Shown here: piece after piece, positions 1 to 64,000 of the stretch
How positions within the stretch are numbered: the first letter of the stretch is position 1
Layout of the letters: each line of letters begins with the position of its first letter
From: Amphiscolops sp. MND2022
Taxonomy: Eukaryota
Direction of reading: 5' to 3'
DNA length: 64,000 nt
Assembly (NCBI GenBank): GCA_964187785.1
Contig: OZ076409.1
Span: 29,080,001-29,144,000 of the forward strand
Notes under the pieces: model-generated
Told to the model about the DNA's origin: nothing
Seen by the model: the letters and a program-made list of their open reading frames with translations, nothing else
Databases searched by the model: none
Made by a program: the position numbers and the translations under genes

Positions 1-1
1 T

Positions 2-3000
2 TTTGATCCCTCGGGACGCACTATCATGTCTGCCCGACTACTGTTGGCGGTCGAGAGAGAAACCCGCCCAGAACTCACCATAGACGCTCTGATAGAAGAG
101 ATGACCGCAAACGAGAATTGCCGGCAACTGACTCTGCCCCAACCGGAAGAGTGGCAAGTGAAAGGTGTCACTTCGACGTATCATGCCTATTCTCCGATTC
201 CAGTCAAAGTCTGCATAGATGGTGTTGACATGCGTTTTGGCGCCACTATTCTTACTGATGCGTTTCCTCCTGGAATCTGCTTGGGACCGCAAGAGCTGCG
301 CTGCTATAACATTGATGCTCAAGAACCAACTGGTGAAGCGAGAATCGATGAGCGTGCGTCGCTCGTGGTTTCATTCGTGGTTCCCGATGCTGCTCCCGTG
401 CCATTACGTGGTCTAATAGACACTGGATCAGGAGTATCCATCCTCACCTTCTCAGCCTACAATCGAGTCGCCGTGCGCACTGGCACACTCTTACGACCTT
501 ATGGTATTGACTTATATGCCGCGAATGGGAAGACGATCAAAACTCTTGGTCTAGCGGAGAAAGTCAAATTCCAATTGGGAGGCTATGAATTGGAAACTAA
601 CTTCGTGGTAGTTGATGACGCTATGGGAGTGGAAGACTTCCTCCTGGGCAGAAACTTCCTAAGAGCTTATCAGGTCTTGGTAGACCTAACCGCGATGAAA
701 GTCATTGTCCGAGCTCCCTCTGAACCGGTGTGGTACCATGCCCACGCGCATGTAAGTAACCAATCGCTCAATTCGTCGGTAGCGATTGCACAGGACGTAG
801 TGTTGCAACCTTGTGAACGCGCGATACTACGCGCTAGATTGCTTGTAGACAACTTAGAACCTTTCATGTTTCGAACCGTGCTAATCAATTTTCAAACACC
901 TAACCGAATGTTAAAAAACGCCATCTTTTTAGAGGACACCGTGGCGACTGTGGGGAAAACTGGTTTCCTTTACGTCAGTTTAGGAAATCTCACCAGCAAC
1001 GTACAGCGGATCAAAAAGTGCACCCTTTTGGGAACCGCGGTACCCGTGACGACGGTTCATAAAGCCATCCCCCAAATTGTCCCCGGACAATCAAATGAAA
1101 CTCTGCAGTCAAATGCAAATTATGTTTGTAAAGTTTACGAACAGATGAACCTTGATTCTTCTTCTGAATATAGTTCTTCATCTGAATTTGAGATTTTGTC
1201 CTCTACCGAACCGTCAGAACTAGGCTTGTCCGAGCGTGAAATAAAAAAACGAACCGATCCGGCGCTAATGGCTCCGATACCGGGCCCGGAAGCACAACTC
1301 GACGAAGAGCGCGGTTTGTGGGGCTCGACCGCCAGCGACACGCTTAGTAAACTTTTGAACGAATTTGATAATTTGTTTATGAAATTCAAAGCCGACATTG
1401 GCAAATGTAAAATCGCTAAGCACCCGGTGGAAGTAGAGCCAGGGGCTATACCTCACCGTGAAGGTGCAAGACGAATGTCGCCTGACAAGGCAGAACGTGC
1501 TAACCAAGAAGTCCGTGACTTGCTAGCTTTGGGAATGATACAACCTTCCCTATCCCCTTGGGCGAGTGGAATTGTTATGGTCAAAAAGAAGAGTGGTGAA
1601 TTGCGATTCTGTTGTGACTTTCGACCACTTAATGAAGTGACCATCAAAGACGCTTATCCCTTGCCACGTATCGATGAGAGTCTATCCCGATTGGGCAAAG
1701 CCAAAATCTATACCAGTATTGACTTGGCATGGGCATTCTGGCAAATTCCTGTCCGAAAAGCCGATCGTCAAAAGACTGCCTTCGCTTGTGAACTTGGGTT
1801 ATTTGAGTGGCGGCGTAAGCCTTTTGGTATGTGTAACGCATCAGCAACATTTCAACGGGCAATAGCGCGAGCGCTACAAAGAATAGTGAACCGCGAAGGA
1901 AGTATGGTTATGGCCTATATCGATGACATTGTGATTGCTACCGAGACCATCGAGGATCACATGGATAGACTAGGCGAAGTATTCCAATGCCTGCGTGAGG
2001 CCGGCTTCAAAATGAGAGTCTCCAAGTGTGACTTTATGAAATCGGAGATCAAATATTTGGGCCGAGTTGTATCCGCAGATGGTATCAAGCCAGATCCAAA
2101 AGCTGTCGCCAAGCTGAAAGATTGGGATATCCCGCGAACCAAAACTGAATTGCAAAGTTTCTTGGGTTTTGCCAACTACTATCGGGATTTTATCCCATAG
2201 CATGCAAAGCTAGTTGCCCCTTTACATGCGATGACGGGCGCAGGCTCTCCATTTTTATGGGGGGAGGAGCAGCAGCGAGCCTTTAGCAGCATCAAAGTGG
2301 CACTAATGGAAGCCACTGCTCTGGCGCAACCCGACACTGAAGGCGAATTTGTTCTTGACACCGATGCTAGTGGTGTAGCTATATCAGGTATTCTTCACCA
2401 ATGGCAATGACCACCTGAGAGTCGCAAATTGCGACCGATTGTATTCGGAAGCAAAAAGTTAACCTCTACGCAAGCAAAGTATGGAGCCCCAAAACTGGAA
2501 ATGTACGCTGCATACTATTTCATCTTGAAAAACCACAGCCATCTCTGTCCACGGAAATTCACACTGAGGGTCGACAATCAGACCCTATCCTGGCTAAAGA
2601 CATATTCGATGGATCAGGCGATTATTGGTCGATGGATTATGGCTCTTGAAAAATATCACTTCGGTATTGAGCACCGACCCAGAACGCAACATCGAAATGC
2701 TGATGGTCTTAGCAAACGAACAAATGACTACAAAAAACACGAAAAGCAATTAAAGGGTTTACCCGCAATTGCAGACAAATGGAATTTCCTATCACAAGAG
2801 GAATACAACAAACTCCCGCTAGCCCCATGGTTTGATGTCCACGGACGTGTGATACCAAATCACCCAGAATTGCCTGCACACTTGCAGAGGTTGGCTAGCC
2901 AAAGTTCACCCGAAACCACAGTTGCCGCTCCCACGCGAAGGAGCGGACAAAGCAAACGAAGTGCGATCATGCGCGACGAAGCCATGAGAGCACCCCTACC

Positions 3001-4255
3001 TACATTGCCAAAACCAGAATTGGCACTGCCTGCCGAACTTTATCCAGAAAATCCTGAGGATTGGTTGGAACTGACCGAGGAATATCAACGAGACTATTTG
3101 CTCCCCACGCATGCTGCTAACGTACCATCAAGAACCACTTATCCACTGACGGAAAAGCAAGCAACTAGCACTGCACCAGAGCACGTAAAACAAGCCGCGT
3201 TTGTGGTAAACAGCATATCGATGGAATTGCATGAACATGCTAACACAGTCCATGGGTTGAAAGATCTACTACTGGCACAAAACCGTGACGTCCACGTCTT
3301 GGCTATCAAGAAATTGGTGATGCAAGAGTCAATAGATCATGACATCTTTCCGGAAAATGTACGTGCCTTTGCCAAAAACTACCACAAACAGAAGAAGAAC
3401 CTTCTGCTGGTAAACGCCAACGGGGTTTTGTGTGTAAAGTACTCCAAAAGTCAAAGAGCTTTGCATGAACGCCCCTGCATGATAGTGATGCCCCAATTGT
3501 ATCAGCATGAGATATTGTTCAAGGCCCACGACGCGATGGGACATCAGGGCATCGCGAAAGTCTTGGCCAGAATTCAAGAGCGCCACACTTGGCCAGGCAT
3601 CCGCCGCACCATTGGACAATACGTCAGCCAATGTATCACTTGTCAACAAGTACGTGACAAGCCTGGTGATGTACGCTTTCACTTGAAAAATATCCAAAGC
3701 GGCTATTTTAACGAGCTAGTCCAATATGACCACATGAAAATTTGTCCCTCTGACGATGGTAACACAGGGATCTTGGTTATTATTGATCATTTCTCTAAGC
3801 TCGCAGAAGCTGTGCCGTGCAACCATGATGAGTATGATGCAGCGACCACTTCAAAATTGTTGTTGCAGAAATGGTTTGCCCGCCATGGAACGCCAACGAG
3901 AATGCAGTCAGACAATGCTCCCAACTTCACCGCGGCAGTATCTGCTGAGTTTATGAAAGCCGCCCAAGTGACCAAAGTAACCTCAACTGCTGGCCACCCC
4001 AAGACTCAAGGGTTGGTAGAGCGACAAAACCGAACGTTACTCACCCTTTTGCGTGTATTCTGCTCTAGACGAATGCGTGATTGGGACCAGTATTTAGATG
4101 AAGTCATGGGTGCATACAACTCCACACGTCATGCCACTACTGGGTTCTCCCCGTATATGCTGACCAGAGGCATGGAAAAAGCTATACCCCTGACTTTCTT
4201 GTATCCCGAATTTGCAACTCAGTCATTCGAGCCGCCTACATTATCAACAATTTGA
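2..4255 (+). pseudogene. pol: Gypsy pol: protease, reverse transcriptase, RNase H, integrase (interrupted)
   Basis: LIDTGSG protease; RFCCDFR, YPLPRID and YIDD RT motifs; LDTDAS RNase H; H..MGHQG..CxxC zinc finger; DDE integrase core. Stops at 2198 (TAG for W) and 2408 (TGA for G). About 0.5 kb of the integrase C-terminus (GPY/F region) is deleted near 4232 relative to B. Confidence 0.95.
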
Positions 4256-6373
4256 CTATTCTTCGACTGAGTCTGACGACGAACGTTCTGATGTACTCCT
4301 GTCGAGTGTTCAGGCTAATCCCGATGAGAGTGCTATCTTGTCATCACATGTGGATGAACCTGCGCCTATTCCCGAAATACCAATATCACCACTGCCTGCT
4401 ATGGAGGCTCTATTCTCAGAGAATGAAGCAGTGCCCGACGTCTTGGATATCGCCCCAAATCCTACTATCCACGCACCCACCAAAAGTGCCGGCACCTCTC
4501 TGACCGGTACATCCGCCCCATTATTGACAAATCCATCTCTTACGGATATGTTGAGTAACTTTCCCATTTGGCCCCTAATCGATGACAATGTTCTCAACCC
4601 CACCTTAGACGACAACGGCGCTGAAGCACCAATGACCAATGACGAAAAGGGATTTATTCCCCCACGACAGTTCCCACCAACAACAACGCAGCTACTACCA
4701 CGAAACTCTCCAATGCTCCTAGAGGGCATAGACCGCGGGGACGTCCGCCAGGCAGAACAAGGCCGCGAGCCTCGCTGCCACGTGGCCACCAACAGAGAGG
4801 TGCTATTAGAGGCGCTCGCAAAAGAGGCCGTCCCAGAGGAAGACCTCCTTGTACAACACACGCCAGACCTAACACCTCTACCCGTGTTCGTCGCACTCCA
4901 TCTGTGGACACTGACTCTTCTGCCCCTAGCGCAGCGGTTACCTCAGATCAAGCAGCACCGCCAGAATCAACCAACGCTCGCTATGGCCTGCGACGCAATC
5001 GTATTCCCAGATATCGTTGCGGAACATGTGGCCTACGAGACTGCGAATGTAACTACATGGTCCACGCGGGCTTCCCAATTAAACCCCAGGGAGTCCTGCT
5101 AGCACGTGAACAGGAGAAATCGCTTCCAAGCGGCACGGTTGACCGTTTGGTTATTCGAGCCGAGAAGACTTATACTGGGCTACAACGCAGCGACACTCCA
5201 TATCCTGTGGACTATATCCTATCCAAAATGAAAGATTCTACGATAGCAAAGGCCCCGTGCACAAGGTTCAAGGAGTGGACCTATGATCTTATTGGTTTGG
5301 AATTCACATTACCTATCACTGTTCCCCCCTTGCCTACAAATATTGCTTTTGGTCCTTTCAACTATGAACGAGAGCCTATCCAAATGGTACGCTGTATTCC
5401 TGCTGACCTTTTGTATGACAAGTACAACGTCACCGCAAAACCAGGAGACGTTTATCAGCCTGCAACCAACTGGTGGCTACTAATTACGGCCAAACAAGTG
5501 TCCAACCTGGTTTTTCCCAATAACTTGAACACCTGACTGGAGAGTTTGCGGACAATGGCCTCTCCTGATAGAATCACTTGTTTCCACACCATAGACCTGT
5601 ATCGTGGTAAAATTAAGTTTGAATGGTGGCTGGAACTTATCATAGCAGTCTTATCGAACTTTTCACGAATCCGATTCCTGGACGAATGGACGCACTCATT
5701 TCCTAGTCCTGTATCACTCCAATCAGCCCTACACGCACTGGATACATGGTCCAGGGCTAACATTGATAATCAATCGTTGCCGCGATCTGTGTGGCAAGAC
5801 TTGGGCGCCATTAAAGGCCTCCTTCCGAACACATGTGACGATGCTCTCTCCAATGACCCCGGACGAGAGTTAGTATACCATGGAGCCGTGAGACCTCAAT
5901 TGGTTGACTATGTGCAGTATGCCAATACGGACTTCCTGCAAACTCCCCATCATATTGTCTTATGTTGTCCCGCAAACCTTGAGACTAATTCTGCCGCTCT
6001 TCGTTACGTCATTCGTGAGCATGGTGCAGATGCAATCTTTCAACTTCGACCGGAGGTTGGCAATATTGTGACGCTACCCACATCTTTGATAGACGGCCAT
6101 CCTCAGACTATCCACCTTTTAATCACACGAGCTACACCTCGCTGCCCTATGCTCGCTGATATTCTCTTTGGATGTCTTGATCATTTGAAAACGTTACTCG
6201 AGCGCTTAGAGGCGATAGAAGTACACTTTGCCATCATTGATCCTGAGCGCCCAATACGTAATCTTTTCGACTTTTATACCTGTTTGATGGACGTATTTGC
6301 TGACACGCCCCTGACCGTCATTCTTCACGATCGCGTTTACGTATCTATTGCAAGCGTCGCTAGCTTTCCGTAG
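4232..6373 (+). pseudogene. Pol C-terminal extension: low-complexity linker, AT-hook-like RGRP motifs, CxxCxxxxCxC, two macrodomain-like repeats
   Basis: ORFs 4212-5102, 4904-5536 and 5546-6373 align with the uninterrupted C-terminal part of ORF 20790-23444 in B; one frameshift and a TGA at 5534. Confidence 0.8.
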
Positions 6374-6589
6374 AACTTTTTGTTTTTCCTTTCGCTCCTT
6401 TTTTTGTCCGCTCGATTAAGTTCAGTGAATCGACACGGAGTTTACTTGAAACAAATACGTTACCTTTTCTTTTAATGTTAATTTGTGATGTCCTATTACT
6501 TCCCCTGGTATTACCCTTAAAATGACCTATGGTGTTACCCTACTATCAAGTGTGAAACAATCGACCTGCACTCTTTCAGAGTTTCCGTC

Positions 6590-9500
6590 ATGAACCAAGG
6601 TGACGATGAAAGCAACTACGTCCCTCCAAGGTCTTCAGATGACTCTCCTGCCTTGGGGCACCGCGTTTACGACACTTCGCGTGTCCAGCGTACCCCACAA
6701 ATTGCTTTCATTCGAGACAGACTCGACCAAGATCTGTCGCCAGCTACAGTAGCCGGGGTGGCGGCGATCATAGCCCAGATGGAGTCACAAGTGCAAGCCC
6801 CTATGCTGACGATATCTATCACTTCAGGCTTTCCTGGGTTCCAGCGATCTATGACGTTCCAAGATGGAGTGTGGTACGGCCATGATCTCACACATCACTT
6901 TACGGATGATCGTGCAGCGATCTCATACAGTCCTGCGAATGGCGGAGTCCATCAGACCAGATCTCTACAGATCCCTTCTTGCCCGCCTCCACCTCCACCG
7001 CCACCTCCTGTATCAATGCCACAAACAGTAGTGCGTGCAAGCACTTCTGCTCCTGCAGTGCCTAACTTGTCCAATCAACCAATGGCAGAACAAGCAGTTA
7101 TCTCAGCACTGCAAGCAGTAGCTATCAACCCTAATTACGCTGATTTCATGCGATCCATGGAGCAGTGTTGGCCTGAACTACGCCAAATTGCTCTGCCCAC
7201 TGTCACTATTCGCAACGAAAGCGCCACTTTGAACCAAACAAGTCAAGATGCTATCACTATTCCTCACGTCAATCCTCAGTCTGAACAGCCAGGGCACTCC
7301 CGCACCGTGACTGTAGAGCGCAGTCGTTCGCCTTCCCGCTCTTCTCAAAAGGGGGGAGGAGAGAGCCGCCCTGCCTCCAGAAAACGCAATGACCGTTCTC
7401 CACCAGGAATGAGTGCTCAACAACCACTAACTGCCCGTGACAGCCCCTCGAGCAAGCCACCACCCGACAAAAAGATCTCCAACGAGAAGGCCACAACCTC
7501 CAAGACGCCAAACCAAACAAAATCAAAAGTGTCGGAAGCATCCGTGCTTCCCTCACCCCAGCCACAACCAAACGCAACAGGCGAACAACAAGGACTGCCG
7601 CAGCCACCATCCACGCAGTCTACAACACGCGAGTCGCTGGCTCAACGAGCGATTCCTAAGCCTTCTACATCAAGACAGCCACAAACGGAGCAAACTGTGG
7701 GTTATCAAGGCACCCCTGAACCTCAGCGAACTGTCAAGGACATAATGGGTGATTACCCAGGATTGAAGGTAACCAACAGTGGTCCAACTGGAACCCCACT
7801 CCGCAAACAGGCAATTCAACACCCAACTAAGAGGACCTTTACAAAGCAACCGACGTACCTGAGTCCAATGCAAAACACGAAGGGCACGCTGATCACCAAG
7901 GACTCCCGACGTATCTGGGAATCGGCAGTTCTTGTATCACCCGAATGGCTGTTTGAAAAGAACATGTGTCCTCCGAATGACGAAGAGCATGCGAAATTGA
8001 AGAAGGCGAATGTATCTGTATTCATGAATCGTCCAATTCGCCCCGACCACACCCCTACTAATGAGCCGCCATGGCTAGGGAAGGCAATGAATATTCTGCC
8101 AAACGTAGAAGACAACTACTTGGACGCCCTCAACATTGACCTTCGTGGGCAATTCGCTGACCGATACTTCCTCAACGCTGGAGAGACCTTCGAGATCAAC
8201 CCGCGGTACGCCCGTGACCTCGAAGCCCAGCTACCAATGCCAAAAGAAAGGTTGCAGCGTGCGCGCTTCGCCTTACTTGTAGACTCGACCTTCCTCAAAA
8301 ATATCCCTATTGACAATGTGCTGTCAGACGTGATGGTTTTCACTCTACCGCTGTCACGTATCCCCGAGATGGCTGAAGTGTTGGTCACCATGTTTGACCC
8401 CGAGATGACGGGGACCTTCAAAGAGCCACCCCCACGCAGAGTGATCATCAGTAACATTCTCGATCACATGGCCTGTGAAGGACTAATGGCCCAGATCGCG
8501 AACGTTGAAATCATAAATCCAACTCCAGCACAGCGAGCAACAGTACGCAACGCAGCACTGAATGTGGCCCGAGCCATGGAAAAAGCCCAAAATATCCTAA
8601 AGAATAAACTCAACCTGCCAGTCTTGTTTGTAACACCCCCAGGTTTCTGCCAGTGGCATCCCGCCTTGCAGAGATTTATCTATATGGTAACAGAAATTTG
8701 CAAATGTAGAGAAATAGACTTTGCGATCTGCGCGCCCAATATGCGGATCAGCTCCGACGACTTGCGTCCCTCCTGGCTTTCCTACATGGGGTACGTTGCC
8801 TCAGTGTCTAAAGTGCTACAGTCAGTGGAGAAGACAGGGAACGCGCAGCTGACAATCGATGATGCCATCTATTTTGATCACGGTACTCGTATGGGCTTGT
8901 TAGTATTCAACAACAACGGAGAAACGCGAGTCCCAGAACCTAGCACGGCTGAATGTGAGGCAATCCGCCTGAATAACTGGATGGAGCGCGCGCGCTCCTC
9001 CGGTGGAAAGACTTGCATTAAAACTGATCTTGCGGAAGTCACCGCCATAATGAGCAAAATCCCCAGCGACCGAGAAGTGGAACGAGCCATCCCGCGAGTT
9101 CATTTTGCCCAGGACCTCACTATTGACCAACTATCAGTGGGAATGAGGTATATCGCTGCAAAATTGACGAGCGAGACTCAGGCTGAAATCCAAGCCTTCA
9201 GCAGCACCTACGACGCTTGGTACCAGCGGCTGCAAACTACCACCGTAGCAGACATTGCAAAAGAACTTGGGATGTCAACCGACCATTTTGCCATCTGTTT
9301 GGGATTGGGTTGGAGTCCCGATGTTATTCGAGTTGAGTTCGGCTTGGACGAACACTGGTTGATCGAAATCAGCAAGATTATCGGCACCATGCAAGTAAAC
9401 GAACTCTTTGCACTGATACTCACCTTCGGGCAGAAACGCTTCGTAGCTGGCCCAATGATGATATTGACCGACCTGGTTACTGAGTGTAATTTGGAATGGC

Positions 9501-10960
9501 TATTTTCGTATTTAGTGATTGCGCGAGGCAATATCTCAGGCCTCACCGCCTTAGCCAAGCTGCTACAACGAAAAGACGCTCAGGATTATCCCGCTCACCT
9601 GGAGCGCATGACAACTTCGTTATATCACTGGATATACTGCAGTCTGGTCTTTGCCTCGGGACTTTTCGTGGGCGTAGATAAGCACCAACCAATATATGAC
9701 GGACGTCAGCTGGTGACCGAGGTAGCTGGATTTCTGACACCTAACCAGCTGGCAGATTTCACTTTGGCTGAAGTCGAAGACCTTGTACCGGTGTTAGCAC
9801 CCGTGCTAACTCCGATATTTGGCCCAACCGGAATACTTCGCTATCCCACCAAGCCTCTGCGACTCGCCTGGGAGACACCAACAGTATCCATCCTGACTTT
9901 TCTGAAGAATGTAAAACCGTACAACTATCAGCAGATGCTTGAACGCGGGCTGTTCCTGCTAATACCCCGCATGTATACCACCATAAAGAACGAAACGCAG
10001 CAGGACGAAAACCTGGCCGGCATTCTCAAAGCCCGGACAAAGAAGGCGTGCCCTTTACCTCGCGAATACGGCCCGGTGAATTGGTACAATTCGCCCCTAC
10101 ATCACCATGGAATCCCACAGCGATTCAATTGGAGTTTCGCACACCTCAGGAGGTACGTGACCGAATGCGTACAAGCCATGGGCGGTCACACAAACCAGGG
10201 GTAAAATTTTCAGATGATCAAGCTTCCAGCCAGGTACTGGCGAGGACCCATCGGCTATGCCCGGGCTAAGCCAATCAGCATGGTTGAGAAAGGCTTTAAT
10301 GAGCAGTACGCCTATCGCGATCACTACAAACTAGGCGTGTGGATGTCAAGGACCCTGGAGGAACGCCAAGGGCGCCTAAAAGGCTTGATCATCCCTCCAC
10401 AGACAATGCCTGTTTGAAATCCAGAGGCGAGGGTCACTATGGGAAGCGACATGCCAGCGGAGACCTGCTACCATGTCATGGAACTGCTGAGTGATCCCCT
10501 CGGACCCGAATGGGAAGCCTCCAGGCAAATTATAGAACATGAAAACAGGGACAACTGGTCCAGAGCCTGCGGGCTCTGGGGCCGACCTGATCTACGCCCG
10601 AAACTCAGTGCCAAGCAGAAACGACCCATTGCCACCCGCAATAGACCGCTAGATCTACCACACCTGTTTAATGCCAGTAGATTGGATGTGCAGATCCCAA
10701 CCTCCACGTCGACCACAAGTTCTGCCAATGTTAGCGGCTCAGCCAATGCAGCGCAAGAACATTCGCCAGAAGTCTCAACTCCCGTAGCTGCAGAAAATGG
10801 CCCTAGTGGCTCAAACACGACTCCCAGGACCCATGAAACTGCCAGCGCCGAACCAAGGCCAGTCCTGCGAGAAGGAAATGTGCGAAGAGGATCCCTGTCC
10901 GAACCACAACCGAAAGCCGACGTCTCCCCCAGAGCGCGTCACTTCTCCGCCACCCAGTAA
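6590..10960 (+). CDS. Third ORF (env position) of element A, ~1,460 codons, with SGNH-hydrolase-like domain; frameshift near 10200 and stop at 10415
   Basis: 1204-aa ORF plus two downstream fragments, all homologous to B 16238-20494 (shared EPPPRRV, DHMACEGL, FAICAPN, LVFASGLFVGVD, KACPLPREYGPVNWY). Confidence 0.85.
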
Positions 10961-11740
10961 AACAAACCTAACATTATTGCCATTCTGTTTTAAACTTCAA
11001 TAGTCCTGTGCTAAATGAACCTTTGCGAAACCTCATAGTTTCAACCACTGTTGTTGCTAAACTTTGATTTTGGAAGTGCCAATTGGTCATGGGTAAAAAC
11101 CTCCAAGTGGAGATGAAGCCCCCGGGCTTCATCCTCCTCATTATTCCGTTTTGGGACCGTATGAAGGAAAAGGAAAGAAAAGGAGATGAGAAATGGATAG
11201 AATAAAAAGATTGATGGACCTCGACCATTGTTTTTTCTTTGAGTTTTCTAATAGGATTGAGAGTAAGTCTCGCAAAAGAAACTTTAAATTGACTGTACTT
11301 CTTGGTTGATTTTATGGCAACTGCTTATCAAAAGAACTTTTATCAAACGCCAAGCAGTGCGAAGCTCCCGAGCTTCGGAAAATAAATTTTGAACTGTCAT
11401 GTGATGGTCGTTGACCTTAAAACAAGTTTTAACACTAACGGCAATAAAAATTTTTTTTGTATGAAAGGCCGAAAAGAAATTTTAACGCCTGAATTGCTCA
11501 CTACAGGCTACAAAAAGTAATAACCTTGCCGTATAAGATTTGTATACGAAGTTGTATTGATTTGATCAAAATGCAGCAACGCTAGGTCAAAAACTCTTCC
11601 ACGAGGCCAACTTGACGACGTCCCAATGAACTGCCCAGCGCTACTTGATGTGCACTCTACCTCCTCAGTGGGACATAGATGACCCTGGGTAAAGACTCGA
11701 TGATGCCAACCCACACTTGACGGGGACGTCAAGACTAGAC

Positions 11741-11753
11741 CCCGGGGAGTGTA
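11741..11753 (+). promoter_or_regulatory. Polypurine-tract-like plus-strand primer site of A
   Basis: CCCGGGGAGTGTA immediately before the LTR TGT; B has CCCGGGGAGTGA at the same position. Confidence 0.7.
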
Positions 11754-12487
11754 TGTAGCGATTACCTATCGAGTACACGATTTCGAAAATTTCGATGAAA
11801 ATTTCGTTCAAGGGACTATATCCCCTCTACTGAAAAGTCATATTCCGCTGGACGGCAGCGTGTCTTTATTCAAGTACCTGCCCACAGAATTGAAGAAAAT
11901 TTGAGCAAAAGACTCCGGGCAGACCCCAACCGAACGAGAAGACTGCAGAAAAACACGGCCGCTGTCAGGAAAAGACTCAAATTTCTGTCAAAACGGACTG
12001 AACTTTGTTCTAGCCAGTGCTTTCTTCAGCGAAGCGTTACAAGACGCTGTGATTACCGAAAATGAGTCAATTGGCTTGACCAAGCATCCGTGCTTGTGTC
12101 CCCGGCTAATTGCTGCCTCAAAAGTGCTAATTATGTAGTTATTTTCGTATTTTCTTGTTGTAACAGCTCGTGAGCTACTTATTTCGATTTCCTGTGTAAC
12201 TTCGAAAAAACTTGATTTTTCCTTTCCACCACTTGCATTTTTTAAAGGCTATCTAAGCGTTGGTTCCGAAGAAAAAGCGTAATGCGCGCTACTGTTAGCA
12301 ATTACAGACTGGATCAGGCCGGCGAGCACTTCTTAAGAAGCGGAATCCTCCTCTGACGGGACATTTCTTACCCGAAGGAGGCAAAATGGACTCATGGCCA
12401 TGGGCGCCTGTCCCGGGCAAATACCCATGTCATGTGTTCCTCCTGCTCTTATGGTTACGGCGACAATGGTGAGAGCTTGTCGTTACA
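11754..12487 (+). repeat. 3' LTR of element A (734 bp)
   Basis: TGTAGCG...CGTTACA termini, follows the PPT. Confidence 0.9.
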
Positions 12488-13149
12488 TCTACTGAAAAGT
12501 CATATTCCGCTGGACGGCAGCGTGTCTTTATTCAAGTACCTGCCCACAGAATTGAAGGGAATTTGAGCAAAAGACTCCGGGCAGACCCCAACCGAACGAG
12601 AAGACTGCAGAAAAACACGGCCGCTGTCAGAAAAAGACTCAAATTTCTGTCAAAACGGACTGAACTTTGTTCTAGCCAGTGCTTTCTTCAGCGAAGCGTT
12701 ACAAGACGCTGTGATTACCGAAAATGAGTCAATTGGCTTGACCAAGCATCCGTGCTTGTGTCCCCGGCTAATTGCTGCCTCAAAAGTGCTAATTATGTAG
12801 TAATTTTTGTATTTTCTTGTTGTAACAGCTCGTGAGCTACTTATTTCGATTTCCTGTGTAACTTCGAAAAAACTTGATTTTTCCTTTCCACCACTTGCAT
12901 TTTTTAAAGGCTATCTAAGCGTTGGTTCCGAAGAAAAAGCGTAATGCGCGCTACTGTTAGCAATTACAGACTGGATCAGGCCGGCGAGCACTTCTTAAGA
13001 AGCGGAATCCTCCTCTGACGGGACATTTCTTACCCGAAGGAGGCAAAATGGACTCATGGCCATGGGCGCCTGTCCCGGTCAAATACCCATGCCATGTGTT
13101 CCTCCTGCTCTTATGGTTACGGCGACAATGGTGAGAGCTTGTCGTTACA
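12488..13149 (+). repeat. Second, 5'-truncated copy of the A LTR (662 bp) in direct tandem
   Basis: Near-identical to 11826-12487 with a handful of substitutions; ends CGTTACA. Confidence 0.95.
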
Positions 13150-13636
13150 TTTGATGAATCTTCCAAGCTGCTTGATAAAAATTAAATACAACAGGGAAAT
13201 ATCTTCCCATGAGAATTTCGGAGAGTTTTAGAAAATCATAGGAAAAGTTGCTGGCAACATTAAAGTACATGCAAAATGTTCAAGAATTTTCAACAAGGGC
13301 AGCGCCGCAAAAGGCACAAAACTGTTCAAGCTATTTTTGAAGGAGTATTGTAGCTCAAACAAGAACCCAAAACCCAAAGGTATGCCAAATTGCAGACTTA
13401 GTACAGCTAACTTAGACATGGAATTTTTCACACCGAAAATGTTCATGATATCTCACAGGAAGTTGAAGAGTATTATGTTTTATATGCAGTTTCGCTCGGT
13501 GAAGATTCCGATGAAGATCTTCAGCTCGAGGAACCGCGTTTTTACACTTATCAGTTTCGAAAGTTCACCACAATCGAATGGTGAAACAAACACAGATTAA
13601 TGTGCTTTTGCAATTATGATTTTTTTTCGCATTTGA

Positions 13637-14068
13637 TGTAACGACAGGCTCTCACCACTGTCGCCGTAACCATGAGAGTAAGAGGAACACATGATATGGG
13701 TATTTGCCCGGGACAGGCGCCCATGACCATGAGCTCATTTTGCCTCCTTCGGGTAAAAACTGTCCCGTCAGAGGAGGATTCCGCTTCTTGTGAAGTGCTC
13801 GCCGGCCTGATCCAGTCTGTAATTGCTATCAGTAACGCGAATTACGCTTTTTCTTCAAAACCAACGCTTAGATAGCCTTTAAAAACAGCAGGTGAGGTGG
13901 AAAAGGAAAATCGTGTTCTCTTGTAGCTACAGAGGAAATCGAAATAAGTAGCTCACGAGCTATTACCACGACAAAATACGCAATTTACTGCATAATTAGC
14001 ACTTTTGGGGCAGCAATTAGCCTGGGACACAAGCACGGATGCTTGTTCAAGCTAGTTGACTCATTTTG
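13637..14068 (-). repeat. Diverged A-family LTR (3' part), inverted, running into the gap
   Basis: TGTAACGACAGGCTCTCACC closely matches the reverse complement of the A LTR end; similarity continues to the N run. Confidence 0.9.
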
Positions 14069-14268
14069 NNNNNNNNNNNNNNNNNNNNNNNNNNNNNNNN
14101 NNNNNNNNNNNNNNNNNNNNNNNNNNNNNNNNNNNNNNNNNNNNNNNNNNNNNNNNNNNNNNNNNNNNNNNNNNNNNNNNNNNNNNNNNNNNNNNNNNNN
14201 NNNNNNNNNNNNNNNNNNNNNNNNNNNNNNNNNNNNNNNNNNNNNNNNNNNNNNNNNNNNNNNNNNNN
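14069..14268. other. Assembly gap (200 N)
   Basis: Run of N. Confidence 1.
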
Positions 14269-14752
14269 TAACTTTTCGTATTACCGGGTCTTTTCTTTGC
14301 TCTTTCTGAATGTCTACGGGCTTTGAAGGGGAGTCAATTACTTCAAAGTAGTTCAAAGGGTCATTCTGTTGAATCGAGTTGAGCTCAGGAGCTCTTTTTA
14401 TTTCACAAAGTTCAAATTTAGAATTGTGTGATGCTGAATCCAAAAGGTCATTGAGGTTTGGTATCAGCTGTTGTAGCTGAGCATTCGATTGAAGTGTTTG
14501 TATTAGTTCTTGTGATAGGACTTGATTTGTTGTGTTATAATGTGTGGTTTGTTCTTGTGCTTTTATCATCAACATCGAGGAATCCGGTGTTTTAGCTTTC
14601 ATGTCTAGCTCAATGTGTTTTTTCAGCGGTATTGAATCTAAGAGTTGAAGCTCTAAACTTTGTGTTGGGTCAGTTTGCATTCTTGATAGAAAATCTGCTG
14701 CTGCATTTGCACGACCTGGTATATGCGCTAGAACTATATTGTATGCAATTAC
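14269..14752 (-). pseudogene. Gypsy pol fragment (RNase H end and connection), related to the element C lineage
   Basis: YNIVLAHIPGRANAAADFLSRM and EQRKDPVI match C's FIIAHIPGKNNTAADYLSRM and EQCKDPIL. Confidence 0.85.
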
Positions 14753-15466
14753 TGTAACGATAAGCGCTGGCGCTTGAACCGCAACGTAGAATGGAGGAAC
14801 TAGAACAGCGAATGTAATCCGGGACTTAGATCTCCGCGGCCCTAGCTCATTTTCCCTCCGAAGGAGCCAGTCCCAAGGTGGGGGAACCGTCTTGTTGGAA
14901 ACTCTCTGGCCTGGTCCTAGTCTGTAACTGCTAAAAGTAACGGGCATCTTGCACGTCTCAAGACCACTGCTCAATTAGCCTTTAAAAAGGGGGCTGAAAA
15001 CAGGAGGATGTTGAGCCATAGTATTGGAGAATCTGATAAAATCGACATCAAAAAGGGGTAACCATAGATGTAAATGGGCAGCTCTCGAGCATATCAATCT
15101 ACTACAACAAGAAAAGCACAATAAGCATAACAATATCAGAAGTTTGAGTTATTTAGCAGGAGCGAATTGACCATGGCTTCCCAGCGCTAGCGCTCGTCAC
15201 CGCACAGGACGCCGCAGGATCTTCAGGCGAGCATCTGGAACACCGGTTTCTGTTACCTATGTAGTGCAAACGCCAAAGATGGGCACATCACCGTGTTCTA
15301 GGGACTGTTTTCTACGTCTTCTCTTTTCGTCGTCTCTCGCGGGGGCGATTTCTGATTTCTGATCTGCTTTTTTGACAGGTCTTTCGTCTGGAGCATGTTT
15401 GAGTGCCACGTCAGACTTGAACGAATTTTTGCTTCGAAAATTTTGACATGGGCAGTTGCCGTTACA
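14753..15466 (-). repeat. 3' LTR of B (714 bp)
   Basis: TGTAACG...CGTTACA; no difference from 32907-33620 seen by eye. Confidence 0.97.
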
Positions 15467-15478
15467 TCACTCCCCGGG
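15467..15478 (-). promoter_or_regulatory. PPT-like site of B
   Basis: CCCGGGGAGTGA on the minus strand abutting the LTR. Confidence 0.7.
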
Positions 15479-16237
15479 CTTCTGGCTTGTCGTCCCTGGC
15501 AAGCGGCATCTGGCCTCGTCTGGAAACGGCATCGCAGAGACTGCTGGGGATCATCATCCACACCACAGGGGACAAGGACGAGTCCTTGTTTTTCAGCAAC
15601 TATTTTTGACAAATTTCGCGGTTTTTTTCAAAGAAAACTTTACTGCCTAGTATTTTTACAAAAAGTGCAAACGAGGTTTTAGCACCAGCTCGATAGCTAA
15701 GGTTTTCAATCGGTTAAAACTCGTTTGGGCAAGCAGTTTTCGCTAAAATTTCTTTTGCGACCAAGGTCAGCTAAAATTTTCTTTTTTATGCAACTTGACA
15801 TTTACAGTCTTCGATCAATTTCGGATAACATAAAACTTCTTTTGGGAGGGCGCCGCTTCGGCTACTCCTTAGACAGTCGATAGAAAATGCTTGAGCACCA
15901 AAACACAAGGAAAAACGGCAAAAATCGTAACTAAAAGGCTAAGACTTTTTCTAGACCATGGCAACTCAAAAACACCGCGAACGGTGCGCAACAGAAATAA
16001 CAGTTTTTCTTCGGTAATAGATTCTTTTTTACTTTGTAGGCGAAGCAGCTGGGGCAGGTGCACTCTATTGACCGTACACCCAGCGCATTACTAACAGTAC
16101 AATAACTTAGTAATAACTATGAACAAAAATTTGCACCATGTAAGGGTAGCACCGGCTAAAGCGATAAGTTTGAAGGCACAGTTTCGGTAGAGTTTAGAGT
16201 CTATAGGGAGCGCGAACGCTCCCATTGGCGGCAGGGT

Positions 16238-19200
16238 TTATTGGGCTGAGCTGCGTCGAGCTCGATTCTTTATGGCATCATCGGGAGTTCCTGGATTGCT
16301 GGCATCTTCCGACGCAATTGACGCTCTACGTTGAGCAGGAACCACAGTAACTACTGTTTCCGAGTCTGACAGGTCCTCTGGGAGCGTTAAATCGGCGATT
16401 GGCTGCACCAGGATAGTGCTGGGGGTCAGTTCAGCGTCGTGTTCTCCGGTCTGGGGTTGCGATGACTGAGGACTGGCCTGTGTCGATGGTGGACTCACAG
16501 GCTCTGCCTGCAGAATATGAGTGGGCAAATCCAGAGTCACGGGCCGGTCGATGGGCTGACTTAGTGACATGGCCATTGTGGGTGCCAGCATGGTAGGCGC
16601 GAACGCCTGTTGTCTCTCGAGTTCAGCTCTACTCTCCACGGCCAAGGATATCCGTTTGGAGACCCAGCCAGGCTGACTCCAGAGCTCGCAAGCTCGCTTC
16701 CATTTGGGGAAGCTGGCAATTTCCAGCTCCAAACAATGTCCTTCCCACTCTGCGCGGGCTTCGGAGCCTAGCACAGAATTAATCTCATCGTGTTGGACGA
16801 TGGACATATCCCCTGACATTGTCATCTTGGCCTGCGGTCGCCAGGCAGCTTTTCTTGGGAACGGAATCACGCGGCTCTGCAGGTTCCTCTGGCGAGTCTG
16901 AGCTGCTCCTTCAATCCAGTTTGGGATTTGAGCCAATTCCATATACTGGATTTGTCGATTGAAGGCTTCAGGGGCGCGACCAACGGGTTTTGCTCTAGGC
17001 CATCCCAGTGGCTCCTTCCAATAGTGATTTGGGAAGGTGATGCATTTGAAGGCGTACAGGGGATCTACTGGTGGACCAGCACTAGTGCTGGCACGGATCA
17101 CCTTGCGAATGAACTCCTGCGACCAAGGGAATCTAAAGGGGACTCCATTCAGGCTGAGGGGTGCGGAGTACCAGTTGACTGGGCCGTATTCTCGTGGCAA
17201 AGGGCACGCTTTTCGTGTGCGGGCACGCAACAGACCCATCAAATTCTCTTCTAGTTGTTTCTCCGACTTCAAGGTGGTGTACCCGTGCGGCATCTCGCCA
17301 CTCAATACAGCCTGCACGATTCGCTGATAGGTCAGTGGGGGGCGTCCTTGGAGATAGGTGCAGAAGGAGACCATATGCACCTGTACTGCTCTCGCCAGTG
17401 GTTTGGTGGGATACCGGCACACACCGACCGCACCGAAGATTGGAGCCAGGACGGAAGCCATAACGGCCACGAAGTCTTCCACTTCGGCCAGAGTCAAATC
17501 GGCGATTTGCTGAGGCATGGGGAATCCCGCCGTTTCCGCAGGGAGTTGACGCTCGGAATGGTGGAGGGGTTGCGATTGATCCACGCCTACGAACAAGCCA
17601 GAGGCGAACACTAGGGTGGAGTACAACCAATGTTGGAGGGACGCACGCATGCGTTCCAGCTGGGTGACATAATCTTGCTGGTCCTTGGAATTTAGGAGGT
17701 GGCCCCATCGAGTTAGGCTGCGTAGTTGTCCCTGCGCGAGGATCAGGTAACTGTAAAAGGTGACTAGATCACTGGACACTACCAACTCGACTAGCATAGC
17801 AAGGGGACCTGCCACAAACTTCGTCGGGCCCATGGCTAGCGCGAGCGCTAACATCTCTCCTACAGTAGCTTCGCCGATGGTTTCCAACAATTTGTCGGTC
17901 TGCACATTGGTGAGCAAGTACTCAGAGGCTATTACGTCGATGTTCCAGCCTAGTCCGAGACTGGTACAAAAGGCTTCCAAGGGACAGTTAAGCTCTTGAG
18001 CTACCTCGGCCAGGGTCCTGTCCACGAATCTGGACTGATACCACTCGGCATACGTTATTCCGGCGGCATCTACTTCAGCCTTCAAGTTGGTCGCCTCTAT
18101 AGCCACGACGTACCTCATGCCCACGGGCAACTTGACGGGTTCTATTCCCGCGGCAAACCGAATTTGGGGAATGGTCCTTTCGACCGTGCGTGTGGCAGGC
18201 CAGGTTTCAATTTCCTTCACGAGCTCTGCCAGCTCTGCTCGTACGGGAATTTCTTTGTCCTTCCGCACCAACCAGTTGTATCGTCGGACGGCCTCTCGTT
18301 CACTCATGTTGGATGCCCGCATGACGCGATTCCCGTCCAAGTCGAAGGCCATTCGCCCCATACACATTCCATGATCGAACAGTATGGCGTCGTCGATAGT
18401 CAGTTGTGCATTTCCTGATCGTTCCACAGCGATCAGCACTCTCGACACGGCAGCAAAGAAGGCGGGGTATGACAATCAACCCGCAGATTTGGCGCGCAAA
18501 TAGCAAACTCGATTCGGCGCGCTTTGCATACCTCAGACAGGATGTACACAAATTGCTGCAAGCTTCGTTGCCAATACATGAATCCCGGCGGGGATGCGAA
18601 GAGCGCGAGCGCTCCCAGACGACCCCGAAGGATCCCTGCTGCACGCTCCATTGCGTCTGCAACCACGTTTACTAAGGACGCCACACTCCCAGGTCTACGG
18701 GTATCTGCCATGAGGGCATCCAGGTTGCGTAGCAGTCCTTCACAAGCCATGTGGTCGATCAGATTGGTGAAGACTACACGTCGCGGGGGCGGCTCTCTTA
18801 GGGACCCTCTCAGGTTAGGGTCGTACATGACCGCGACCATCTCCGCGACCTCAGCGAAGCGGGAGAGTGGCATTGTTAATACCAGCACATCGGGCAGAAG
18901 GTTGTCGATGGGGAGATCACTCTTGAGTGTCGAATCTACTGCCACACAATAGCGCGCACGCTGCAGAGCTGCTTTCAAGAGGGGCTTCATTGACTTGATA
19001 TTGCGAGCGTAGCGGGCGTTTGCTTCCCAGGTTTCTCCTTCGTGCAACATGTACCTAGCGGGAAATTGCTCGGTGAGGTCATGCTGCAGGCGAGCCATAT
19101 AGTTGTTGGGTGTCGCGGGCAGTTGCTCTCGAGCACGCTGTTCCCAGGCTTGCTCACTCAAGTCCGCATCACGGGCACGTAGCGACCGAGTTATCTGAGC

Positions 19201-20494
19201 CGCAATGGTGATTCTGCTCACTTCTCTCTGCTCGGCGTTAGACGGCGGTGCTCTCCTTCTAACCGCACATGTGTTCGGGTACAAACACTCTGCCGCCATC
19301 CAGATGCGTTTGCTATCGCCAGTCACCACGGTGCCGGATACATCATCGGACGGGGGAAGAAAGGCGGGAGGACTGGTCTCATCTATTGTCTCGGGCACCT
19401 CCAGGGACATGTTGGCAGAGCCTGTGCCCGAGGGCACAGGACTCGTTTCAGGATTCGCATCCACACTGCCGTAGCGGTTAATGGCCTCTTCCAGGGACAT
19501 CTGAGGCGCGCCTACGCCTAGGTGGCCGACGCGATGTGGAGGCCTCACGACCACCACACTTTTCATCTGCGACTGGTGGGGTACATCTGCTCGCTTGTCC
19601 GGAGGGGGACGACTGGTCGGACTGTCGGTCACGGAATCATGGCGTGTAGCGACGATGTTTTCCTCAGTAAGTCGCTTCCGGCCAGTTTCCTCACGGGGAT
19701 AGGTCATGGCGCTGGTGCTTGGTCCAGCCGTAGTTTCTGCTTCCATAGACACAGCTTCGGCTAGGGTGGTGGGTGGGGTGACGCAGCCCGAGGGCTGAGC
19801 TGCGGCTTGCAAGTAATGTGCCAATCCGGGAATCCTTTGCTCAACTGCACGAACGAAGTCAGAGGAGTTGGGGTAGTTGGCGACAGCCTGCAGGGCCACA
19901 ATCACCGCTTGCTCGCTGGCACTCCGTCCGATCAGATTTAGATTAGGCACTGCTGGCGGTTGGGACCCCGAGGGCTCCCGACTTGAGGCTGGTTGATTGG
20001 TAATGTTCTGCGTCGTCGTTGCCCGGGTTCCATATGGTGCCCCATAAGCAATCGAGCTAGAATGCGGTGTCGTCTGCACTGGATTTGGTGCCGCAATGGA
20101 AGGCAGCGATGGGACGTTAACGGGCATCATACGCAGTGATGTTTCTTGTTCGAATCTGGTGCCCTGGCTGGGGCCATGCACTGCGATTGATCTTTCGTCC
20201 AAGAACTGGTGAGTCAGGGTCGTGCCCATCCCAGGCATTGTTGGTGCACGTCAAGGTGCGACGATAGCTTGCCACCTCCGTGGTGATTGACAAAGATGCA
20301 TTCGGCAGCATTTGCATCGATTCAAGCTGAGTCAGTAGGGCGGCCACCCCAGCTACGGCTACTGGCGAAAGACCGTCCCGCAGCTTTGCTTCGACATATT
20401 GGGCCTGATTGACCCTCTGCGCTCGCGCAGATTCCTGGGGCCTTGCACTATTAGACCCTGTTGCAGGCGCTGAATTGTTTGGGCAATGGGCCAT
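16238..20494 (-). CDS. Third ORF of B, ~1,420 codons, SGNH-like domain; frameshifts near 20240 and 18478
   Basis: ORFs 20117-20494, 18433-20238 and 16238-18475 are consecutive pieces homologous to A ORF3. Confidence 0.85.
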
Positions 20495-20789
20495 TAATGC
20501 ATAGGTCTAAAAAGGACCACTGTTAGACTTATGGGGACAAGTTCTCTCTGGAACGAGCCGTGAGTCGGTTCGTCCTTCAATTGCAGCCAGGCAACATCGG
20601 CTCCGTAAGGGGGCCACTACAAACTTAAAATCTAACTCTAACTAACTAACGAACTAGAACAAAACCCTTGAGTGAACAACATGACAAATTAACATCTCGA
20701 GAGCATTTCAAGGCTCTTCCAAGGTTGTTACAAAAACTGTTGCAAGAACTGAGGGCAAAGGAAAAATGGGGACAACTAAAATGAAAAGG

Positions 20790-23444
20790 CTACTTCAGCC
20801 CTATAGTTAATATTGATACATATACGCGGCTATGCAAAACCACGTGAATACCAGTACCCTCGAACATGTTCGTTAGAGTATGGTACAGATTGACCAACGA
20901 GAAAGCCGGTCTCTCGGGATCCAGAATGGGTAGGTGGACCCGTGTGGATCCTTTATCTATCAGGCGCTGTATCAAGTACGTCATGCAACGCAAGTAGTCA
21001 TCTGTCAGCAGCGGTGCGCGCTGGTTAGCACGGACTATCAACAGGTGAATACTTTGGTTAGGGTTGGGGTTCACATCAGGCGGGATAGTGAGAATCTCGC
21101 CCACCTTAGGTCGTAAGGCAAATACATCTTCCATGCCGCACTCCCGCAGCACATATCGCAGGGCGGCAGAGTTGGTCTTTAGGTCAGCAGGGCATGCTAA
21201 CACTATGTCGCCCTCGGCCTGCAAGAAATCGGATTCATCGTAAGAGACGTGTTCGGCTGAATTCGGATACAGGGCTCCCGGGTAAACAATCTCTCGTCCG
21301 GGGTCATTATCTGGGGGCAGACACACGCGATGCGTACGCCCTTGGACTGCAGCCAGGTCTTGCCACACTGAGCGGGGCATCGCTCGATTGTCGCTGCCGG
21401 CCTTTACCCACGCATCTAAAGTTCCCAGGGCGGCTTTGGGGAACAAGGGGATCTCGAAGGTGTGAGTCCACTCATCTAATAGTCGAATTCTGGGATAGGT
21501 GGCGAAACATGTGATTATTAGTTCCAGCCACCACGCGAACTTCATCTTACCTCGGTACCAGTCTATGATATGGAAGCAAAGTATTAAGTCCACTGTGGTG
21601 AGGGTCCTCAGACTCTCTAGACAGGATAACAGATTCAACGGTTCCACCAGCGCCTCCACTCGTGGAGCTGTTACCAGCAGCCACCAGTGAGGAGCCGGGC
21701 TGTATACCCCTCCTGGTTCCACCTGGACTCCATACTTGTCGCATAACAAGTCGGCAGTGATGCATCGGACCATCTGCACAGGTTCTCTTTCAAAATTGAA
21801 TGGTCCAAACGCAATATTACTAGGCACGGGGGGCAACACCGTGGGCAGGGTAAACTCCAGGCCCTTTCCATCGCTAGTCCACTCCTTAAACCTAGGACAA
21901 GGGGCCTTCGCTACCCCAGGCAGTGACAACTTCTCCAGGATAGTGTCCACAGGGTGGTCTCCGGACCGCTCTACAGCTGAGTAGGTTTTCTCGGCCCGCA
22001 CCGTGAGGCGGTACACCAAGTTTTCTCTCTCTTCCGGAGGAACTCCCCGGGCTCCAATGGGAACCCTCCGGTTCTCATTCACAGCTAATAGGCAGACACA
22101 ATCTCGCAGCCCGCAGGTTCCACACTTGTAGCGCGGCTGTCGTTTACTCCTTAGTTGATACCTAAGAGCAGTTGCAGATGCTTCTGTTAGCGTCTCTGCA
22201 GTTCTGGGAGCTTCCGTTTCGGCCTGGATCGCAGTTTCAGTTTCGGCATTTCTCGGTGTTTCTTTCTTCCTCGTCCTTGCCTTCGCTCGGATCAGCCGTT
22301 TCTTCTGTGCCTTGGGTGGTCTCCCCCTCCCCCTTTTAAAAGAAGGAGCGGTCCCCGCTCCTGGCGAAGTTTCGGGAGCATGAGGCGGATCGGGTTGAAC
22401 GTTGCTGTCACTGCTGGCAGATTTGAGGGGAATCGGAGGGGCGGTCGGCCATATGGGATAGTTACTAAGAAAGTTGGTTAGCGAGGGATTCGTCAACAAG
22501 GAAGCTGAGGTTCCTGGTAGCGATGTCTCTTCTTCGGAGGATATCTGTGGAGACGGTGAGCGCACTCGCTCATGGTCAGAGAACAGTTGGGGTAGTACAC
22601 GGGCAGGGGATATCGACTGATCCAACGTAGTCGGAGGAGCCGCAGGCTCCACCATATCCTCGTCAACGGGATTAGGAGGTATTGGCAACATGGCATCGGA
22701 TAGTTCGTCGTCTGTACCCGAGGTGGAATAGTCAAATTGCTGATAATGCGGGCGGGAGCCACATGCGCGAAGTTTCGTGCGTAGTCGAGTGTCCATCCAG
22801 TGACGTCGACGTGGGGGCAAAGATGCATCGGACGCCTCTGAAAGTAGTTGTTCGGGTTTATACGACGATAAAGACTTGTCGTCATCAACTACATCGACGG
22901 AACGTTCAGGTTCGGGGTCCATAAGGACCACCACCTCACCACTGTCCGAGTGTGCGGTAGCAAGTTCAAGTGGGCCACTGTGGTGCGGTTTAAGACGCTC
23001 AAAATGAACCTTTTGACCTGTGTCTAGTACATAGACACGACCGTCCTGAAAGACTTGTACAACTTTGTGCGGGCCTCGCCAAGCACGCATCAATTTCGGG
23101 GAACCCTTTTGCGGTACGTAGCGGCAAAAAACCCAGACGAGCTCGCCTACTTGGTAAGCTCGCGCTTGTATAGCACGGTCGTACTTCAACTTTTGACGCA
23201 ATTGGGCTTGGTGCGTGTTACGCCGTACCAGGTCATGTATTTCCTGTTGGCGAGCCAATACATGATCGACATATGCCTCATGCGACTCGAATGATTTGGC
23301 TGCAAACTCGGGATATAAGAACGTGAGAGGGATGGCCTTCTCTACGCCACGGGTCAGCATGTAGGGTGAGAAGCCAGTGGTGGCGTGCCTCGTAGAGTTG
23401 TAGGCACCCATGACTTCATCAAGACATTGGTCCCAATCGCGCAT
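20790..23444 (-). CDS. Integrase C-terminus (GPY/F-like WRGPHKV) plus extension with AT-hook (KRGRGRPPK), CGTCGLRDCVC and tandem macrodomains
   Basis: Continues the integrase (MRDWDQ..YNSTRHATTGFSP) after a frameshift near 23470, where A reads through in frame. Confidence 0.88.
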   Translation of the reverse strand: MRDWDQCLDEVMGAYNSTRHATTGFSPYMLTRGVEKAIPLTFLYPEFAAKSFESHEAYVDHVLARQQEIHDLVRRNTHQAQLRQKLKYDRAIQARAYQVGELVWVFCRYVPQKGSPKLMRAWRGPHKVVQVFQDGRVYVLDTGQKVHFERLKPHHSGPLELATAHSDSGEVVVLMDPEPERSVDVVDDDKSLSSYKPEQLLSEASDASLPPRRRHWMDTRLRTKLRACGSRPHYQQFDYSTSGTDDELSDAMLPIPPNPVDEDMVEPAAPPTTLDQSISPARVLPQLFSDHERVRSPSPQISSEEETSLPGTSASLLTNPSLTNFLSNYPIWPTAPPIPLKSASSDSNVQPDPPHAPETSPGAGTAPSFKRGRGRPPKAQKKRLIRAKARTRKKETPRNAETETAIQAETEAPRTAETLTEASATALRYQLRSKRQPRYKCGTCGLRDCVCLLAVNENRRVPIGARGVPPEERENLVYRLTVRAEKTYSAVERSGDHPVDTILEKLSLPGVAKAPCPRFKEWTSDGKGLEFTLPTVLPPVPSNIAFGPFNFEREPVQMVRCITADLLCDKYGVQVEPGGVYSPAPHWWLLVTAPRVEALVEPLNLLSCLESLRTLTTVDLILCFHIIDWYRGKMKFAWWLELIITCFATYPRIRLLDEWTHTFEIPLFPKAALGTLDAWVKAGSDNRAMPRSVWQDLAAVQGRTHRVCLPPDNDPGREIVYPGALYPNSAEHVSYDESDFLQAEGDIVLACPADLKTNSAALRYVLRECGMEDVFALRPKVGEILTIPPDVNPNPNQSIHLLIVRANQRAPLLTDDYLRCMTYLIQRLIDKGSTRVHLPILDPERPAFSLVNLYHTLTNMFEGTGIHVVLHSRVYVSILTIGLK

Positions 23445-26400
23445 ACGGCGGGAACAAAAAACTCGCAGTTAGCAGCGTCCGATTTTGGCGCTCGACCAAG
23501 CCTTGGGTTCTCGGATGGCTAGCCGTAGAGGTTACTTTGGTAACGTGGGCTGCTTTTAGGAATTCGTTGGACACCTCGGCAGTCAAATTAGGGGCATTGT
23601 CAGACTGCATCCTAGTGGGTGTGCCATGACGGGCGAACCACTTTTGTAACAGCAACCGAGAGGTAGTCACAGCGTCGTAGTCATGATGACTACAGGGCAC
23701 TGCTTCCGCGAACTTGGAGAAATGGTCAATTATGACCAAGATGCCAGTGTTATTACTGTCTGAGGGGCAGATCTTCAGATGATCATATTGGACCAATTCG
23801 TTGAAGTATCCGCTTTGGATGTTCTTTAGGTGGAATCGGACGTCACCAGGCTTATCTCGAACTTGTTGACAGGTGAGGCATTGGCCAACGTAACGGCCCA
23901 CGCTGCGCCGAATACCAGGCCATGTGTGACGTTCTTGAATCCTAGCCACCACTTTGGAGATACCTTGATGTCCCATGGCGTCATGCGCGCGGAATAAAAT
24001 CTCATGCTGGTACAGTTGTGGCATGACGATCATGCACGGACGTTCGTGCAGGGGACGTTGGTTGGGAGGGTATTGTACGCAAAGTACACCATTCTTGTTG
24101 ATAAACAGGAGGGTTTTCTTCTGGCGGTAGTAGTTGCGTGCGAATTCACGCACGTTCTCGGGAAACACGTCATGATCGATAGATTCGTTCAGCACCAACT
24201 TTTTGAGTGCTAGCACATGAACATCACGGTTTTGGGCTAGAATCAAATCTTTGATACCATGCACGGTGTGAGCATGTTCGTGAAGTTCAGTGTTGATGTC
24301 TTTAAGAGCCGTGATTGAGTCGCGCACACCCGAGGGAGTACCTTGCAACGCAACAGGATTCGCCCCAGCAATAGTATAGACGGTACGTGAGGGTACATTT
24401 ACGGCATGCGTTGGTAATAGATAATCTTCGCGTGCTTCATCAGTCACATCAATCCAGTCCTCAGGGTAGTCTGGATATGCATCCTCGTGCGGTTGCAGAG
24501 CAAGGGAAGGCGGAGGTGGCAAGGGGGCTGCGAATGCTTTTGCTTGTCTGTCCCTCCTGCTCGCTCGTTTGGTGCGGCGAAGCACGCGTAGCAATTGGTT
24601 GGGAGCCTTAGGCTCCAAGTTCTGCAGGTGCGCAGGTAACTCGGGATGGTTCGGGATGACTCGACCCTGAAGGTCGAACCATGGGGCAACAGGTAGTTTA
24701 TCAAATTCGTCAGCTGAAAGAAAGTTCCAGCGTTCGCCCGCAGCTGGCTGCTGTGCAAGCTGTTTTTCGCGGCATCGGTACTCGTTGGTTCGTTTGCTCA
24801 AGCCATCGGCGTTTCGATGTTGGGTCCTCGGGCGGTGTTCCACGCGAAAGTGATATTTCTCCAGGGTCATAATCCATCGGCCGATTAGCGCTTGATCCGT
24901 GGAGTAGGTTTTCAACCAGGACAAAGCTTGGTTGTCCACCCGCAGGGTGAATTTCCGGGGACATAGATAGCTGTGGTTCTTCACTATGAAATAGTAGGCG
25001 GCGAACATTTCAAGTTTGGGGGCTCCGTATTTGGCTTGTGTGGTGGTGAGCTTCTTGCTACCGTAAACTATCGGTCTCAGGCGTCGTTCACCCGGAGGAC
25101 CTTGCCACTGGTGCAGAATACCCGAAATGGCGACAGCACTAGCGTCAGTGTCCAACACAAACTCTCCTTCGGAATCAGGCTGCGCGAGCGCAGTTGCCTC
25201 GATTAGGGCTTTTTTGATCTCATTGAATGCGGTTTGTTGCTCAGGACCCCAGGCGAAGGTGGCATTTAGTCCAGTGACGGCGTGCAGGGGTGCAACCAGC
25301 TTAGCGTGCCAAGGAATGAATTCGCGATAATAGTTGGCGAATCCAAGGAAACTCTGCATCTCCGTCTTGTTACGGGGAATTTCCCAATCGCGCAACTTGA
25401 CGACGGCTTTTGGGTCGGGCTTCACTCCTTCTGCGGACACCACTCGTCCCAAATACTTGATCTCCGATTTCATGAAATCGCATTTGGCCACGCGCATTTT
25501 GAAGCCGGCTTCACGGAGACATTCAAAGACTTCACGTAGGCGTACCATATGGTCTTCCACAGTCTCCGTGGCAATCACGATATCATCAATGTAGGCCATG
25601 ACCATGCTGCCCTCACGATTGACAATATTCCTTAGCGCACGCGCTATTGACCGCTGAAACGTGGCAGATGCATTGCACATACCAAATGGCATTCGCCGCC
25701 ACTCAAAAAGTCCTAGTTCACAAGCAAAAGCGGTTTTGTGGCGATCCGCTTTTCGCACGGGAATTTGCCAAAAGGCCCAAGCAAGGTCTATGCTGGTATA
25801 GATCTTGGCTTTGCCTAGCCGTGCCAGGCTTTCATCAATGCGGGGCAAGGGATAAGCATCCTTAATGGTTACCTCACTTAACGGGCGGAAGTCGCAGCAA
25901 AAGCGCAACTCCCCGTTTTTCTTTTTCACCATTACAATGCCGCTCGCCCAGGGGGACAGCGAGGGCTGTATCATTCCCAGAGCTAAGAGGTTCCGTACCT
26001 CCTGATTGGCACGTTCGGCCTTCTCAGGGGACATCCGGCGAGCACCTTCGCGATGCGGTACAGCCCCTGGTTCCACCTCCACGGTGTGCTTAGCGATAGT
26101 GCACCGACCGATGTCTGCTTTGTGTTTCATGAACAGCTCATCAAATTCATCGAGGAGGTTACGGAGAGACTCGCAGGCGCTAGCGCCCCACAAATCCTTG
26201 ACCGCCTTGAGCTGAGATTCCGGCCCAGGAATCGGAGCCATTAGCTCTGGGTCCGTTCGTTTGCGAATCTCGCGCTCCGATAGTCCTGCCTCGCTAGGGT
26301 CAGTAGAGGACAAAAACTCAAATTCGGAAGAAGAGGTTAACTCAGAAGCAGTGGATAGATTCACTTCACTATAAATTTTATGAACAAAATTTGCACGACT

Positions 26401-29400
26401 GTCGTCGGCGTCAGTTTTTGTGCGGGTTGTAGTGGGAGAGTCCAAACATTGAGGTACTGCTTGGTATACTACCGTTACGGGTACTACGGTGCCCAGTTGT
26501 ACACCACACCGCATGCGTTGAGGGTTGCTGGTGAGATTTATCAGGCTCACAAAGAGTGTTCCTGTCTCACTGACAGTGGCCACGCTGTCCTCTAAAAAGA
26601 CGACATTGTGCAACGTAGTGTCAGACAAAGAGGCATTGAGCGCTACGCTTTGAAAAATCAGCGGCTCTAGTGTGTTGGTGACGAGCTTGGCTCTAGCCAC
26701 CGCTCGTTCGAAAGGTTGCAGGACCAAGTCACTGTCCAAAACGACTGGAGTAGCTATTGAAGTGTCACCTACCTGTGCGTGAGCATGATGCCACACAGGC
26801 TTCACTGGTGCTCGCACCACAATCTTCATAGATGTTAGATCCACTAACACCTGGTAGGAGCGAAGAAAGTTCCGGCCAAGTAGGAAGTCTTCCACACCCA
26901 TTGCATCATCTACCACCACAAAGTTCGTTTCAAGTTCGTATCCTCCCAGCTGGAAATGGATGTGTTCTGCGAGGCCGTAGGTCTTTATTGTCTTCCCGTT
27001 GGCTGCGTACAGGTCAACTTGGTAGGGTTTAAGTACCGTTCCAGTTCGAGCTGCCACTCTGTTGAAGGCGGAAAACGTCAGTATGGAGACGCCCGAGCCA
27101 GTGTCCACCAGCCCTCGCAGCGGAATAGGTGCTGCATGAGGCACCACGAAAGAGACTACGAGCGACGCACGCTCATCTATACGCGCTTCGCCGGTGGGCT
27201 CCTGGTGATTGATGTTATAGCATTTGAGCTCCTGGGGACCCAGACAAATGCCAGGGGGAAATACATCCACCACCACACAGGCTTCGAATTTCATATCCAC
27301 TCCATCCATTGAAGCGCAGACTGGCACTGGGGAATACGTTGTCAGAGTCGCAGACTCTCCCGGAGCGTACCATTCTTTCGGTCGAGGCAACTCGTTTCGT
27401 TTGTAGAGGATAGACAACTCGACCCATAGCTTCGCCAGAGTTAGCGTCGGCCTACGCGTTTGCTCAGCTGCCAGCAACAGGTGAATTGAAATTAGCGTAC
27501 GTCCTTGCGGATCGAACGTTGTGGGTTCCAAGCAGGTCTGAACTTGCTTAGCACCACAAGTGAATGTCATCGGAGTGTGAAACGCAGGCGGTTCCGCTGG
27601 ATGTAGCATTAACACGCGGTCATCCTCCAAAGGTACGGTGTGCGCGGCGATGCCAGCTGATTCGACCTCAGCCCATCGATTGTAGGCTAACTCTTCATTG
27701 GGTTTTGGCGCATGGGAGTGCTCACCACATTGCACTTCCGCCTGATCGAAAAGGCCACAGCTCGCGCATTGATAGATCCCTGGATGACCTTCAAGGATAC
27801 CATCGATCGTGTCCTCCGTGGTCACCTTCACGCCCTCTGGTTCGGAGGCAGTCATTGGTTTTCGAGCTTGGTCACGATTGGGGCACTCGCGAGCAAAATG
27901 TCCGTTTTGCCCACAGTGAAAACAAGCACCTACTGGCGCTCGGACGGGAGCTGGGACAGCCGGAGCTGGGACATTTTGGGGGGGCGCCGGAGGTGGCAAG
28001 ACGCCCTGCGGCATAACCATCTTGTTCGGCGGCAGTGGTGCGAAAGGATGAGGTCTAGACCTCATGGCTAATCGGGGATCATAGGGTTGTTGAGGTTGGG
28101 TGGGTCTGGGACGATTGCGTTGCAGCTGACGCGTGGTAAATCGCAAGGACTCCACGGTAGGGGGTTCGGTAAGAAAAGTTTCCGAGGCGTATACTATAGC
28201 AAGTTCACGCCTCAACACTGGATCTCGCACACCTTCCATGAAGCGTTGCAAGATTTCATAGCGTTTAGTAGTGATACTTTCTTGCGGGAATCCTTGGCTC
28301 CTGAGACCCTCTAAAGCGTCTAAGTACTGCATCCAGTCTTCTTTTTCTTGTTGGACGCGGCTTTGGAAGGTCTGCCGCACCTGCATGCGATTTCCTCCCG
28401 CGCCAAATCGACTAGATAGCAACTCGAACACCTTCTCGGGGGTGTCACGTTCAGACTCTGCCTTGTTGATGATGTAGTTGCGAGCCTCACCTTCGAGGTG
28501 ACCGACAATGCTCCAGGCCCGATCTTCGGCCGAGATTTTGGTTTGGATTCTCTTTAAGTATCGCTGCATTACTAGGATCCAGCCATCAATAGACCCGTCC
28601 TTAGAGCCTCGATACACGCTGGGTTTGGTTTGAGCCAGGTCACGTCCCGCCAGTAACGGTGCCAGTTCTTTGGACATTGCTTTGGAAATGGCGGCAGTGA
28701 ACCTCAATTGCTCAGGAGAGATGACTTCAGCCTCTCCTTCCTTGGGTGCCACATCATCAGTACCGTCGTCACTGCCATGCGTAGCTCGCACTGAGAGGTT
28801 CGTCACGTCTTCTTTCCTGCGAGTGCTACTCGCGCAAGGAGCGCCCGAGGGCATCCCGTCCTCAGCTGTCCAGTCGGCGGTCAGATACAGGGAGTCCGTT
28901 CCAGAAACCATGGTAGGGGCCGTCGCATACGCAGCTCCATCAGTCTGGGACCCTAGTGTGGCCTTAGTACAGGATAAATCAACTTCAGTAGAAGTATCTA
29001 GATAGATAGGTGACATCGGGTCCACACCTTGGTCTCGGGTGGCACTTCGAACTATGGAGGATGTCATTTGGCTCATCGACGAGGAGTCGTGGGGCCCTCT
29101 TACCTGCACCCGTGCAGGTTTACGCTCCACAGCAGCCATGATGGGCACAGGATCCTTGGTTCGGGTTTCAGGCGTTGTCGACTTGGAGGTGCTGGGCTTC
29201 AATACGCTCGCCAACTCGGGTTTTGTTGCCTGACCCTGGTGCGATGATTCCGTGGCCTTAATTGAATCCGCGATCGGCACACCTTCAGTGGCACCAGCTT
29301 GTCGTGGGAGGGACCTTTCGCGCCTCATGATGTTGATAGCATTGAGTACAGTGTGCATTTGGTTACTCAAATCATTGATCTGGGTTTCCACACGAAGTTC

Positions 29401-30231
29401 ACGGGCCATCAAAAGGTCATTCATCTCACCCATTCTGTAGCCTAGTGCATCTACGCGAGCGCTCTGCGTGTTCTGCGCGGTTCGCAGCTGATCACTGACC
29501 TGCAAACCTTCTCGCATCGTTGTCTGCAATGTTCTCATATTTTCTGCGATGGCACGGTGTTGGTCATTGCATCCAGCACGAGTGCTAGCCAGTTCAGCTA
29601 AGGCACGTTGGGTCTCGGCTTGGGCTTCCAATATTGCTGCTTTGTACACCGAAGATCGTTGGGACGATGCCACTGAACCTGCCACGCTCCTCTTACGAGG
29701 CACCTCAACTTGACGTTCACCTACATTTATCATGGGTGGTCGCACTTTCTTGTGTTTGCCATAAGCACAAACTCTAGTGTTACTTCGAGTGACTCCAGAC
29801 CCTTGCGGCCTCGCACCACTCGTGTTCTCCGAGTAGGTAAGATCCTCATCCACCGTGATCTGTAGGCGAGAGCTCATTTTTTCCCCTAGGGGTGCGCGAG
29901 AGCACCCTTCCTCAGCTGCAAGTTCGTTGGTCACGTTTGAGTTGGGCCACTCTTCTTCTGCTTCATTGGCTCTTTCACGACAGGTTTCTTCGACCCATTG
30001 TTCGGTTCGACGAGAGCTTCCAGATGTAACGGAACCCTCAGAGGGAGGGACCATGGCGGCCAGTTCCTCCTTTCGTTGTTGCTCGATAGTGACTTCGTCA
30101 GACATTTCGTCTGAAAAACGCGAACCGTCCATTGTGGATCCTATGGTCACCCATGACTGCGAACTCATGTCAAGCTTTTCCAGGCCTGGTAGGACCATTA
30201 CACACGATGCCAATGGCAGAGCAGGTGTCAA
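23419..30231 (-). CDS. gag-pol: Gag-Pol polyprotein of B (single frame)
   Basis: Coiled-coil N-terminus, capsid-like region, CFHCGQNGHFAREC knuckle, LVDTGSG, YIDD, DTDAS, HHCC, DDE. The true ATG is probably near 30170-30200. Confidence 0.97.
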   Translation of the reverse strand: MTPALPLASCVMVLPGLEKLDMSSQSWVTIGSTMDGSRFSDEMSDEVTIEQQRKEELAAMVPPSEGSVTSGSSRRTEQWVEETCRERANEAEEEWPNSNVTNELAAEEGCSRAPLGEKMSSRLQITVDEDLTYSENTSGARPQGSGVTRSNTRVCAYGKHKKVRPPMINVGERQVEVPRKRSVAGSVASSQRSSVYKAAILEAQAETQRALAELASTRAGCNDQHRAIAENMRTLQTTMREGLQVSDQLRTAQNTQSARVDALGYRMGEMNDLLMARELRVETQINDLSNQMHTVLNAINIMRRERSLPRQAGATEGVPIADSIKATESSHQGQATKPELASVLKPSTSKSTTPETRTKDPVPIMAAVERKPARVQVRGPHDSSSMSQMTSSIVRSATRDQGVDPMSPIYLDTSTEVDLSCTKATLGSQTDGAAYATAPTMVSGTDSLYLTADWTAEDGMPSGAPCASSTRRKEDVTNLSVRATHGSDDGTDDVAPKEGEAEVISPEQLRFTAAISKAMSKELAPLLAGRDLAQTKPSVYRGSKDGSIDGWILVMQRYLKRIQTKISAEDRAWSIVGHLEGEARNYIINKAESERDTPEKVFELLSSRFGAGGNRMQVRQTFQSRVQQEKEDWMQYLDALEGLRSQGFPQESITTKRYEILQRFMEGVRDPVLRRELAIVYASETFLTEPPTVESLRFTTRQLQRNRPRPTQPQQPYDPRLAMRSRPHPFAPLPPNKMVMPQGVLPPPAPPQNVPAPAVPAPVRAPVGACFHCGQNGHFARECPNRDQARKPMTASEPEGVKVTTEDTIDGILEGHPGIYQCASCGLFDQAEVQCGEHSHAPKPNEELAYNRWAEVESAGIAAHTVPLEDDRVLMLHPAEPPAFHTPMTFTCGAKQVQTCLEPTTFDPQGRTLISIHLLLAAEQTRRPTLTLAKLWVELSILYKRNELPRPKEWYAPGESATLTTYSPVPVCASMDGVDMKFEACVVVDVFPPGICLGPQELKCYNINHQEPTGEARIDERASLVVSFVVPHAAPIPLRGLVDTGSGVSILTFSAFNRVAARTGTVLKPYQVDLYAANGKTIKTYGLAEHIHFQLGGYELETNFVVVDDAMGVEDFLLGRNFLRSYQVLVDLTSMKIVVRAPVKPVWHHAHAQVGDTSIATPVVLDSDLVLQPFERAVARAKLVTNTLEPLIFQSVALNASLSDTTLHNVVFLEDSVATVSETGTLFVSLINLTSNPQRMRCGVQLGTVVPVTVVYQAVPQCLDSPTTTRTKTDADDSRANFVHKIYSEVNLSTASELTSSSEFEFLSSTDPSEAGLSEREIRKRTDPELMAPIPGPESQLKAVKDLWGASACESLRNLLDEFDELFMKHKADIGRCTIAKHTVEVEPGAVPHREGARRMSPEKAERANQEVRNLLALGMIQPSLSPWASGIVMVKKKNGELRFCCDFRPLSEVTIKDAYPLPRIDESLARLGKAKIYTSIDLAWAFWQIPVRKADRHKTAFACELGLFEWRRMPFGMCNASATFQRSIARALRNIVNREGSMVMAYIDDIVIATETVEDHMVRLREVFECLREAGFKMRVAKCDFMKSEIKYLGRVVSAEGVKPDPKAVVKLRDWEIPRNKTEMQSFLGFANYYREFIPWHAKLVAPLHAVTGLNATFAWGPEQQTAFNEIKKALIEATALAQPDSEGEFVLDTDASAVAISGILHQWQGPPGERRLRPIVYGSKKLTTTQAKYGAPKLEMFAAYYFIVKNHSYLCPRKFTLRVDNQALSWLKTYSTDQALIGRWIMTLEKYHFRVEHRPRTQHRNADGLSKRTNEYRCREKQLAQQPAAGERWNFLSADEFDKLPVAPWFDLQGRVIPNHPELPAHLQNLEPKAPNQLLRVLRRTKRASRRDRQAKAFAAPLPPPPSLALQPHEDAYPDYPEDWIDVTDEAREDYLLPTHAVNVPSRTVYTIAGANPVALQGTPSGVRDSITALKDINTELHEHAHTVHGIKDLILAQNRDVHVLALKKLVLNESIDHDVFPENVREFARNYYRQKKTLLFINKNGVLCVQYPPNQRPLHERPCMIVMPQLYQHEILFRAHDAMGHQGISKVVARIQERHTWPGIRRSVGRYVGQCLTCQQVRDKPGDVRFHLKNIQSGYFNELVQYDHLKICPSDSNNTGILVIIDHFSKFAEAVPCSHHDYDAVTTSRLLLQKWFARHGTPTRMQSDNAPNLTAEVSNEFLKAAHVTKVTSTASHPRTQGLVERQNRTLLTASFLFPPYARLGPMS

Positions 30232-32873
30232 CGATTCGGACGTAACCTTTAAAGAAGCCTCGAAGAACGCGGGATTTGTCGAGTCGCTGTTAGCTCTAGG
30301 CTCGTCTCGGTGTGGACTTAAGAAATTTGACTGTTTCGCAACGTCCCAAATTTCTCGAAATACGTTTTAAGGCTCGTAGGCTGTTCAAATTTGCACAGCG
30401 CTTTTCCACAAGCACACTGGGCCAGAAAATCAACCTGGTTCAGGGCAAAACGTCTCCGGTCACTCACAGGAAGAATTTCAAAGATTTTTTGGATTTTCCA
30501 AAATTTGCACTACAACACTCAAGAGGCTCGTGTGTGCGCTGGAGGCGCTGTATCAAGCCCAAAATTGACCAGCAGATCTTAGGTACGTGTAGGTTTACGA
30601 AAATAAACACAGAATTGAGCTGCACCCCTTCTACGCAGTTTCACCTAGGTACAGACGAGCGGTACCACTATGTACCGGGATACACTGTTTTTCACGTCTT
30701 TTTCAAGATTGCGGTTTACTGAAAAAAAGCTAGCAAGCTCAAATTCTCTGCAACGACGTAGGAACTAGCACAGGTTACGATGGTGGGCTGCAATATAGAC
30801 CCACCCGTCGGCTAAGGTACCCGGGTTACTTGGAAAAATTAAGAAAAAACTGCCTTTTTGCACACCTTTTTGGGCGCCGCGTTTTTCCTATTTTCTCGAC
30901 AAGTATCGCACAGATCGGCACCAAACTTGATAGTTTATGCCAGTGGGCACCTACAATGCCACTGATATGGTCGAATTGAAGCGCAAGCGCTTATTTGAAG
31001 TTCCGACCCACTATGTACGTTGTACACGAAAAAACACTGTTTTTGACGACTTTTTTCACAAATTGACCAAGAGGATCACCTCAGAAAGTGATACGGCGGG
31101 CAAAATGGGACCAACGTGTCGCCCCACTATCCGTAGCACTGGGATAAACCCTCAATTGGTTGTGCCCGTTGGATATAAGGCACTGACAGTCCTGCAGTTT
31201 TGGATTTTTTCGGCTTTTTCAGCTTCTCTGGAGTCAAAACGTCAGAGAGCTTTTCTCGACTTTGGGGAACGATACGCCCACCAAAATTTCGGCACTAACG
31301 TTACTTTTTGTGGTGGTTACGAAAATGCAACCACTTTTTGGCTAGGGTTCAGGAATCGATGACCCGACCCTAGCTCAGAGACAGTCCGGTTTTGTGGAAA
31401 ATTGATCAAATCCAGTGCGTTTTTCCACTTTTCTCAGCACTGAATGGGAGTTTTTGCACGCGGTTTTCACCACAATGCGTTATTTTTTTTATAAAAACAG
31501 AAAATGAGAGCGCGGAAGCTCCTAGCTAACAAAAAGACAGAGTGCCCAGGGGGTTTTAATTGTGCGCTGGGACACTCCTGAAACTAACCAAAATTATAGG
31601 TTTTTCAACTTTTCTCAACATTGAAAAGGAATTTCTGCACGCGGTTTTCACCACAATGCGCTATTTTTATTGCTAGAACGGAAAATAAGAGCGTTCAAAC
31701 TCGCTCTGGTCCACTAAGCTTCACACTTAAGACTTTCAGACAATGCACTTTCTATGCTTAAAAACACCTAAAATTACCGGTTTTTTGCACCGTGTCAGCC
31801 CCAGGCTGCCTGAATCCGCTGTAAAAGTTACAGTTAGTGTCCTGTGGGTTTACTACGCTTGACAAAACACCGTACACTGCTTTTTCGTACTTCTACACCA
31901 GTGTACGCCTGTGTTTCTGGGTGCCATTTTGGTCAAAATTCCACTTTTTTGCAATTTTCTGGTGCTAGATCGGCACTTTTATCACAACCAAAGGCAAAAT
32001 TACGGCCTTCTGTGCCTCGTGCTCGCTTTCTCGAGCCTTGCAGCTGCTTTTTACAACACTTTTCACGAAGTTTTCCTGGCTCCGCTGAGCACAAGTGCTC
32101 AAAACCACGAAAAACACGAAAAAAAACGCAAAATCAGGGTTTTTTCACGCAAGTGCTATCTTTTTTACAGAAAAGCACTTCGTAGGGTGTCGTTACATCT
32201 ACAATAAAACATTACTGACCTGCACCAACGATTCCCCGTCGAAAAAGGTGCATTTTCAAAAATTTCACCGACCATGAGCCATTTGAGCGACGCGTCCGGT
32301 CACAGGGGGTGCACCTTCACCACGCTTTTTCTCCACATCCAGACCAGATAGAGACACGCGGTTTGGACCATTGGCATCGTCTGCAATTGCACTTGCTGTC
32401 CACCAAAAACCATACCTCTAGGACGTCTCCACGAGAAATGGGAGTAGGAAGTAGGCAACACACAATTTGACTTCCCCTTCGCCTCGCTGGTTCATGGTCA
32501 GCCATCCACCAGTCACCCTCTTGCATGGCATAAAATGGCTGAAAATAGCTTGCAAAACCTGTTAAACACCCGTAGCCACGTGCTACGGTCTTCAGCACCT
32601 GCAAAAAGATACCCGCTGATGGGCACACAACACATCACACAAAAATATCGATTTCCTTCCAAAACACCTAAAAATACCATTTTCGCACCTGAAAACGTGA
32701 TTTTTTCGGGTTTTCTCTGGTTCAACGCCTCTCCCAGTTCCAGTAGAATGTCACACGACTAAAAAAGGGCAAAACTCTGCTTCTCTCTCCTTCTTCAGAG
32801 TCAAAACGGGCTTGGCGCTGATTACCAGGGGGCCAGAGCTTTTAAAAACCGCTAGGGAAAGCTTCCCAAGACG

Positions 32874-32891
32874 ATCCCTCTGTGGTCGCCA
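32874..32891 (-). promoter_or_regulatory. Primer binding site of B, tRNA-Arg-like
   Basis: TGGCGACCACAGAGGGAT, complementary to a tRNA 3' end ...ATCCCTCTGTGGTCG-CCA like metazoan tRNA-Arg(TCG); identical 18-mer in D. Confidence 0.8.
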
Positions 32892-32906
32892 AAAAATGAG
32901 GTTCTA

Positions 32907-33620
32907 TGTAACGATAAGCGCTGGCGCTTGAACCGCAACGTAGAATGGAGGAACTAGAACAGCGAATGTAATCCGGGACTTAGATCTCCGCGGCCCTAGC
33001 TCATTTTCCCTCCGAAGGAGCCAGTCCCAAGGTGGGGGAACCGTCTTGTTGGAAACTCTCTGGCCTGGTCCTAGTCTGTAACTGCTAAAAGTAACGGGCA
33101 TCTTGCACGTCTCAAGACCACTGCTCAATTAGCCTTTAAAAAGGGGGCTGAAAACAGGAGGATGTTGAGCCATAGTATTGGAGAATCTGATAAAATCGAC
33201 ATCAAAAAGGGGTAACCATAGATGTAAATGGGCAGCTCTCGAGCATATCAATCTACTACAACAAGAAAAGCACAATAAGCATAACAATATCAGAAGTTTG
33301 AGTTATTTAGCAGGAGCGAATTGACCATGGCTTCCCAGCGCTAGCGCTCGTCACCGCACAGGACGCCGCAGGATCTTCAGGCGAGCATCTGGAACACCGG
33401 TTTCTGTTACCTATGTAGTGCAAACGCCAAAGATGGGCACATCACCGTGTTCTAGGGACTGTTTTCTACGTCTTCTCTTTTCGTCGTCTCTCGCGGGGGC
33501 GATTTCTGATTTCTGATCTGCTTTTTTGACAGGTCTTTCGTCTGGAGCATGTTTGAGTGCCACGTCAGACTTGAACGAATTTTTGCTTCGAAAATTTTGA
33601 CATGGGCAGTTGCCGTTACA
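32907..33620 (-). repeat. 5' LTR of B (714 bp)
   Basis: Direct repeat of 14753-15466. Confidence 0.97.
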
Positions 33621-34326
33621 AACCATTGAGGCACGATCGTACTAAGATCTTGCCTATTTAGCTTAATTTAGATCAATACGTTGAAAGTAACAAAATAGTT
33701 CAACAAATTATTTGTAAAAATGATTTCCTGTCCGAGACGACAAACCCACACGTTGAAGCAATAACGCTTTGAAAATTTTTTAATGTCTCCAAAGGGTCGA
33801 CCCCTTCAATGTTTTTGACATTCCGCAACAAATTGGATTTCCAAAAAGCCCAAAGGGCCCCCTTTTACAATTTTCGGCATTGTGAGATTTTTCAGAAAGA
33901 TTGTTTTTTGTCCTAAAATTCGGTTTTCTCTGTGGCCCAACACTATAACCGAATGTTGTTTTTTTTGTTCAAAGAACGGCGTTTACTCTGTGCAACTTTT
34001 TTCTAATTATTTTTATTGAAGCCCCCTTCGATTTCTACTAGAAACGAAATGTTTTGCAACCATAGAAGACTCCTTAGGTTTTTCGGCACTATGCCACTTA
34101 GCGGAGACCTTGATCAAAAAATTTTCAAACAATTTTGAACTAATCTTTCCTCGATTTTTTGAGAGGTTTTCGGTAGAGCAAAATCTGTTTTGTTGTCTCC
34201 AGTTGAGGAAAAAGTGGTTTTCGAGTCTTATATGTATCCCTTTTGGGACTGTAAAATTGACAAAATGTTAACAATAGTGTCCTTTTGCATACTAAAAAAA
34301 CTTTACTTCTTTGAACATTGAGCGGG

Positions 34327-34355
34327 GCGCCGACTTGGGCCGTTCCCGGCTTGTT
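34327..34355 (-). repeat. Terminus of a dispersed non-autonomous repeat (Helentron/DINE-1-like end)
   Basis: AACAAGCCGGGAACGGCCCAAGTCGGCGC, 25/29 identical to 52273-52301. Confidence 0.45.
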
Positions 34356-34793
34356 AGTTACTTATTTAATTTTTGAATAATCAATTTGTTACCCGAAGTT
34401 ATAAAAGACGCGATTGCAAAAACAACAGGCGCCTGGAGAAATTTAGTTGATTGCAAAAATAATGTATCACAATCGTCACGCTTATCTGCAAAGGAAATCT
34501 TAGAAACTATGCATTTTGTAGCAACATCCGCAAAACGAATCGTAGTATGAAGTCCGTGTTGGACACGATCTAGCTACAATCTTACTACGATTCACGTGGT
34601 AGGTCTGTGAGGGTCAACAATGGTATATGCCACTTTTTCCATCACATGTAAAACGTACGTCTAAGAGATATCTACAACAAGGCACTAACATTTCATCAAA
34701 AAACATCATTTTGGGTCTTTTATGTAAAAACACCAATTGAAAAATATCATTTTCTACAACACCTGATTTTTGCAATGTGAAGCTTGCGATTGA

Positions 34794-34845
34794 AACAAAT
34801 CTTTTGTTTACATAAAGTATACTTTATGTAAACAAAAGATTTGTT
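34794..34845. repeat. 52-bp perfect palindrome without spacer
   Basis: AACAAATCTTTTGTTTACATAAAGTA followed by its exact reverse complement. Confidence 0.95.
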
Positions 34846-35872
34846 ATTTTCCGCCCACATAAATGGGGGAGGAAAATCATGATCCGTGACGCGTTTTTTT
34901 TAACCAATTTTGCCAAATCTCCACGATCTCCATCAACTACTTGACTATTTTACTTACCAGTAACTAAAATAGTCAAGTAGTTTTAGTTACTAGTTTATCA
35001 TTTTGCTTTCCCAGCTAGTAGTGGGTTCGAACCCGGGCTGGTGCTTGAAATTTTTCCTGTTTCCCAGCCAGTAGGTCGTGGGTTCGATACTCTCCTTCGC
35101 TATGATTTTTGCAATAAGCGTGTCGCGGAAAATATCCCGGTGCTTAGCGGGCGTCTTGTTTCAATCTATAGAGTTGAGGTGATTGAATAAACCGAGAGTT
35201 AGCACATTTGTATTTGTGATTGCCTAATTGTTTGTCAACTGACTGCCAGAGTTGGATCATCATTAGATTTTGGAAAAAAAATTTTTCAAAGTCGTTTCGT
35301 ATACTACTATATTGCTGCAGTATTTGAAGGGGAATCCAATCAAAGTATGCATCACTTTGGTTACTCACTGGAGTTAAATTTCACTGCACGGAGGACGAAA
35401 TAACAGAAAAGACCCATCATTTGACCAATTGCGCAAAAATGTAGTTTCAAATCCAATTTTAAGTTTTCACAAATCTTACTACTTTCTTTCTATAAATTAC
35501 GAGTTTCTATATCACGGGGTACTTGTTTTTTTTCCAGCAAAATAGCTATGAATCCACACATAGCTGTTTCATTGAATGTCACTTTTTGTTATGTATAATT
35601 GGTAAACAATTTAAATGGTAGAAGTCTGGTGAACGCGTCGCAAAGTGACACTTTTAAAAGTTGCAGACACTTTTTCACCTTCTTCTGCGAATTTCATCCC
35701 CTTAGTCACCGAATATTTTCAAAATCATCTAATATCCGCGTATCTTAAAAATATTAAATATGAATTTGATCTGATTGCAGAACGGGCATCAAAAACACAA
35801 TTTTAATTAGCTCTTTGGAAAAAGAACGAAAGTTACATAAACAATATTTCATTCAAGTCTTTTTGCAATGAT

Positions 35873-37236
35873 TGTAAGAGCCACGTCCTGTGGTGTCTCT
35901 CAAATCACCAACGGACCGTCAGTCCTTTTTCGTTATTTTAGATTTCAAGCCGGATGAACTTTCCCTGTTCTCCTGACTACTTGGTGAAATACTGACCTCA
36001 GTGTCCCTATTTCCTGAAGATGACATTGAACTAACAATGTTCTCAATCTCTGGTATAACTCTCTCTGATATAGCAGTGTTGATTGCACTATTTATCTGAT
36101 TATGGACCATGCACATCATGGAATCCATTTCTTGAGACAAACTAAGATTAAACTCGTTTGAGAAAGTTTCGAAAGACTGCCTAACGTCATTTCGCCCAAT
36201 AGGTTCGTTTTCTTGTGCAAAATTTCCATAGTTGCCCCTGTGGTACCCATTGTCCTCGGTGTCTCCTTGGACGGAGGACTGTTCAATTGCATCTGCTAAA
36301 TCCCTCTCTATAGGGTATTCTCCTGCACTTCTCAGCATTATGTCTAGGTTATCTATATCAGACATCATGTCTAATTCTCTCGATTTCCTAGCTTTAGCTT
36401 TCTGTCTTCTTGTGGAAGGCATAAATGTTTCTATTAGGTAAATATTTGAATTATCCCAATAAACTTTACCAACAAAAGTTGATAGTACTTGTTCACAGTA
36501 TACAAAAGGTAAAATACTGCTTTCGGTGAAGGTTCTCAATATTGTGTCCCAAGGACCACGAACACCTTGTTTATATATCCATGGTAGGGTGACAGCCCAA
36601 ATTCAGAGAGTCATGAAACTATTTTTAGAATCAGCGAGTTATAAATAGTATTATGTCATAACACCGTGGTCTAAAAATAGACATCAAAGCCTGTCGGCTA
36701 GGGTTGTTCATGTGGACTCAATGCACATTAAAGTTATAAGCATTAAAGGGGATGCTTGGCAAATCAGACTAGCAGTCCTTTAATTACTACTAAGCAAACT
36801 GATAGATAAAGGCCGAGTACGGCAGTCATACAAAGCCGCGCCATACTAGAATGAATGAATTAATCAACTACTGCGCTGTGATTGGTCGATTTAATAATTG
36901 GACCGGTTGTCCTCAACGACAGGAGAGGAAACATTTGAACTCGTTTCCTCTACCTGTACGCCTTGGTGTCCAATTATTAATTTATTCAATCAACTTTACA
37001 CGTTGAAATGTAACTAATATAACACAACAACTAAATAGATATAGCTACATGAAAATAACAGTACAAAAATAGTTTTGCTGTAAAAGTTTCAGTCTTGTTT
37101 TACTTTAATTTCTGGGCCTGATTGTAGCGCCTGATCTGTGATCTTCCTTAGTTGAGGGGGATTGTTCCCTGCAATACTCTGTCGTAGCCATAGGCTACTG
37201 AGTACCAGGTGCCATCGCAGGCGGCCGCCTGCGACA
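35873..37236 (-). repeat. 3' LTR of C (1,364 bp)
   Basis: Direct repeat of 49651-51209 with substitutions and one internal deletion. Confidence 0.95.
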
Positions 37237-37969
37237 CTCCCCCTGGCATAAGTAAAAATGTGCCCGCAGCCATTCCGTCCAGAAAGGCTCTTTTCCTTCT
37301 CTCGGTCTCTGCAAGGGTTTCACCCGGCACGACAGTTTTGTCGATGTAATCATTGACCGTCTCTGTCTGAATCTGCAGAACTGATTTCCCACAGATTACG
37401 CAATCTGAACAGCCTGCAAGGCCAACACCCTCAGATAAAGCCATACCATCAAAGTGACTTGCAACTGTTTCGATCGATGCAGTGTCCGCTGAATATGAAC
37501 AAGTTGGCGTCTCTTGCACACGAGACGACCCTCTGTCTTCTGGGGGAGGCGACATCGGCGTATCAACCATGCGGCGTAAATCTCTACAAACATTGATAGG
37601 CTGATTGGTCTTGACTCGGGTGTCTCGTCCCACTGGTCCATCTCCTGATCCTAGATTGAAGAACTGTTGAGAAAATGTAGGAAAAGGTGGAAAGCTCGGT
37701 TTAGGTGTCCCACACTTAGCTTGCGCACTTGATGTCCCAGAGCTAGGAATGGCAATTGGCTCAGTTAGCTGTCTTTCAATGCATATAGCCATTATTTTCA
37801 CATCTGTAGATTCATCTTCTGACGATAAGTACAAATCGTCCACAGAGTACCCACAGTCCGAGTCCATCATTTCCTCCTCGTCACTATAAATGTATATAAT
37901 TGCTGGGGCCCCATCTAATCGGGCAGCGCCTTGGAAATCCATCGGGAATGTCTCAGAATTATCAGACAT
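37148..37969 (-). CDS. Accessory sense-strand ORF of C, 273 aa, unknown function
   Basis: Intact ATG ORF; acidic N-terminus, CxxCxxC motif, RRKR; reads through the PPT into the LTR. Confidence 0.6.
   Translation of the reverse strand: MSDNSETFPMDFQGAARLDGAPAIIYIYSDEEEMMDSDCGYSVDDLYLSSEDESTDVKIMAICIERQLTEPIAIPSSGTSSAQAKCGTPKPSFPPFPTFSQQFFNLGSGDGPVGRDTRVKTNQPINVCRDLRRMVDTPMSPPPEDRGSSRVQETPTCSYSADTASIETVASHFDGMALSEGVGLAGCSDCVICGKSVLQIQTETVNDYIDKTVVPGETLAETERRKRAFLDGMAAGTFLLMPGGVSQAAACDGTWYSVAYGYDRVLQGTIPLN
37237..37246 (-). promoter_or_regulatory. PPT of C
   Basis: CCAGGGGGAG abutting the LTR TG on the minus strand. Confidence 0.75.
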
Positions 37970-39310
37970 GTATCTGTCTTTTAGCAGTTTTTTGGCAATC
38001 TTGTGGACGTAAGAATTTCAAGTTAAGTCAACGTTTCTAGGGCGACTGATCTGATCAATTGAAATAGCAATAATGGCGATCCTCTCTCTTATCGGAACGC
38101 TAGGTCTCGTTGTTTCTCGGTTTGCGTTTCCCCAGGTTTTCCTTTTCGTTTCTGAGTTATTTTTCAATAACAAAATTTTTCGGGTAACTTTTTTCAACTA
38201 GTTATTATGACCACTTTGAAATTGCCGACGGCGGCATTGTTGACACTCATGGCCCTCATCACCACTCTCACTTCTTAAGCATCATGATGAGTGTTTATTA
38301 ACACTCATAGGCCAATTGAAGATTGTAAGTGGGAGAGGATTCGGTCGGAGGCCACGCTGTCTCGCCTTCCCAGTGATAACCAATCAGATTTCGTAAACAT
38401 GATTCCATTCATAAAATGGCAATCCGAGACCGTAAATCTTCATGAGGAATAAAATAATATGACCTTGAAAACTATATAAAATGAAATAAAATGGTAAAAT
38501 GATCAAATTATTATAAAATAACGAAATAATTGCATAAAACACTAAAGTTTTGGGGATAATGCAAAATAATGTAGATATAGCTGGCAGTCTTTAACTACAT
38601 AATGACGTAACTTGTAAATAATTGTAATTTGACACCAAACTGTATAGCCACGAACTCCAATCTCGACATTTTGTCAAATTGTTGATTCACCACTCAATTG
38701 CTTTATATTAGATTCCTTCATTTTCTTCTCCAATCGTATTATCCAGTATTCAGTCATTGTCATTATCAGTCTTTAACCGATAGTTAGTCAATTAGTATCT
38801 CTTCGTATTTATTTGTAGTTCTTCCTAACACAGTCTTCCTCTTGGGACTCAGTGTCCATCCGTCCTCATCACTGTGGATTTTCCGGATTTTTCCTGGACA
38901 ATCGACTTCCAGTCCCTATTGGCGTCTTCAGCTACCTCCAGCATACATTCTTTCTCCCACGAGGCAGGTCATCAAACAACTTCCAGGAACACTTTAGTGA
39001 CTCTAGCTAGTTGTATCCACTGTCCAAAGTCCTCTGTTGCAGTAAACTTCCACCAAGGGCTCAACAACTTCTTTGCAATAGCCGGATTAATTCTGATCCC
39101 TCTGCAATACCAAGTAAGCTGATGTTCTTTTAAATTTGAATAGGAATTAGGCTTGATCAAGGCTCTAATCACTTTCGTTGACTTCCTGTCCATTTAACAC
39201 AAGTGTTCACAAGTGTTCAAACAAATCTACTTCCGGAAGATTTCTTAGCGCGGTAAATGGACTTCAATTTAGGAAGGTTCCCGCTTGATATTTTCTCTTT
39301 TTATTTAGAC

Positions 39311-42300
39311 ATGTCGTCAGAGAACGTAGTAGGAGAAAACACCTTGCAGCCTCCCAGTACTGTAGAGGACGAACAGCCAGCGAATCCAGACCAAATTGCA
39401 ACGACTGTGACTCAACCTAGCATCCAAGAAGCTTCCATGGCTAGTCGAGAGGCACCGACTCCCAGTCCCTCCACTGAAGAAAGTGTAAGTGCCTACGTTG
39501 AACGGACGTTCCAAGAGTTGGGTCAGCGGCCAGAGGTGCAAATCCTTTCTTCCCTAGATGTCGGAAAAGAGATTCAAGCAGTGGCAGCAGAGGTCCCGAA
39601 ATCGTCAGTGTCTGATGCCATCATCCAAGCTTTTACTAACGTCGAAAGCCTCCCGGAGGATGAAATTGACGTGGACAAGCCTGAAGAAGAAATGAGCGAA
39701 ACAAGTCGATTTAAACTCAAGGCAGACTTCTTCCAGACTGACACGAGCGAGGTCGAGGATTTGTACGATAGTGCGGGTGCAGATACTACGACTAATAAGC
39801 CTACTTTAATTGCCCCAACACTTGTTGATCCCGAAACTGCACGCCCTGAAGGTCTAGAAGAGGGCCAAAATGACGATATCTCCAGTGTGGTAGCCAGAGC
39901 GCGTCTTCCAAAGGGCACGTCTACCCTTACAGTCCCAGGACGAGCTTTACTCAAGAAGTACTTCTCCGAGGCCCCACCAGTCCGACTGCCCATTGGTCAC
40001 CGTACCTTAGCCCTCAGTGAGCCTCAAGTTCACACTTTATTGAAAGTCATCTCGGACGAGGCTGTGGCGACATCTCTCCGCACAGTCCAGACATTGGTTA
40101 GTGACACCCTGAGAGTAGGAGGACGACTGTACAGTGGAGGGTTTACTCCTAGGGGGACTCATGCGGCCCGTAGCGTTTCAGAGAGCTCAGGAGATGATCC
40201 GAGTCGAGGGGGCCACACTACGGATGAATACACTAGCGGGGCACTCAGCTCCGACGATGAGTTCTTTGCGAGGCAAGTTAGACCTCCTTTAGTCTCCACC
40301 AGCGATCCACCTATGACGCCCACCACAAGTAGACCAGAAGAGACTGCACTTAGCCCTGGGTTTACTGCCTCAGACTACCAGCCACTGTCTCAGTTACGCC
40401 CGACCCCAAAGGGACCAAGTACTTCGAGGCCAGCTCGAAAACGACGAAGGCTGACAGGTTCCAAAGGCAAAGTCATGAAAGAGGCCTATTTGAAGGGTAT
40501 CAAATGGAACCGGCTTTTGTGACTGGCCCGTTAGACCCTGAACATAACAGGCATAAATTTTATTGCCAGATTTGTAAATCCAACGTATCGATCTTTTCCA
40601 AGGGGGCGGCAGAGATAATTAGGCACTATCAGGCAGAGTCGCACCTCCGCAAGGATCAACGCTGGAGATTTGAACACCTGCGAAGCGTTGACAAGTTACA
40701 GGTCAACTCAGACATGAGGTTCGTGGCAGAGATGGACATATTCTAACTGCCCTTGAATTGGAGGAAGAGAAGCCACTGTTCGAGAACGCCGTCTTAGTAG
40801 ACATCGGGGACAAACACCCATTTAACGACGATTATATGGCTGGCGTCACTTCATCGTCAAGCTTCGAGGAAATCAGGCTTTGCACGCAGATTTCTCTGAT
40901 CGGGTACTTTGTTCCTCGTGAGGGCGACGTCCTTGTCTTGCAGACTTTGTGGAATCAAGTGTGCGTCGCGGCTAACCACAAAGAACCCTTTTCGCCATTA
41001 GACTGGGGGGCGACAACGTTGACTGTAAGTATCTTCTTCTTTTGGAATAATGACTGGTAGGGATCACAATTTTAGTCAACTCATTTAGTTTCCCTTTTAA
41101 TTTCAGACTTCCTCTGCGGCGGGAGTGACATTGCCCATCATGTCAACAACTCGGGCAAATACTCCCTTGAATTTGAGTCTGTGGGTTTATACTGCGAAAT
41201 TTCTATCCGCTTCTGGAAAAGAGACAACCTGTCCACAGTTCGTCTCATGCGTTACCGCTTGGCTAGCGAGCATGCTGCAGGAATGTTGACTGCTATAGCC
41301 CGTATTCTCTCTTTCTTGTCCGTTCAGCCACAGATGGTCAGTTTGTCAGGGTGCCCCTCCGAACTGATTCCGATATTAGAGCAATCTAAACTCCTGTCAA
41401 AAGGGATCCAATACCCTTTCCGATTCGACGCGTTTTCGCTACCCAAGGTCATGCATCAGCGGCGGGGAAGTATTTTCGGGGGCATAAATTTCTTCTCCCA
41501 GCTCCGCTTCCTGGTCACATTCCTGGATGGCTGTCAGAATCAAATCTGGGCAACACAGTCACCAGAACTCAGCAAGGTAAATATACACTTACCCTCCTAG
41601 GTGATTATGACTAGGGGGACACGATTTTCTGGTTCTTCTATTTAGGCGATCTCAACATGCAAACTGGAGATTACATCCATCCCCTCAATTTGTTCTGAAC
41701 TGCTGGCCGACTGGAAAGCCGTGCGTGACTACATGACTCGCACTGCTCCCACACAGGAAAATCAAGGTGTTCGACACAGGGCCCAGAGTCTCGAGTGGAG
41801 CATCATAGGAGATGAATTCTTCCATCTCAAACTTGAATTCTTTGGCCGGATTGTCCGTGATTGTTAGTATTCCTCTCCTTATCCTACTGATAAGACCATG
41901 TTCGGATATCTGCTTGTTTTCACATATAGGCAGTTCTTAAATTGATCTAACAGGACTGAAGGTCTATCTGTACGATACTGGTGTAGTCCAAATGATATCG
42001 TTGTTTTCCAGATGTCAAGTGTTTCGAGGGAAGTTTTTCACGATGCAAGGATTCTGGCTTCATCACATATCGGGAATTGCGACAATTCTTCCGAAAGCTG
42101 TGTTACAGTTCGCTGCTCCCCAAACATTCGCCTGATGAGTCAGATTGGTCAGGACTGTTTGCCTTGCAAGGACAAACCCTCACACAGCTCTCTAGTCGAG
42201 ATTTCCTCCATCGGCCTAAATTGAAGGGAGATTTGGACGCTGCTTGCCGAATCCGTGCCAGGCGAGAGGTGGACGACCCTGAAAGCGTGCACAAAGACTT

Positions 42301-43165
42301 TGAGACTGCAGTTGAGTCAGTCAAAGAGGAATTGGTTGTCAAAGCACGCAATTATCTGGTTTTTCTGCTCGAACGCTTCTTAGATGTCGTCAGTTTCAAC
42401 TCTGATATTGTCAAGGGCATGAGTGGTTTTGACCCTGTGGTTCTTTTGTCAGTACCATATGACCACGCAGCCTCTTGTTTCTCAACCCTTTATTATTCCT
42501 TCAGTCTTCGTGAGTGGATGGACAACACGCCTGAGGCTGAGGCCCGAGACGAATACCTTGAGTTCCTGGACTTTTTCCGGAATAAGTACGAGGATTTCCG
42601 TGTTGCCCCTGAGACCTTTACTGACATGGTCAGCTTGCTTTCCCCTATGCCTGAGCTGAGGTCTCGTAGACATCTCTTCTTTTTGTTCCAGTTAGGCTGT
42701 CTCTGCCTAACTTCGCAACTTCCCACCTTGCCTGCTGTTAAGTTTCAAGGAGTAGACAGCAGTGATGCTCGTTGCCGGTTGTCTGATGTCATCCTTCCAG
42801 CCCAGTTTTATCTTTCTAACGTAATTGGGTCAGTCGCCGTGTGTACCACCGAAGCCTGCTTAGACAAGTATCGGCAGCTTGAGTCTAGCTTTGCCAAAGG
42901 GAACGTTGCTGGAGACCCCTGGGCTCACGTAGATAGTTTTGGAAGAGTCAACTTCCAAAAGGCTGTGATTTCCGCACAAAAGGCCCTGCGAGAGAAGCCA
43001 TGGTCTGCTAGTCGGTCCCCTGCCTCGTCGGTTTCCAGTACTGGAGGGCGCGCATGCAATCGGCCCCCAAACAAGAACAAAAACGGGGTAAAGTTTGGAA
43101 CTACGTCCTTTTCTGAAGCTCCCGCTCCTACTGAAAACTTGTTGCCAGGAGGCTCTAAAGATTAA
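39311..43165 (+). pseudogene. Antisense spliced gene inside C: zinc-finger protein with hAT-transposase-like body (two frameshifts near 40510 and 40695)
   Basis: Exons 39311-41024, 41076-41576, 41646-41862 and 42012-43165 join in frame across GT-AG introns; FYCQIC...RH....SH zinc finger; RPARKRRR NLS-like motif. Confidence 0.75.
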
Positions 43166-43390
43166 ATGTACATAATGTACATTTGTTTAGTAGTTGCATG
43201 ATTTGTATTTGTTATGGTAGTTGTGCTTCCGTTTTTTGTTGTATATTTTGATGTTTTCTGTTGTATTTCTAGGCCATCTGGTCTGTTTGGTCATATCTCC
43301 CTTTATATATATTCAGTGAAGTGCAGTAAAGAATAGTACGACAGTTTGTCGGTCCACAGGACTAATCTGGACGTTAATTTACATATCTGA

Positions 43391-46300
43391 TTAGTATCTG
43401 TATTCATCAGTAAAGTTGGGGGTGGGGTTAGGTCGAAGATTATATTTCCCTCCTCTAGGACTCAAGTTTTCCTCAGAATTTCCATTTTCCGATATTCCGG
43501 GCACGGTAATATCTGCGCCCCTTTCTGAAACGTTTTCAGTATCATTTAATTCATTAGTGACGTCATTTTTAGTTTCCGTCCCACTAGGCGATTCATTCAG
43601 AGGGGACGACGCGTCACGGCTGCTGGCCGATCTCGGCCTTACTTCATTCTCGCTGACGTCATTGTCATTCATTCTCTCGCTGCTGCGCTCAATTTCATTT
43701 ACGCTGCTGCTTTCATTCTCGGTGACGTAGTAGTCGACTTCGCCGTTCGTGGCGTCCTGCGGCAGACGCGTGGCCGTCTCTGGCCAATCATTTCTCTTTG
43801 GCTCAAACAGCTCGTATTCAAAGTCGGCTTCCCATGCAATAGTATACAAATCGTCTTGCGGTATTATTTTTTCGTCGTCGGGCTGTAATTTTTCTACCTT
43901 GTATTTGTCTTCCAATGGGGTATTTGGGACTAACTTTTTGAGCCTATTACGATGCAATATCTGCGTTTTGTTCGTATTTAAACGACGCACTTTATAATTA
44001 TTGTTTGGCAAGACTGTTTGAACGACAAAAGGACCAATACATCGGAAGTCCCTAAATGGGATTTTAGAGCCTTGGCTATCCGCTTTCGGTTGAAGAACAA
44101 AGCAGTAGTCTTTCTCCAGTAGCGGAGCCGCCTTGGCCTTGCGGTAGTAATACTCTTTGTACTTTAAATACGACTGCATGATATTCTTTTTCGTCTGGTC
44201 AATGAGGATTTTTGTCTTCTGCTGTAGTTCTTCCGCGAAGTCAGTTGTCGGTAGGAAGTTTTTATTATGGTTATTTCCCAATTTGTGATCTAGGACGTTA
44301 TAGGGAATTCGGCCGTGGATAACCTTGCTAGACTCACATCCAATACTGGAGTGGTAAGTAGTGTTGTAATTGAGTACCGCTAGTGGCAAGTATTTGTGCC
44401 ATTGACGACGATATTCCCCTGAGGCCATCTTCAAATTGGTCTTTAGAGAAGCATGAGTCCTTTCGAGTTTGCCGATCGTTTGCGGGTGCTTTGTAGTAGC
44501 ACATTCGAGTGTTATTTCCAATATTGCAGTAATTTCCGCTAGAATCGTTGAACTAAATGCGGACCCCTTGTCTGTGATGAGGGTTGTCGGCAAATAAGAG
44601 TGTTTCGTTATTATATCGATTATTACCTTTGCTACGTTTGCGGCTGTTGCCTCAATCAGCGGATAGGTGAATAAGTATCTTGAAAATACATCTATTGCCG
44701 TCATCACTGTCTGGTATCCGCCGCTAGTCGGTAAATTTGGTAACAGGTCAATTTGCATGGCATCTTCTGGCCCGAGATCCCATTCAGGCAAATTCAGTAA
44801 CTCTGGGGTAATTACCGCATTAGGGACCCGTTTGTCTCTGGCACATATTTCACAGCCATCTACCCATTTTTTGACATGTTTTGCTATTCCAGGGTAGTAG
44901 TACTTTTGGCGAATTTCATGCAGCATTTTAGAAATTCCTGGGAGTCGATGTGCCGTGCCATGTATTGCTTGTAATAATTCTTGAACTAGGTGTTTCGCTA
45001 ACAGAATTTGATGATATTTGATCTGTCCAGTTTCGTCATAGTACTGCCTTGTCACGATTTTGTCCTTAAGGACTATTCGGTCTATGTTGTTCAAATAGTA
45101 CTTGTACCGAATATCCTGTTGCAGGATTTCTTCAGAGTATTCTTCCTTCTGAATTTTTGCTTTCAATTGGAGCAAAATCGGATCTTTACACTGTTCAAGC
45201 AGCATCTGGTTAGTTCGTCGCAATTTTTGAGTGAAATTGGTAATTTCTTCTATTGTATTTTCGGATATTGCGTCAATGTGAATGATTGTCTCAGGGACCA
45301 TGATTGGATTGTTTCTTTTGGAAACCGGTACTTTTTGGATTGTTTTTTCTGTTCCCAAATCTGTTCTTCTGTTTCGTTATCCTCCTCAGTGAAGAAAATT
45401 TGCTCTTCGTGTGACACGCCGGCTGATTGGACATTGACCTCGATCGGTCTAGTTTCTACGTCCTCTCGTACTTTCAGGACCAACTTTTCAGTAGGGTCCA
45501 TTTCCATACGGGACAGGTAGTCTGCCGCTGTGTTGTTCTTGCCTGGAATGTGAGCAATAATGAAGTTGAACTGAATGACGAAATCACAAGCATTCAGTGT
45601 GGCGGTGGAATTATCTTGGTCTGGAAGAACCTCGTGACCGATTTGTTATCTGTGAGGATAATCACGGGTTGAGGTGTTCCCCAGAATATATGTCGAAACT
45701 CCTTAAATGCATAATATATAGCTAGGAATTCCTTTGCATATATCGACATTTTGAGCTGAGAAGGCGTGAAAGTTTTGGATCCGTATGCAATCGGCGCATA
45801 GGGAATTTTAACGGAAGTGTGTTTTTGATTTGGGTCGTCCTCGGTCAATATGGCGTAACCGGCTGCTGTAAAACTTGCGTCAGTCATGAGGACCAGCTGT
45901 TTGTTCGGCAGAGGTTGTTTCAACGCCAATTGACTACATCGGTCTAAATCGCGGTTGATTTCATTAAATTGTTCAACCAGCTCTTGCGTCACTAGTACCT
46001 TCTCGTCCTTTTTGAGCAATTGGAAGAAGGGAACTAGTTTTTCGGATAGTCTTGGTATATAATTCCTGTGTTAATTGAGGAAGCCAAGATAACGCTGTAA
46101 GGCCTTCTTGGACTTTGGGAATTTCGTCTTTTCCAAGAAGTTGGTAATTCTTCCCTTTTGGGGTTTTACTCCTTCTGGGGTGATGGTTCTTCCAAGAAAA
46201 TCAATTTCGGTAGCGCCAAAATGGCATTTGTGCATCGACAGTTTGAGTCCGGCTTCTCTGATACATTCAAAGGTAGCCCTGAGATTTGCTATCAAGTGTT

Positions 46301-47976
46301 CGGCGTCGTTTGCTGCAATGCCAATATCGTCTACATATTGGGCGCATTGGTCAGCTTTTATAACTCGGTCCAAATATTCCCGCATGAAACTGGAAAAGGC
46401 CGATAGGGATCGACTAAGGCCTTGCGCCAATCTGCGATAGGCAAAGGTCCTGCTAGCAAAGTTGAAGGCTAACATTTCGATGGACTCTGGTCCGCCATTG
46501 GGAGACAATGATAGGCCTGCGAGCAATCGAGTTTGCAGAAAAGTTTTTTTCCGGCCATATGTTGGGCGGCGTCCGTTAAGGTACTGACGGGGTGATTGTT
46601 ATTAATATAATCGTCCGAGATGAGTTTATTGATTTTCCTCAAGTCAACCAGCAGTCTTAACTTGCTGTTGGGTTTTTTCTGGGCGAATATGGGGCTGGCA
46701 TACTTTGAGAATGGTAGTGTCGTTATAATACCATATTTATGCAGTAAAGCCAGTTCGACCAATATATCCTCTTTGAGATTGACCGGAGTAGGTAAGCTCT
46801 GGCTATAGGCAGGTGCTTTATCCTTCGGGGTCAATTTGACCGTAAATGCTTCATTGACGCCAATATCAAATCTGTGGCGCGCGAAGATGTCGTGGAAGTC
46901 TACCAATAGGGCTTCTATTTGTTTGATCTCATGTTGTTGTAGCATTGAATCCTTCCAGTCAAAATTGCTGAGGAATTTTCGCCTAAATTCAGCATTGTCT
47001 TGCGGGTTGAGTTTTTCTATTTCCTCGAGGTTTCGTAGTTCTCTGAGAATTCTTTGTTGGATAGGCGTATGTGACGCTTCGTCCCCTGGGTTCTCAGGTG
47101 TCGGGAACCAATATTGTTCGTATTGGTCATTGTTTCTGTTGGCTTTGAGAAGACTGCTGATGTAGCAAATAGCATCTTCCTCATTCTCATTTAATAGATG
47201 CCAGGTGGACACCGGGTCTATCGGCCTGACATGTTTCATTTGCTCAGGGGTCATCACTGAAAAATTCGCAATATGTAGTCCTTTCTTGAGTTTATAAGGT
47301 TGGTCAGTAAAGTTATTAATGTGTATCCTTAAAGTCCCTTCATGCAATGTGACTATGGTGGCGCAAAATGTGACGTCGCCTTCTTCATGCAGGAGATCGC
47401 TGGGCTGTAATATCCCTGTTACTGCATTTTCTGCATAGATTTGGGACGGTATCGCAATGACCACAAGGTCATTCGGAGGGATTGTGACGTCTTCAGGGTT
47501 GAGAATTGGCTCCATTACATTGGAGTACTTGTGGTCAGCCGTTTTAGTTGCATCGAGAAGTAGGGGAAGTTGAGTATACCTTGGCGCATATCCAAGACGG
47601 TGTGGTTCCTCTGCAGGAACATCAGTCCAATTATGGGGCTAGACAATTTTTCCATTACAATGAAAATTTCATGAAATTCTATGTCTCCCACTTCCAATTT
47701 TAGTTCAACTGTGCTCTTTGGGGTTTCTAAATCACCATTTGCGACCAGTATTTGGAAAGATGGAGCAGGGCCTTCTTTTACTATTGATTGGGTGGCCAAT
47801 AGGCGTATTTTCCTGAGGTCTGCTTCCGGTATTGCACTGGAGTGGGCTCCAGTGTCGATTAGGCCGTCTAGGGTCAACTCCCCAAAATCCATTGGGAAAT
47901 AGTGCATTCGTCTTTTAAATTTGAGCCCAAGGATTGTTGGAAGGGGAACGTAGGACGGTTCTCCTTCCTTGGCCAC
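43391..47976 (-). pseudogene. pol: pol of C: protease, RT, RNase H, integrase (multiple frameshifts and stops)
   Basis: LIDTGAHSS, LRLLVDLR, YVDD, MTDAS, CEIC zinc finger, QIDLL/ITDKG/KLER DDE core, GPF motif. Confidence 0.95.
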
Positions 47977-48599
47977 TAAGTGGTGCAGAAAGGCCGTTTC
48001 ATCTGAAAGGCTGCTAGGGGCTTCATGGACTTCCTGTTGTCGCGTGGCGTCTACTTCTTGTATAGTTGCCTCAAAATTTGGCTGCCAAAGATCAATGAGG
48101 GCCCGAGACAGTATATTGTCCTAAATGTCTGGGTCGTCCTCGTCATCAGTTGGAGGGTAATCTTCGTTTCGAAATTGTAAATTAGTTTTGTCATATAGTT
48201 CTTCGTCCCAGTACGGGTCTTTGCCATACTCGGGGTCATAGTATTGAGGGTTATAATCTTTGACAGTTTGTAAAGGGCGAAAGTGAAGTCCTGAAACATT
48301 GTCGTGGCTAGTACGCCTATATTAAGTATGGGTGGTCACTATGGATAATATGCTGAGTTTCCATACGGGCGATGGCCATCTGCTGCTGCCAGACAGTCGA
48401 TGGTATCCCTGTGGTGTCATTTTGAGATTGTTGATAAGTAATGTTTGGTGGGTCAGATTTGACATATTGTCGTACCGACATTTGGTCGTTCATTTGGAGC
48501 CGTGGCAATATTCAGTTTTTTGAATCGCTTTTTCGAGAAGATCATTGGCCTGAAGATGTGGTTTCGGGATTTATTGACTTCTTGGATGATTTTTCGTCT

Positions 48600-50317
48600 C
48601 CGGAGATTTCCTCGGCCTTATCTTCAGGTCGTGTCCTTTTGGGACGTAGATGTGCTCCTGCCCCTTTCTAGCACCTCTCAGCTGGGTTATTTTTCTTGTC
48701 ACAAGTAGGGCATTCTGGGTATGTAGAGCGTTGGGGCTTTTTGCCATTTTTGTCCTCCAATTCCTTCTTCTTTTTCAGTTTGGGGCAGCTCTTATAGAAG
48801 TGACCTGTGGCTTTGCAACAAGAGCATTGTGTGTCTTTATTGGTATTTATGCCATTCGACACCAAATTGTTGTTGCTGGTGGACGCAGAGGCCATGGTGG
48901 CCATTGGTAAGTCGTCAGACTCTTCCAATGCATTGAGTTCGAGCTCTCTTTCAAGATGTGCGACAATTTCTTCATATGTTTCATTCTCCAGGCGGGCCAT
49001 GTTGACAGATCGTTTTAATTTTGGAGGGAGTTTTGCGTATAACAAGCTGTCAATCATACTTTTGACATTTTCACCAAATGCTTTTTCTGCCCCCTGATTC
49101 AGTTCTTCCATGAAATCTGGCAATTTCATGGTGTTCGGGTCAAAAGTCAGCCGATGCCATTTGTGTTTTGCCGTTGCTTGGGACTCCGGTTTTACATATT
49201 TCTTCCGGAATATGACTAACACTTCTTCTAGCGTTTGGCGGTTCGTGGAATTTATATTCCTAAATGTCTGCAAGGCCCTTTTCCTGAGCAAAGAATGAAA
49301 GTGGTTAATTTTCATCTGCTCGGTCATGGTCGGTTGCATTTTAATCATTGTATGGAATAAATCTTCAAAGAGCTCGAATTTCTCGCTTTTTCAATCGAAC
49401 GTCATAGGTGTAGTTTGGACTGGCCGGATAGTCAACGTTTGAGGCTTGTTTTGCAGGTTGACCAAGTCGTCGGCCAACCTATTCAAAGGATCCTGAGGAG
49501 TCTCAGGGGCCTCTGGTTCTGGGGCTGGCAGAGTTGTGTCCAAAGAGACATTGTGGTTAGATTGCTGTCTCTCCAGGTTCGGGATTGAGTGGATTCGTCC
49601 AGTGAGAAAATCGGGTATAGACTGTTGGGCTTCGTTAGCTCCTGTCACCATGTAAGAGCCACGTCCTGTGGTGTCTCTCAAATCACCAACGGACCGTGAG
49701 TCCTTTTTCGTTCTTTTAGATTTCAAGCCGGATGAATGTTCCCTGATCTCCTGACTACTTGGTGAAATACTGACCTCAGTGTCCCTATTTCCTGAAGATG
49801 ACATTGAACTAACAATGTTCTGAATCTCTGGTATAACTTTCTCTGATATAGCAGTGTTGATTGCACTATTTATCTGATTATGGACCATGCACATCATGGA
49901 ATCCATTTCTTGAGACAAACTAAGATTAAACTCGTTTGAGAAAGTTTCGAAAGACTGTCTAACGTCATTTCGCCCAATAGGTTCGTTTTCTTGTGCAAAT
50001 TTTCCATAGTTGCCCCTGTGGTACCCATTGTCCTCGGTGTCTCCTGGGACGGAGGACTGTTCAATTTCATCTGCTAATTCCCTCTCTATAGGGTTTTCTC
50101 CTGCACTTCCCAGCATTATGTCTAGGTTATCTATATCAGACATCATGTCTAATTCTCTCGATTTCCTAGCTTTAGCTTTCCGTCTTCTTGTGGAAGGCAT
50201 AAATGATTCTATTGGGTAAATATTTGAATTATCCCAATAAACTTTACCAACAAAAATTGATAGTACTTGTTCACAGTGTACAAAAGGTAAAATACTGCTT
50301 TCGGTGAAGGTTCTCAT
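48600..50317 (-). pseudogene. gag: gag of C, starting inside the 5' LTR
   Basis: ORFs 49391-50317 and 48668-49348 are separated by one in-frame TGA; two degenerate CCHC knuckles; likely ATG at MPSTRR near 50200. Confidence 0.85.
49639..49650 (-). promoter_or_regulatory. PBS of C
   Basis: TGGTGACAGGAG directly after the LTR-terminal CA; resembles a tRNA-Leu-type PBS with one mismatch, so the tRNA identity is uncertain. Confidence 0.65.
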
Positions 50318-51209
50318 TATTGTGTCCCAAGGACCACGAGCACCTTGTTTATTTATCCATGGTAGGGTGACAGCTCAAATTCAGAGCGTCATGAAACTAT
50401 TTTTAGAATCAGCGAGTTATAAATAGTATTATGTCATAACACCGTGGTCTAAAAATAGACATCAAAGCCTGTCGGCTTGGGTTGTTCATGTGGACTCAAT
50501 GTCCTCATCATAACATCATCAACGCAACGTTACATATTTTACATGTATGTTTAAACTTTCATGTCAACTAACATACAGCATGGTGTTTAGCCCTGTAAGT
50601 CCGGGGTGTATGAAATAGCATCACTACATGATTATAATTGCACCTTTATTAGCGCCATAAATTACGTCCTCGTTGTCCACTTTGACATGAAAGGACCAAT
50701 ATATAGAAGCATTAAAGGGGATGCTTGGCAAATCAGACTAGCAGTCCTTTAATTACTACTAAGCAAACTGATAGATAAAGGCCGAGTACGGCAGTCATAC
50801 AAAGCCGCGCCATACTAGAATGAATGAATTAATCAACTACTGCGCTGTGATTGGTCGATTTAATATTTGGACCAGTTGTCCTCAACGACAGGAGAGGAAA
50901 CATTTGAACTCGTTTCCTCTACCTGTACGCCTTGGTGGCCAATTATTAATTTATTCAATCAATTTTACACGTTGAAATGTAACTAATATAACACAACAAC
51001 TAAATAGATATAGCTACATGTTTGAAAATAACAGTACAAAAATAGTTTTGCTGTAAAAGTTTTAGTCTTGTTTTACTTTAATTTCTGGGCCTGATTGTCG
51101 CGCCTGATCTGTGATCTTCCTTAGTTGAGGGGGATTGTTCCCGGCAATACTCTGTCGTAACCATAGGCTACTGAGTACCAGTTGCCATCGCAGGCGGCCG
51201 CCTGCGACA
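49651..51209 (-). repeat. 5' LTR of C (1,559 bp)
   Basis: Direct repeat of 35873-37236. Confidence 0.95.
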
Positions 51210-51315
51210 ATGATAGTTTAATTGTTTACGTTTTTTACATGTGCGAGTTAGATATGTGGCTTCTTAGCTTACGATTTGTGGCTTCTTAAATTCCCGACAA
51301 ACCTAACTTTACAAT

Positions 51316-51726
51316 TTATTTCTGAACCAATGTACCATAATGAGTTAAAAAAACTTGCATGGATAGAAATACAGTTGATGCGTCGAAAAATTGATCATTA
51401 CAGGATTTGGAATGTGCATGTACAACCCTGGTATGTGCCCCGTGATCCACAAGAAGCTCCTTGTAATTGGCGTAGTCGTTAATTGCCACAAAATACATTC
51501 CAAACTGTCTGTATGAAAGAAGAGGTTGTCGAAGCTTCTGAGAATCATCAAACAGAATGCATCCCAGCTGATTTTGATCTATTTTTGATAAATACGTGTT
51601 ACCAATAATAGGTGAGCTTTTCCACCGGCAAGGAAGTCTCGAGAAGACTTTGTGTTCTTGGTAAAGCAGCCACAAAATCATGGTGACCATGATTAGTACC
51701 ACTGTAAGTACCAACTCAAATATCAT
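51316..51726 (-). CDS. Probable cytochrome P450 N-terminal coding segment (host gene or pseudogene)
   Basis: N-terminal membrane anchor, then LP....SPIIGN hinge and FG.YFVAINDY..YKELLV, typical of microsomal CYP N-termini; heme motif not found. Confidence 0.55.
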   Translation of the reverse strand: MIFELVLTVVLIMVTMILWLLYQEHKVFSRLPCRWKSSPIIGNTYLSKIDQNQLGCILFDDSQKLRQPLLSYRQFGMYFVAINDYANYKELLVDHGAHTRVVHAHSKSCNDQFFDASTVFLSMQVFLTHYGTLVQK

Positions 51727-52272
51727 TGTTGCTGAGTCAGTATTGCTTTTATCTAAAACAAACAACATACACTATTTTCCACTTGAATCGATAACAGTTG
51801 ATAATGCGATGTTGATTCAAAAGTATAGTTTTCTTGGAAAACGAAAAACTTGGATTCACGAGTATCTTTTTCAAAAAGTTTATTTCGGGAATTCATGGCT
51901 CTTTCCTTTCCTACTCGCTTCCTGGACCCAATGCAAAGTACCATTTCCGAACTAACCAAATCATATAAACAACAAAGAGTCTCCCATTTCCAAATTTCAA
52001 CAAGAAATTGTTTCAATGAACTTTTTGTTCACATTTAATATCAAAATCCTCCATCAAAACGTATGGGCCCCTTTGGACATTAGGATGTCCTATTGGTGCT
52101 GTCAGACTGCGGGAACAATGTTGGAAGAAATGCGAATTATTAGACTCTCTCTTTTTTGCTCCCGAAATAGTTTCGCTTCAGCGAGGATAGTTTCGCTTCA
52201 AGTTGTACAAAATTGACAAGAAACTTTCACTTGTTTCGAAATTTAACACTAATCAGCTCGGTGTTTGTTTAA

Positions 52273-52301
52273 AACAAGACGGGAACGTCTAAAGTCGGCG
52301 C
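52273..52301 (+). repeat. Second Helentron/DINE-1-like terminus
   Basis: AACAAGACGGGAACGTCTAAAGTCGGCGC; short repeats of AGTTCGGATATAGC lie downstream at about 52407-52439. Confidence 0.45.
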
Positions 52302-52999
52302 AACATCTGAGGTTAAAAAAGCGCAGTTTTAAAATATGCGTAGCACGTTTTTATGAAAAACTCCTGTTTTCAAACCTTCGCCTCCTCCTTACTAAAACAC
52401 AATATAGTTCGGATATAGCCCTAAAAGTTCGGATATAGCGATTTGGTCTGGATATTAACAGGGAGAGTCTTATCAAAAATTACTTTCGAAAAAAGTATTA
52501 TTAAAAAACGATGCAGAAGAATTGCAAACAGATGAAAAAATACCCATATAGATGACTTTATTTCTACGGAAACTCCATCGATGAGCTGTAGGCACTTTCA
52601 ATGGTTTCGAAAATTTTTTTTCATCAAAGTACTTCATCAAGAAATGTAGCTCAATTAATTTTAACTAATTATACAGTTGTTTTTTCATCAATTCATAAAA
52701 TTAAAACAAAAAACATTATTTAAAGTCCAAATTATTTTTTTCTTGTGAGAGCAATTAGGAAGAACTTATTTTGAAGAAAAACAATAAACAATACTCCAAA
52801 GGTGGTTCGGTACCAGTGCGTAGAAAAGAATATATATATATATTGGAACCTATATTGGACAAAACAAACAACTTTTATACGAACTGCCAACTGTTTCAGA
52901 ACCGTTTCATTTTTGTGTTTGACATACAAGGTGTTTATCATTGTTTACAGTATTTGCAATATTCTCAGTTTTTTACTATGGTGGAAATGACAGTAACTG

Positions 53000-54620
53000 T
53001 CAATGAGTCATTGAGTTGTTTCCATTCAAGTTATTTTGTATAGACGAGAGCACCTTGTTTCAGTTAAATCCTTTCTGAGAAACACCCTTTTCAAGAAACT
53101 TGTTGCAATCGACATGGTTGGAAACTTTCCACGATTTGTGACAAACAATTTAACTAATTAGGATTTTCTGAAGAGTTTCATGTGATAGTGAGTCAAAAAG
53201 TTTTGATAGATCAAGTAGGACAGCACTGTACGATATTTCGTTCCTCGGTTTCGTGTTGCATTAATTCGATAAAATACAAATGATTATCGTGCGCAGAAAT
53301 TTTCGATGGAAAACTTATTCGAAACAGCGTCAGTTTCCCTCGAAAATTTGCGTGAGCCGTAATTCGTTTATGCAGACATTTCACGAGGATTTCAAAGAAA
53401 AGAGTAGTGATTGAAATGAGCGATATTCCAGCGGGTCCAAGATGTCATCTTTTTTAAAATACTGGTGTTTATACAGTCTTTTTTAACTTTGAGGAAAACA
53501 CACAAACTTTTATGTACTGATTCTTAGGAATCATATATGAGGGACTAGGATTTTTTGACCGTCATAAATTGCCCTGGTAGGTACTTCGCAAGAGCAATTG
53601 AGATTTTTTTTCATTTAGAAAATCATAACAACCTTTTCCTGTTGTTGGCCAGAAACTGAACCACTTATCGCCATCATTGAAAAATGCAGCTCTTGTATAA
53701 TTTCTACTGCAACCTTGACCCCGATGCACGAAGATGAAGTTTGAATGTTTGGCAATCAAATATCCAGAAGAATTGTCACAGCTGTAATGGTAACATATTG
53801 GTTTCGTCACCTTACGTTGTTTATTAAGTTTCATACTTTTCTGCGACACATGATAGTAGATAAACAGCTTTGTTGAACATTTCATTGCACTTGGGGAATG
53901 ATAGATTTTGAACCACGGAATTTCTGAGATTATTTGGCAGAAATAACCTCTTAGGTAATTTGACGTGCCTCATCGCGGAATTTCCATATACTTTTGTTTA
54001 GAGTAGATACATTCATGAATACAACAGAACTGAAGTGATCAGATTTGAAAAGAGTGCCAAAGACAAAAAATTTCTCCTCAGCAAAATTTTCAGCTTGTAT
54101 ATAATCAAAATGGGTTTTGGTGAACTTGCGTGCACTGATTGGTGAGTTTGGACAGGCTACAGAAAACCGGTACGGTATTACAACCGTATCCTGACTCATG
54201 CGAAGTGAGGTATTCCAAGTTATAGTCACCCATTAGCATTATTCCCAAGTCAGATTCACATGAAGCCGTATCAAGATTTGTCAAAAATTGTTCCAGGAAG
54301 TCAATTTGGTTTTTTTTTCAGGGGAGTGTATGTTGTATTCAAAAGTATTTTAGACCGAAAGATTCTCAAAAACTCAGAGCGACGTTCTACTCCTAACTTT
54401 TCACGTGTTGATTCAACTGAACGATTCAATTCGTTACGTTCCCTGGGAGCTAGTTCCAAGAGTGAAAAAAGCATGACTCCTCTGCCCTTCTTTTTCTCTC
54501 CGTTGAACTTCTGTCGCATCTAGAAATTTAATGAAATTTCGGAGCTACACTCTATGAAAAGATTTGCATATGTTTTTAATTACACCGTGGAATTTCAAAT
54601 GTTATATTTCTCAGAGAATT
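53000..54620 (-). mobile_element. Heavily decayed non-LTR retrotransposon ORF2 (APE endonuclease and RT start; CR1/L2-like)
   Basis: In order on the minus strand: KKGRGVML, TY.P, MLMGDYN, THFDYI, KSDHF (APE), then GISLIS..FE and LLDLSKLFDSLSH (RT). Confidence 0.7.
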
Positions 54621-57600
54621 TGACAAAGTTTTAGTAGTTCATTTCAGTACTCAAATTAATGTCACCGCAGAGCAAATGTTTCGCATACGAAAGAAAAATT
54701 ACTTTGTCAGATATCGCAACCTCTCAACATTCGCGCTCAAATTTTTCAAATTATTGCATGCACTGTTAAGTAGTTCAGCGTCTAACTTTTAAGGTTCTAG
54801 TGTCTTTCAAAAACCAATATTCATCGTCATTCTCGGATAAGCTTCATCGTCATTCTTGCATAAAGTCATTTCTTCATTTACAGTTAGCACACAGCGGACA
54901 TTATCATTTATCCTCAATCCACATGTTACTTTAGCACGAACGGAGGGGGTAGAAAAATTTGGAGGAAGGTGTGTTTCAAATTTTTTTTTTGATACTCATC
55001 AGCTGATGTTTAAATTCTCGGCAAACAAATTTAGTGCAAACCTATTTATCTCATCTAGAACTTTTCAAAGAATTCATCTCCGGAAATAGTTTTAATCGAA
55101 AACAAAAAAGGACTGTAAATTTTTGGAAAACTTTAAGTTTTTGAAATTACTCTGCTGTGTTTCGAGGCACGTTTGTAACAAGGCTTTGCAAATTTTTTTT
55201 CGAAAAAACGTACCGGAAAACTTTTTCACTCTTCGTTAAGTTTTCAGCATTGTAACAACAAAATATTTCCAAAAAATGCAGAAAAGTACATTAGTTTGAA
55301 AAAGTGTGGAGTGATTCTGATGCCTTTTCAACAGAAAAATGTCTCCTCTGAAAACAAACGGCATAGGAAATTGTTTTTGAGTGTTCTTATCCACGAGTTC
55401 GTTCGAACTTGTCCTAAAAGTTGAAAAAAATCAAATAGAAAATTTTGAGTTTTTAACTAGTTTGAGGCCATTTTGATATCAAAAAGCCCACCTGATATTG
55501 CGTTCGTTTGATTTTGATTTCTAAATATTCTTTCGCACGAAGTTTGTTTAAAATTCCTTCAAATTTGCTATGGAAAAACCTCAACTTTGAATATTTTTTG
55601 AATTTCAACTACATTGGGTCAATATGAGGTGTTGTTCTACGTGAAAAACTGCCACTTTTTGTTCTCCAGGGCTAGTTATTCCGTCTGGAATTTTTTGGAC
55701 CTTTAAACTTGCGAAATTTCTATCTTAAAATTGTTTACACAATCATCAAAATCTTCGGATTTTTGCATACTTTCGACTTTTTTGCGGTTAATTCTAAGCA
55801 ATTTCTCTCGTAAGTTAGCAAGTATCTTTTCAGAACGCTTCTTGCATGACAAGTACAATCGTGCTTCAACATTGTTACTTTTCTGTTGGAGTTTTTGGAT
55901 TTTAAGGCTCTGTTGAAATCGTTTGTAGTGTTTTTGAAGCAAAAAGCTGCAACGTTCTCTGCAAAAAGCGTACTTCATACCCAAGAAAGTCCAATCTCTA
56001 CGAATCTCTTAACAAAGACATGTCGCATGAAACTAAATTTGTCAGTTGATTTCCCCGGCTGACACCATTCAATTTCAATGTAAATATAAACGGCAAACTT
56101 TGGAAAAAGGTGGATTTAAATATTTTTCTCATATCAAATATGGGCGGAAAATTGCAAGTCAAAATTTTTGAAAAACCTTTCAAAATGATGTGAATCGTTT
56201 TTTTTCTGAATAGCTACTGCATCAGTTATTAATTGCTCATCAATTTTCAGTTAGACTGACATGTCCGGAAAGAGGATTTCACTATTTTCGCTCCCATTTA
56301 AGATATGTCGTGTTTTGGCTGGTTTGGTCAAATATTCCCACAAGAAATTAACCCGGGAAAGTTGACACGCCAAATTGAAAAATTTTTCCCAAAGTCAGAA
56401 ATGCCGAAATAAAATTGTTTCAACTCTTTTAGGCGTCAGATACTATTCAATTGTGGAATTACATCTTAGGCGTTAGATCTTAAAAGCTCTCCCTTTTATC
56501 TGTAGCACGAAAGTAAATTAATTTTTCTTCAAATGAAATTGCTTCCTTTTGGTTTTAGAAGTTGTTATGCCATCTTGTTTTACGGATATTGTGTTATATT
56601 TTTTCCATCAGACTTTGACTCAATTGGGAAATCGCATTTAGTGTCTGGGTGGAAAATTGGAAAAACTATGAGCCTAATCGTATACACGACAAGCAAATGT
56701 GCTAACCTGCTGCAGAAAATTCCAAATTTTACAAGTTTGTGAGCACAATTTGTTCAGTTATGAAGGACAATCAATAAAAGTGAACTTTCAATACAAACTG
56801 TATCGAACTGAATGTTGTACTTCGAGCTGAACCACAAATGTAATAGAGGAGCTTCAACCCTGAGAGTGAACTAAATTCTCTATTCTGCTCAAAATGAAAC
56901 TTTTGGTTACAATGCTAGTTTGCAAGACAAGTTTCAACTTGCAAGTCTGACAGAGATGAGAGATACATTTGAACACAATGGTGTCATTGATTGCTAGAGT
57001 ACTTACTCCTTAACTTCGCAGTCGATACAATTTTTTGAGCTAATTAAAATTTCGAAAAGAAAACTTAAACCTCATGGGTATTGTGAAAAAGTATTCGGAA
57101 TGATGAATAAGTAATTTTTCAAGAAGTTGCATCAGCTTCCGAATGTCTTCGCATTTAACAGGGATCAATCGAAAACCTTTAGTATCAGGTCTTATGGTTC
57201 AAATTTTAATGAAATTACGGAGTTTAGATTCCTAGTATACCATCAAATCGCCATCAGCAGGACTGGGCTACGCATTAAGAACTTATGGGATCTCAGAATG
57301 GTAACTTTATTCTCCGATCTTTACTTACTTTCTGAGGCTTTTGTACGTTAAAATAATTACTGATTGTTGAGAAGAAGGTGTAGAATAAATAGGTTTTAGG
57401 TTACTTGCAGTTACAGTATTGCCTAGAATGCTGATTTACCCACCACCTCTAAAATTATTCTTCTACCAGCTTCTGTTTCTCGCCCTTCTTCTCCTCTCGC
57501 TCCTTCAGCTTCTCGTTGCTGGTATCCACAAATTCCTGCAACAACCAAAGTGCTACCAGCTGATAGATCGAACGGATATAACTGGAACCTTATTGTTTTG

Positions 57601-57991
57601 GTTTGTCACTTTTGTAGTTGCAAAACAAAGCGATTGGCGTGGATGAATGGATTAATTGAGAACTTGAAACTTGTTGCTTTTTGATTTTATAATTTTAGTC
57701 AAGTTGCTCAGAACTCATTCTCATTATGAATATTTAATCCTAATTGGATCGACCGTGAACGATTGAAGATTCACACGAATTTCATGAATTCAGATGTTGT
57801 GCTTTGCTGCACATTTAAGTTTACGTAATAGCCAGGTGAACTTTATACGCCCACTTATAACTACACACTAGACCCAAAATTGAAGACATATTTCCACTCT
57901 CCAACTTGAAAATCATATTAAATCTTTCACTGGCTGTCTGAGTAAATCCATCTACCTCAAAATGAACTATTTTAATATTTTCACAATAAGT

Positions 57992-58711
57992 TGTAACGTC
58001 CACCAGTCAACACCAAATTTTCGATGAAAAATTCGATCAAGAACCAGAAAATGTGCGAATCAAAATGGCCGACCTGGCAGGTCGTTGAAACCCAAAAATG
58101 AAAAAAAAGAACACGCGAACAGGAAGAACAACAGGAGATGATAAAGAAAGGAAGCAAAACGACTGTTGACATGAAGATTCACTCGGTGCAGAATACGACG
58201 AACGCTACCCGGTGCTATGCCATCCCTCTGGGAGAGAAAGCAGAACTGTTCTAGAATGGCATGACTGGATCCCCGAAAATCTACAAACAGTAACTGTATT
58301 CTCACTTGGGGCTTATCCCCCTTTAATTTGTTAATTTATAATGCACTTTGTTATTTCCCCCATGCCTGACCTTCTAGGTCAGCATTTCATGTCCATAACT
58401 GTCGAAATGACATTTTTCGGATAAACATCTTTTTGGACCTCGGAAGTATGTAGGAGATGGCGGGAACGCGCTAAAAACCTTAGGATTTGTTTTTACAGGC
58501 TTGTGGGGCGTGTCCGGACTTTGAGAGTGCCGGCACGTCGCCTCGGAGCTCTAACTAGAGGAGCCTCCTTAGACGTTAGAAAAGTCCCCCATGGAGACCA
58601 TTTTGGGATCAAAAACTAGTGTTTAGGAGTGTAGTAAGACAACGGTCTCCTGTTTAAGCACCCTAGGCATTGTCCCTCTTCCTAGATGTGCGCCGCTAGC
58701 CGGACGTTACA
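57992..58711 (+). repeat. 5' LTR of D (720 bp)
   Basis: Perfect 10-bp terminal inverted repeat TGTAACGTCC...GGACGTTACA, length similar to the A and B LTRs, PBS follows. Confidence 0.85.
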
Positions 58712-58727
58712 TCTGGAATAGTTTTTA

Positions 58728-58745
58728 TGGCGACCACAGAGGGAT
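58728..58745 (+). promoter_or_regulatory. PBS of D, tRNA-Arg-like
   Basis: TGGCGACCACAGAGGGAT, identical to B. Confidence 0.8.
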
Positions 58746-61700
58746 ATTTTTCAAGGATAATTTTCCTTACCGCGTCCTGCGAGGAGCAACTCCTGCTTTC
58801 CGGCCCTGAAAGGTCCGGATCTAGGAGAAGCTTTTGGGAGAGTCCTAGATTGTTTTTACTGCTTTATTCTAGCCCTTTGGGCCTTGTATTAGTGTTTTTC
58901 CTGCGTTTCCTGCATGTTTCCGAGGTCCCAAGCCTGAAAAAGACAGTTTGAAACGGTGTACCCCCTTGTACCTTATCTGTACTTGTTAAAAAAGCTATTC
59001 CGGCTTATCCGGAACGTGTTTTAACGGGTTTTCCAGCTTCTTTTCAGCTAATTGGCAATGTACAGGGACTGCGAGGACGGTTTGTGAAGACCCGAGCTAG
59101 CTGAGTGCAGGACTGCAGGTGCTTCACCTCATAGCCTCTTCCTCCCCACATGGTGCCGATTCACCGAAGACAGCTGGGTTATTTCGTTCCCTTTACGTTT
59201 TCTAGCCCAAAATTAGTATTCCCAGGCCTGTTTTTGCATAAATTAACTGTGAAAAATACCCACAGGGTATTTGCATCAGTTATTTTAGGGACTTGAGCTC
59301 GAAAACGCCAAAAATAACACTAATAACAGCTCAAATATCGAATTTTCCCGTTTTGAAAGCCAGAATTTTATAAAACTGTGTACGCCCTGTGGGAATACCT
59401 GAAAAACGTTCTGTCGGACCTACCAGGTCGAGAACAAAAAATTTTGTTGGGCTGTTTTTCAAAAAAACATGAAAATTTCAGCAATTTTTGTTCAAAAATC
59501 GGCAAAATTGGCCATTTTGACCAATTTTGGCAAGGGCGAAGCCTTGGGCGTTTGTTCCCAAGCCTCTTGAAAGGCCCAAAAATTTTGTAGTTGAGCTTGG
59601 TAGTATGCAACACTACTACCAAGACGGTTTTTGACTGCCCCGAATATAAATTGAAGTTTTAACATCACTTTTCTTCCATTAAAATAGACCTGAGTAAAGG
59701 ACCCCATAGACCTGAGAGTTATTACATCAAAACCATCAAAACTAATTATTGAAACAACCCCATTCCCCTAAATAAAGTTGTTAAACCTTCTAACACTACT
59801 GTTAGAACTATTCGGAACGTCTGAAAACAAAGAAATAAAAATTTCTTGGTGAAAATACGCATTTTCCGTACTGTTCCGAGAGTGTCAAAGGTGCAACTTA
59901 AAGTTTATTTTGAGAGACCTTATTTGGAACCTACCAGGTTTCGCTTGCCTATTTTCCGTTAGTATAGGGTACAACGTTGCAAACGCAGAAAACCGCAAGT
60001 GATTCCAACTAGTAGTTGCCGAGAAATAGCCAAAAACGTGTTATTTTTGTGACATTTTCGGAATACTGGAGTAGTGCTTCCAGTACAGGTCGAATTCTCT
60101 CCTAGTGGAAGCAGTCTCAAACGGATAGCACCATCGTGTAAACCGCAAAAAGTTACGTTAGTGGTGTAATTTTCGTAGCGCTACCATTACTAGTGATCGA
60201 GAATTCTTAGCCGCAGTTTTGCTCAAAAATGATCCGAAAATGTCGAAAAAATTGAATTTTAGTTGAGCATAGTGCAATACCTCGCAGGTACCCCAACACT
60301 AAAATTCTTGCATTTTCGTGCACACGGCACTGGATCACGACGATTTGTGCAATTTGAGCAGCCGGCTACTAGCCAAAGCTGAGAAATTAACATTTTTGTG
60401 ATTTTTGACCCGAAAAAGCGGTACCCCTGGTACATCAAGGTTTTGTCACTTCATATCGCCAGATATAAATCAAAGCACCTCGCCGCTGAATTTTTCCGTC
60501 GTGTAGGCATAAAGTACGCTCGCATGCGAAATTTCAGGTAGCTAGGACGCCTAGAAGGCGAGTTTGACCACTTTTTGTGAATTTCGCGACATAGTCAATT
60601 TTTCAGTGAACATTGTTAAGTGGCCGTGACACCCACCGGATCAATTTTAGCGCAATCGGAGGCTTGTTCCCCACGATTCAGCCAGTGTATTAGACGGTGT
60701 GAAATTTTCAGGTCGCTAGTACCACTAGAAGTGATTTTCACCTTCCCCGGAGGTGCTACTTGATGAGAAAAACAATATTTTGAGTGAATTTCAACTGAAA
60801 ACCCATGCATTTCTAGTCCTGATGCACCTCATTCAGGGCTGAAACGACCTGTTTAGCGCATCGAGCAAATCCCACACGTCTTACTGAATTTATAAAATCC
60901 GTGTAGGGTTAGCCCCAAGATCAACGACCTTCCACTAAACACTCTACGAGACCAAGAGACGGTAACTCCAAAAACCGAAATTCGTTTCTTGCCCGCCACC
61001 AAAGTCGCCTAGGTGCAATTTGCTCGCCATAACCACCCATACTCTGCGCCTCGTATACCCTGAGGGTGCGAGAGTGTGCCCGGGAGCACCAAAACAGTCA
61101 CAGACCAGGTTTGCGGAACGCGTAGAGAAACTAGAACAAGGACAGAGGAGATCATCCATATCGTTGTAACCTTTTTACCCACGAGCCATGAAGCCATAGA
61201 CCAGGTCACCACTTGATACTCAACCCACACGTTCCCAATCAAACCCCAGATCATTCCCAATCCATTGCCCACCCATTGTTCCCGAACCAACCTCCTCGCA
61301 CAAGCAAAAAAAAACTTAAAGTGACCCCCACTGCGCTCCGCGCAAGGGATACAGCAGATACCCAGATACCCTCGCTGACGAGTTTGAAGCTAACCCAACA
61401 ACTTTCAGTTCACGGCAGCAGCAAGGCCTGCGGTCACCTAAAAGTAGAAGCCAATCTAGCGTATAGTAATCCGTAGTAGTGATCAAAAAAAAAAACTAAA
61501 AAATTTTTGTTAAGAAAGTCAAACCTTCTAAGTGAGGAAAAAGCAGACGAAATTTTAGTTAACCAAACCAGCGATAGTGTGCCTAGTGCACTCCAAAAGT
61601 GTAGGAAGCAATTCAAGCCCATTTAGCAAGTCTCTACCCCAATACACAAAAGACCGGTAACGCCGAGTGGCAAAGCGCGCCAAATAGCTTAGTTAGTTAG

Positions 61701-61903
61701 TTAGTCAGTGCAGTTTAGATAGTAGCTTTTTGAGTTATTTAGCCAAAGCAAACCCTCCCCATTCCATCATTTACCACTTGTTTTGTGGGGGGAAGGGAGT
61801 AGAGAAAAGCCAAAAATCAAAAAAAAATTTTTTTGTTGTTGTTGTCGGCCACATCGTGGAAGCTTCGCACGCAGTGGAAGCTAAAATATTACATTCCGTA
61901 GCC

Positions 61904-64000
61904 ATGGAACGACGTGAGACTAACGCCACCATAAGCGACTTCCATGCCACCAACCCTTTCAGAAGAAGAACGGAAGCCACAACCGAACAAAACGAATGTA
62001 GATTAGATTCCGCCATAGCAGCCGTGTTTTCAGAAGTTATGTCTGACTTCGTACCGAGCCAGGAGCAAAACGCGGAGATAGCCGTTGCCACCAGCCAGCC
62101 TAACTCCTCGCGAGCCTCCCCCGACAGCACCAATCCACCGGATGATGCTGAAACCACCACGCAAAGAAACACATGGCCTCCGCTGGAAGTCACCGACTAC
62201 AGTTTGGAAAATTGGCCAAACTCCATCCAAGGGCCCACAGGTGAGCCCAGCATTGCTGATACCCCCAACGAACAAAATGACACTCCAGTGACTCCACGGG
62301 CGGACCCACGGACGGCGGTTGTCGAAAGGAACCCCCCGGGTTCCCAGGAGATGACCAATAGCATAGGCGGGAATCCCTTTCGAAGCGGATATGCGCTACC
62401 GGAAGCACCGGCGAAGATGTCGAACAGGCCAGCGGAGAACTCGAAGACAAACATAACAGAGAATCCGTTAAGATACGTTTTTCGAACGCCACCCTCGAAG
62501 AGACCAAAGATTAATTATGCGAATGCGAGCCGAACATCCCACACGCCAGACTCTCAAGCTAGCGCCGACACCAATCTTGACTCAACAATAACTAAAGCAA
62601 GAAAGGAAACGCAAACGGTTCGAGAAGACTTTCAGAGTAGCCTAGCTCAGCTAGCTCAAGTCCAGACAAGGCTAGCGCGGGAAAACAACGAACATGAGAT
62701 GCGCGCCGACATGATAATGAGAGACATGGACGAGCTGCGAAAAGGTCTTCTGGAAATGCAAGCGGAAGGGCGACAGAATCAGGGCCGACTGGAGGCGTCC
62801 ATGGCATCTCTCAACGATCTGATTAAACAGAGAGAAACTACAGCGGACGCCCGCATGGCCGAGATGTCCGCAATAATGAGAGAAAGAGACCGCCAGGCCG
62901 ACGAACGCATGAAAGCAATGACAAACACAATGCAGCGCCGCGACATGGACTCCAATGTCCGCATGGCGGACTTGATGATGGCAATGCAAGATTTAACACT
63001 GGGCGTGAAAGCAATTGTGTCGCAGACTCCCGCACAGCAAACACAAACGGCGTCACGGGTGCCCCGAAAATACCAGCAGGCCGAGATGCCATCTACAAGT
63101 GAAGCTCCCCAACCTCACTATAGAACGGTGGCACAGCACACAGTGTAGCCTCCTAGGCCCCCAAAACTAGTGCCACCCGCGACGTACAGGCGTGACCTGT
63201 CGAAAGCTAGTAAGATGGCTAAGGTAACCCACACGGAGTCACGAGACGCCGGCACAGACCCCATGACTGACCCGCCGTCGTTTGACCAGTACACTCGCGG
63301 GGCATCGACCTCGGGCGACTTTCATTCCGCTGCCGACGAAACGAACACCCGCAGGACCAGCTACTATACCGCCGATTCCAGCGCGGCATTCCGCCCACCT
63401 GCGCGAACGCAGACGTTCAGAGACTTCGTTCCGCGGCCAGTGGCCACCAGTACGCAGCGCAAGGTGACGACCAAGCGGAACCTAGAACAAGGCAAAGGCG
63501 AACATAGTGACATTGAAGAGATGCCCTCGGTGGCAGAAGAGGCCCCGGACACACCGAGAACTACCCAACGACAAGCACTAGCAGAAGCAATATCCACAGC
63601 CATGTCTAAAGGCTTGGAGCCGTTGCTCGCCGTCAAGGAGTCTAAAAACAAGCCCACGAAATACAGAGGAACCCGAGACGGAAATGCAGATGGGTGGATG
63701 ATGTTGATGAAACGCCACTTGGAAAAAGCACACCCGAAGGCGACCCCCTCGATAAAGCATGGACGATAATTGAGTATCTAGAGCATGAAGCCAGAGACTA
63801 CATCACGAATAAGTCCGAAGCCGAGAGGGACACGGATGAGAAAGTATTCGCATTGCTGGCGCGTCGCTTTGGGACAGGCTCCAGCAAAATCCACATCCAG
63901 CAGCAATTTAGAACCCGCAATCAGAATAGCGAAGAGGACTACATGCAATACCTTGATGCCCTCGAGGGCTTGCGTAGTCAGGGTTACCCCAATGAAGAGG
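61904..64000 (+). pseudogene. gag: gag of D (stop at 63146, frameshift near 63750; runs off the window)
   Basis: AISTAMSKGLEPLLA, YRGTRDGNADGW and YMQYLDALEGLRSQGYP match B gag. Confidence 0.9.

Follow-up and report, generated by a model that had tools for sequence, protein, structure and literature searches.

A long open reading frame with a predicted SGNH fold, probably a pseudo-esterase, in the env position of Ty3/Gypsy elements of Amphiscolops sp.

Esterase genes that occupy the place of env are already known from the Vesta LTR retrotransposons of bdelloid rotifers, whose ORF3s encode GDSL/SGNH proteins (Rodriguez, Kenefick, Arkhipova 2017, PMC5408684). The Vesta ORF3 lies 3' of pol, lacks the layout of an env gene and has been proposed to have a membrane role; it is about 1.3 kb long, keeps the S, G, N and H residues intact, and is neutral within its genome (PMC5408684). 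SGNH esterases are also found in ORF1p of CR1, L2, RTEX and Penelope-like elements such as ZfL2-1, where, according to the portion of the account drawn on here, an active enzyme with a full triad is encoded by the first ORF of a non-LTR element (Schneider et al. 2013, PMC3905857). The same source puts the binding of this protein to anionic liposomes down to surface charge, and the binding survives active-site mutation. A non-catalytic version of the fold is provided by the OSK domain of Oskar (PDB 5A4A), a host germ-plasm protein that has Asp in place of Ser. Among LTR elements, sORF2 of the MDG1/412 group is described, in the available part of the report, as an env-independent accessory protein acting at membranes, and it gives env-independent cell-to-cell transfer a precedent (bioRxiv 10.1101/2025.03.14.642691).

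The window, meaning the whole 64,000-nucleotide stretch analysed, contains two elements, A and B, each with a long ORF in the env slot (Table 1). Both are damaged members of high-copy families: the ORF of copy A is interrupted by early stop codons at 10202 and 10415, and that of copy B changes frame near 20220 and near 18475. An earlier note on this DNA had reported the two conserved ORFs at a length of about 1,450 codons, which agrees with the open copies found for both families. These run open for 1,400-1,490 codons, and copies of A and B elsewhere in the genome have 1,479 and 1,430 codons, respectively, from stop to stop. Open copies of A and B are 35% identical (535/1509) in an alignment that covers nearly the full length.

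Table 1. Positions of the elements, ORFs and predicted domains in the window.
Feature	Position	Strand	Remarks
Broken pol of A (PR, RT, RH, IN, tail)	1..6373	+	start of element A is ~6 kb upstream of the window
Pol tail of A, two degenerate TARG1-like macrodomains	5357..6370	+	second from ~5912
Env-slot ORF of A	6590..10960	+	ATG 6590, frame end 10958-10960; open copies have 1,456 codons counted from the ATG
Small conserved N-terminal region	6677..6940	+	residues ~53-140, 14 invariant positions over 8 families
Ser/Pro/Gln/Thr low-complexity linker	6941..7882	+	poorly conserved
SGNH-fold domain (predicted)	8243..8845	+	residues ~575-775; AlphaFold2 and structural search
All-helical domain (predicted)	9083..9655	+	residues ~855-1045, pLDDT mostly >85
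Proline-punctuated hydrophobic helix (candidate)	9782..9838	+	conserved
3' LTR of A	11754..12488	+	then partial tandem copy up to 13150
3' LTR of B	14753..15466	-	714 bp, identical to 5' LTR of B
Env-slot ORF of B	16238..20494	-	ATG 20494, end 16238
Gag-pol of B	20790..30366	-	PNMA-like Gag, one CCHC knuckle, PR, RT, RH, IN; tail at ~21800-20793 resembles a macrodomain; frame changes once, near 23450
Conserved non-coding leader block of B	30656..31472	-	within 2.5-kb leader
Spacer and primer-binding site of B	32874..32906	-	15-nt spacer 32906-32892; primer-binding site 32891-32874
5' LTR of B	32907..33620	-	

There are 12 elements of about 19 kb from several families and they share one layout, a fused gag-pol followed by the env-slot ORF (12/12), with env-slot protein identities down to 28-37%. 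They carry hallmarks of Ty3/Gypsy, namely the PR-RT-RH-IN order, a CCHC Gag, TG..CA LTRs, a tRNA primer site and a polypurine tract. Element sizes are 18.9-19.4 kb, which falls under the 20-kb internal region that one survey, as far as its text was available, sets as the bar for 'giant' elements (PMC6431247), and we therefore do not use that label as the earlier note did. Because gag and pol form a single ORF of about 3,200-3,300 codons in open copies, the env-slot ORF is the second rather than the third gene. The LTRs are 707-738 bp long and the two of a pair are 97-100% identical; these are young families with very many copies. As had been noticed, the LTRs of A and B have little in common (one 91-nt block at 73% and one 34-nt block). 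The description of A and B as diverged is apt for the env-slot ORF, which changes fast, but not for their RT, which is 88.5% identical.

The ORF is neither a chance reading frame or artefact, given its many open copies and its dN/dS, nor a host gene captured between elements, since it always lies within LTR pairs (both LTRs were parsed in 10 of the 12 elements). No Pfam family matches any part of it, a profile of 114 sequences had zero matches among PDB sequences at E<=10, and a metagenome scan with the outside homologue P0167 found no relative.

The earlier note had stated that an SGNH fold was not known from this position in LTR elements, a view that the Vesta ORF3s contradict. However, the ORF described here is much larger (about 4.3 kb), comprises several domains and has no catalytic His, and purifying selection acts on it between families. 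No homology to Vesta ORF3 surfaced in the protein searches. A dUTPase between PR and RT is a mark of the Vesta clade; a Pfam scan of the B gag-pol gave none. Burro and Ogre are likewise long Gypsy elements with extra domains or ORFs without known function, but their domain sets are different, Burro has env homology in frame, and the available part of that account mentions neither esterase nor macrodomain (PMC6431247).

Selection on the ORF, which had been claimed, is borne out by whole-ORF dN/dS values of 0.07-0.20 in six of seven family pairs (pairs with computable dS), and the SGNH domain gives 0.05-0.16 in six of seven. Purifying selection extends over the full length of the ORF. The RT tree and the ORF tree agree, and the ORF is inherited together with RT. 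The elements form an RT clade with support of 99/100 in a tree of 20 rows made up solely of elements from this genome, in keeping with the distinct lineage previously proposed. The lineage has no env-like ORF, and its nearest sampled relative has one. As part of our best explanation taken as a whole, to which we give slightly less than an even chance, the env-slot ORF would be an accessory gene that defines this clade, a Gypsy lineage lacking env.

Several other traits characterize the clade. Among 32 insertions, target duplications are 3 bp in 23, 4 bp in two and 5 bp in two, and are absent or mismatched in five. The portion of the literature drawn on here gives 4-6 bp for Ty3/Gypsy (PMC8969392), and the 3-bp duplication marks a variant of this group and not an exclusion from it. 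The primer-binding site of B is complementary to the 3' end of the host tRNA-Arg(TCG), and throughout the clade it is preceded by a gap of 15-16 nt. The long leader (2-3 kb) is as conserved as RT DNA; its block in B is 74.5% identical to A without triplet periodicity. A comparison of the conserved leader with Rfam gave no family and one chance-level row, and its consensus fold is weak (-5.6 kcal/mol over 501 columns).

The Pol tail of A lies downstream of a conserved Cys-x-x-Cys at 5012 and appears to hold two macrodomains. When compared by profiles with domains that Pfam assigns to Macro in other Gypsy elements of this genome, the second domain scores 82% (E 1e-5, 128 columns) and the first 13% (E 0.002). 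The region is also matched by a Macro cluster of the Atlas at 0.89, and Pfam and PDB profile searches with it are blank. We take these domains to be of TARG1 type, and the catalytic Lys and the G-C-G-x-D motif to be the TARG1 catalytic residues; D-P-E-R stands in place of G-C-G-L-D. In a list of element traits comprising size, the degenerate site, 3-bp duplications, the 15-16-nt gap, macrodomains and the leader, the last four are absent from the earlier note.

An SGNH fold, with its three-layer alpha/beta/alpha arrangement and five parallel strands, is supported for the middle of the env-slot protein by modelling and structural search, and not by sequence profiles. The AlphaFold2 model of residues 455-870 has a mean pLDDT of 78 and a pTM of 0.75. 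VIA, run against 48,161 chains, places the PAF-acetylhydrolase 1bwp_A first (Z 11.3, rmsd 3.7, 184 aligned); of the best 50 rows, almost every one is an SGNH/GDSL protein. Foldseek again places the SGNH family first, with a best E of 0.002 and zero matches at E<=0.001. No sequence method (Pfam, PDB profile, or profile-profile comparison) picks up the link, the comparison with 12 SGNH domains of this genome's other elements yielding an insignificant probability of 0.8%, and the ESM Atlas leads for the region, VWA included, are all under 0.9. The fold that had been proposed from the letters alone is therefore matched by structure but left blank by profiles. Esterases of the ORF1 kind are also present in LINEs of this genome.

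The block motifs listed in the earlier note are all in place, with RFALLVDST at 8264, VFTLPLS at 8336, ISNILDH at 8447, FVTPPG at 8627 and DDLRPS at 8756, and D-S-T, N-x-x-D-H, PPG and R-P are invariant in the 12 open copies. In block I, D-S-T aligns with GDS in the profile-profile comparison, and Ser follows Asp in 12/12 open copies and is kept in 27 of 36 aligned fragments. For the catalytic positions the registers were set by eye. So read, block II (T/N-L/M-P-L/C, 12/12) has Pro and no oxyanion Gly, and block III (N-x-[F/I/L]-D-H, 12/12) has a hydrophobic residue at the Asn position if D is paired with D. Block V ([L/W/F]-R-P, 12/12) lacks D-x-x-H and has no His nearby, so that, as had been noticed, Ser is kept and Arg appears at the position of the catalytic His. 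As aligned, the domain is without the His-Asp half of the catalytic triad, and because D-x-x-H is absent and the oxyanion Gly and Asn are seemingly lost, it is probably a pseudo-esterase.

The remainder of the protein is less readily classified. The N-terminal region is also recognizable in the outside homologue P0157, and the linker that follows is probably disordered, judging from its composition. The region ahead of the SGNH domain is net basic in 7/8 families and has four of the 14 Arg that are invariant across the protein, whose overall net charge is negative in 7/8 families; the SGNH domain itself is near neutral (-1 to +4). The all-helical domain, searched as part of a 518-residue model, had no structural match. 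The C-terminal model (mean pLDDT 62) found nothing in the PDB with Foldseek, at best Z 4.0 in a wide VIA search and nothing in a second VIA look, and in a predicted viral library its best E was 0.046, with no viral glycoprotein match. Of the structural searches that the earlier note had proposed, those with the SGNH region were productive and those with the C-terminal half were not. About 600 conserved residues are without a fold assignment, and they may carry the main function.

As claimed, there is no sign of a signal peptide or env layout: no copy among 12 has an N-terminal hydrophobic stretch (over the initial 80 positions, 19-residue windows peak at a hydropathy of 0.03-1.39), there are only 6-21 Cys per copy with none invariant, and the signal peptide, conserved-Cys ectodomain and C-terminal anchor of retroviral and errantiviral Env proteins are not found. 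A verdict of no membrane segment is not clean, because the hydrophobic segment of Table 1 is kept in 12/12 copies with a modest hydropathy of 1.73-2.28 and is proline-rich. It may be a membrane anchor or a buried helix. Pyrimidine tracts ending in AG, read by eye, are located upstream of the ORF start.

The product of the ORF is likely to be a non-catalytic binding or scaffold protein. Perhaps a spliced subgenomic RNA serves as its message and the protein is cytoplasmic, and the dead esterase pocket, with Ser and with Arg at the His position, would serve as a binding site rather than as an enzyme. The pocket and the hydrophobic helix might then link the element's particles or RNA with cell membranes, whether in trafficking or in passing them on to other cells, without fusogen activity. 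By analogy with ZfL2-1 and sORF2, and in view of the hydrophobic segment kept in all 12 copies and of the missing env-like ORF in a lineage whose nearest sampled relative has one, such membrane targeting is a serious possibility that falls somewhat short of an even chance; sORF2, in the part of the report at hand, is a functional precedent only, being a short transmembrane fusogen-like protein of different size and fold. Against the membrane link, the SGNH domain here is near neutral in contrast to the charge-based binding reported for ZfL2-1, and the hydrophobic segment may simply be buried. The earlier note called the protein env-replacing, a reading that is weakened by a related Gypsy element of this genome. 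That element combines an intact SGNH domain, directly after integrase, with an env-like ORF, and so having an SGNH domain does not by itself amount to replacing env.

One alternative is a scaffold like Oskar, in which the dead SGNH domain and the basic region bind the long element RNA, perhaps at its 2-3 kb leader. The presumably disordered linker would promote granules, and in these the particles would be put together or travel to the germline or to stem cells. OSK is a known non-catalytic SGNH domain in the available text of PMC10792757, it is matched by the model (Z 8.0, rmsd 5.8, 162 aligned), and both the basic region and the conserved leader would fit. Yet OSK is only at rank 32 in the VIA list, below many enzymes, no sequence similarity to it was found, it has lost the Ser that is retained here, and neither the domain nor the whole protein is basic. 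We regard this scenario as unlikely.

Another proposal that we consider improbable is a factor for counter-defence or host manipulation, in which a pseudo-enzyme acts as decoy or adaptor and, together with the Pol macrodomains, blocks silencing or innate defences. Identity between A/B and C/E is about 29% for the ORF and 72-74% for RT, so that the ORF changes much more quickly and yet is under purifying selection, both acquired enzyme folds of the clade look degenerate, and the families are abundant and young. However, no domain resembles any known suppressor, pairwise dN/dS gives no sign of positive selection, and env-slot genes usually diverge fast in any case.

A hydrolase or acyltransferase that is active through a rewired site, using Ser589 as nucleophile and the invariant Asp648-His649 as base, is quite unlikely. 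It would account for the invariance of D-S-T and D-H and for a His kept in 39 of 42 aligned fragments, and transposon esterases elsewhere stay active in the accounts cited (PMC3905857, PMC5408684). However, that His is missing from the two outside homologues that are most distant (P0157/P0161 have Asp, P0126 has Tyr), the oxyanion Gly and Asn are apparently lost, and the Asp-Ser pair is, in the part of PMC10792757 available, a structural Asx motif of the fold, so that its conservation need not mean catalysis. An undetected Env or fusogen whose SGNH part would bind or destroy receptors, in the manner of haemagglutinin-esterases, is very unlikely despite the env-slot position, a probable splice acceptor and one conserved hydrophobic helix, given the missing signal peptide, the few unconserved Cys and the lack of a viral glycoprotein match for the C-terminal model in the predicted viral library.

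Returning to the non-catalytic binding protein, its boldest form is somewhat unlikely. The clade would be an undescribed, env-less Gypsy group whose 1,450-residue pseudo-esterase, with a new helical fold, carries particles across membranes or from cell to cell. Its integrase, extended by tandem dead macrodomains, would cut with a 3-bp stagger and remove 15-16 nt from the U5 end.

Esterase genes in the place of env are thus not new; the ORF size, the degenerate site, the roughly 600 unclassified conserved residues, the 3-bp duplications, the primer gap, the Pol macrodomains and the leader are. The 3-bp duplication and the long primer spacer suggest an integrase variant worth structural study, and annotation tools that require 4-6-bp duplications or an adjoining primer site would presumably overlook these abundant elements. 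The findings bear on the routes by which LTR elements lacking env get into germline or stem cells, and on the role of esterase domains in retroelements. The clade offers a large, selected and apparently non-catalytic esterase version in many diverged natural copies, in which binding is separable from catalysis, and the choice between lipid and RNA becomes testable with isolated domains.

There are two damaged copies of the env-slot ORF, the large ORF that follows gag-pol, in the window, and each lies inside one Gypsy LTR element (A or B). When the central part of the ORF was searched against the 1.07-Gb genome, A had at least 129 scored matches (93-100% identity) and B at least 150 (95-100%). 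Frames of at least 1,420 codons, counted by eye, are present in about 100 of the 150 listed B matches. Between natural copies of A and B that are open, identity is 35% over almost the full length. Element A belongs to a tandem in which a second A copy lies upstream and the 5' LTR is common to both (genome segments L049-L050; window 11754-14067). A partial LTR duplicate comes after the 3' LTR of A (also within 11754-14067), and an inverted LTR fragment adjoining a 200-N gap lies downstream (13636-14067).

Coding features of the two elements in the window
Feature	Copy	Position	Strand	Remarks
env-slot ORF	A	ATG 6590 to 10960	+	early stops at 10202, 10415
env-slot ORF	B	20494 to 16238	-	frame changes near 20220 and 18475
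two degenerate TARG1-like macrodomains, Pol end	A	5357-6370	+	
two degenerate TARG1-like macrodomains, Pol end	B	20793-21800	-	

Further families in the genome were found through searches with outside homologues. In all 12 fetched elements, a gap of 120-290 nt (420 nt in one damaged copy) separates gag-pol from a downstream ORF that is 1,400-1,491 codons long; four of the elements have a single gag-pol frame of 3,193-3,310 codons. The ten elements with both LTRs parsed are 18.9-19.4 kb long, with LTRs of 707-738 bp that are 97-100% identical within pairs. The env-slot ORFs form groups A, B/D and C/E, with 28-37% identity between groups. The 12 form one clade (support 99/100) when the RTs of 20 elements, a small hand-picked sample from this genome only, are placed in a tree, and a quick tree of the env-slot ORF has the same branching. 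Pairwise dN/dS is 0.07-0.20 for the whole ORF in six of seven pairs, the seventh being saturated, which upholds the selection proposed earlier; for the SGNH domain it is 0.05-0.16. The ORF is co-inherited with the element and is under selection. The start of a gag resembling those of A and B is located at 61697-64000 (+), which suggests a third clade element running out of the window, and about 9 kb past the window end there is a match to the C-family ORF.

An AlphaFold2 model of residues 455-870 (numbered in the A stop-to-stop frame, where the start Met is 24), made with 114 sequences, has a mean pLDDT of 78 and a pTM of 0.75, and it has strands at the five places that the earlier note named. 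A structural search against 48,161 representative chains found 28 at Z>=8, with GDSL lipases and PAF-acetylhydrolase (Z 11.3, rmsd 3.7, 184 aligned) at the top. SGNH proteins make up nearly all of the first 50, with matches that cover roughly residues 580-775, and Oskar OSK is at rank 32. Foldseek likewise ranked the SGNH family first, but its best E was 0.002. The proposed fold stands by model and structural search, but no sequence method tried sees the link. With the register set by eye, all 12 open copies have D-S-T in block I, Pro and no Gly in block II, N-x-hydrophobic-D-H in block III and (L/W/F)-R-P with no His nearby in block V; this agrees with the earlier note, in which the nucleophile Ser is kept and Arg appears to stand in place of the catalytic His. 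The block III His is missing from the two most distant homologues. The domain is most probably a pseudo-esterase. The SGNH fold is present and its His-Asp pair has been lost. By eye, GDS, G, GxND and DGxH are retained in the LINE ORF1 esterases of this genome and in another Gypsy family; LINE elements with an ORF1 SGNH esterase (Pfam Lipase_GDSL_2, weak OSK) are at L127 and L129.

Rotifer Vesta elements have GDSL ORF3s with intact residues, and Athena-L retroelements have catalytically degenerate GDSL derivatives (PMC5408684). The concept is therefore already published, and the suggestion that an SGNH domain was unknown as an LTR third gene does not hold.

A library of 1.84 billion protein representatives gave 405 matches to the env-slot ORF at E<=0.001, and two further library searches gave 79 and 141. 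There is no Pfam domain or name among all of the 79 and the best 120 of the 141. One of ten clusters examined has a named member, 'hypothetical protein, partial', on a contig of 816 bp that was binned as bacterial and is probably host contamination. Some library matches are this genome's own, since homologue P0142 has a 100% match here. For homologues P0115 and P0099 the best identity here is 37% and 30%, respectively, which indicates that the family extends to other genomes.

The model of residues 845-1362 is poor except for a helical domain, at about 855-1045, that is predicted with confidence; four structure searches with the whole model, this domain included, gave no match. All 12 copies keep one hydrophobic helix punctuated by prolines (1088-1106). 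The favoured reading, held tentatively, is that the protein targets particles to membranes. It is favoured by the env slot without an env, the conserved hydrophobic helix and liposome binding by the ZfL2-1 esterase, described in PMC3905857 as independent of its active site. The protein would be made from spliced RNA, as the pyrimidine tract and AG that precede its start suggest, would be located in the cytoplasm and may use its SGNH pocket for binding. Against membrane targeting, the SGNH domain is near neutral in charge and most of the conserved sequence is unassigned. RNA scaffolding by the protein is unlikely, and a counter-defence factor is equally so. An enzyme with a rewired site is less probable still. 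A cryptic Env is very improbable; no signal peptide was found in the ORF, in agreement with the earlier note.

Target-site duplications of 3 bp flank 23 of 32 insertions of the clade (window 14753-33620; L148-L207); two others have 4 bp, two have 5 bp and five, window copy B included, have absent or mismatched duplications. The 3-bp cases comprise 10 of 14 B-family pairs, eight of ten E-family insertions (including two solo LTRs) and five of eight further elements, a set that leaves out two unparsed and two already counted elements. A range of 4-6 bp is given as usual in PMC8969392. The primer site lies 15-16 nt past the LTR end in all families parsed (copy B: 32874-32906, -) and adjoins the LTR in two other Gypsy elements of this genome. 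This spacer would imply that the cDNA end loses 15-16 nt by trimming, against a usual 2 nt. The A-C primer site is complementary to host tRNA-Arg(TCG), and the E-family sequence differs from it. About 260 genes resembling tRNA-Arg(TCG) are arrayed in tandem in the genome, one every ~173 bp, and the anticodon of some is TCA (L209-L215). The leader (2.2-3.1 kb) is non-coding and as conserved as RT DNA: A and B are 74.5% identical over 829 nt (copy B block 30656-31472, -), and mismatch spacing by codon phase is 363/363/348 versus 958/334/327 in RT. The conserved leader block has no Rfam family, and its consensus fold is weak.

The two Pol-tail domains, preceded by a conserved C-G-T-C-G...C-x-C motif, resemble macrodomains of other Gypsy elements in the genome (82% probability for the second), and both are missing the G-C-G motif. 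Macrodomain ORFs are reported from fish endogenous retroviruses (PMC4977317). Several other Gypsy families have intact-looking TARG1-type macrodomains (L106-L122, L131-L134), located before RT, between RH and IN, or after IN. After pol, two of these families have an antisense ORF, which in one case weakly matches JmjC (E 0.001; L134:1087-1986, minus); a long env-like ORF is present in one family. In the RT tree, the closest relative among the elements sampled (90/94) carries an intact SGNH domain immediately after integrase. Its Gypsy family (L123:9577-10000, L124:1-3764, L125-L126) has an LTR of ~1.5 kb, with the SGNH domain in frame in one copy, and its downstream ORF has a signal-peptide-like start, is env-like by eye and has no Pfam match. 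The sister position of this relative is only suggestive because the element was picked for its SGNH domain. The window also holds a different, broken Gypsy element at 43391-50374 (-) and a 1.35-kb repeat present twice (35873-37236 and 49651-51209), 13.8-14.0 kb apart. Three ORFs of 290-420 codons lie between the repeat copies, at 39257-40522 (+), 41996-43165 (+) and 37148-38017 (-), and have no Pfam family.

The env-slot protein family, the Gypsy clade with 3-bp duplications and the macrodomain-tailed Gypsy Pol are each absent from the titles and abstract starts of the papers listed in literature searches, and Repbase Reports, Dfam or subscription journals may describe such families. The env-slot ORF is a real, selected and structurally supported gene. 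The lineage that carries it has several unusual traits. The earlier note's description now gains the 3-bp duplications, the primer spacer, the macrodomain-like Pol tail, the conserved leader and an SGNH-bearing relative with an env-like ORF.

Follow-up and report, generated by a model that had tools for sequence, protein, structure and literature searches.

What does a retrotransposon gain from a pair of macro-like domains at the end of its integrase? The question was raised by a 64,000-nucleotide stretch of DNA (the window) from a 1.07-Gb eukaryotic genome, in which an initial annotation had proposed tandem TARG1/Poa1p-like macrodomains fused to the integrase end and had suggested that these could target integration or antagonise ADP-ribosylation. 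The element concerned, element B, is an 18.9-kb Ty3/gypsy-type retrotransposon on the minus strand, where all of its features given below lie. It is bounded by 714-bp TG...CA LTRs (5' LTR, 32907-33620; 3' LTR, 14753-15466) that are 100% identical to each other, and it has the order protease-RT-RNase H-integrase, a polypurine tract before the 3' LTR and a PBS-like motif (TGGCG; 32882-32891) after the 5' LTR. Pfam recovered a zinc knuckle, protease, RT, RNase H and integrase in that order, and the gag-pol frame (23419-30366) covers the zf-CCHC, protease, RT, RNase H, integrase zinc finger and most of the integrase core. About 200 additional residues between RNase H and the integrase zinc finger (24700-24100 region of Pol) are partly conserved across families and gave no Pfam match. 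A genome search with the 346-aa tail returned at least 117 matches, all 97-100% identical (117 scored of 4,323 candidates), and copies of the tail were present on all large contigs; the family is young and abundant.

The same annotation had placed the pair in a second element as well, and it is there. Element A, on the plus strand, belongs to a family related to that of element B and is broken at several points; its macro pair (5339-6343) contains an in-frame stop codon inside domain 1 (5534-5536). Between families A and B the pair is 47-61% identical in amino acids. Most of the element A 3' LTR (11826-13158) is tandemly duplicated with a 662-bp period at 98.5% identity, and an inverted 89% copy of part of this LTR lies at 13636-14067, adjoining a 200-N gap. 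The window also holds the start of a gag-like ORF (61697-64000) that is worded similarly to the Gag of the macro-pair clade and is cut by the window end, and a third, unrelated Gypsy-like element (35873-51209, minus strand) with a dUTPase-like stretch, a 5-bp duplication (ATGAT), terminal repeats of ~1.4-1.6 kb, which extend into the first ORF of the element, and two plus-strand ORFs without a Pfam match (421 aa, 39257-40522; 389 aa, 41996-43165).

We examined the fold of each repeat by profile and by structure prediction. Pfam gave no match in 20790-21830 and no macro match in 15 relatives, and single-sequence phmmer found nothing in the PDB; a macro match here is therefore not trivial. A first profile also failed to match any PDB entry, and a second reached only E 0.57. 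In contrast, a profile of domain 2 (37 sequences) retrieved five TARG1 sequences at E 1.5e-5 to 2.6e-5, with the next match at E 0.31. In an AlphaFold2 model of the tail (mean pLDDT 67), TARG1 was the top Foldseek match (E 1.3e-7), and VIA-align superimposed the domain 2 model on TARG1 with Z 16.2 (rmsd 2.7, 141 residues aligned), followed by DarG (15.2) and Poa1p (13.8). An atlas search placed domain 2 with a Macro cluster at 0.90, rank 6, and gave no usable match for domain 1. Domain 1 modelled with its flanks (76 sequences) reached pLDDT 90.2 and pTM 0.84; TARG1 was again the top Foldseek match (E 3e-5), and VIA, here a re-ranking of the Foldseek matches rather than a wide search, gave Z 13.3 (rmsd 2.7, 116 aligned, model residues 72-188).

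The two domain profiles aligned with each other by hhalign (P 92%, score 45, against 15 for a reversed control and 30 for the best of 39 block shuffles), in the register that had been proposed between the repeats. Compared with the intact macrodomains of the same genome, domain 1 scored only 21 (P 3.5%), within the range of block-shuffled controls, which leaves its own model and its similarity to domain 2 as the only links between domain 1 and TARG1. A match of profile A3, considered as support for domain 1, stemmed from domain-2 columns and has no bearing on domain 1. Both repeats are thus predicted to be TARG1-class macro folds, domain 2 from profile and model and domain 1 from its model, the outcome on which the initial annotation had staked its proposal. 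This shared predicted fold and the alignment of the repeats to one another make duplication the likely origin of the pair.

In the minus-strand frame 23468->20790 (892 aa), predicted pseudo-macrodomain 1 occupies 21471-21827, with VRCITADL at 21770-21747 and WLLVTA at 21683-21666. About 9 residues of its first glycine loop are missing in the alignment. Roughly 70 residues before it and 40 after it co-fold with it outside the macro match: a predicted N-terminal extension of beta strands and a helix (21828-22034; model residues 1-69, pLDDT 78-95) and a C-terminal one of a strand and two helices (21342-21470; residues 189-231). Predicted pseudo-macrodomain 2 follows at 20817-21263, with HVSYDESDFL at 21251-21222 and LPILDPERP at 20933-20907.

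We next considered whether the pair is truly part of the integrase polyprotein. The window copy of element B has a frameshift in the integrase core, where frames 30366->23419 and 23468->20790 overlap, and its tail is out of frame with the rest of Pol. However, about 48 of the 117 close genomic matches, counted by eye, lie in single frames of 3,146-3,195 aa that run from Gag to the macro pair; the corresponding frames are ~3,292-3,310 aa in family A and ~3,116 aa in family C. In nine copies picked for their long frames the alignment extends without exception from the protease through domain 2, and three integrase core motifs are retained in all nine; a database protein (P0024) spans RT to domain 2. 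Because many copies hold integrase and macro pair in one frame, the fusion is real at the gene level; the annotation was right on this point for the family, though not for the copy that it described.

Downstream of the frameshift, the segment 22335-23468 encodes the end of the integrase core, the integrase C-terminal part and a low-complexity linker of ~275 aa. The linker is poorly conserved, at 31-44% identity between distant families versus 64-88% for the integrase C-terminal part. It is followed by an AT-hook-like motif (RGRGRPP, 22314-22334; Pfam AT_hook E 0.37, short of the cut-off) and by a Cys4 motif (YxCGTCGxRxCxC, 22092-22130) that from its alignment probably binds metal and lies where model confidence is low. 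GRP motifs of the AT-hook-like kind occur in 8 of the 9 long frames, the ninth not having been scored, and the Cys4 motif likewise in 8 of 9. A Pfam chromodomain is absent from the tail, whose folded parts are the macro folds.

Beyond the pair lies a second ORF (16238-20250), which is split here into two frames (20250-18433 and 18475-16238) and is ~1,430 aa long in unbroken copies. It is also found in element A (6521-10960, plus strand) and at L123, L126 and L128, is 25-84% identical between families, and is missing from two family-C copies (L124 and L125) whose close relative L128 has it. It has no Pfam or PDB profile match; a likeness to SGNH esterases, noticed by eye, found no support from either source.

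From this architecture we tentatively favor, while rating it somewhat short of probable, the reading that the twin pseudo-macrodomains form with the AT-hook-like and Cys4 motifs a non-enzymatic docking tail on the integrase. The post-integrase position and the precedent of the chromoviruses speak for it, and the median pI of the two domains is mildly acidic (5.7 and 6.3, versus 9.4 for intact macrodomains), which favors a protein over a nucleic-acid ligand. Against it stands the long variable linker, a possible site of protease cleavage. A possible but rather unlikely alternative is that the element's protease releases the pair, which would then act by itself as an accessory protein with a host protein or RNA as its ligand, in the manner of the SARS-unique domain. 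Besides the linker, the prediction that domain 1 and its extensions fold as a self-contained unit is in keeping with release; so is the report, in the part of PMC5928194 available to us, that TARG1 binds RNA outside its pocket and that this binding persists in the two mutants tested, G123E included, and the SARS-unique domain itself offers a precedent (PMC2674928, available in part). However, the AT-hook-like and Cys4 motifs immediately precede the pair in each of the families seen, and the acidic pI is ill-suited to RNA binding.

We then compared both domains with the ADP-ribose site of TARG1. In the accessible text of PMC6397177, D20 contacts adenine, the GxG loop the diphosphate, and H32, S35, T83 and D125 the distal ribose, with K84 and D125 responsible for catalysis; the family is described there by the pattern TKx(30,35)Px[IL]GxGxD. 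This pattern was found in 0 of 145 domain-1 and 0 of 105 domain-2 regions, compared with 11 of 20 single-macro loci of other lineages, and GxGxD is absent from all 250 regions, in agreement with the altered Gly-rich loops that the annotation had noticed in both repeats. Residues were counted in non-redundant rows at an 85% cut (49 for domain 2 and 54 for domain 1, with rows of more than 30% gaps dropped), many of them likely decayed copies, and TARG1 positions were mapped by gap-free alignments around P118.

In domain 2 the phosphate loop reads DPERP at the GCGLD position in the window copy, and across the family G121 is replaced by D (41/44), position 122 is Pro and G123 is replaced by E (34/45). 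K84 is R in 44 of 49 rows and retained in one; D125 is P in 28 of 43, the residues there being P, S or G. In loop 1, H32 is replaced by L, I or M, S35 by P (44/48), G43 by A (42/48) and I44 by A (27/48). D20 (36/42), T83 (35/49) and D37 (37/48) are retained, D20 in the window copy as well, and P118 is retained in part. Domain 1 has DWYRG at the GCGLD position in this copy and shows G121->D (48/54), G123->Y/F (48/54), K84->A/S (51/54) and G at 125 (49/52); K is not among its commonest residues at position 84, and in the hhalign register the D20 position of the window copy is Asn. A D-x-x-R motif, new and conserved, is present in both domains. On these residue patterns we infer that both domains are inactive.

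The retained residues of domain 2 bear on a further reading, in which this domain would be a non-catalytic reader or decoy that uses a rebuilt pocket to bind an adenine nucleotide or an ADP-ribose mark. D20, T83, D37 and the basic residue at 84 would suit it, as would the modelled match to TARG1 over 141 residues, and the retention of D20 makes some nucleotide binding possible, a point against a purely docking tail. On the other hand, Asp 121, Pro 122, Glu 123 and the S35->P change crowd the diphosphate and distal-ribose sites, and I44 is mostly Ala. In human TARG1, according to the consulted part of PMC5928194, any one of the substitutions G123E, G43E and I44E removes both ADP-ribose binding and catalysis, so that G123E alone stops binding. 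We consider this reading unlikely.

Less likely by far is that the pair is an active ADP-ribose eraser countering a host PARP defence. Its TARG1 ancestry fits, and pressure of this kind is likely in the host, since at least five other retroelement lineages (L074-L094) keep one mostly intact-looking TARG1-type domain. Yet in both domains the K84/D125 catalytic pair and the phosphate-binding GxG loop have been lost across the family, and these losses argue against an anti-PARP role; the suggestion that the pair antagonises ADP-ribosylation is not supported.

The other lineages came from a Pfam Macro search of the genome (at least 24 matches; 150 scored of 294 candidates), and they bear out the annotation's remark that single macrodomains occur in some retroelements. 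The domain takes three positions in Pol: at its end (L074/L075 and L086), between RNase H and integrase (L080) or after the protease (L085 and L092). Where found, the RTs of these lineages are 21-34% identical to that of the tandem clade. Because other lineages of the same genome carry a single macrodomain at the end of Pol, a post-integrase macrodomain is not in itself special; a dead and doubled one is.

To see how the pair has evolved, we calculated dN/dS (Nei-Gojobori) for 11 subfamily pairs, of which seven were saturated, two nearly identical and two informative. With dS close to saturation in three of the four domain values, L113/L119 gave 0.04 for domain 1 and 0.05 for domain 2 (dS ~1.7), with 0.02 for RT and 0.11 for the linker, and L117/L121 gave 0.11 for domain 1 (dS 0.52) and 0.07 for domain 2 (dS 1.6), with 0.01 for RT and 0.14 for the linker. 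As judged from these substitution rates, both domains are under purifying selection. Their divergence nevertheless outpaces that of RT and integrase, with 43-45% identity for the macro domains between families B and C, versus 82% for RT and 67% for integrase. Domain 1 had been called eroded, a misleading term for a domain that is under no less constraint than domain 2 and has acquired additional structure at its flanks. That the domains are decaying baggage without function, as the loss of the active site and the faster divergence might suggest, has next to no chance of being right: the dN/dS values of 0.04-0.11 largely refute it, every family seen retains the pair in frame, even in copies without the second ORF, and both domains share the new D-x-x-R motif. 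With the site lost and the fold doubled, such strong selection argues that the domains have a second job, and the combination of lost site residues and conserved domains is what a docking tail would show, although the near-saturated dS values also weaken that reading.

The integration footprint of the clade is unusual. In flanks of paired or solo LTRs at loci that included L133-L192 and L225-L254, 27 of 34 sites of families A, B and C showed 3-bp target duplications. Family A had 3 bp at 6/6 sites and family C at 11/14 (permutation mean 1.1, maximum 5). Family B, as read from the printed flanks, had 3 bp at 10/14, one of 5 bp and three without an exact match; among the last is the window copy, with GTT/GTA (14750-14752 and 33621-33623). 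Several of the exceptions agree at two of three bases even though their LTRs are 99-100% identical. Four other elements, read by eye, had duplications of 5, 4, 5 and 5 bp; they comprise the third element of the window and three control loci (LTR pairs were found in 4 of 9 control elements, with both ends usable in three). In this set, elements with one intact post-integrase macrodomain or none had duplications of 4-5 bp. The accessible part of a plant survey of LTR elements records only 4-6 bp, a range that its finder may impose (PMC6317226); a 3-bp duplication outside this range marks a Gypsy variant, and the Gypsy assignment stands.

The start of reverse transcription may be unusual as well. 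The spacer between LTR and PBS-like motif is 15-16 nt in families A, B and C (15 nt, 32892-32906, in element B) versus 0-1 nt in two controls, which implies either that priming follows a different route or that an exceptionally long end has to be trimmed. Three short sequences from the complement of the spacer, looked for in the LTR as a sign of self-priming, were not found there.

As for targeting, the 3-bp sites vary in sequence, and 28 sites of families B and C showed no sequence or GC preference, with a flank GC of 0.35-0.37 at every scale. None of 28 family-B flanks matched the clade's own polyprotein. The annotation's suggestion that the tail targets integration keeps its plausibility by position, AT-hook-like motif and Cys4 motif, but the 28 flank pairs showed no target preference; the lack of any preference in GC, sites or contigs counts against docking too. 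So does the fact that the 3-bp footprint and the tail share one clade: their link amounts to one co-occurrence, a single evolutionary event.

A search of representative sequences gave 247 relatives at E<=0.001, and the following holds among the 150 matches listed. Two proteins on short contigs, P0248 and P0231, have one such domain, with DPGRG at the loop and no domain 1 upstream, and are nearer to intact macrodomains (E 1e-11 to 1e-13). No metagenome locus was found for P0231. The best identity in this genome for P0248 and for the tandem protein P0158 is only 34-36%, and for this reason both single and tandem forms likely occur in other organisms. Since the single-domain relatives read DPGRG, a plausible order of events would be capture of a TARG1-type domain, then change of the phosphate loop, then duplication.

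Our preferred reading, the docking tail, would accordingly run as follows. An ancestral element would have captured a TARG1-type domain, whose phosphate loop changed first and which then duplicated. The tail, with its AT-hook-like motif, Cys4 motif and pseudo-macro pair, would stay on the integrase and hold a partner protein while insertion takes place, with chromatin or the integration complex itself as the likely candidates. In its fullest form, a captured ADP-ribose eraser would have turned into a duplicated, non-catalytic integrase tail, by which the complex would attach to chromatin and to which the 3-base stagger, shorter than the usual 4-6 of LTR elements, would belong; this whole chain we regard as doubtful.

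Single TARG1-type domains in retroelements suggest that host ADP-ribosylation is used against them, and the tandem clade shows a further step, with the enzyme site gone, the fold doubled and strong selection. The domains are small, soluble-looking and testable alone, and intact relatives in the same genome can serve as controls. If general, the 3-bp footprint means an integrase with unusual cutting geometry. Some LTR finders require a duplication of at least 4 bp by default, and such finders would miss 3-bp elements. In a literature search on macro or TARG1 domains in retroelements or integrases, conducted mostly by listing, no tandem or inactive macro tail was found, and the part of PMC5408684 available contains no mention of 'macro'; PMC4695847 and PMC11088682, likewise partial, provided general background. 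The finding is real and better supported than the annotation could make it, with a different meaning: two conserved, probably non-catalytic macro folds carried by the integrase of a retrotransposon clade that also leaves an unusual mark where it inserts. The 3-bp target duplications of its three families, which the annotation had not described, fall below the 4-6 bp given in the available part of the plant survey (PMC6317226).

Four known systems invite comparison. Human TARG1/OARD1 (C6orf130; PDB 4J5Q/4J5R/4J5S and 2LGR), with the DarG/Poa1p class, is the top structural match of both domains and the top profile match of domain 2. Identity is 13-20%; D20, T83 and P118 are partly retained in domain 2, whereas K84, D125, the GxG loop and the G41/G43/I44 loop are replaced, and in domain 1 loop 1 is incomplete and additional strands and helices are present. 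The macrodomains of the other retroelements in this genome are of the same fold class, and those of L074/L075 and L086 are also at the Pol end, but they are single, mostly keep TK and GCGxD, and in the three examined go with 4-5 bp duplications; macro domain ORFs are also noted in fish endogenous retroviruses in the accessible part of PMC4977317, citing Basta 2009. The SUD-N/SUD-M domains of coronavirus Nsp3 are also macro folds arranged in tandem within a polyprotein, and ADP-ribose is not bound by them, as given in the available part of PMC2674928; their origin is unrelated, and they bind G-quadruplexes through lysines, in contrast to the mildly acidic domains here. Fusions of Chromo and PHD domains with transposons have been described (10.1101/2021.11.30.470311, available in part), and the chromoviruses, Ty3/gypsy elements with a chromodomain after the integrase, similarly captured a cellular reader fold at the integrase end. 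That fold is a different one, and the targeting published for chromodomains can be extended to the tandem tail by analogy only; type II chromodomains, in the text available of PMC6317226, have also lost their ligand residues or cage.
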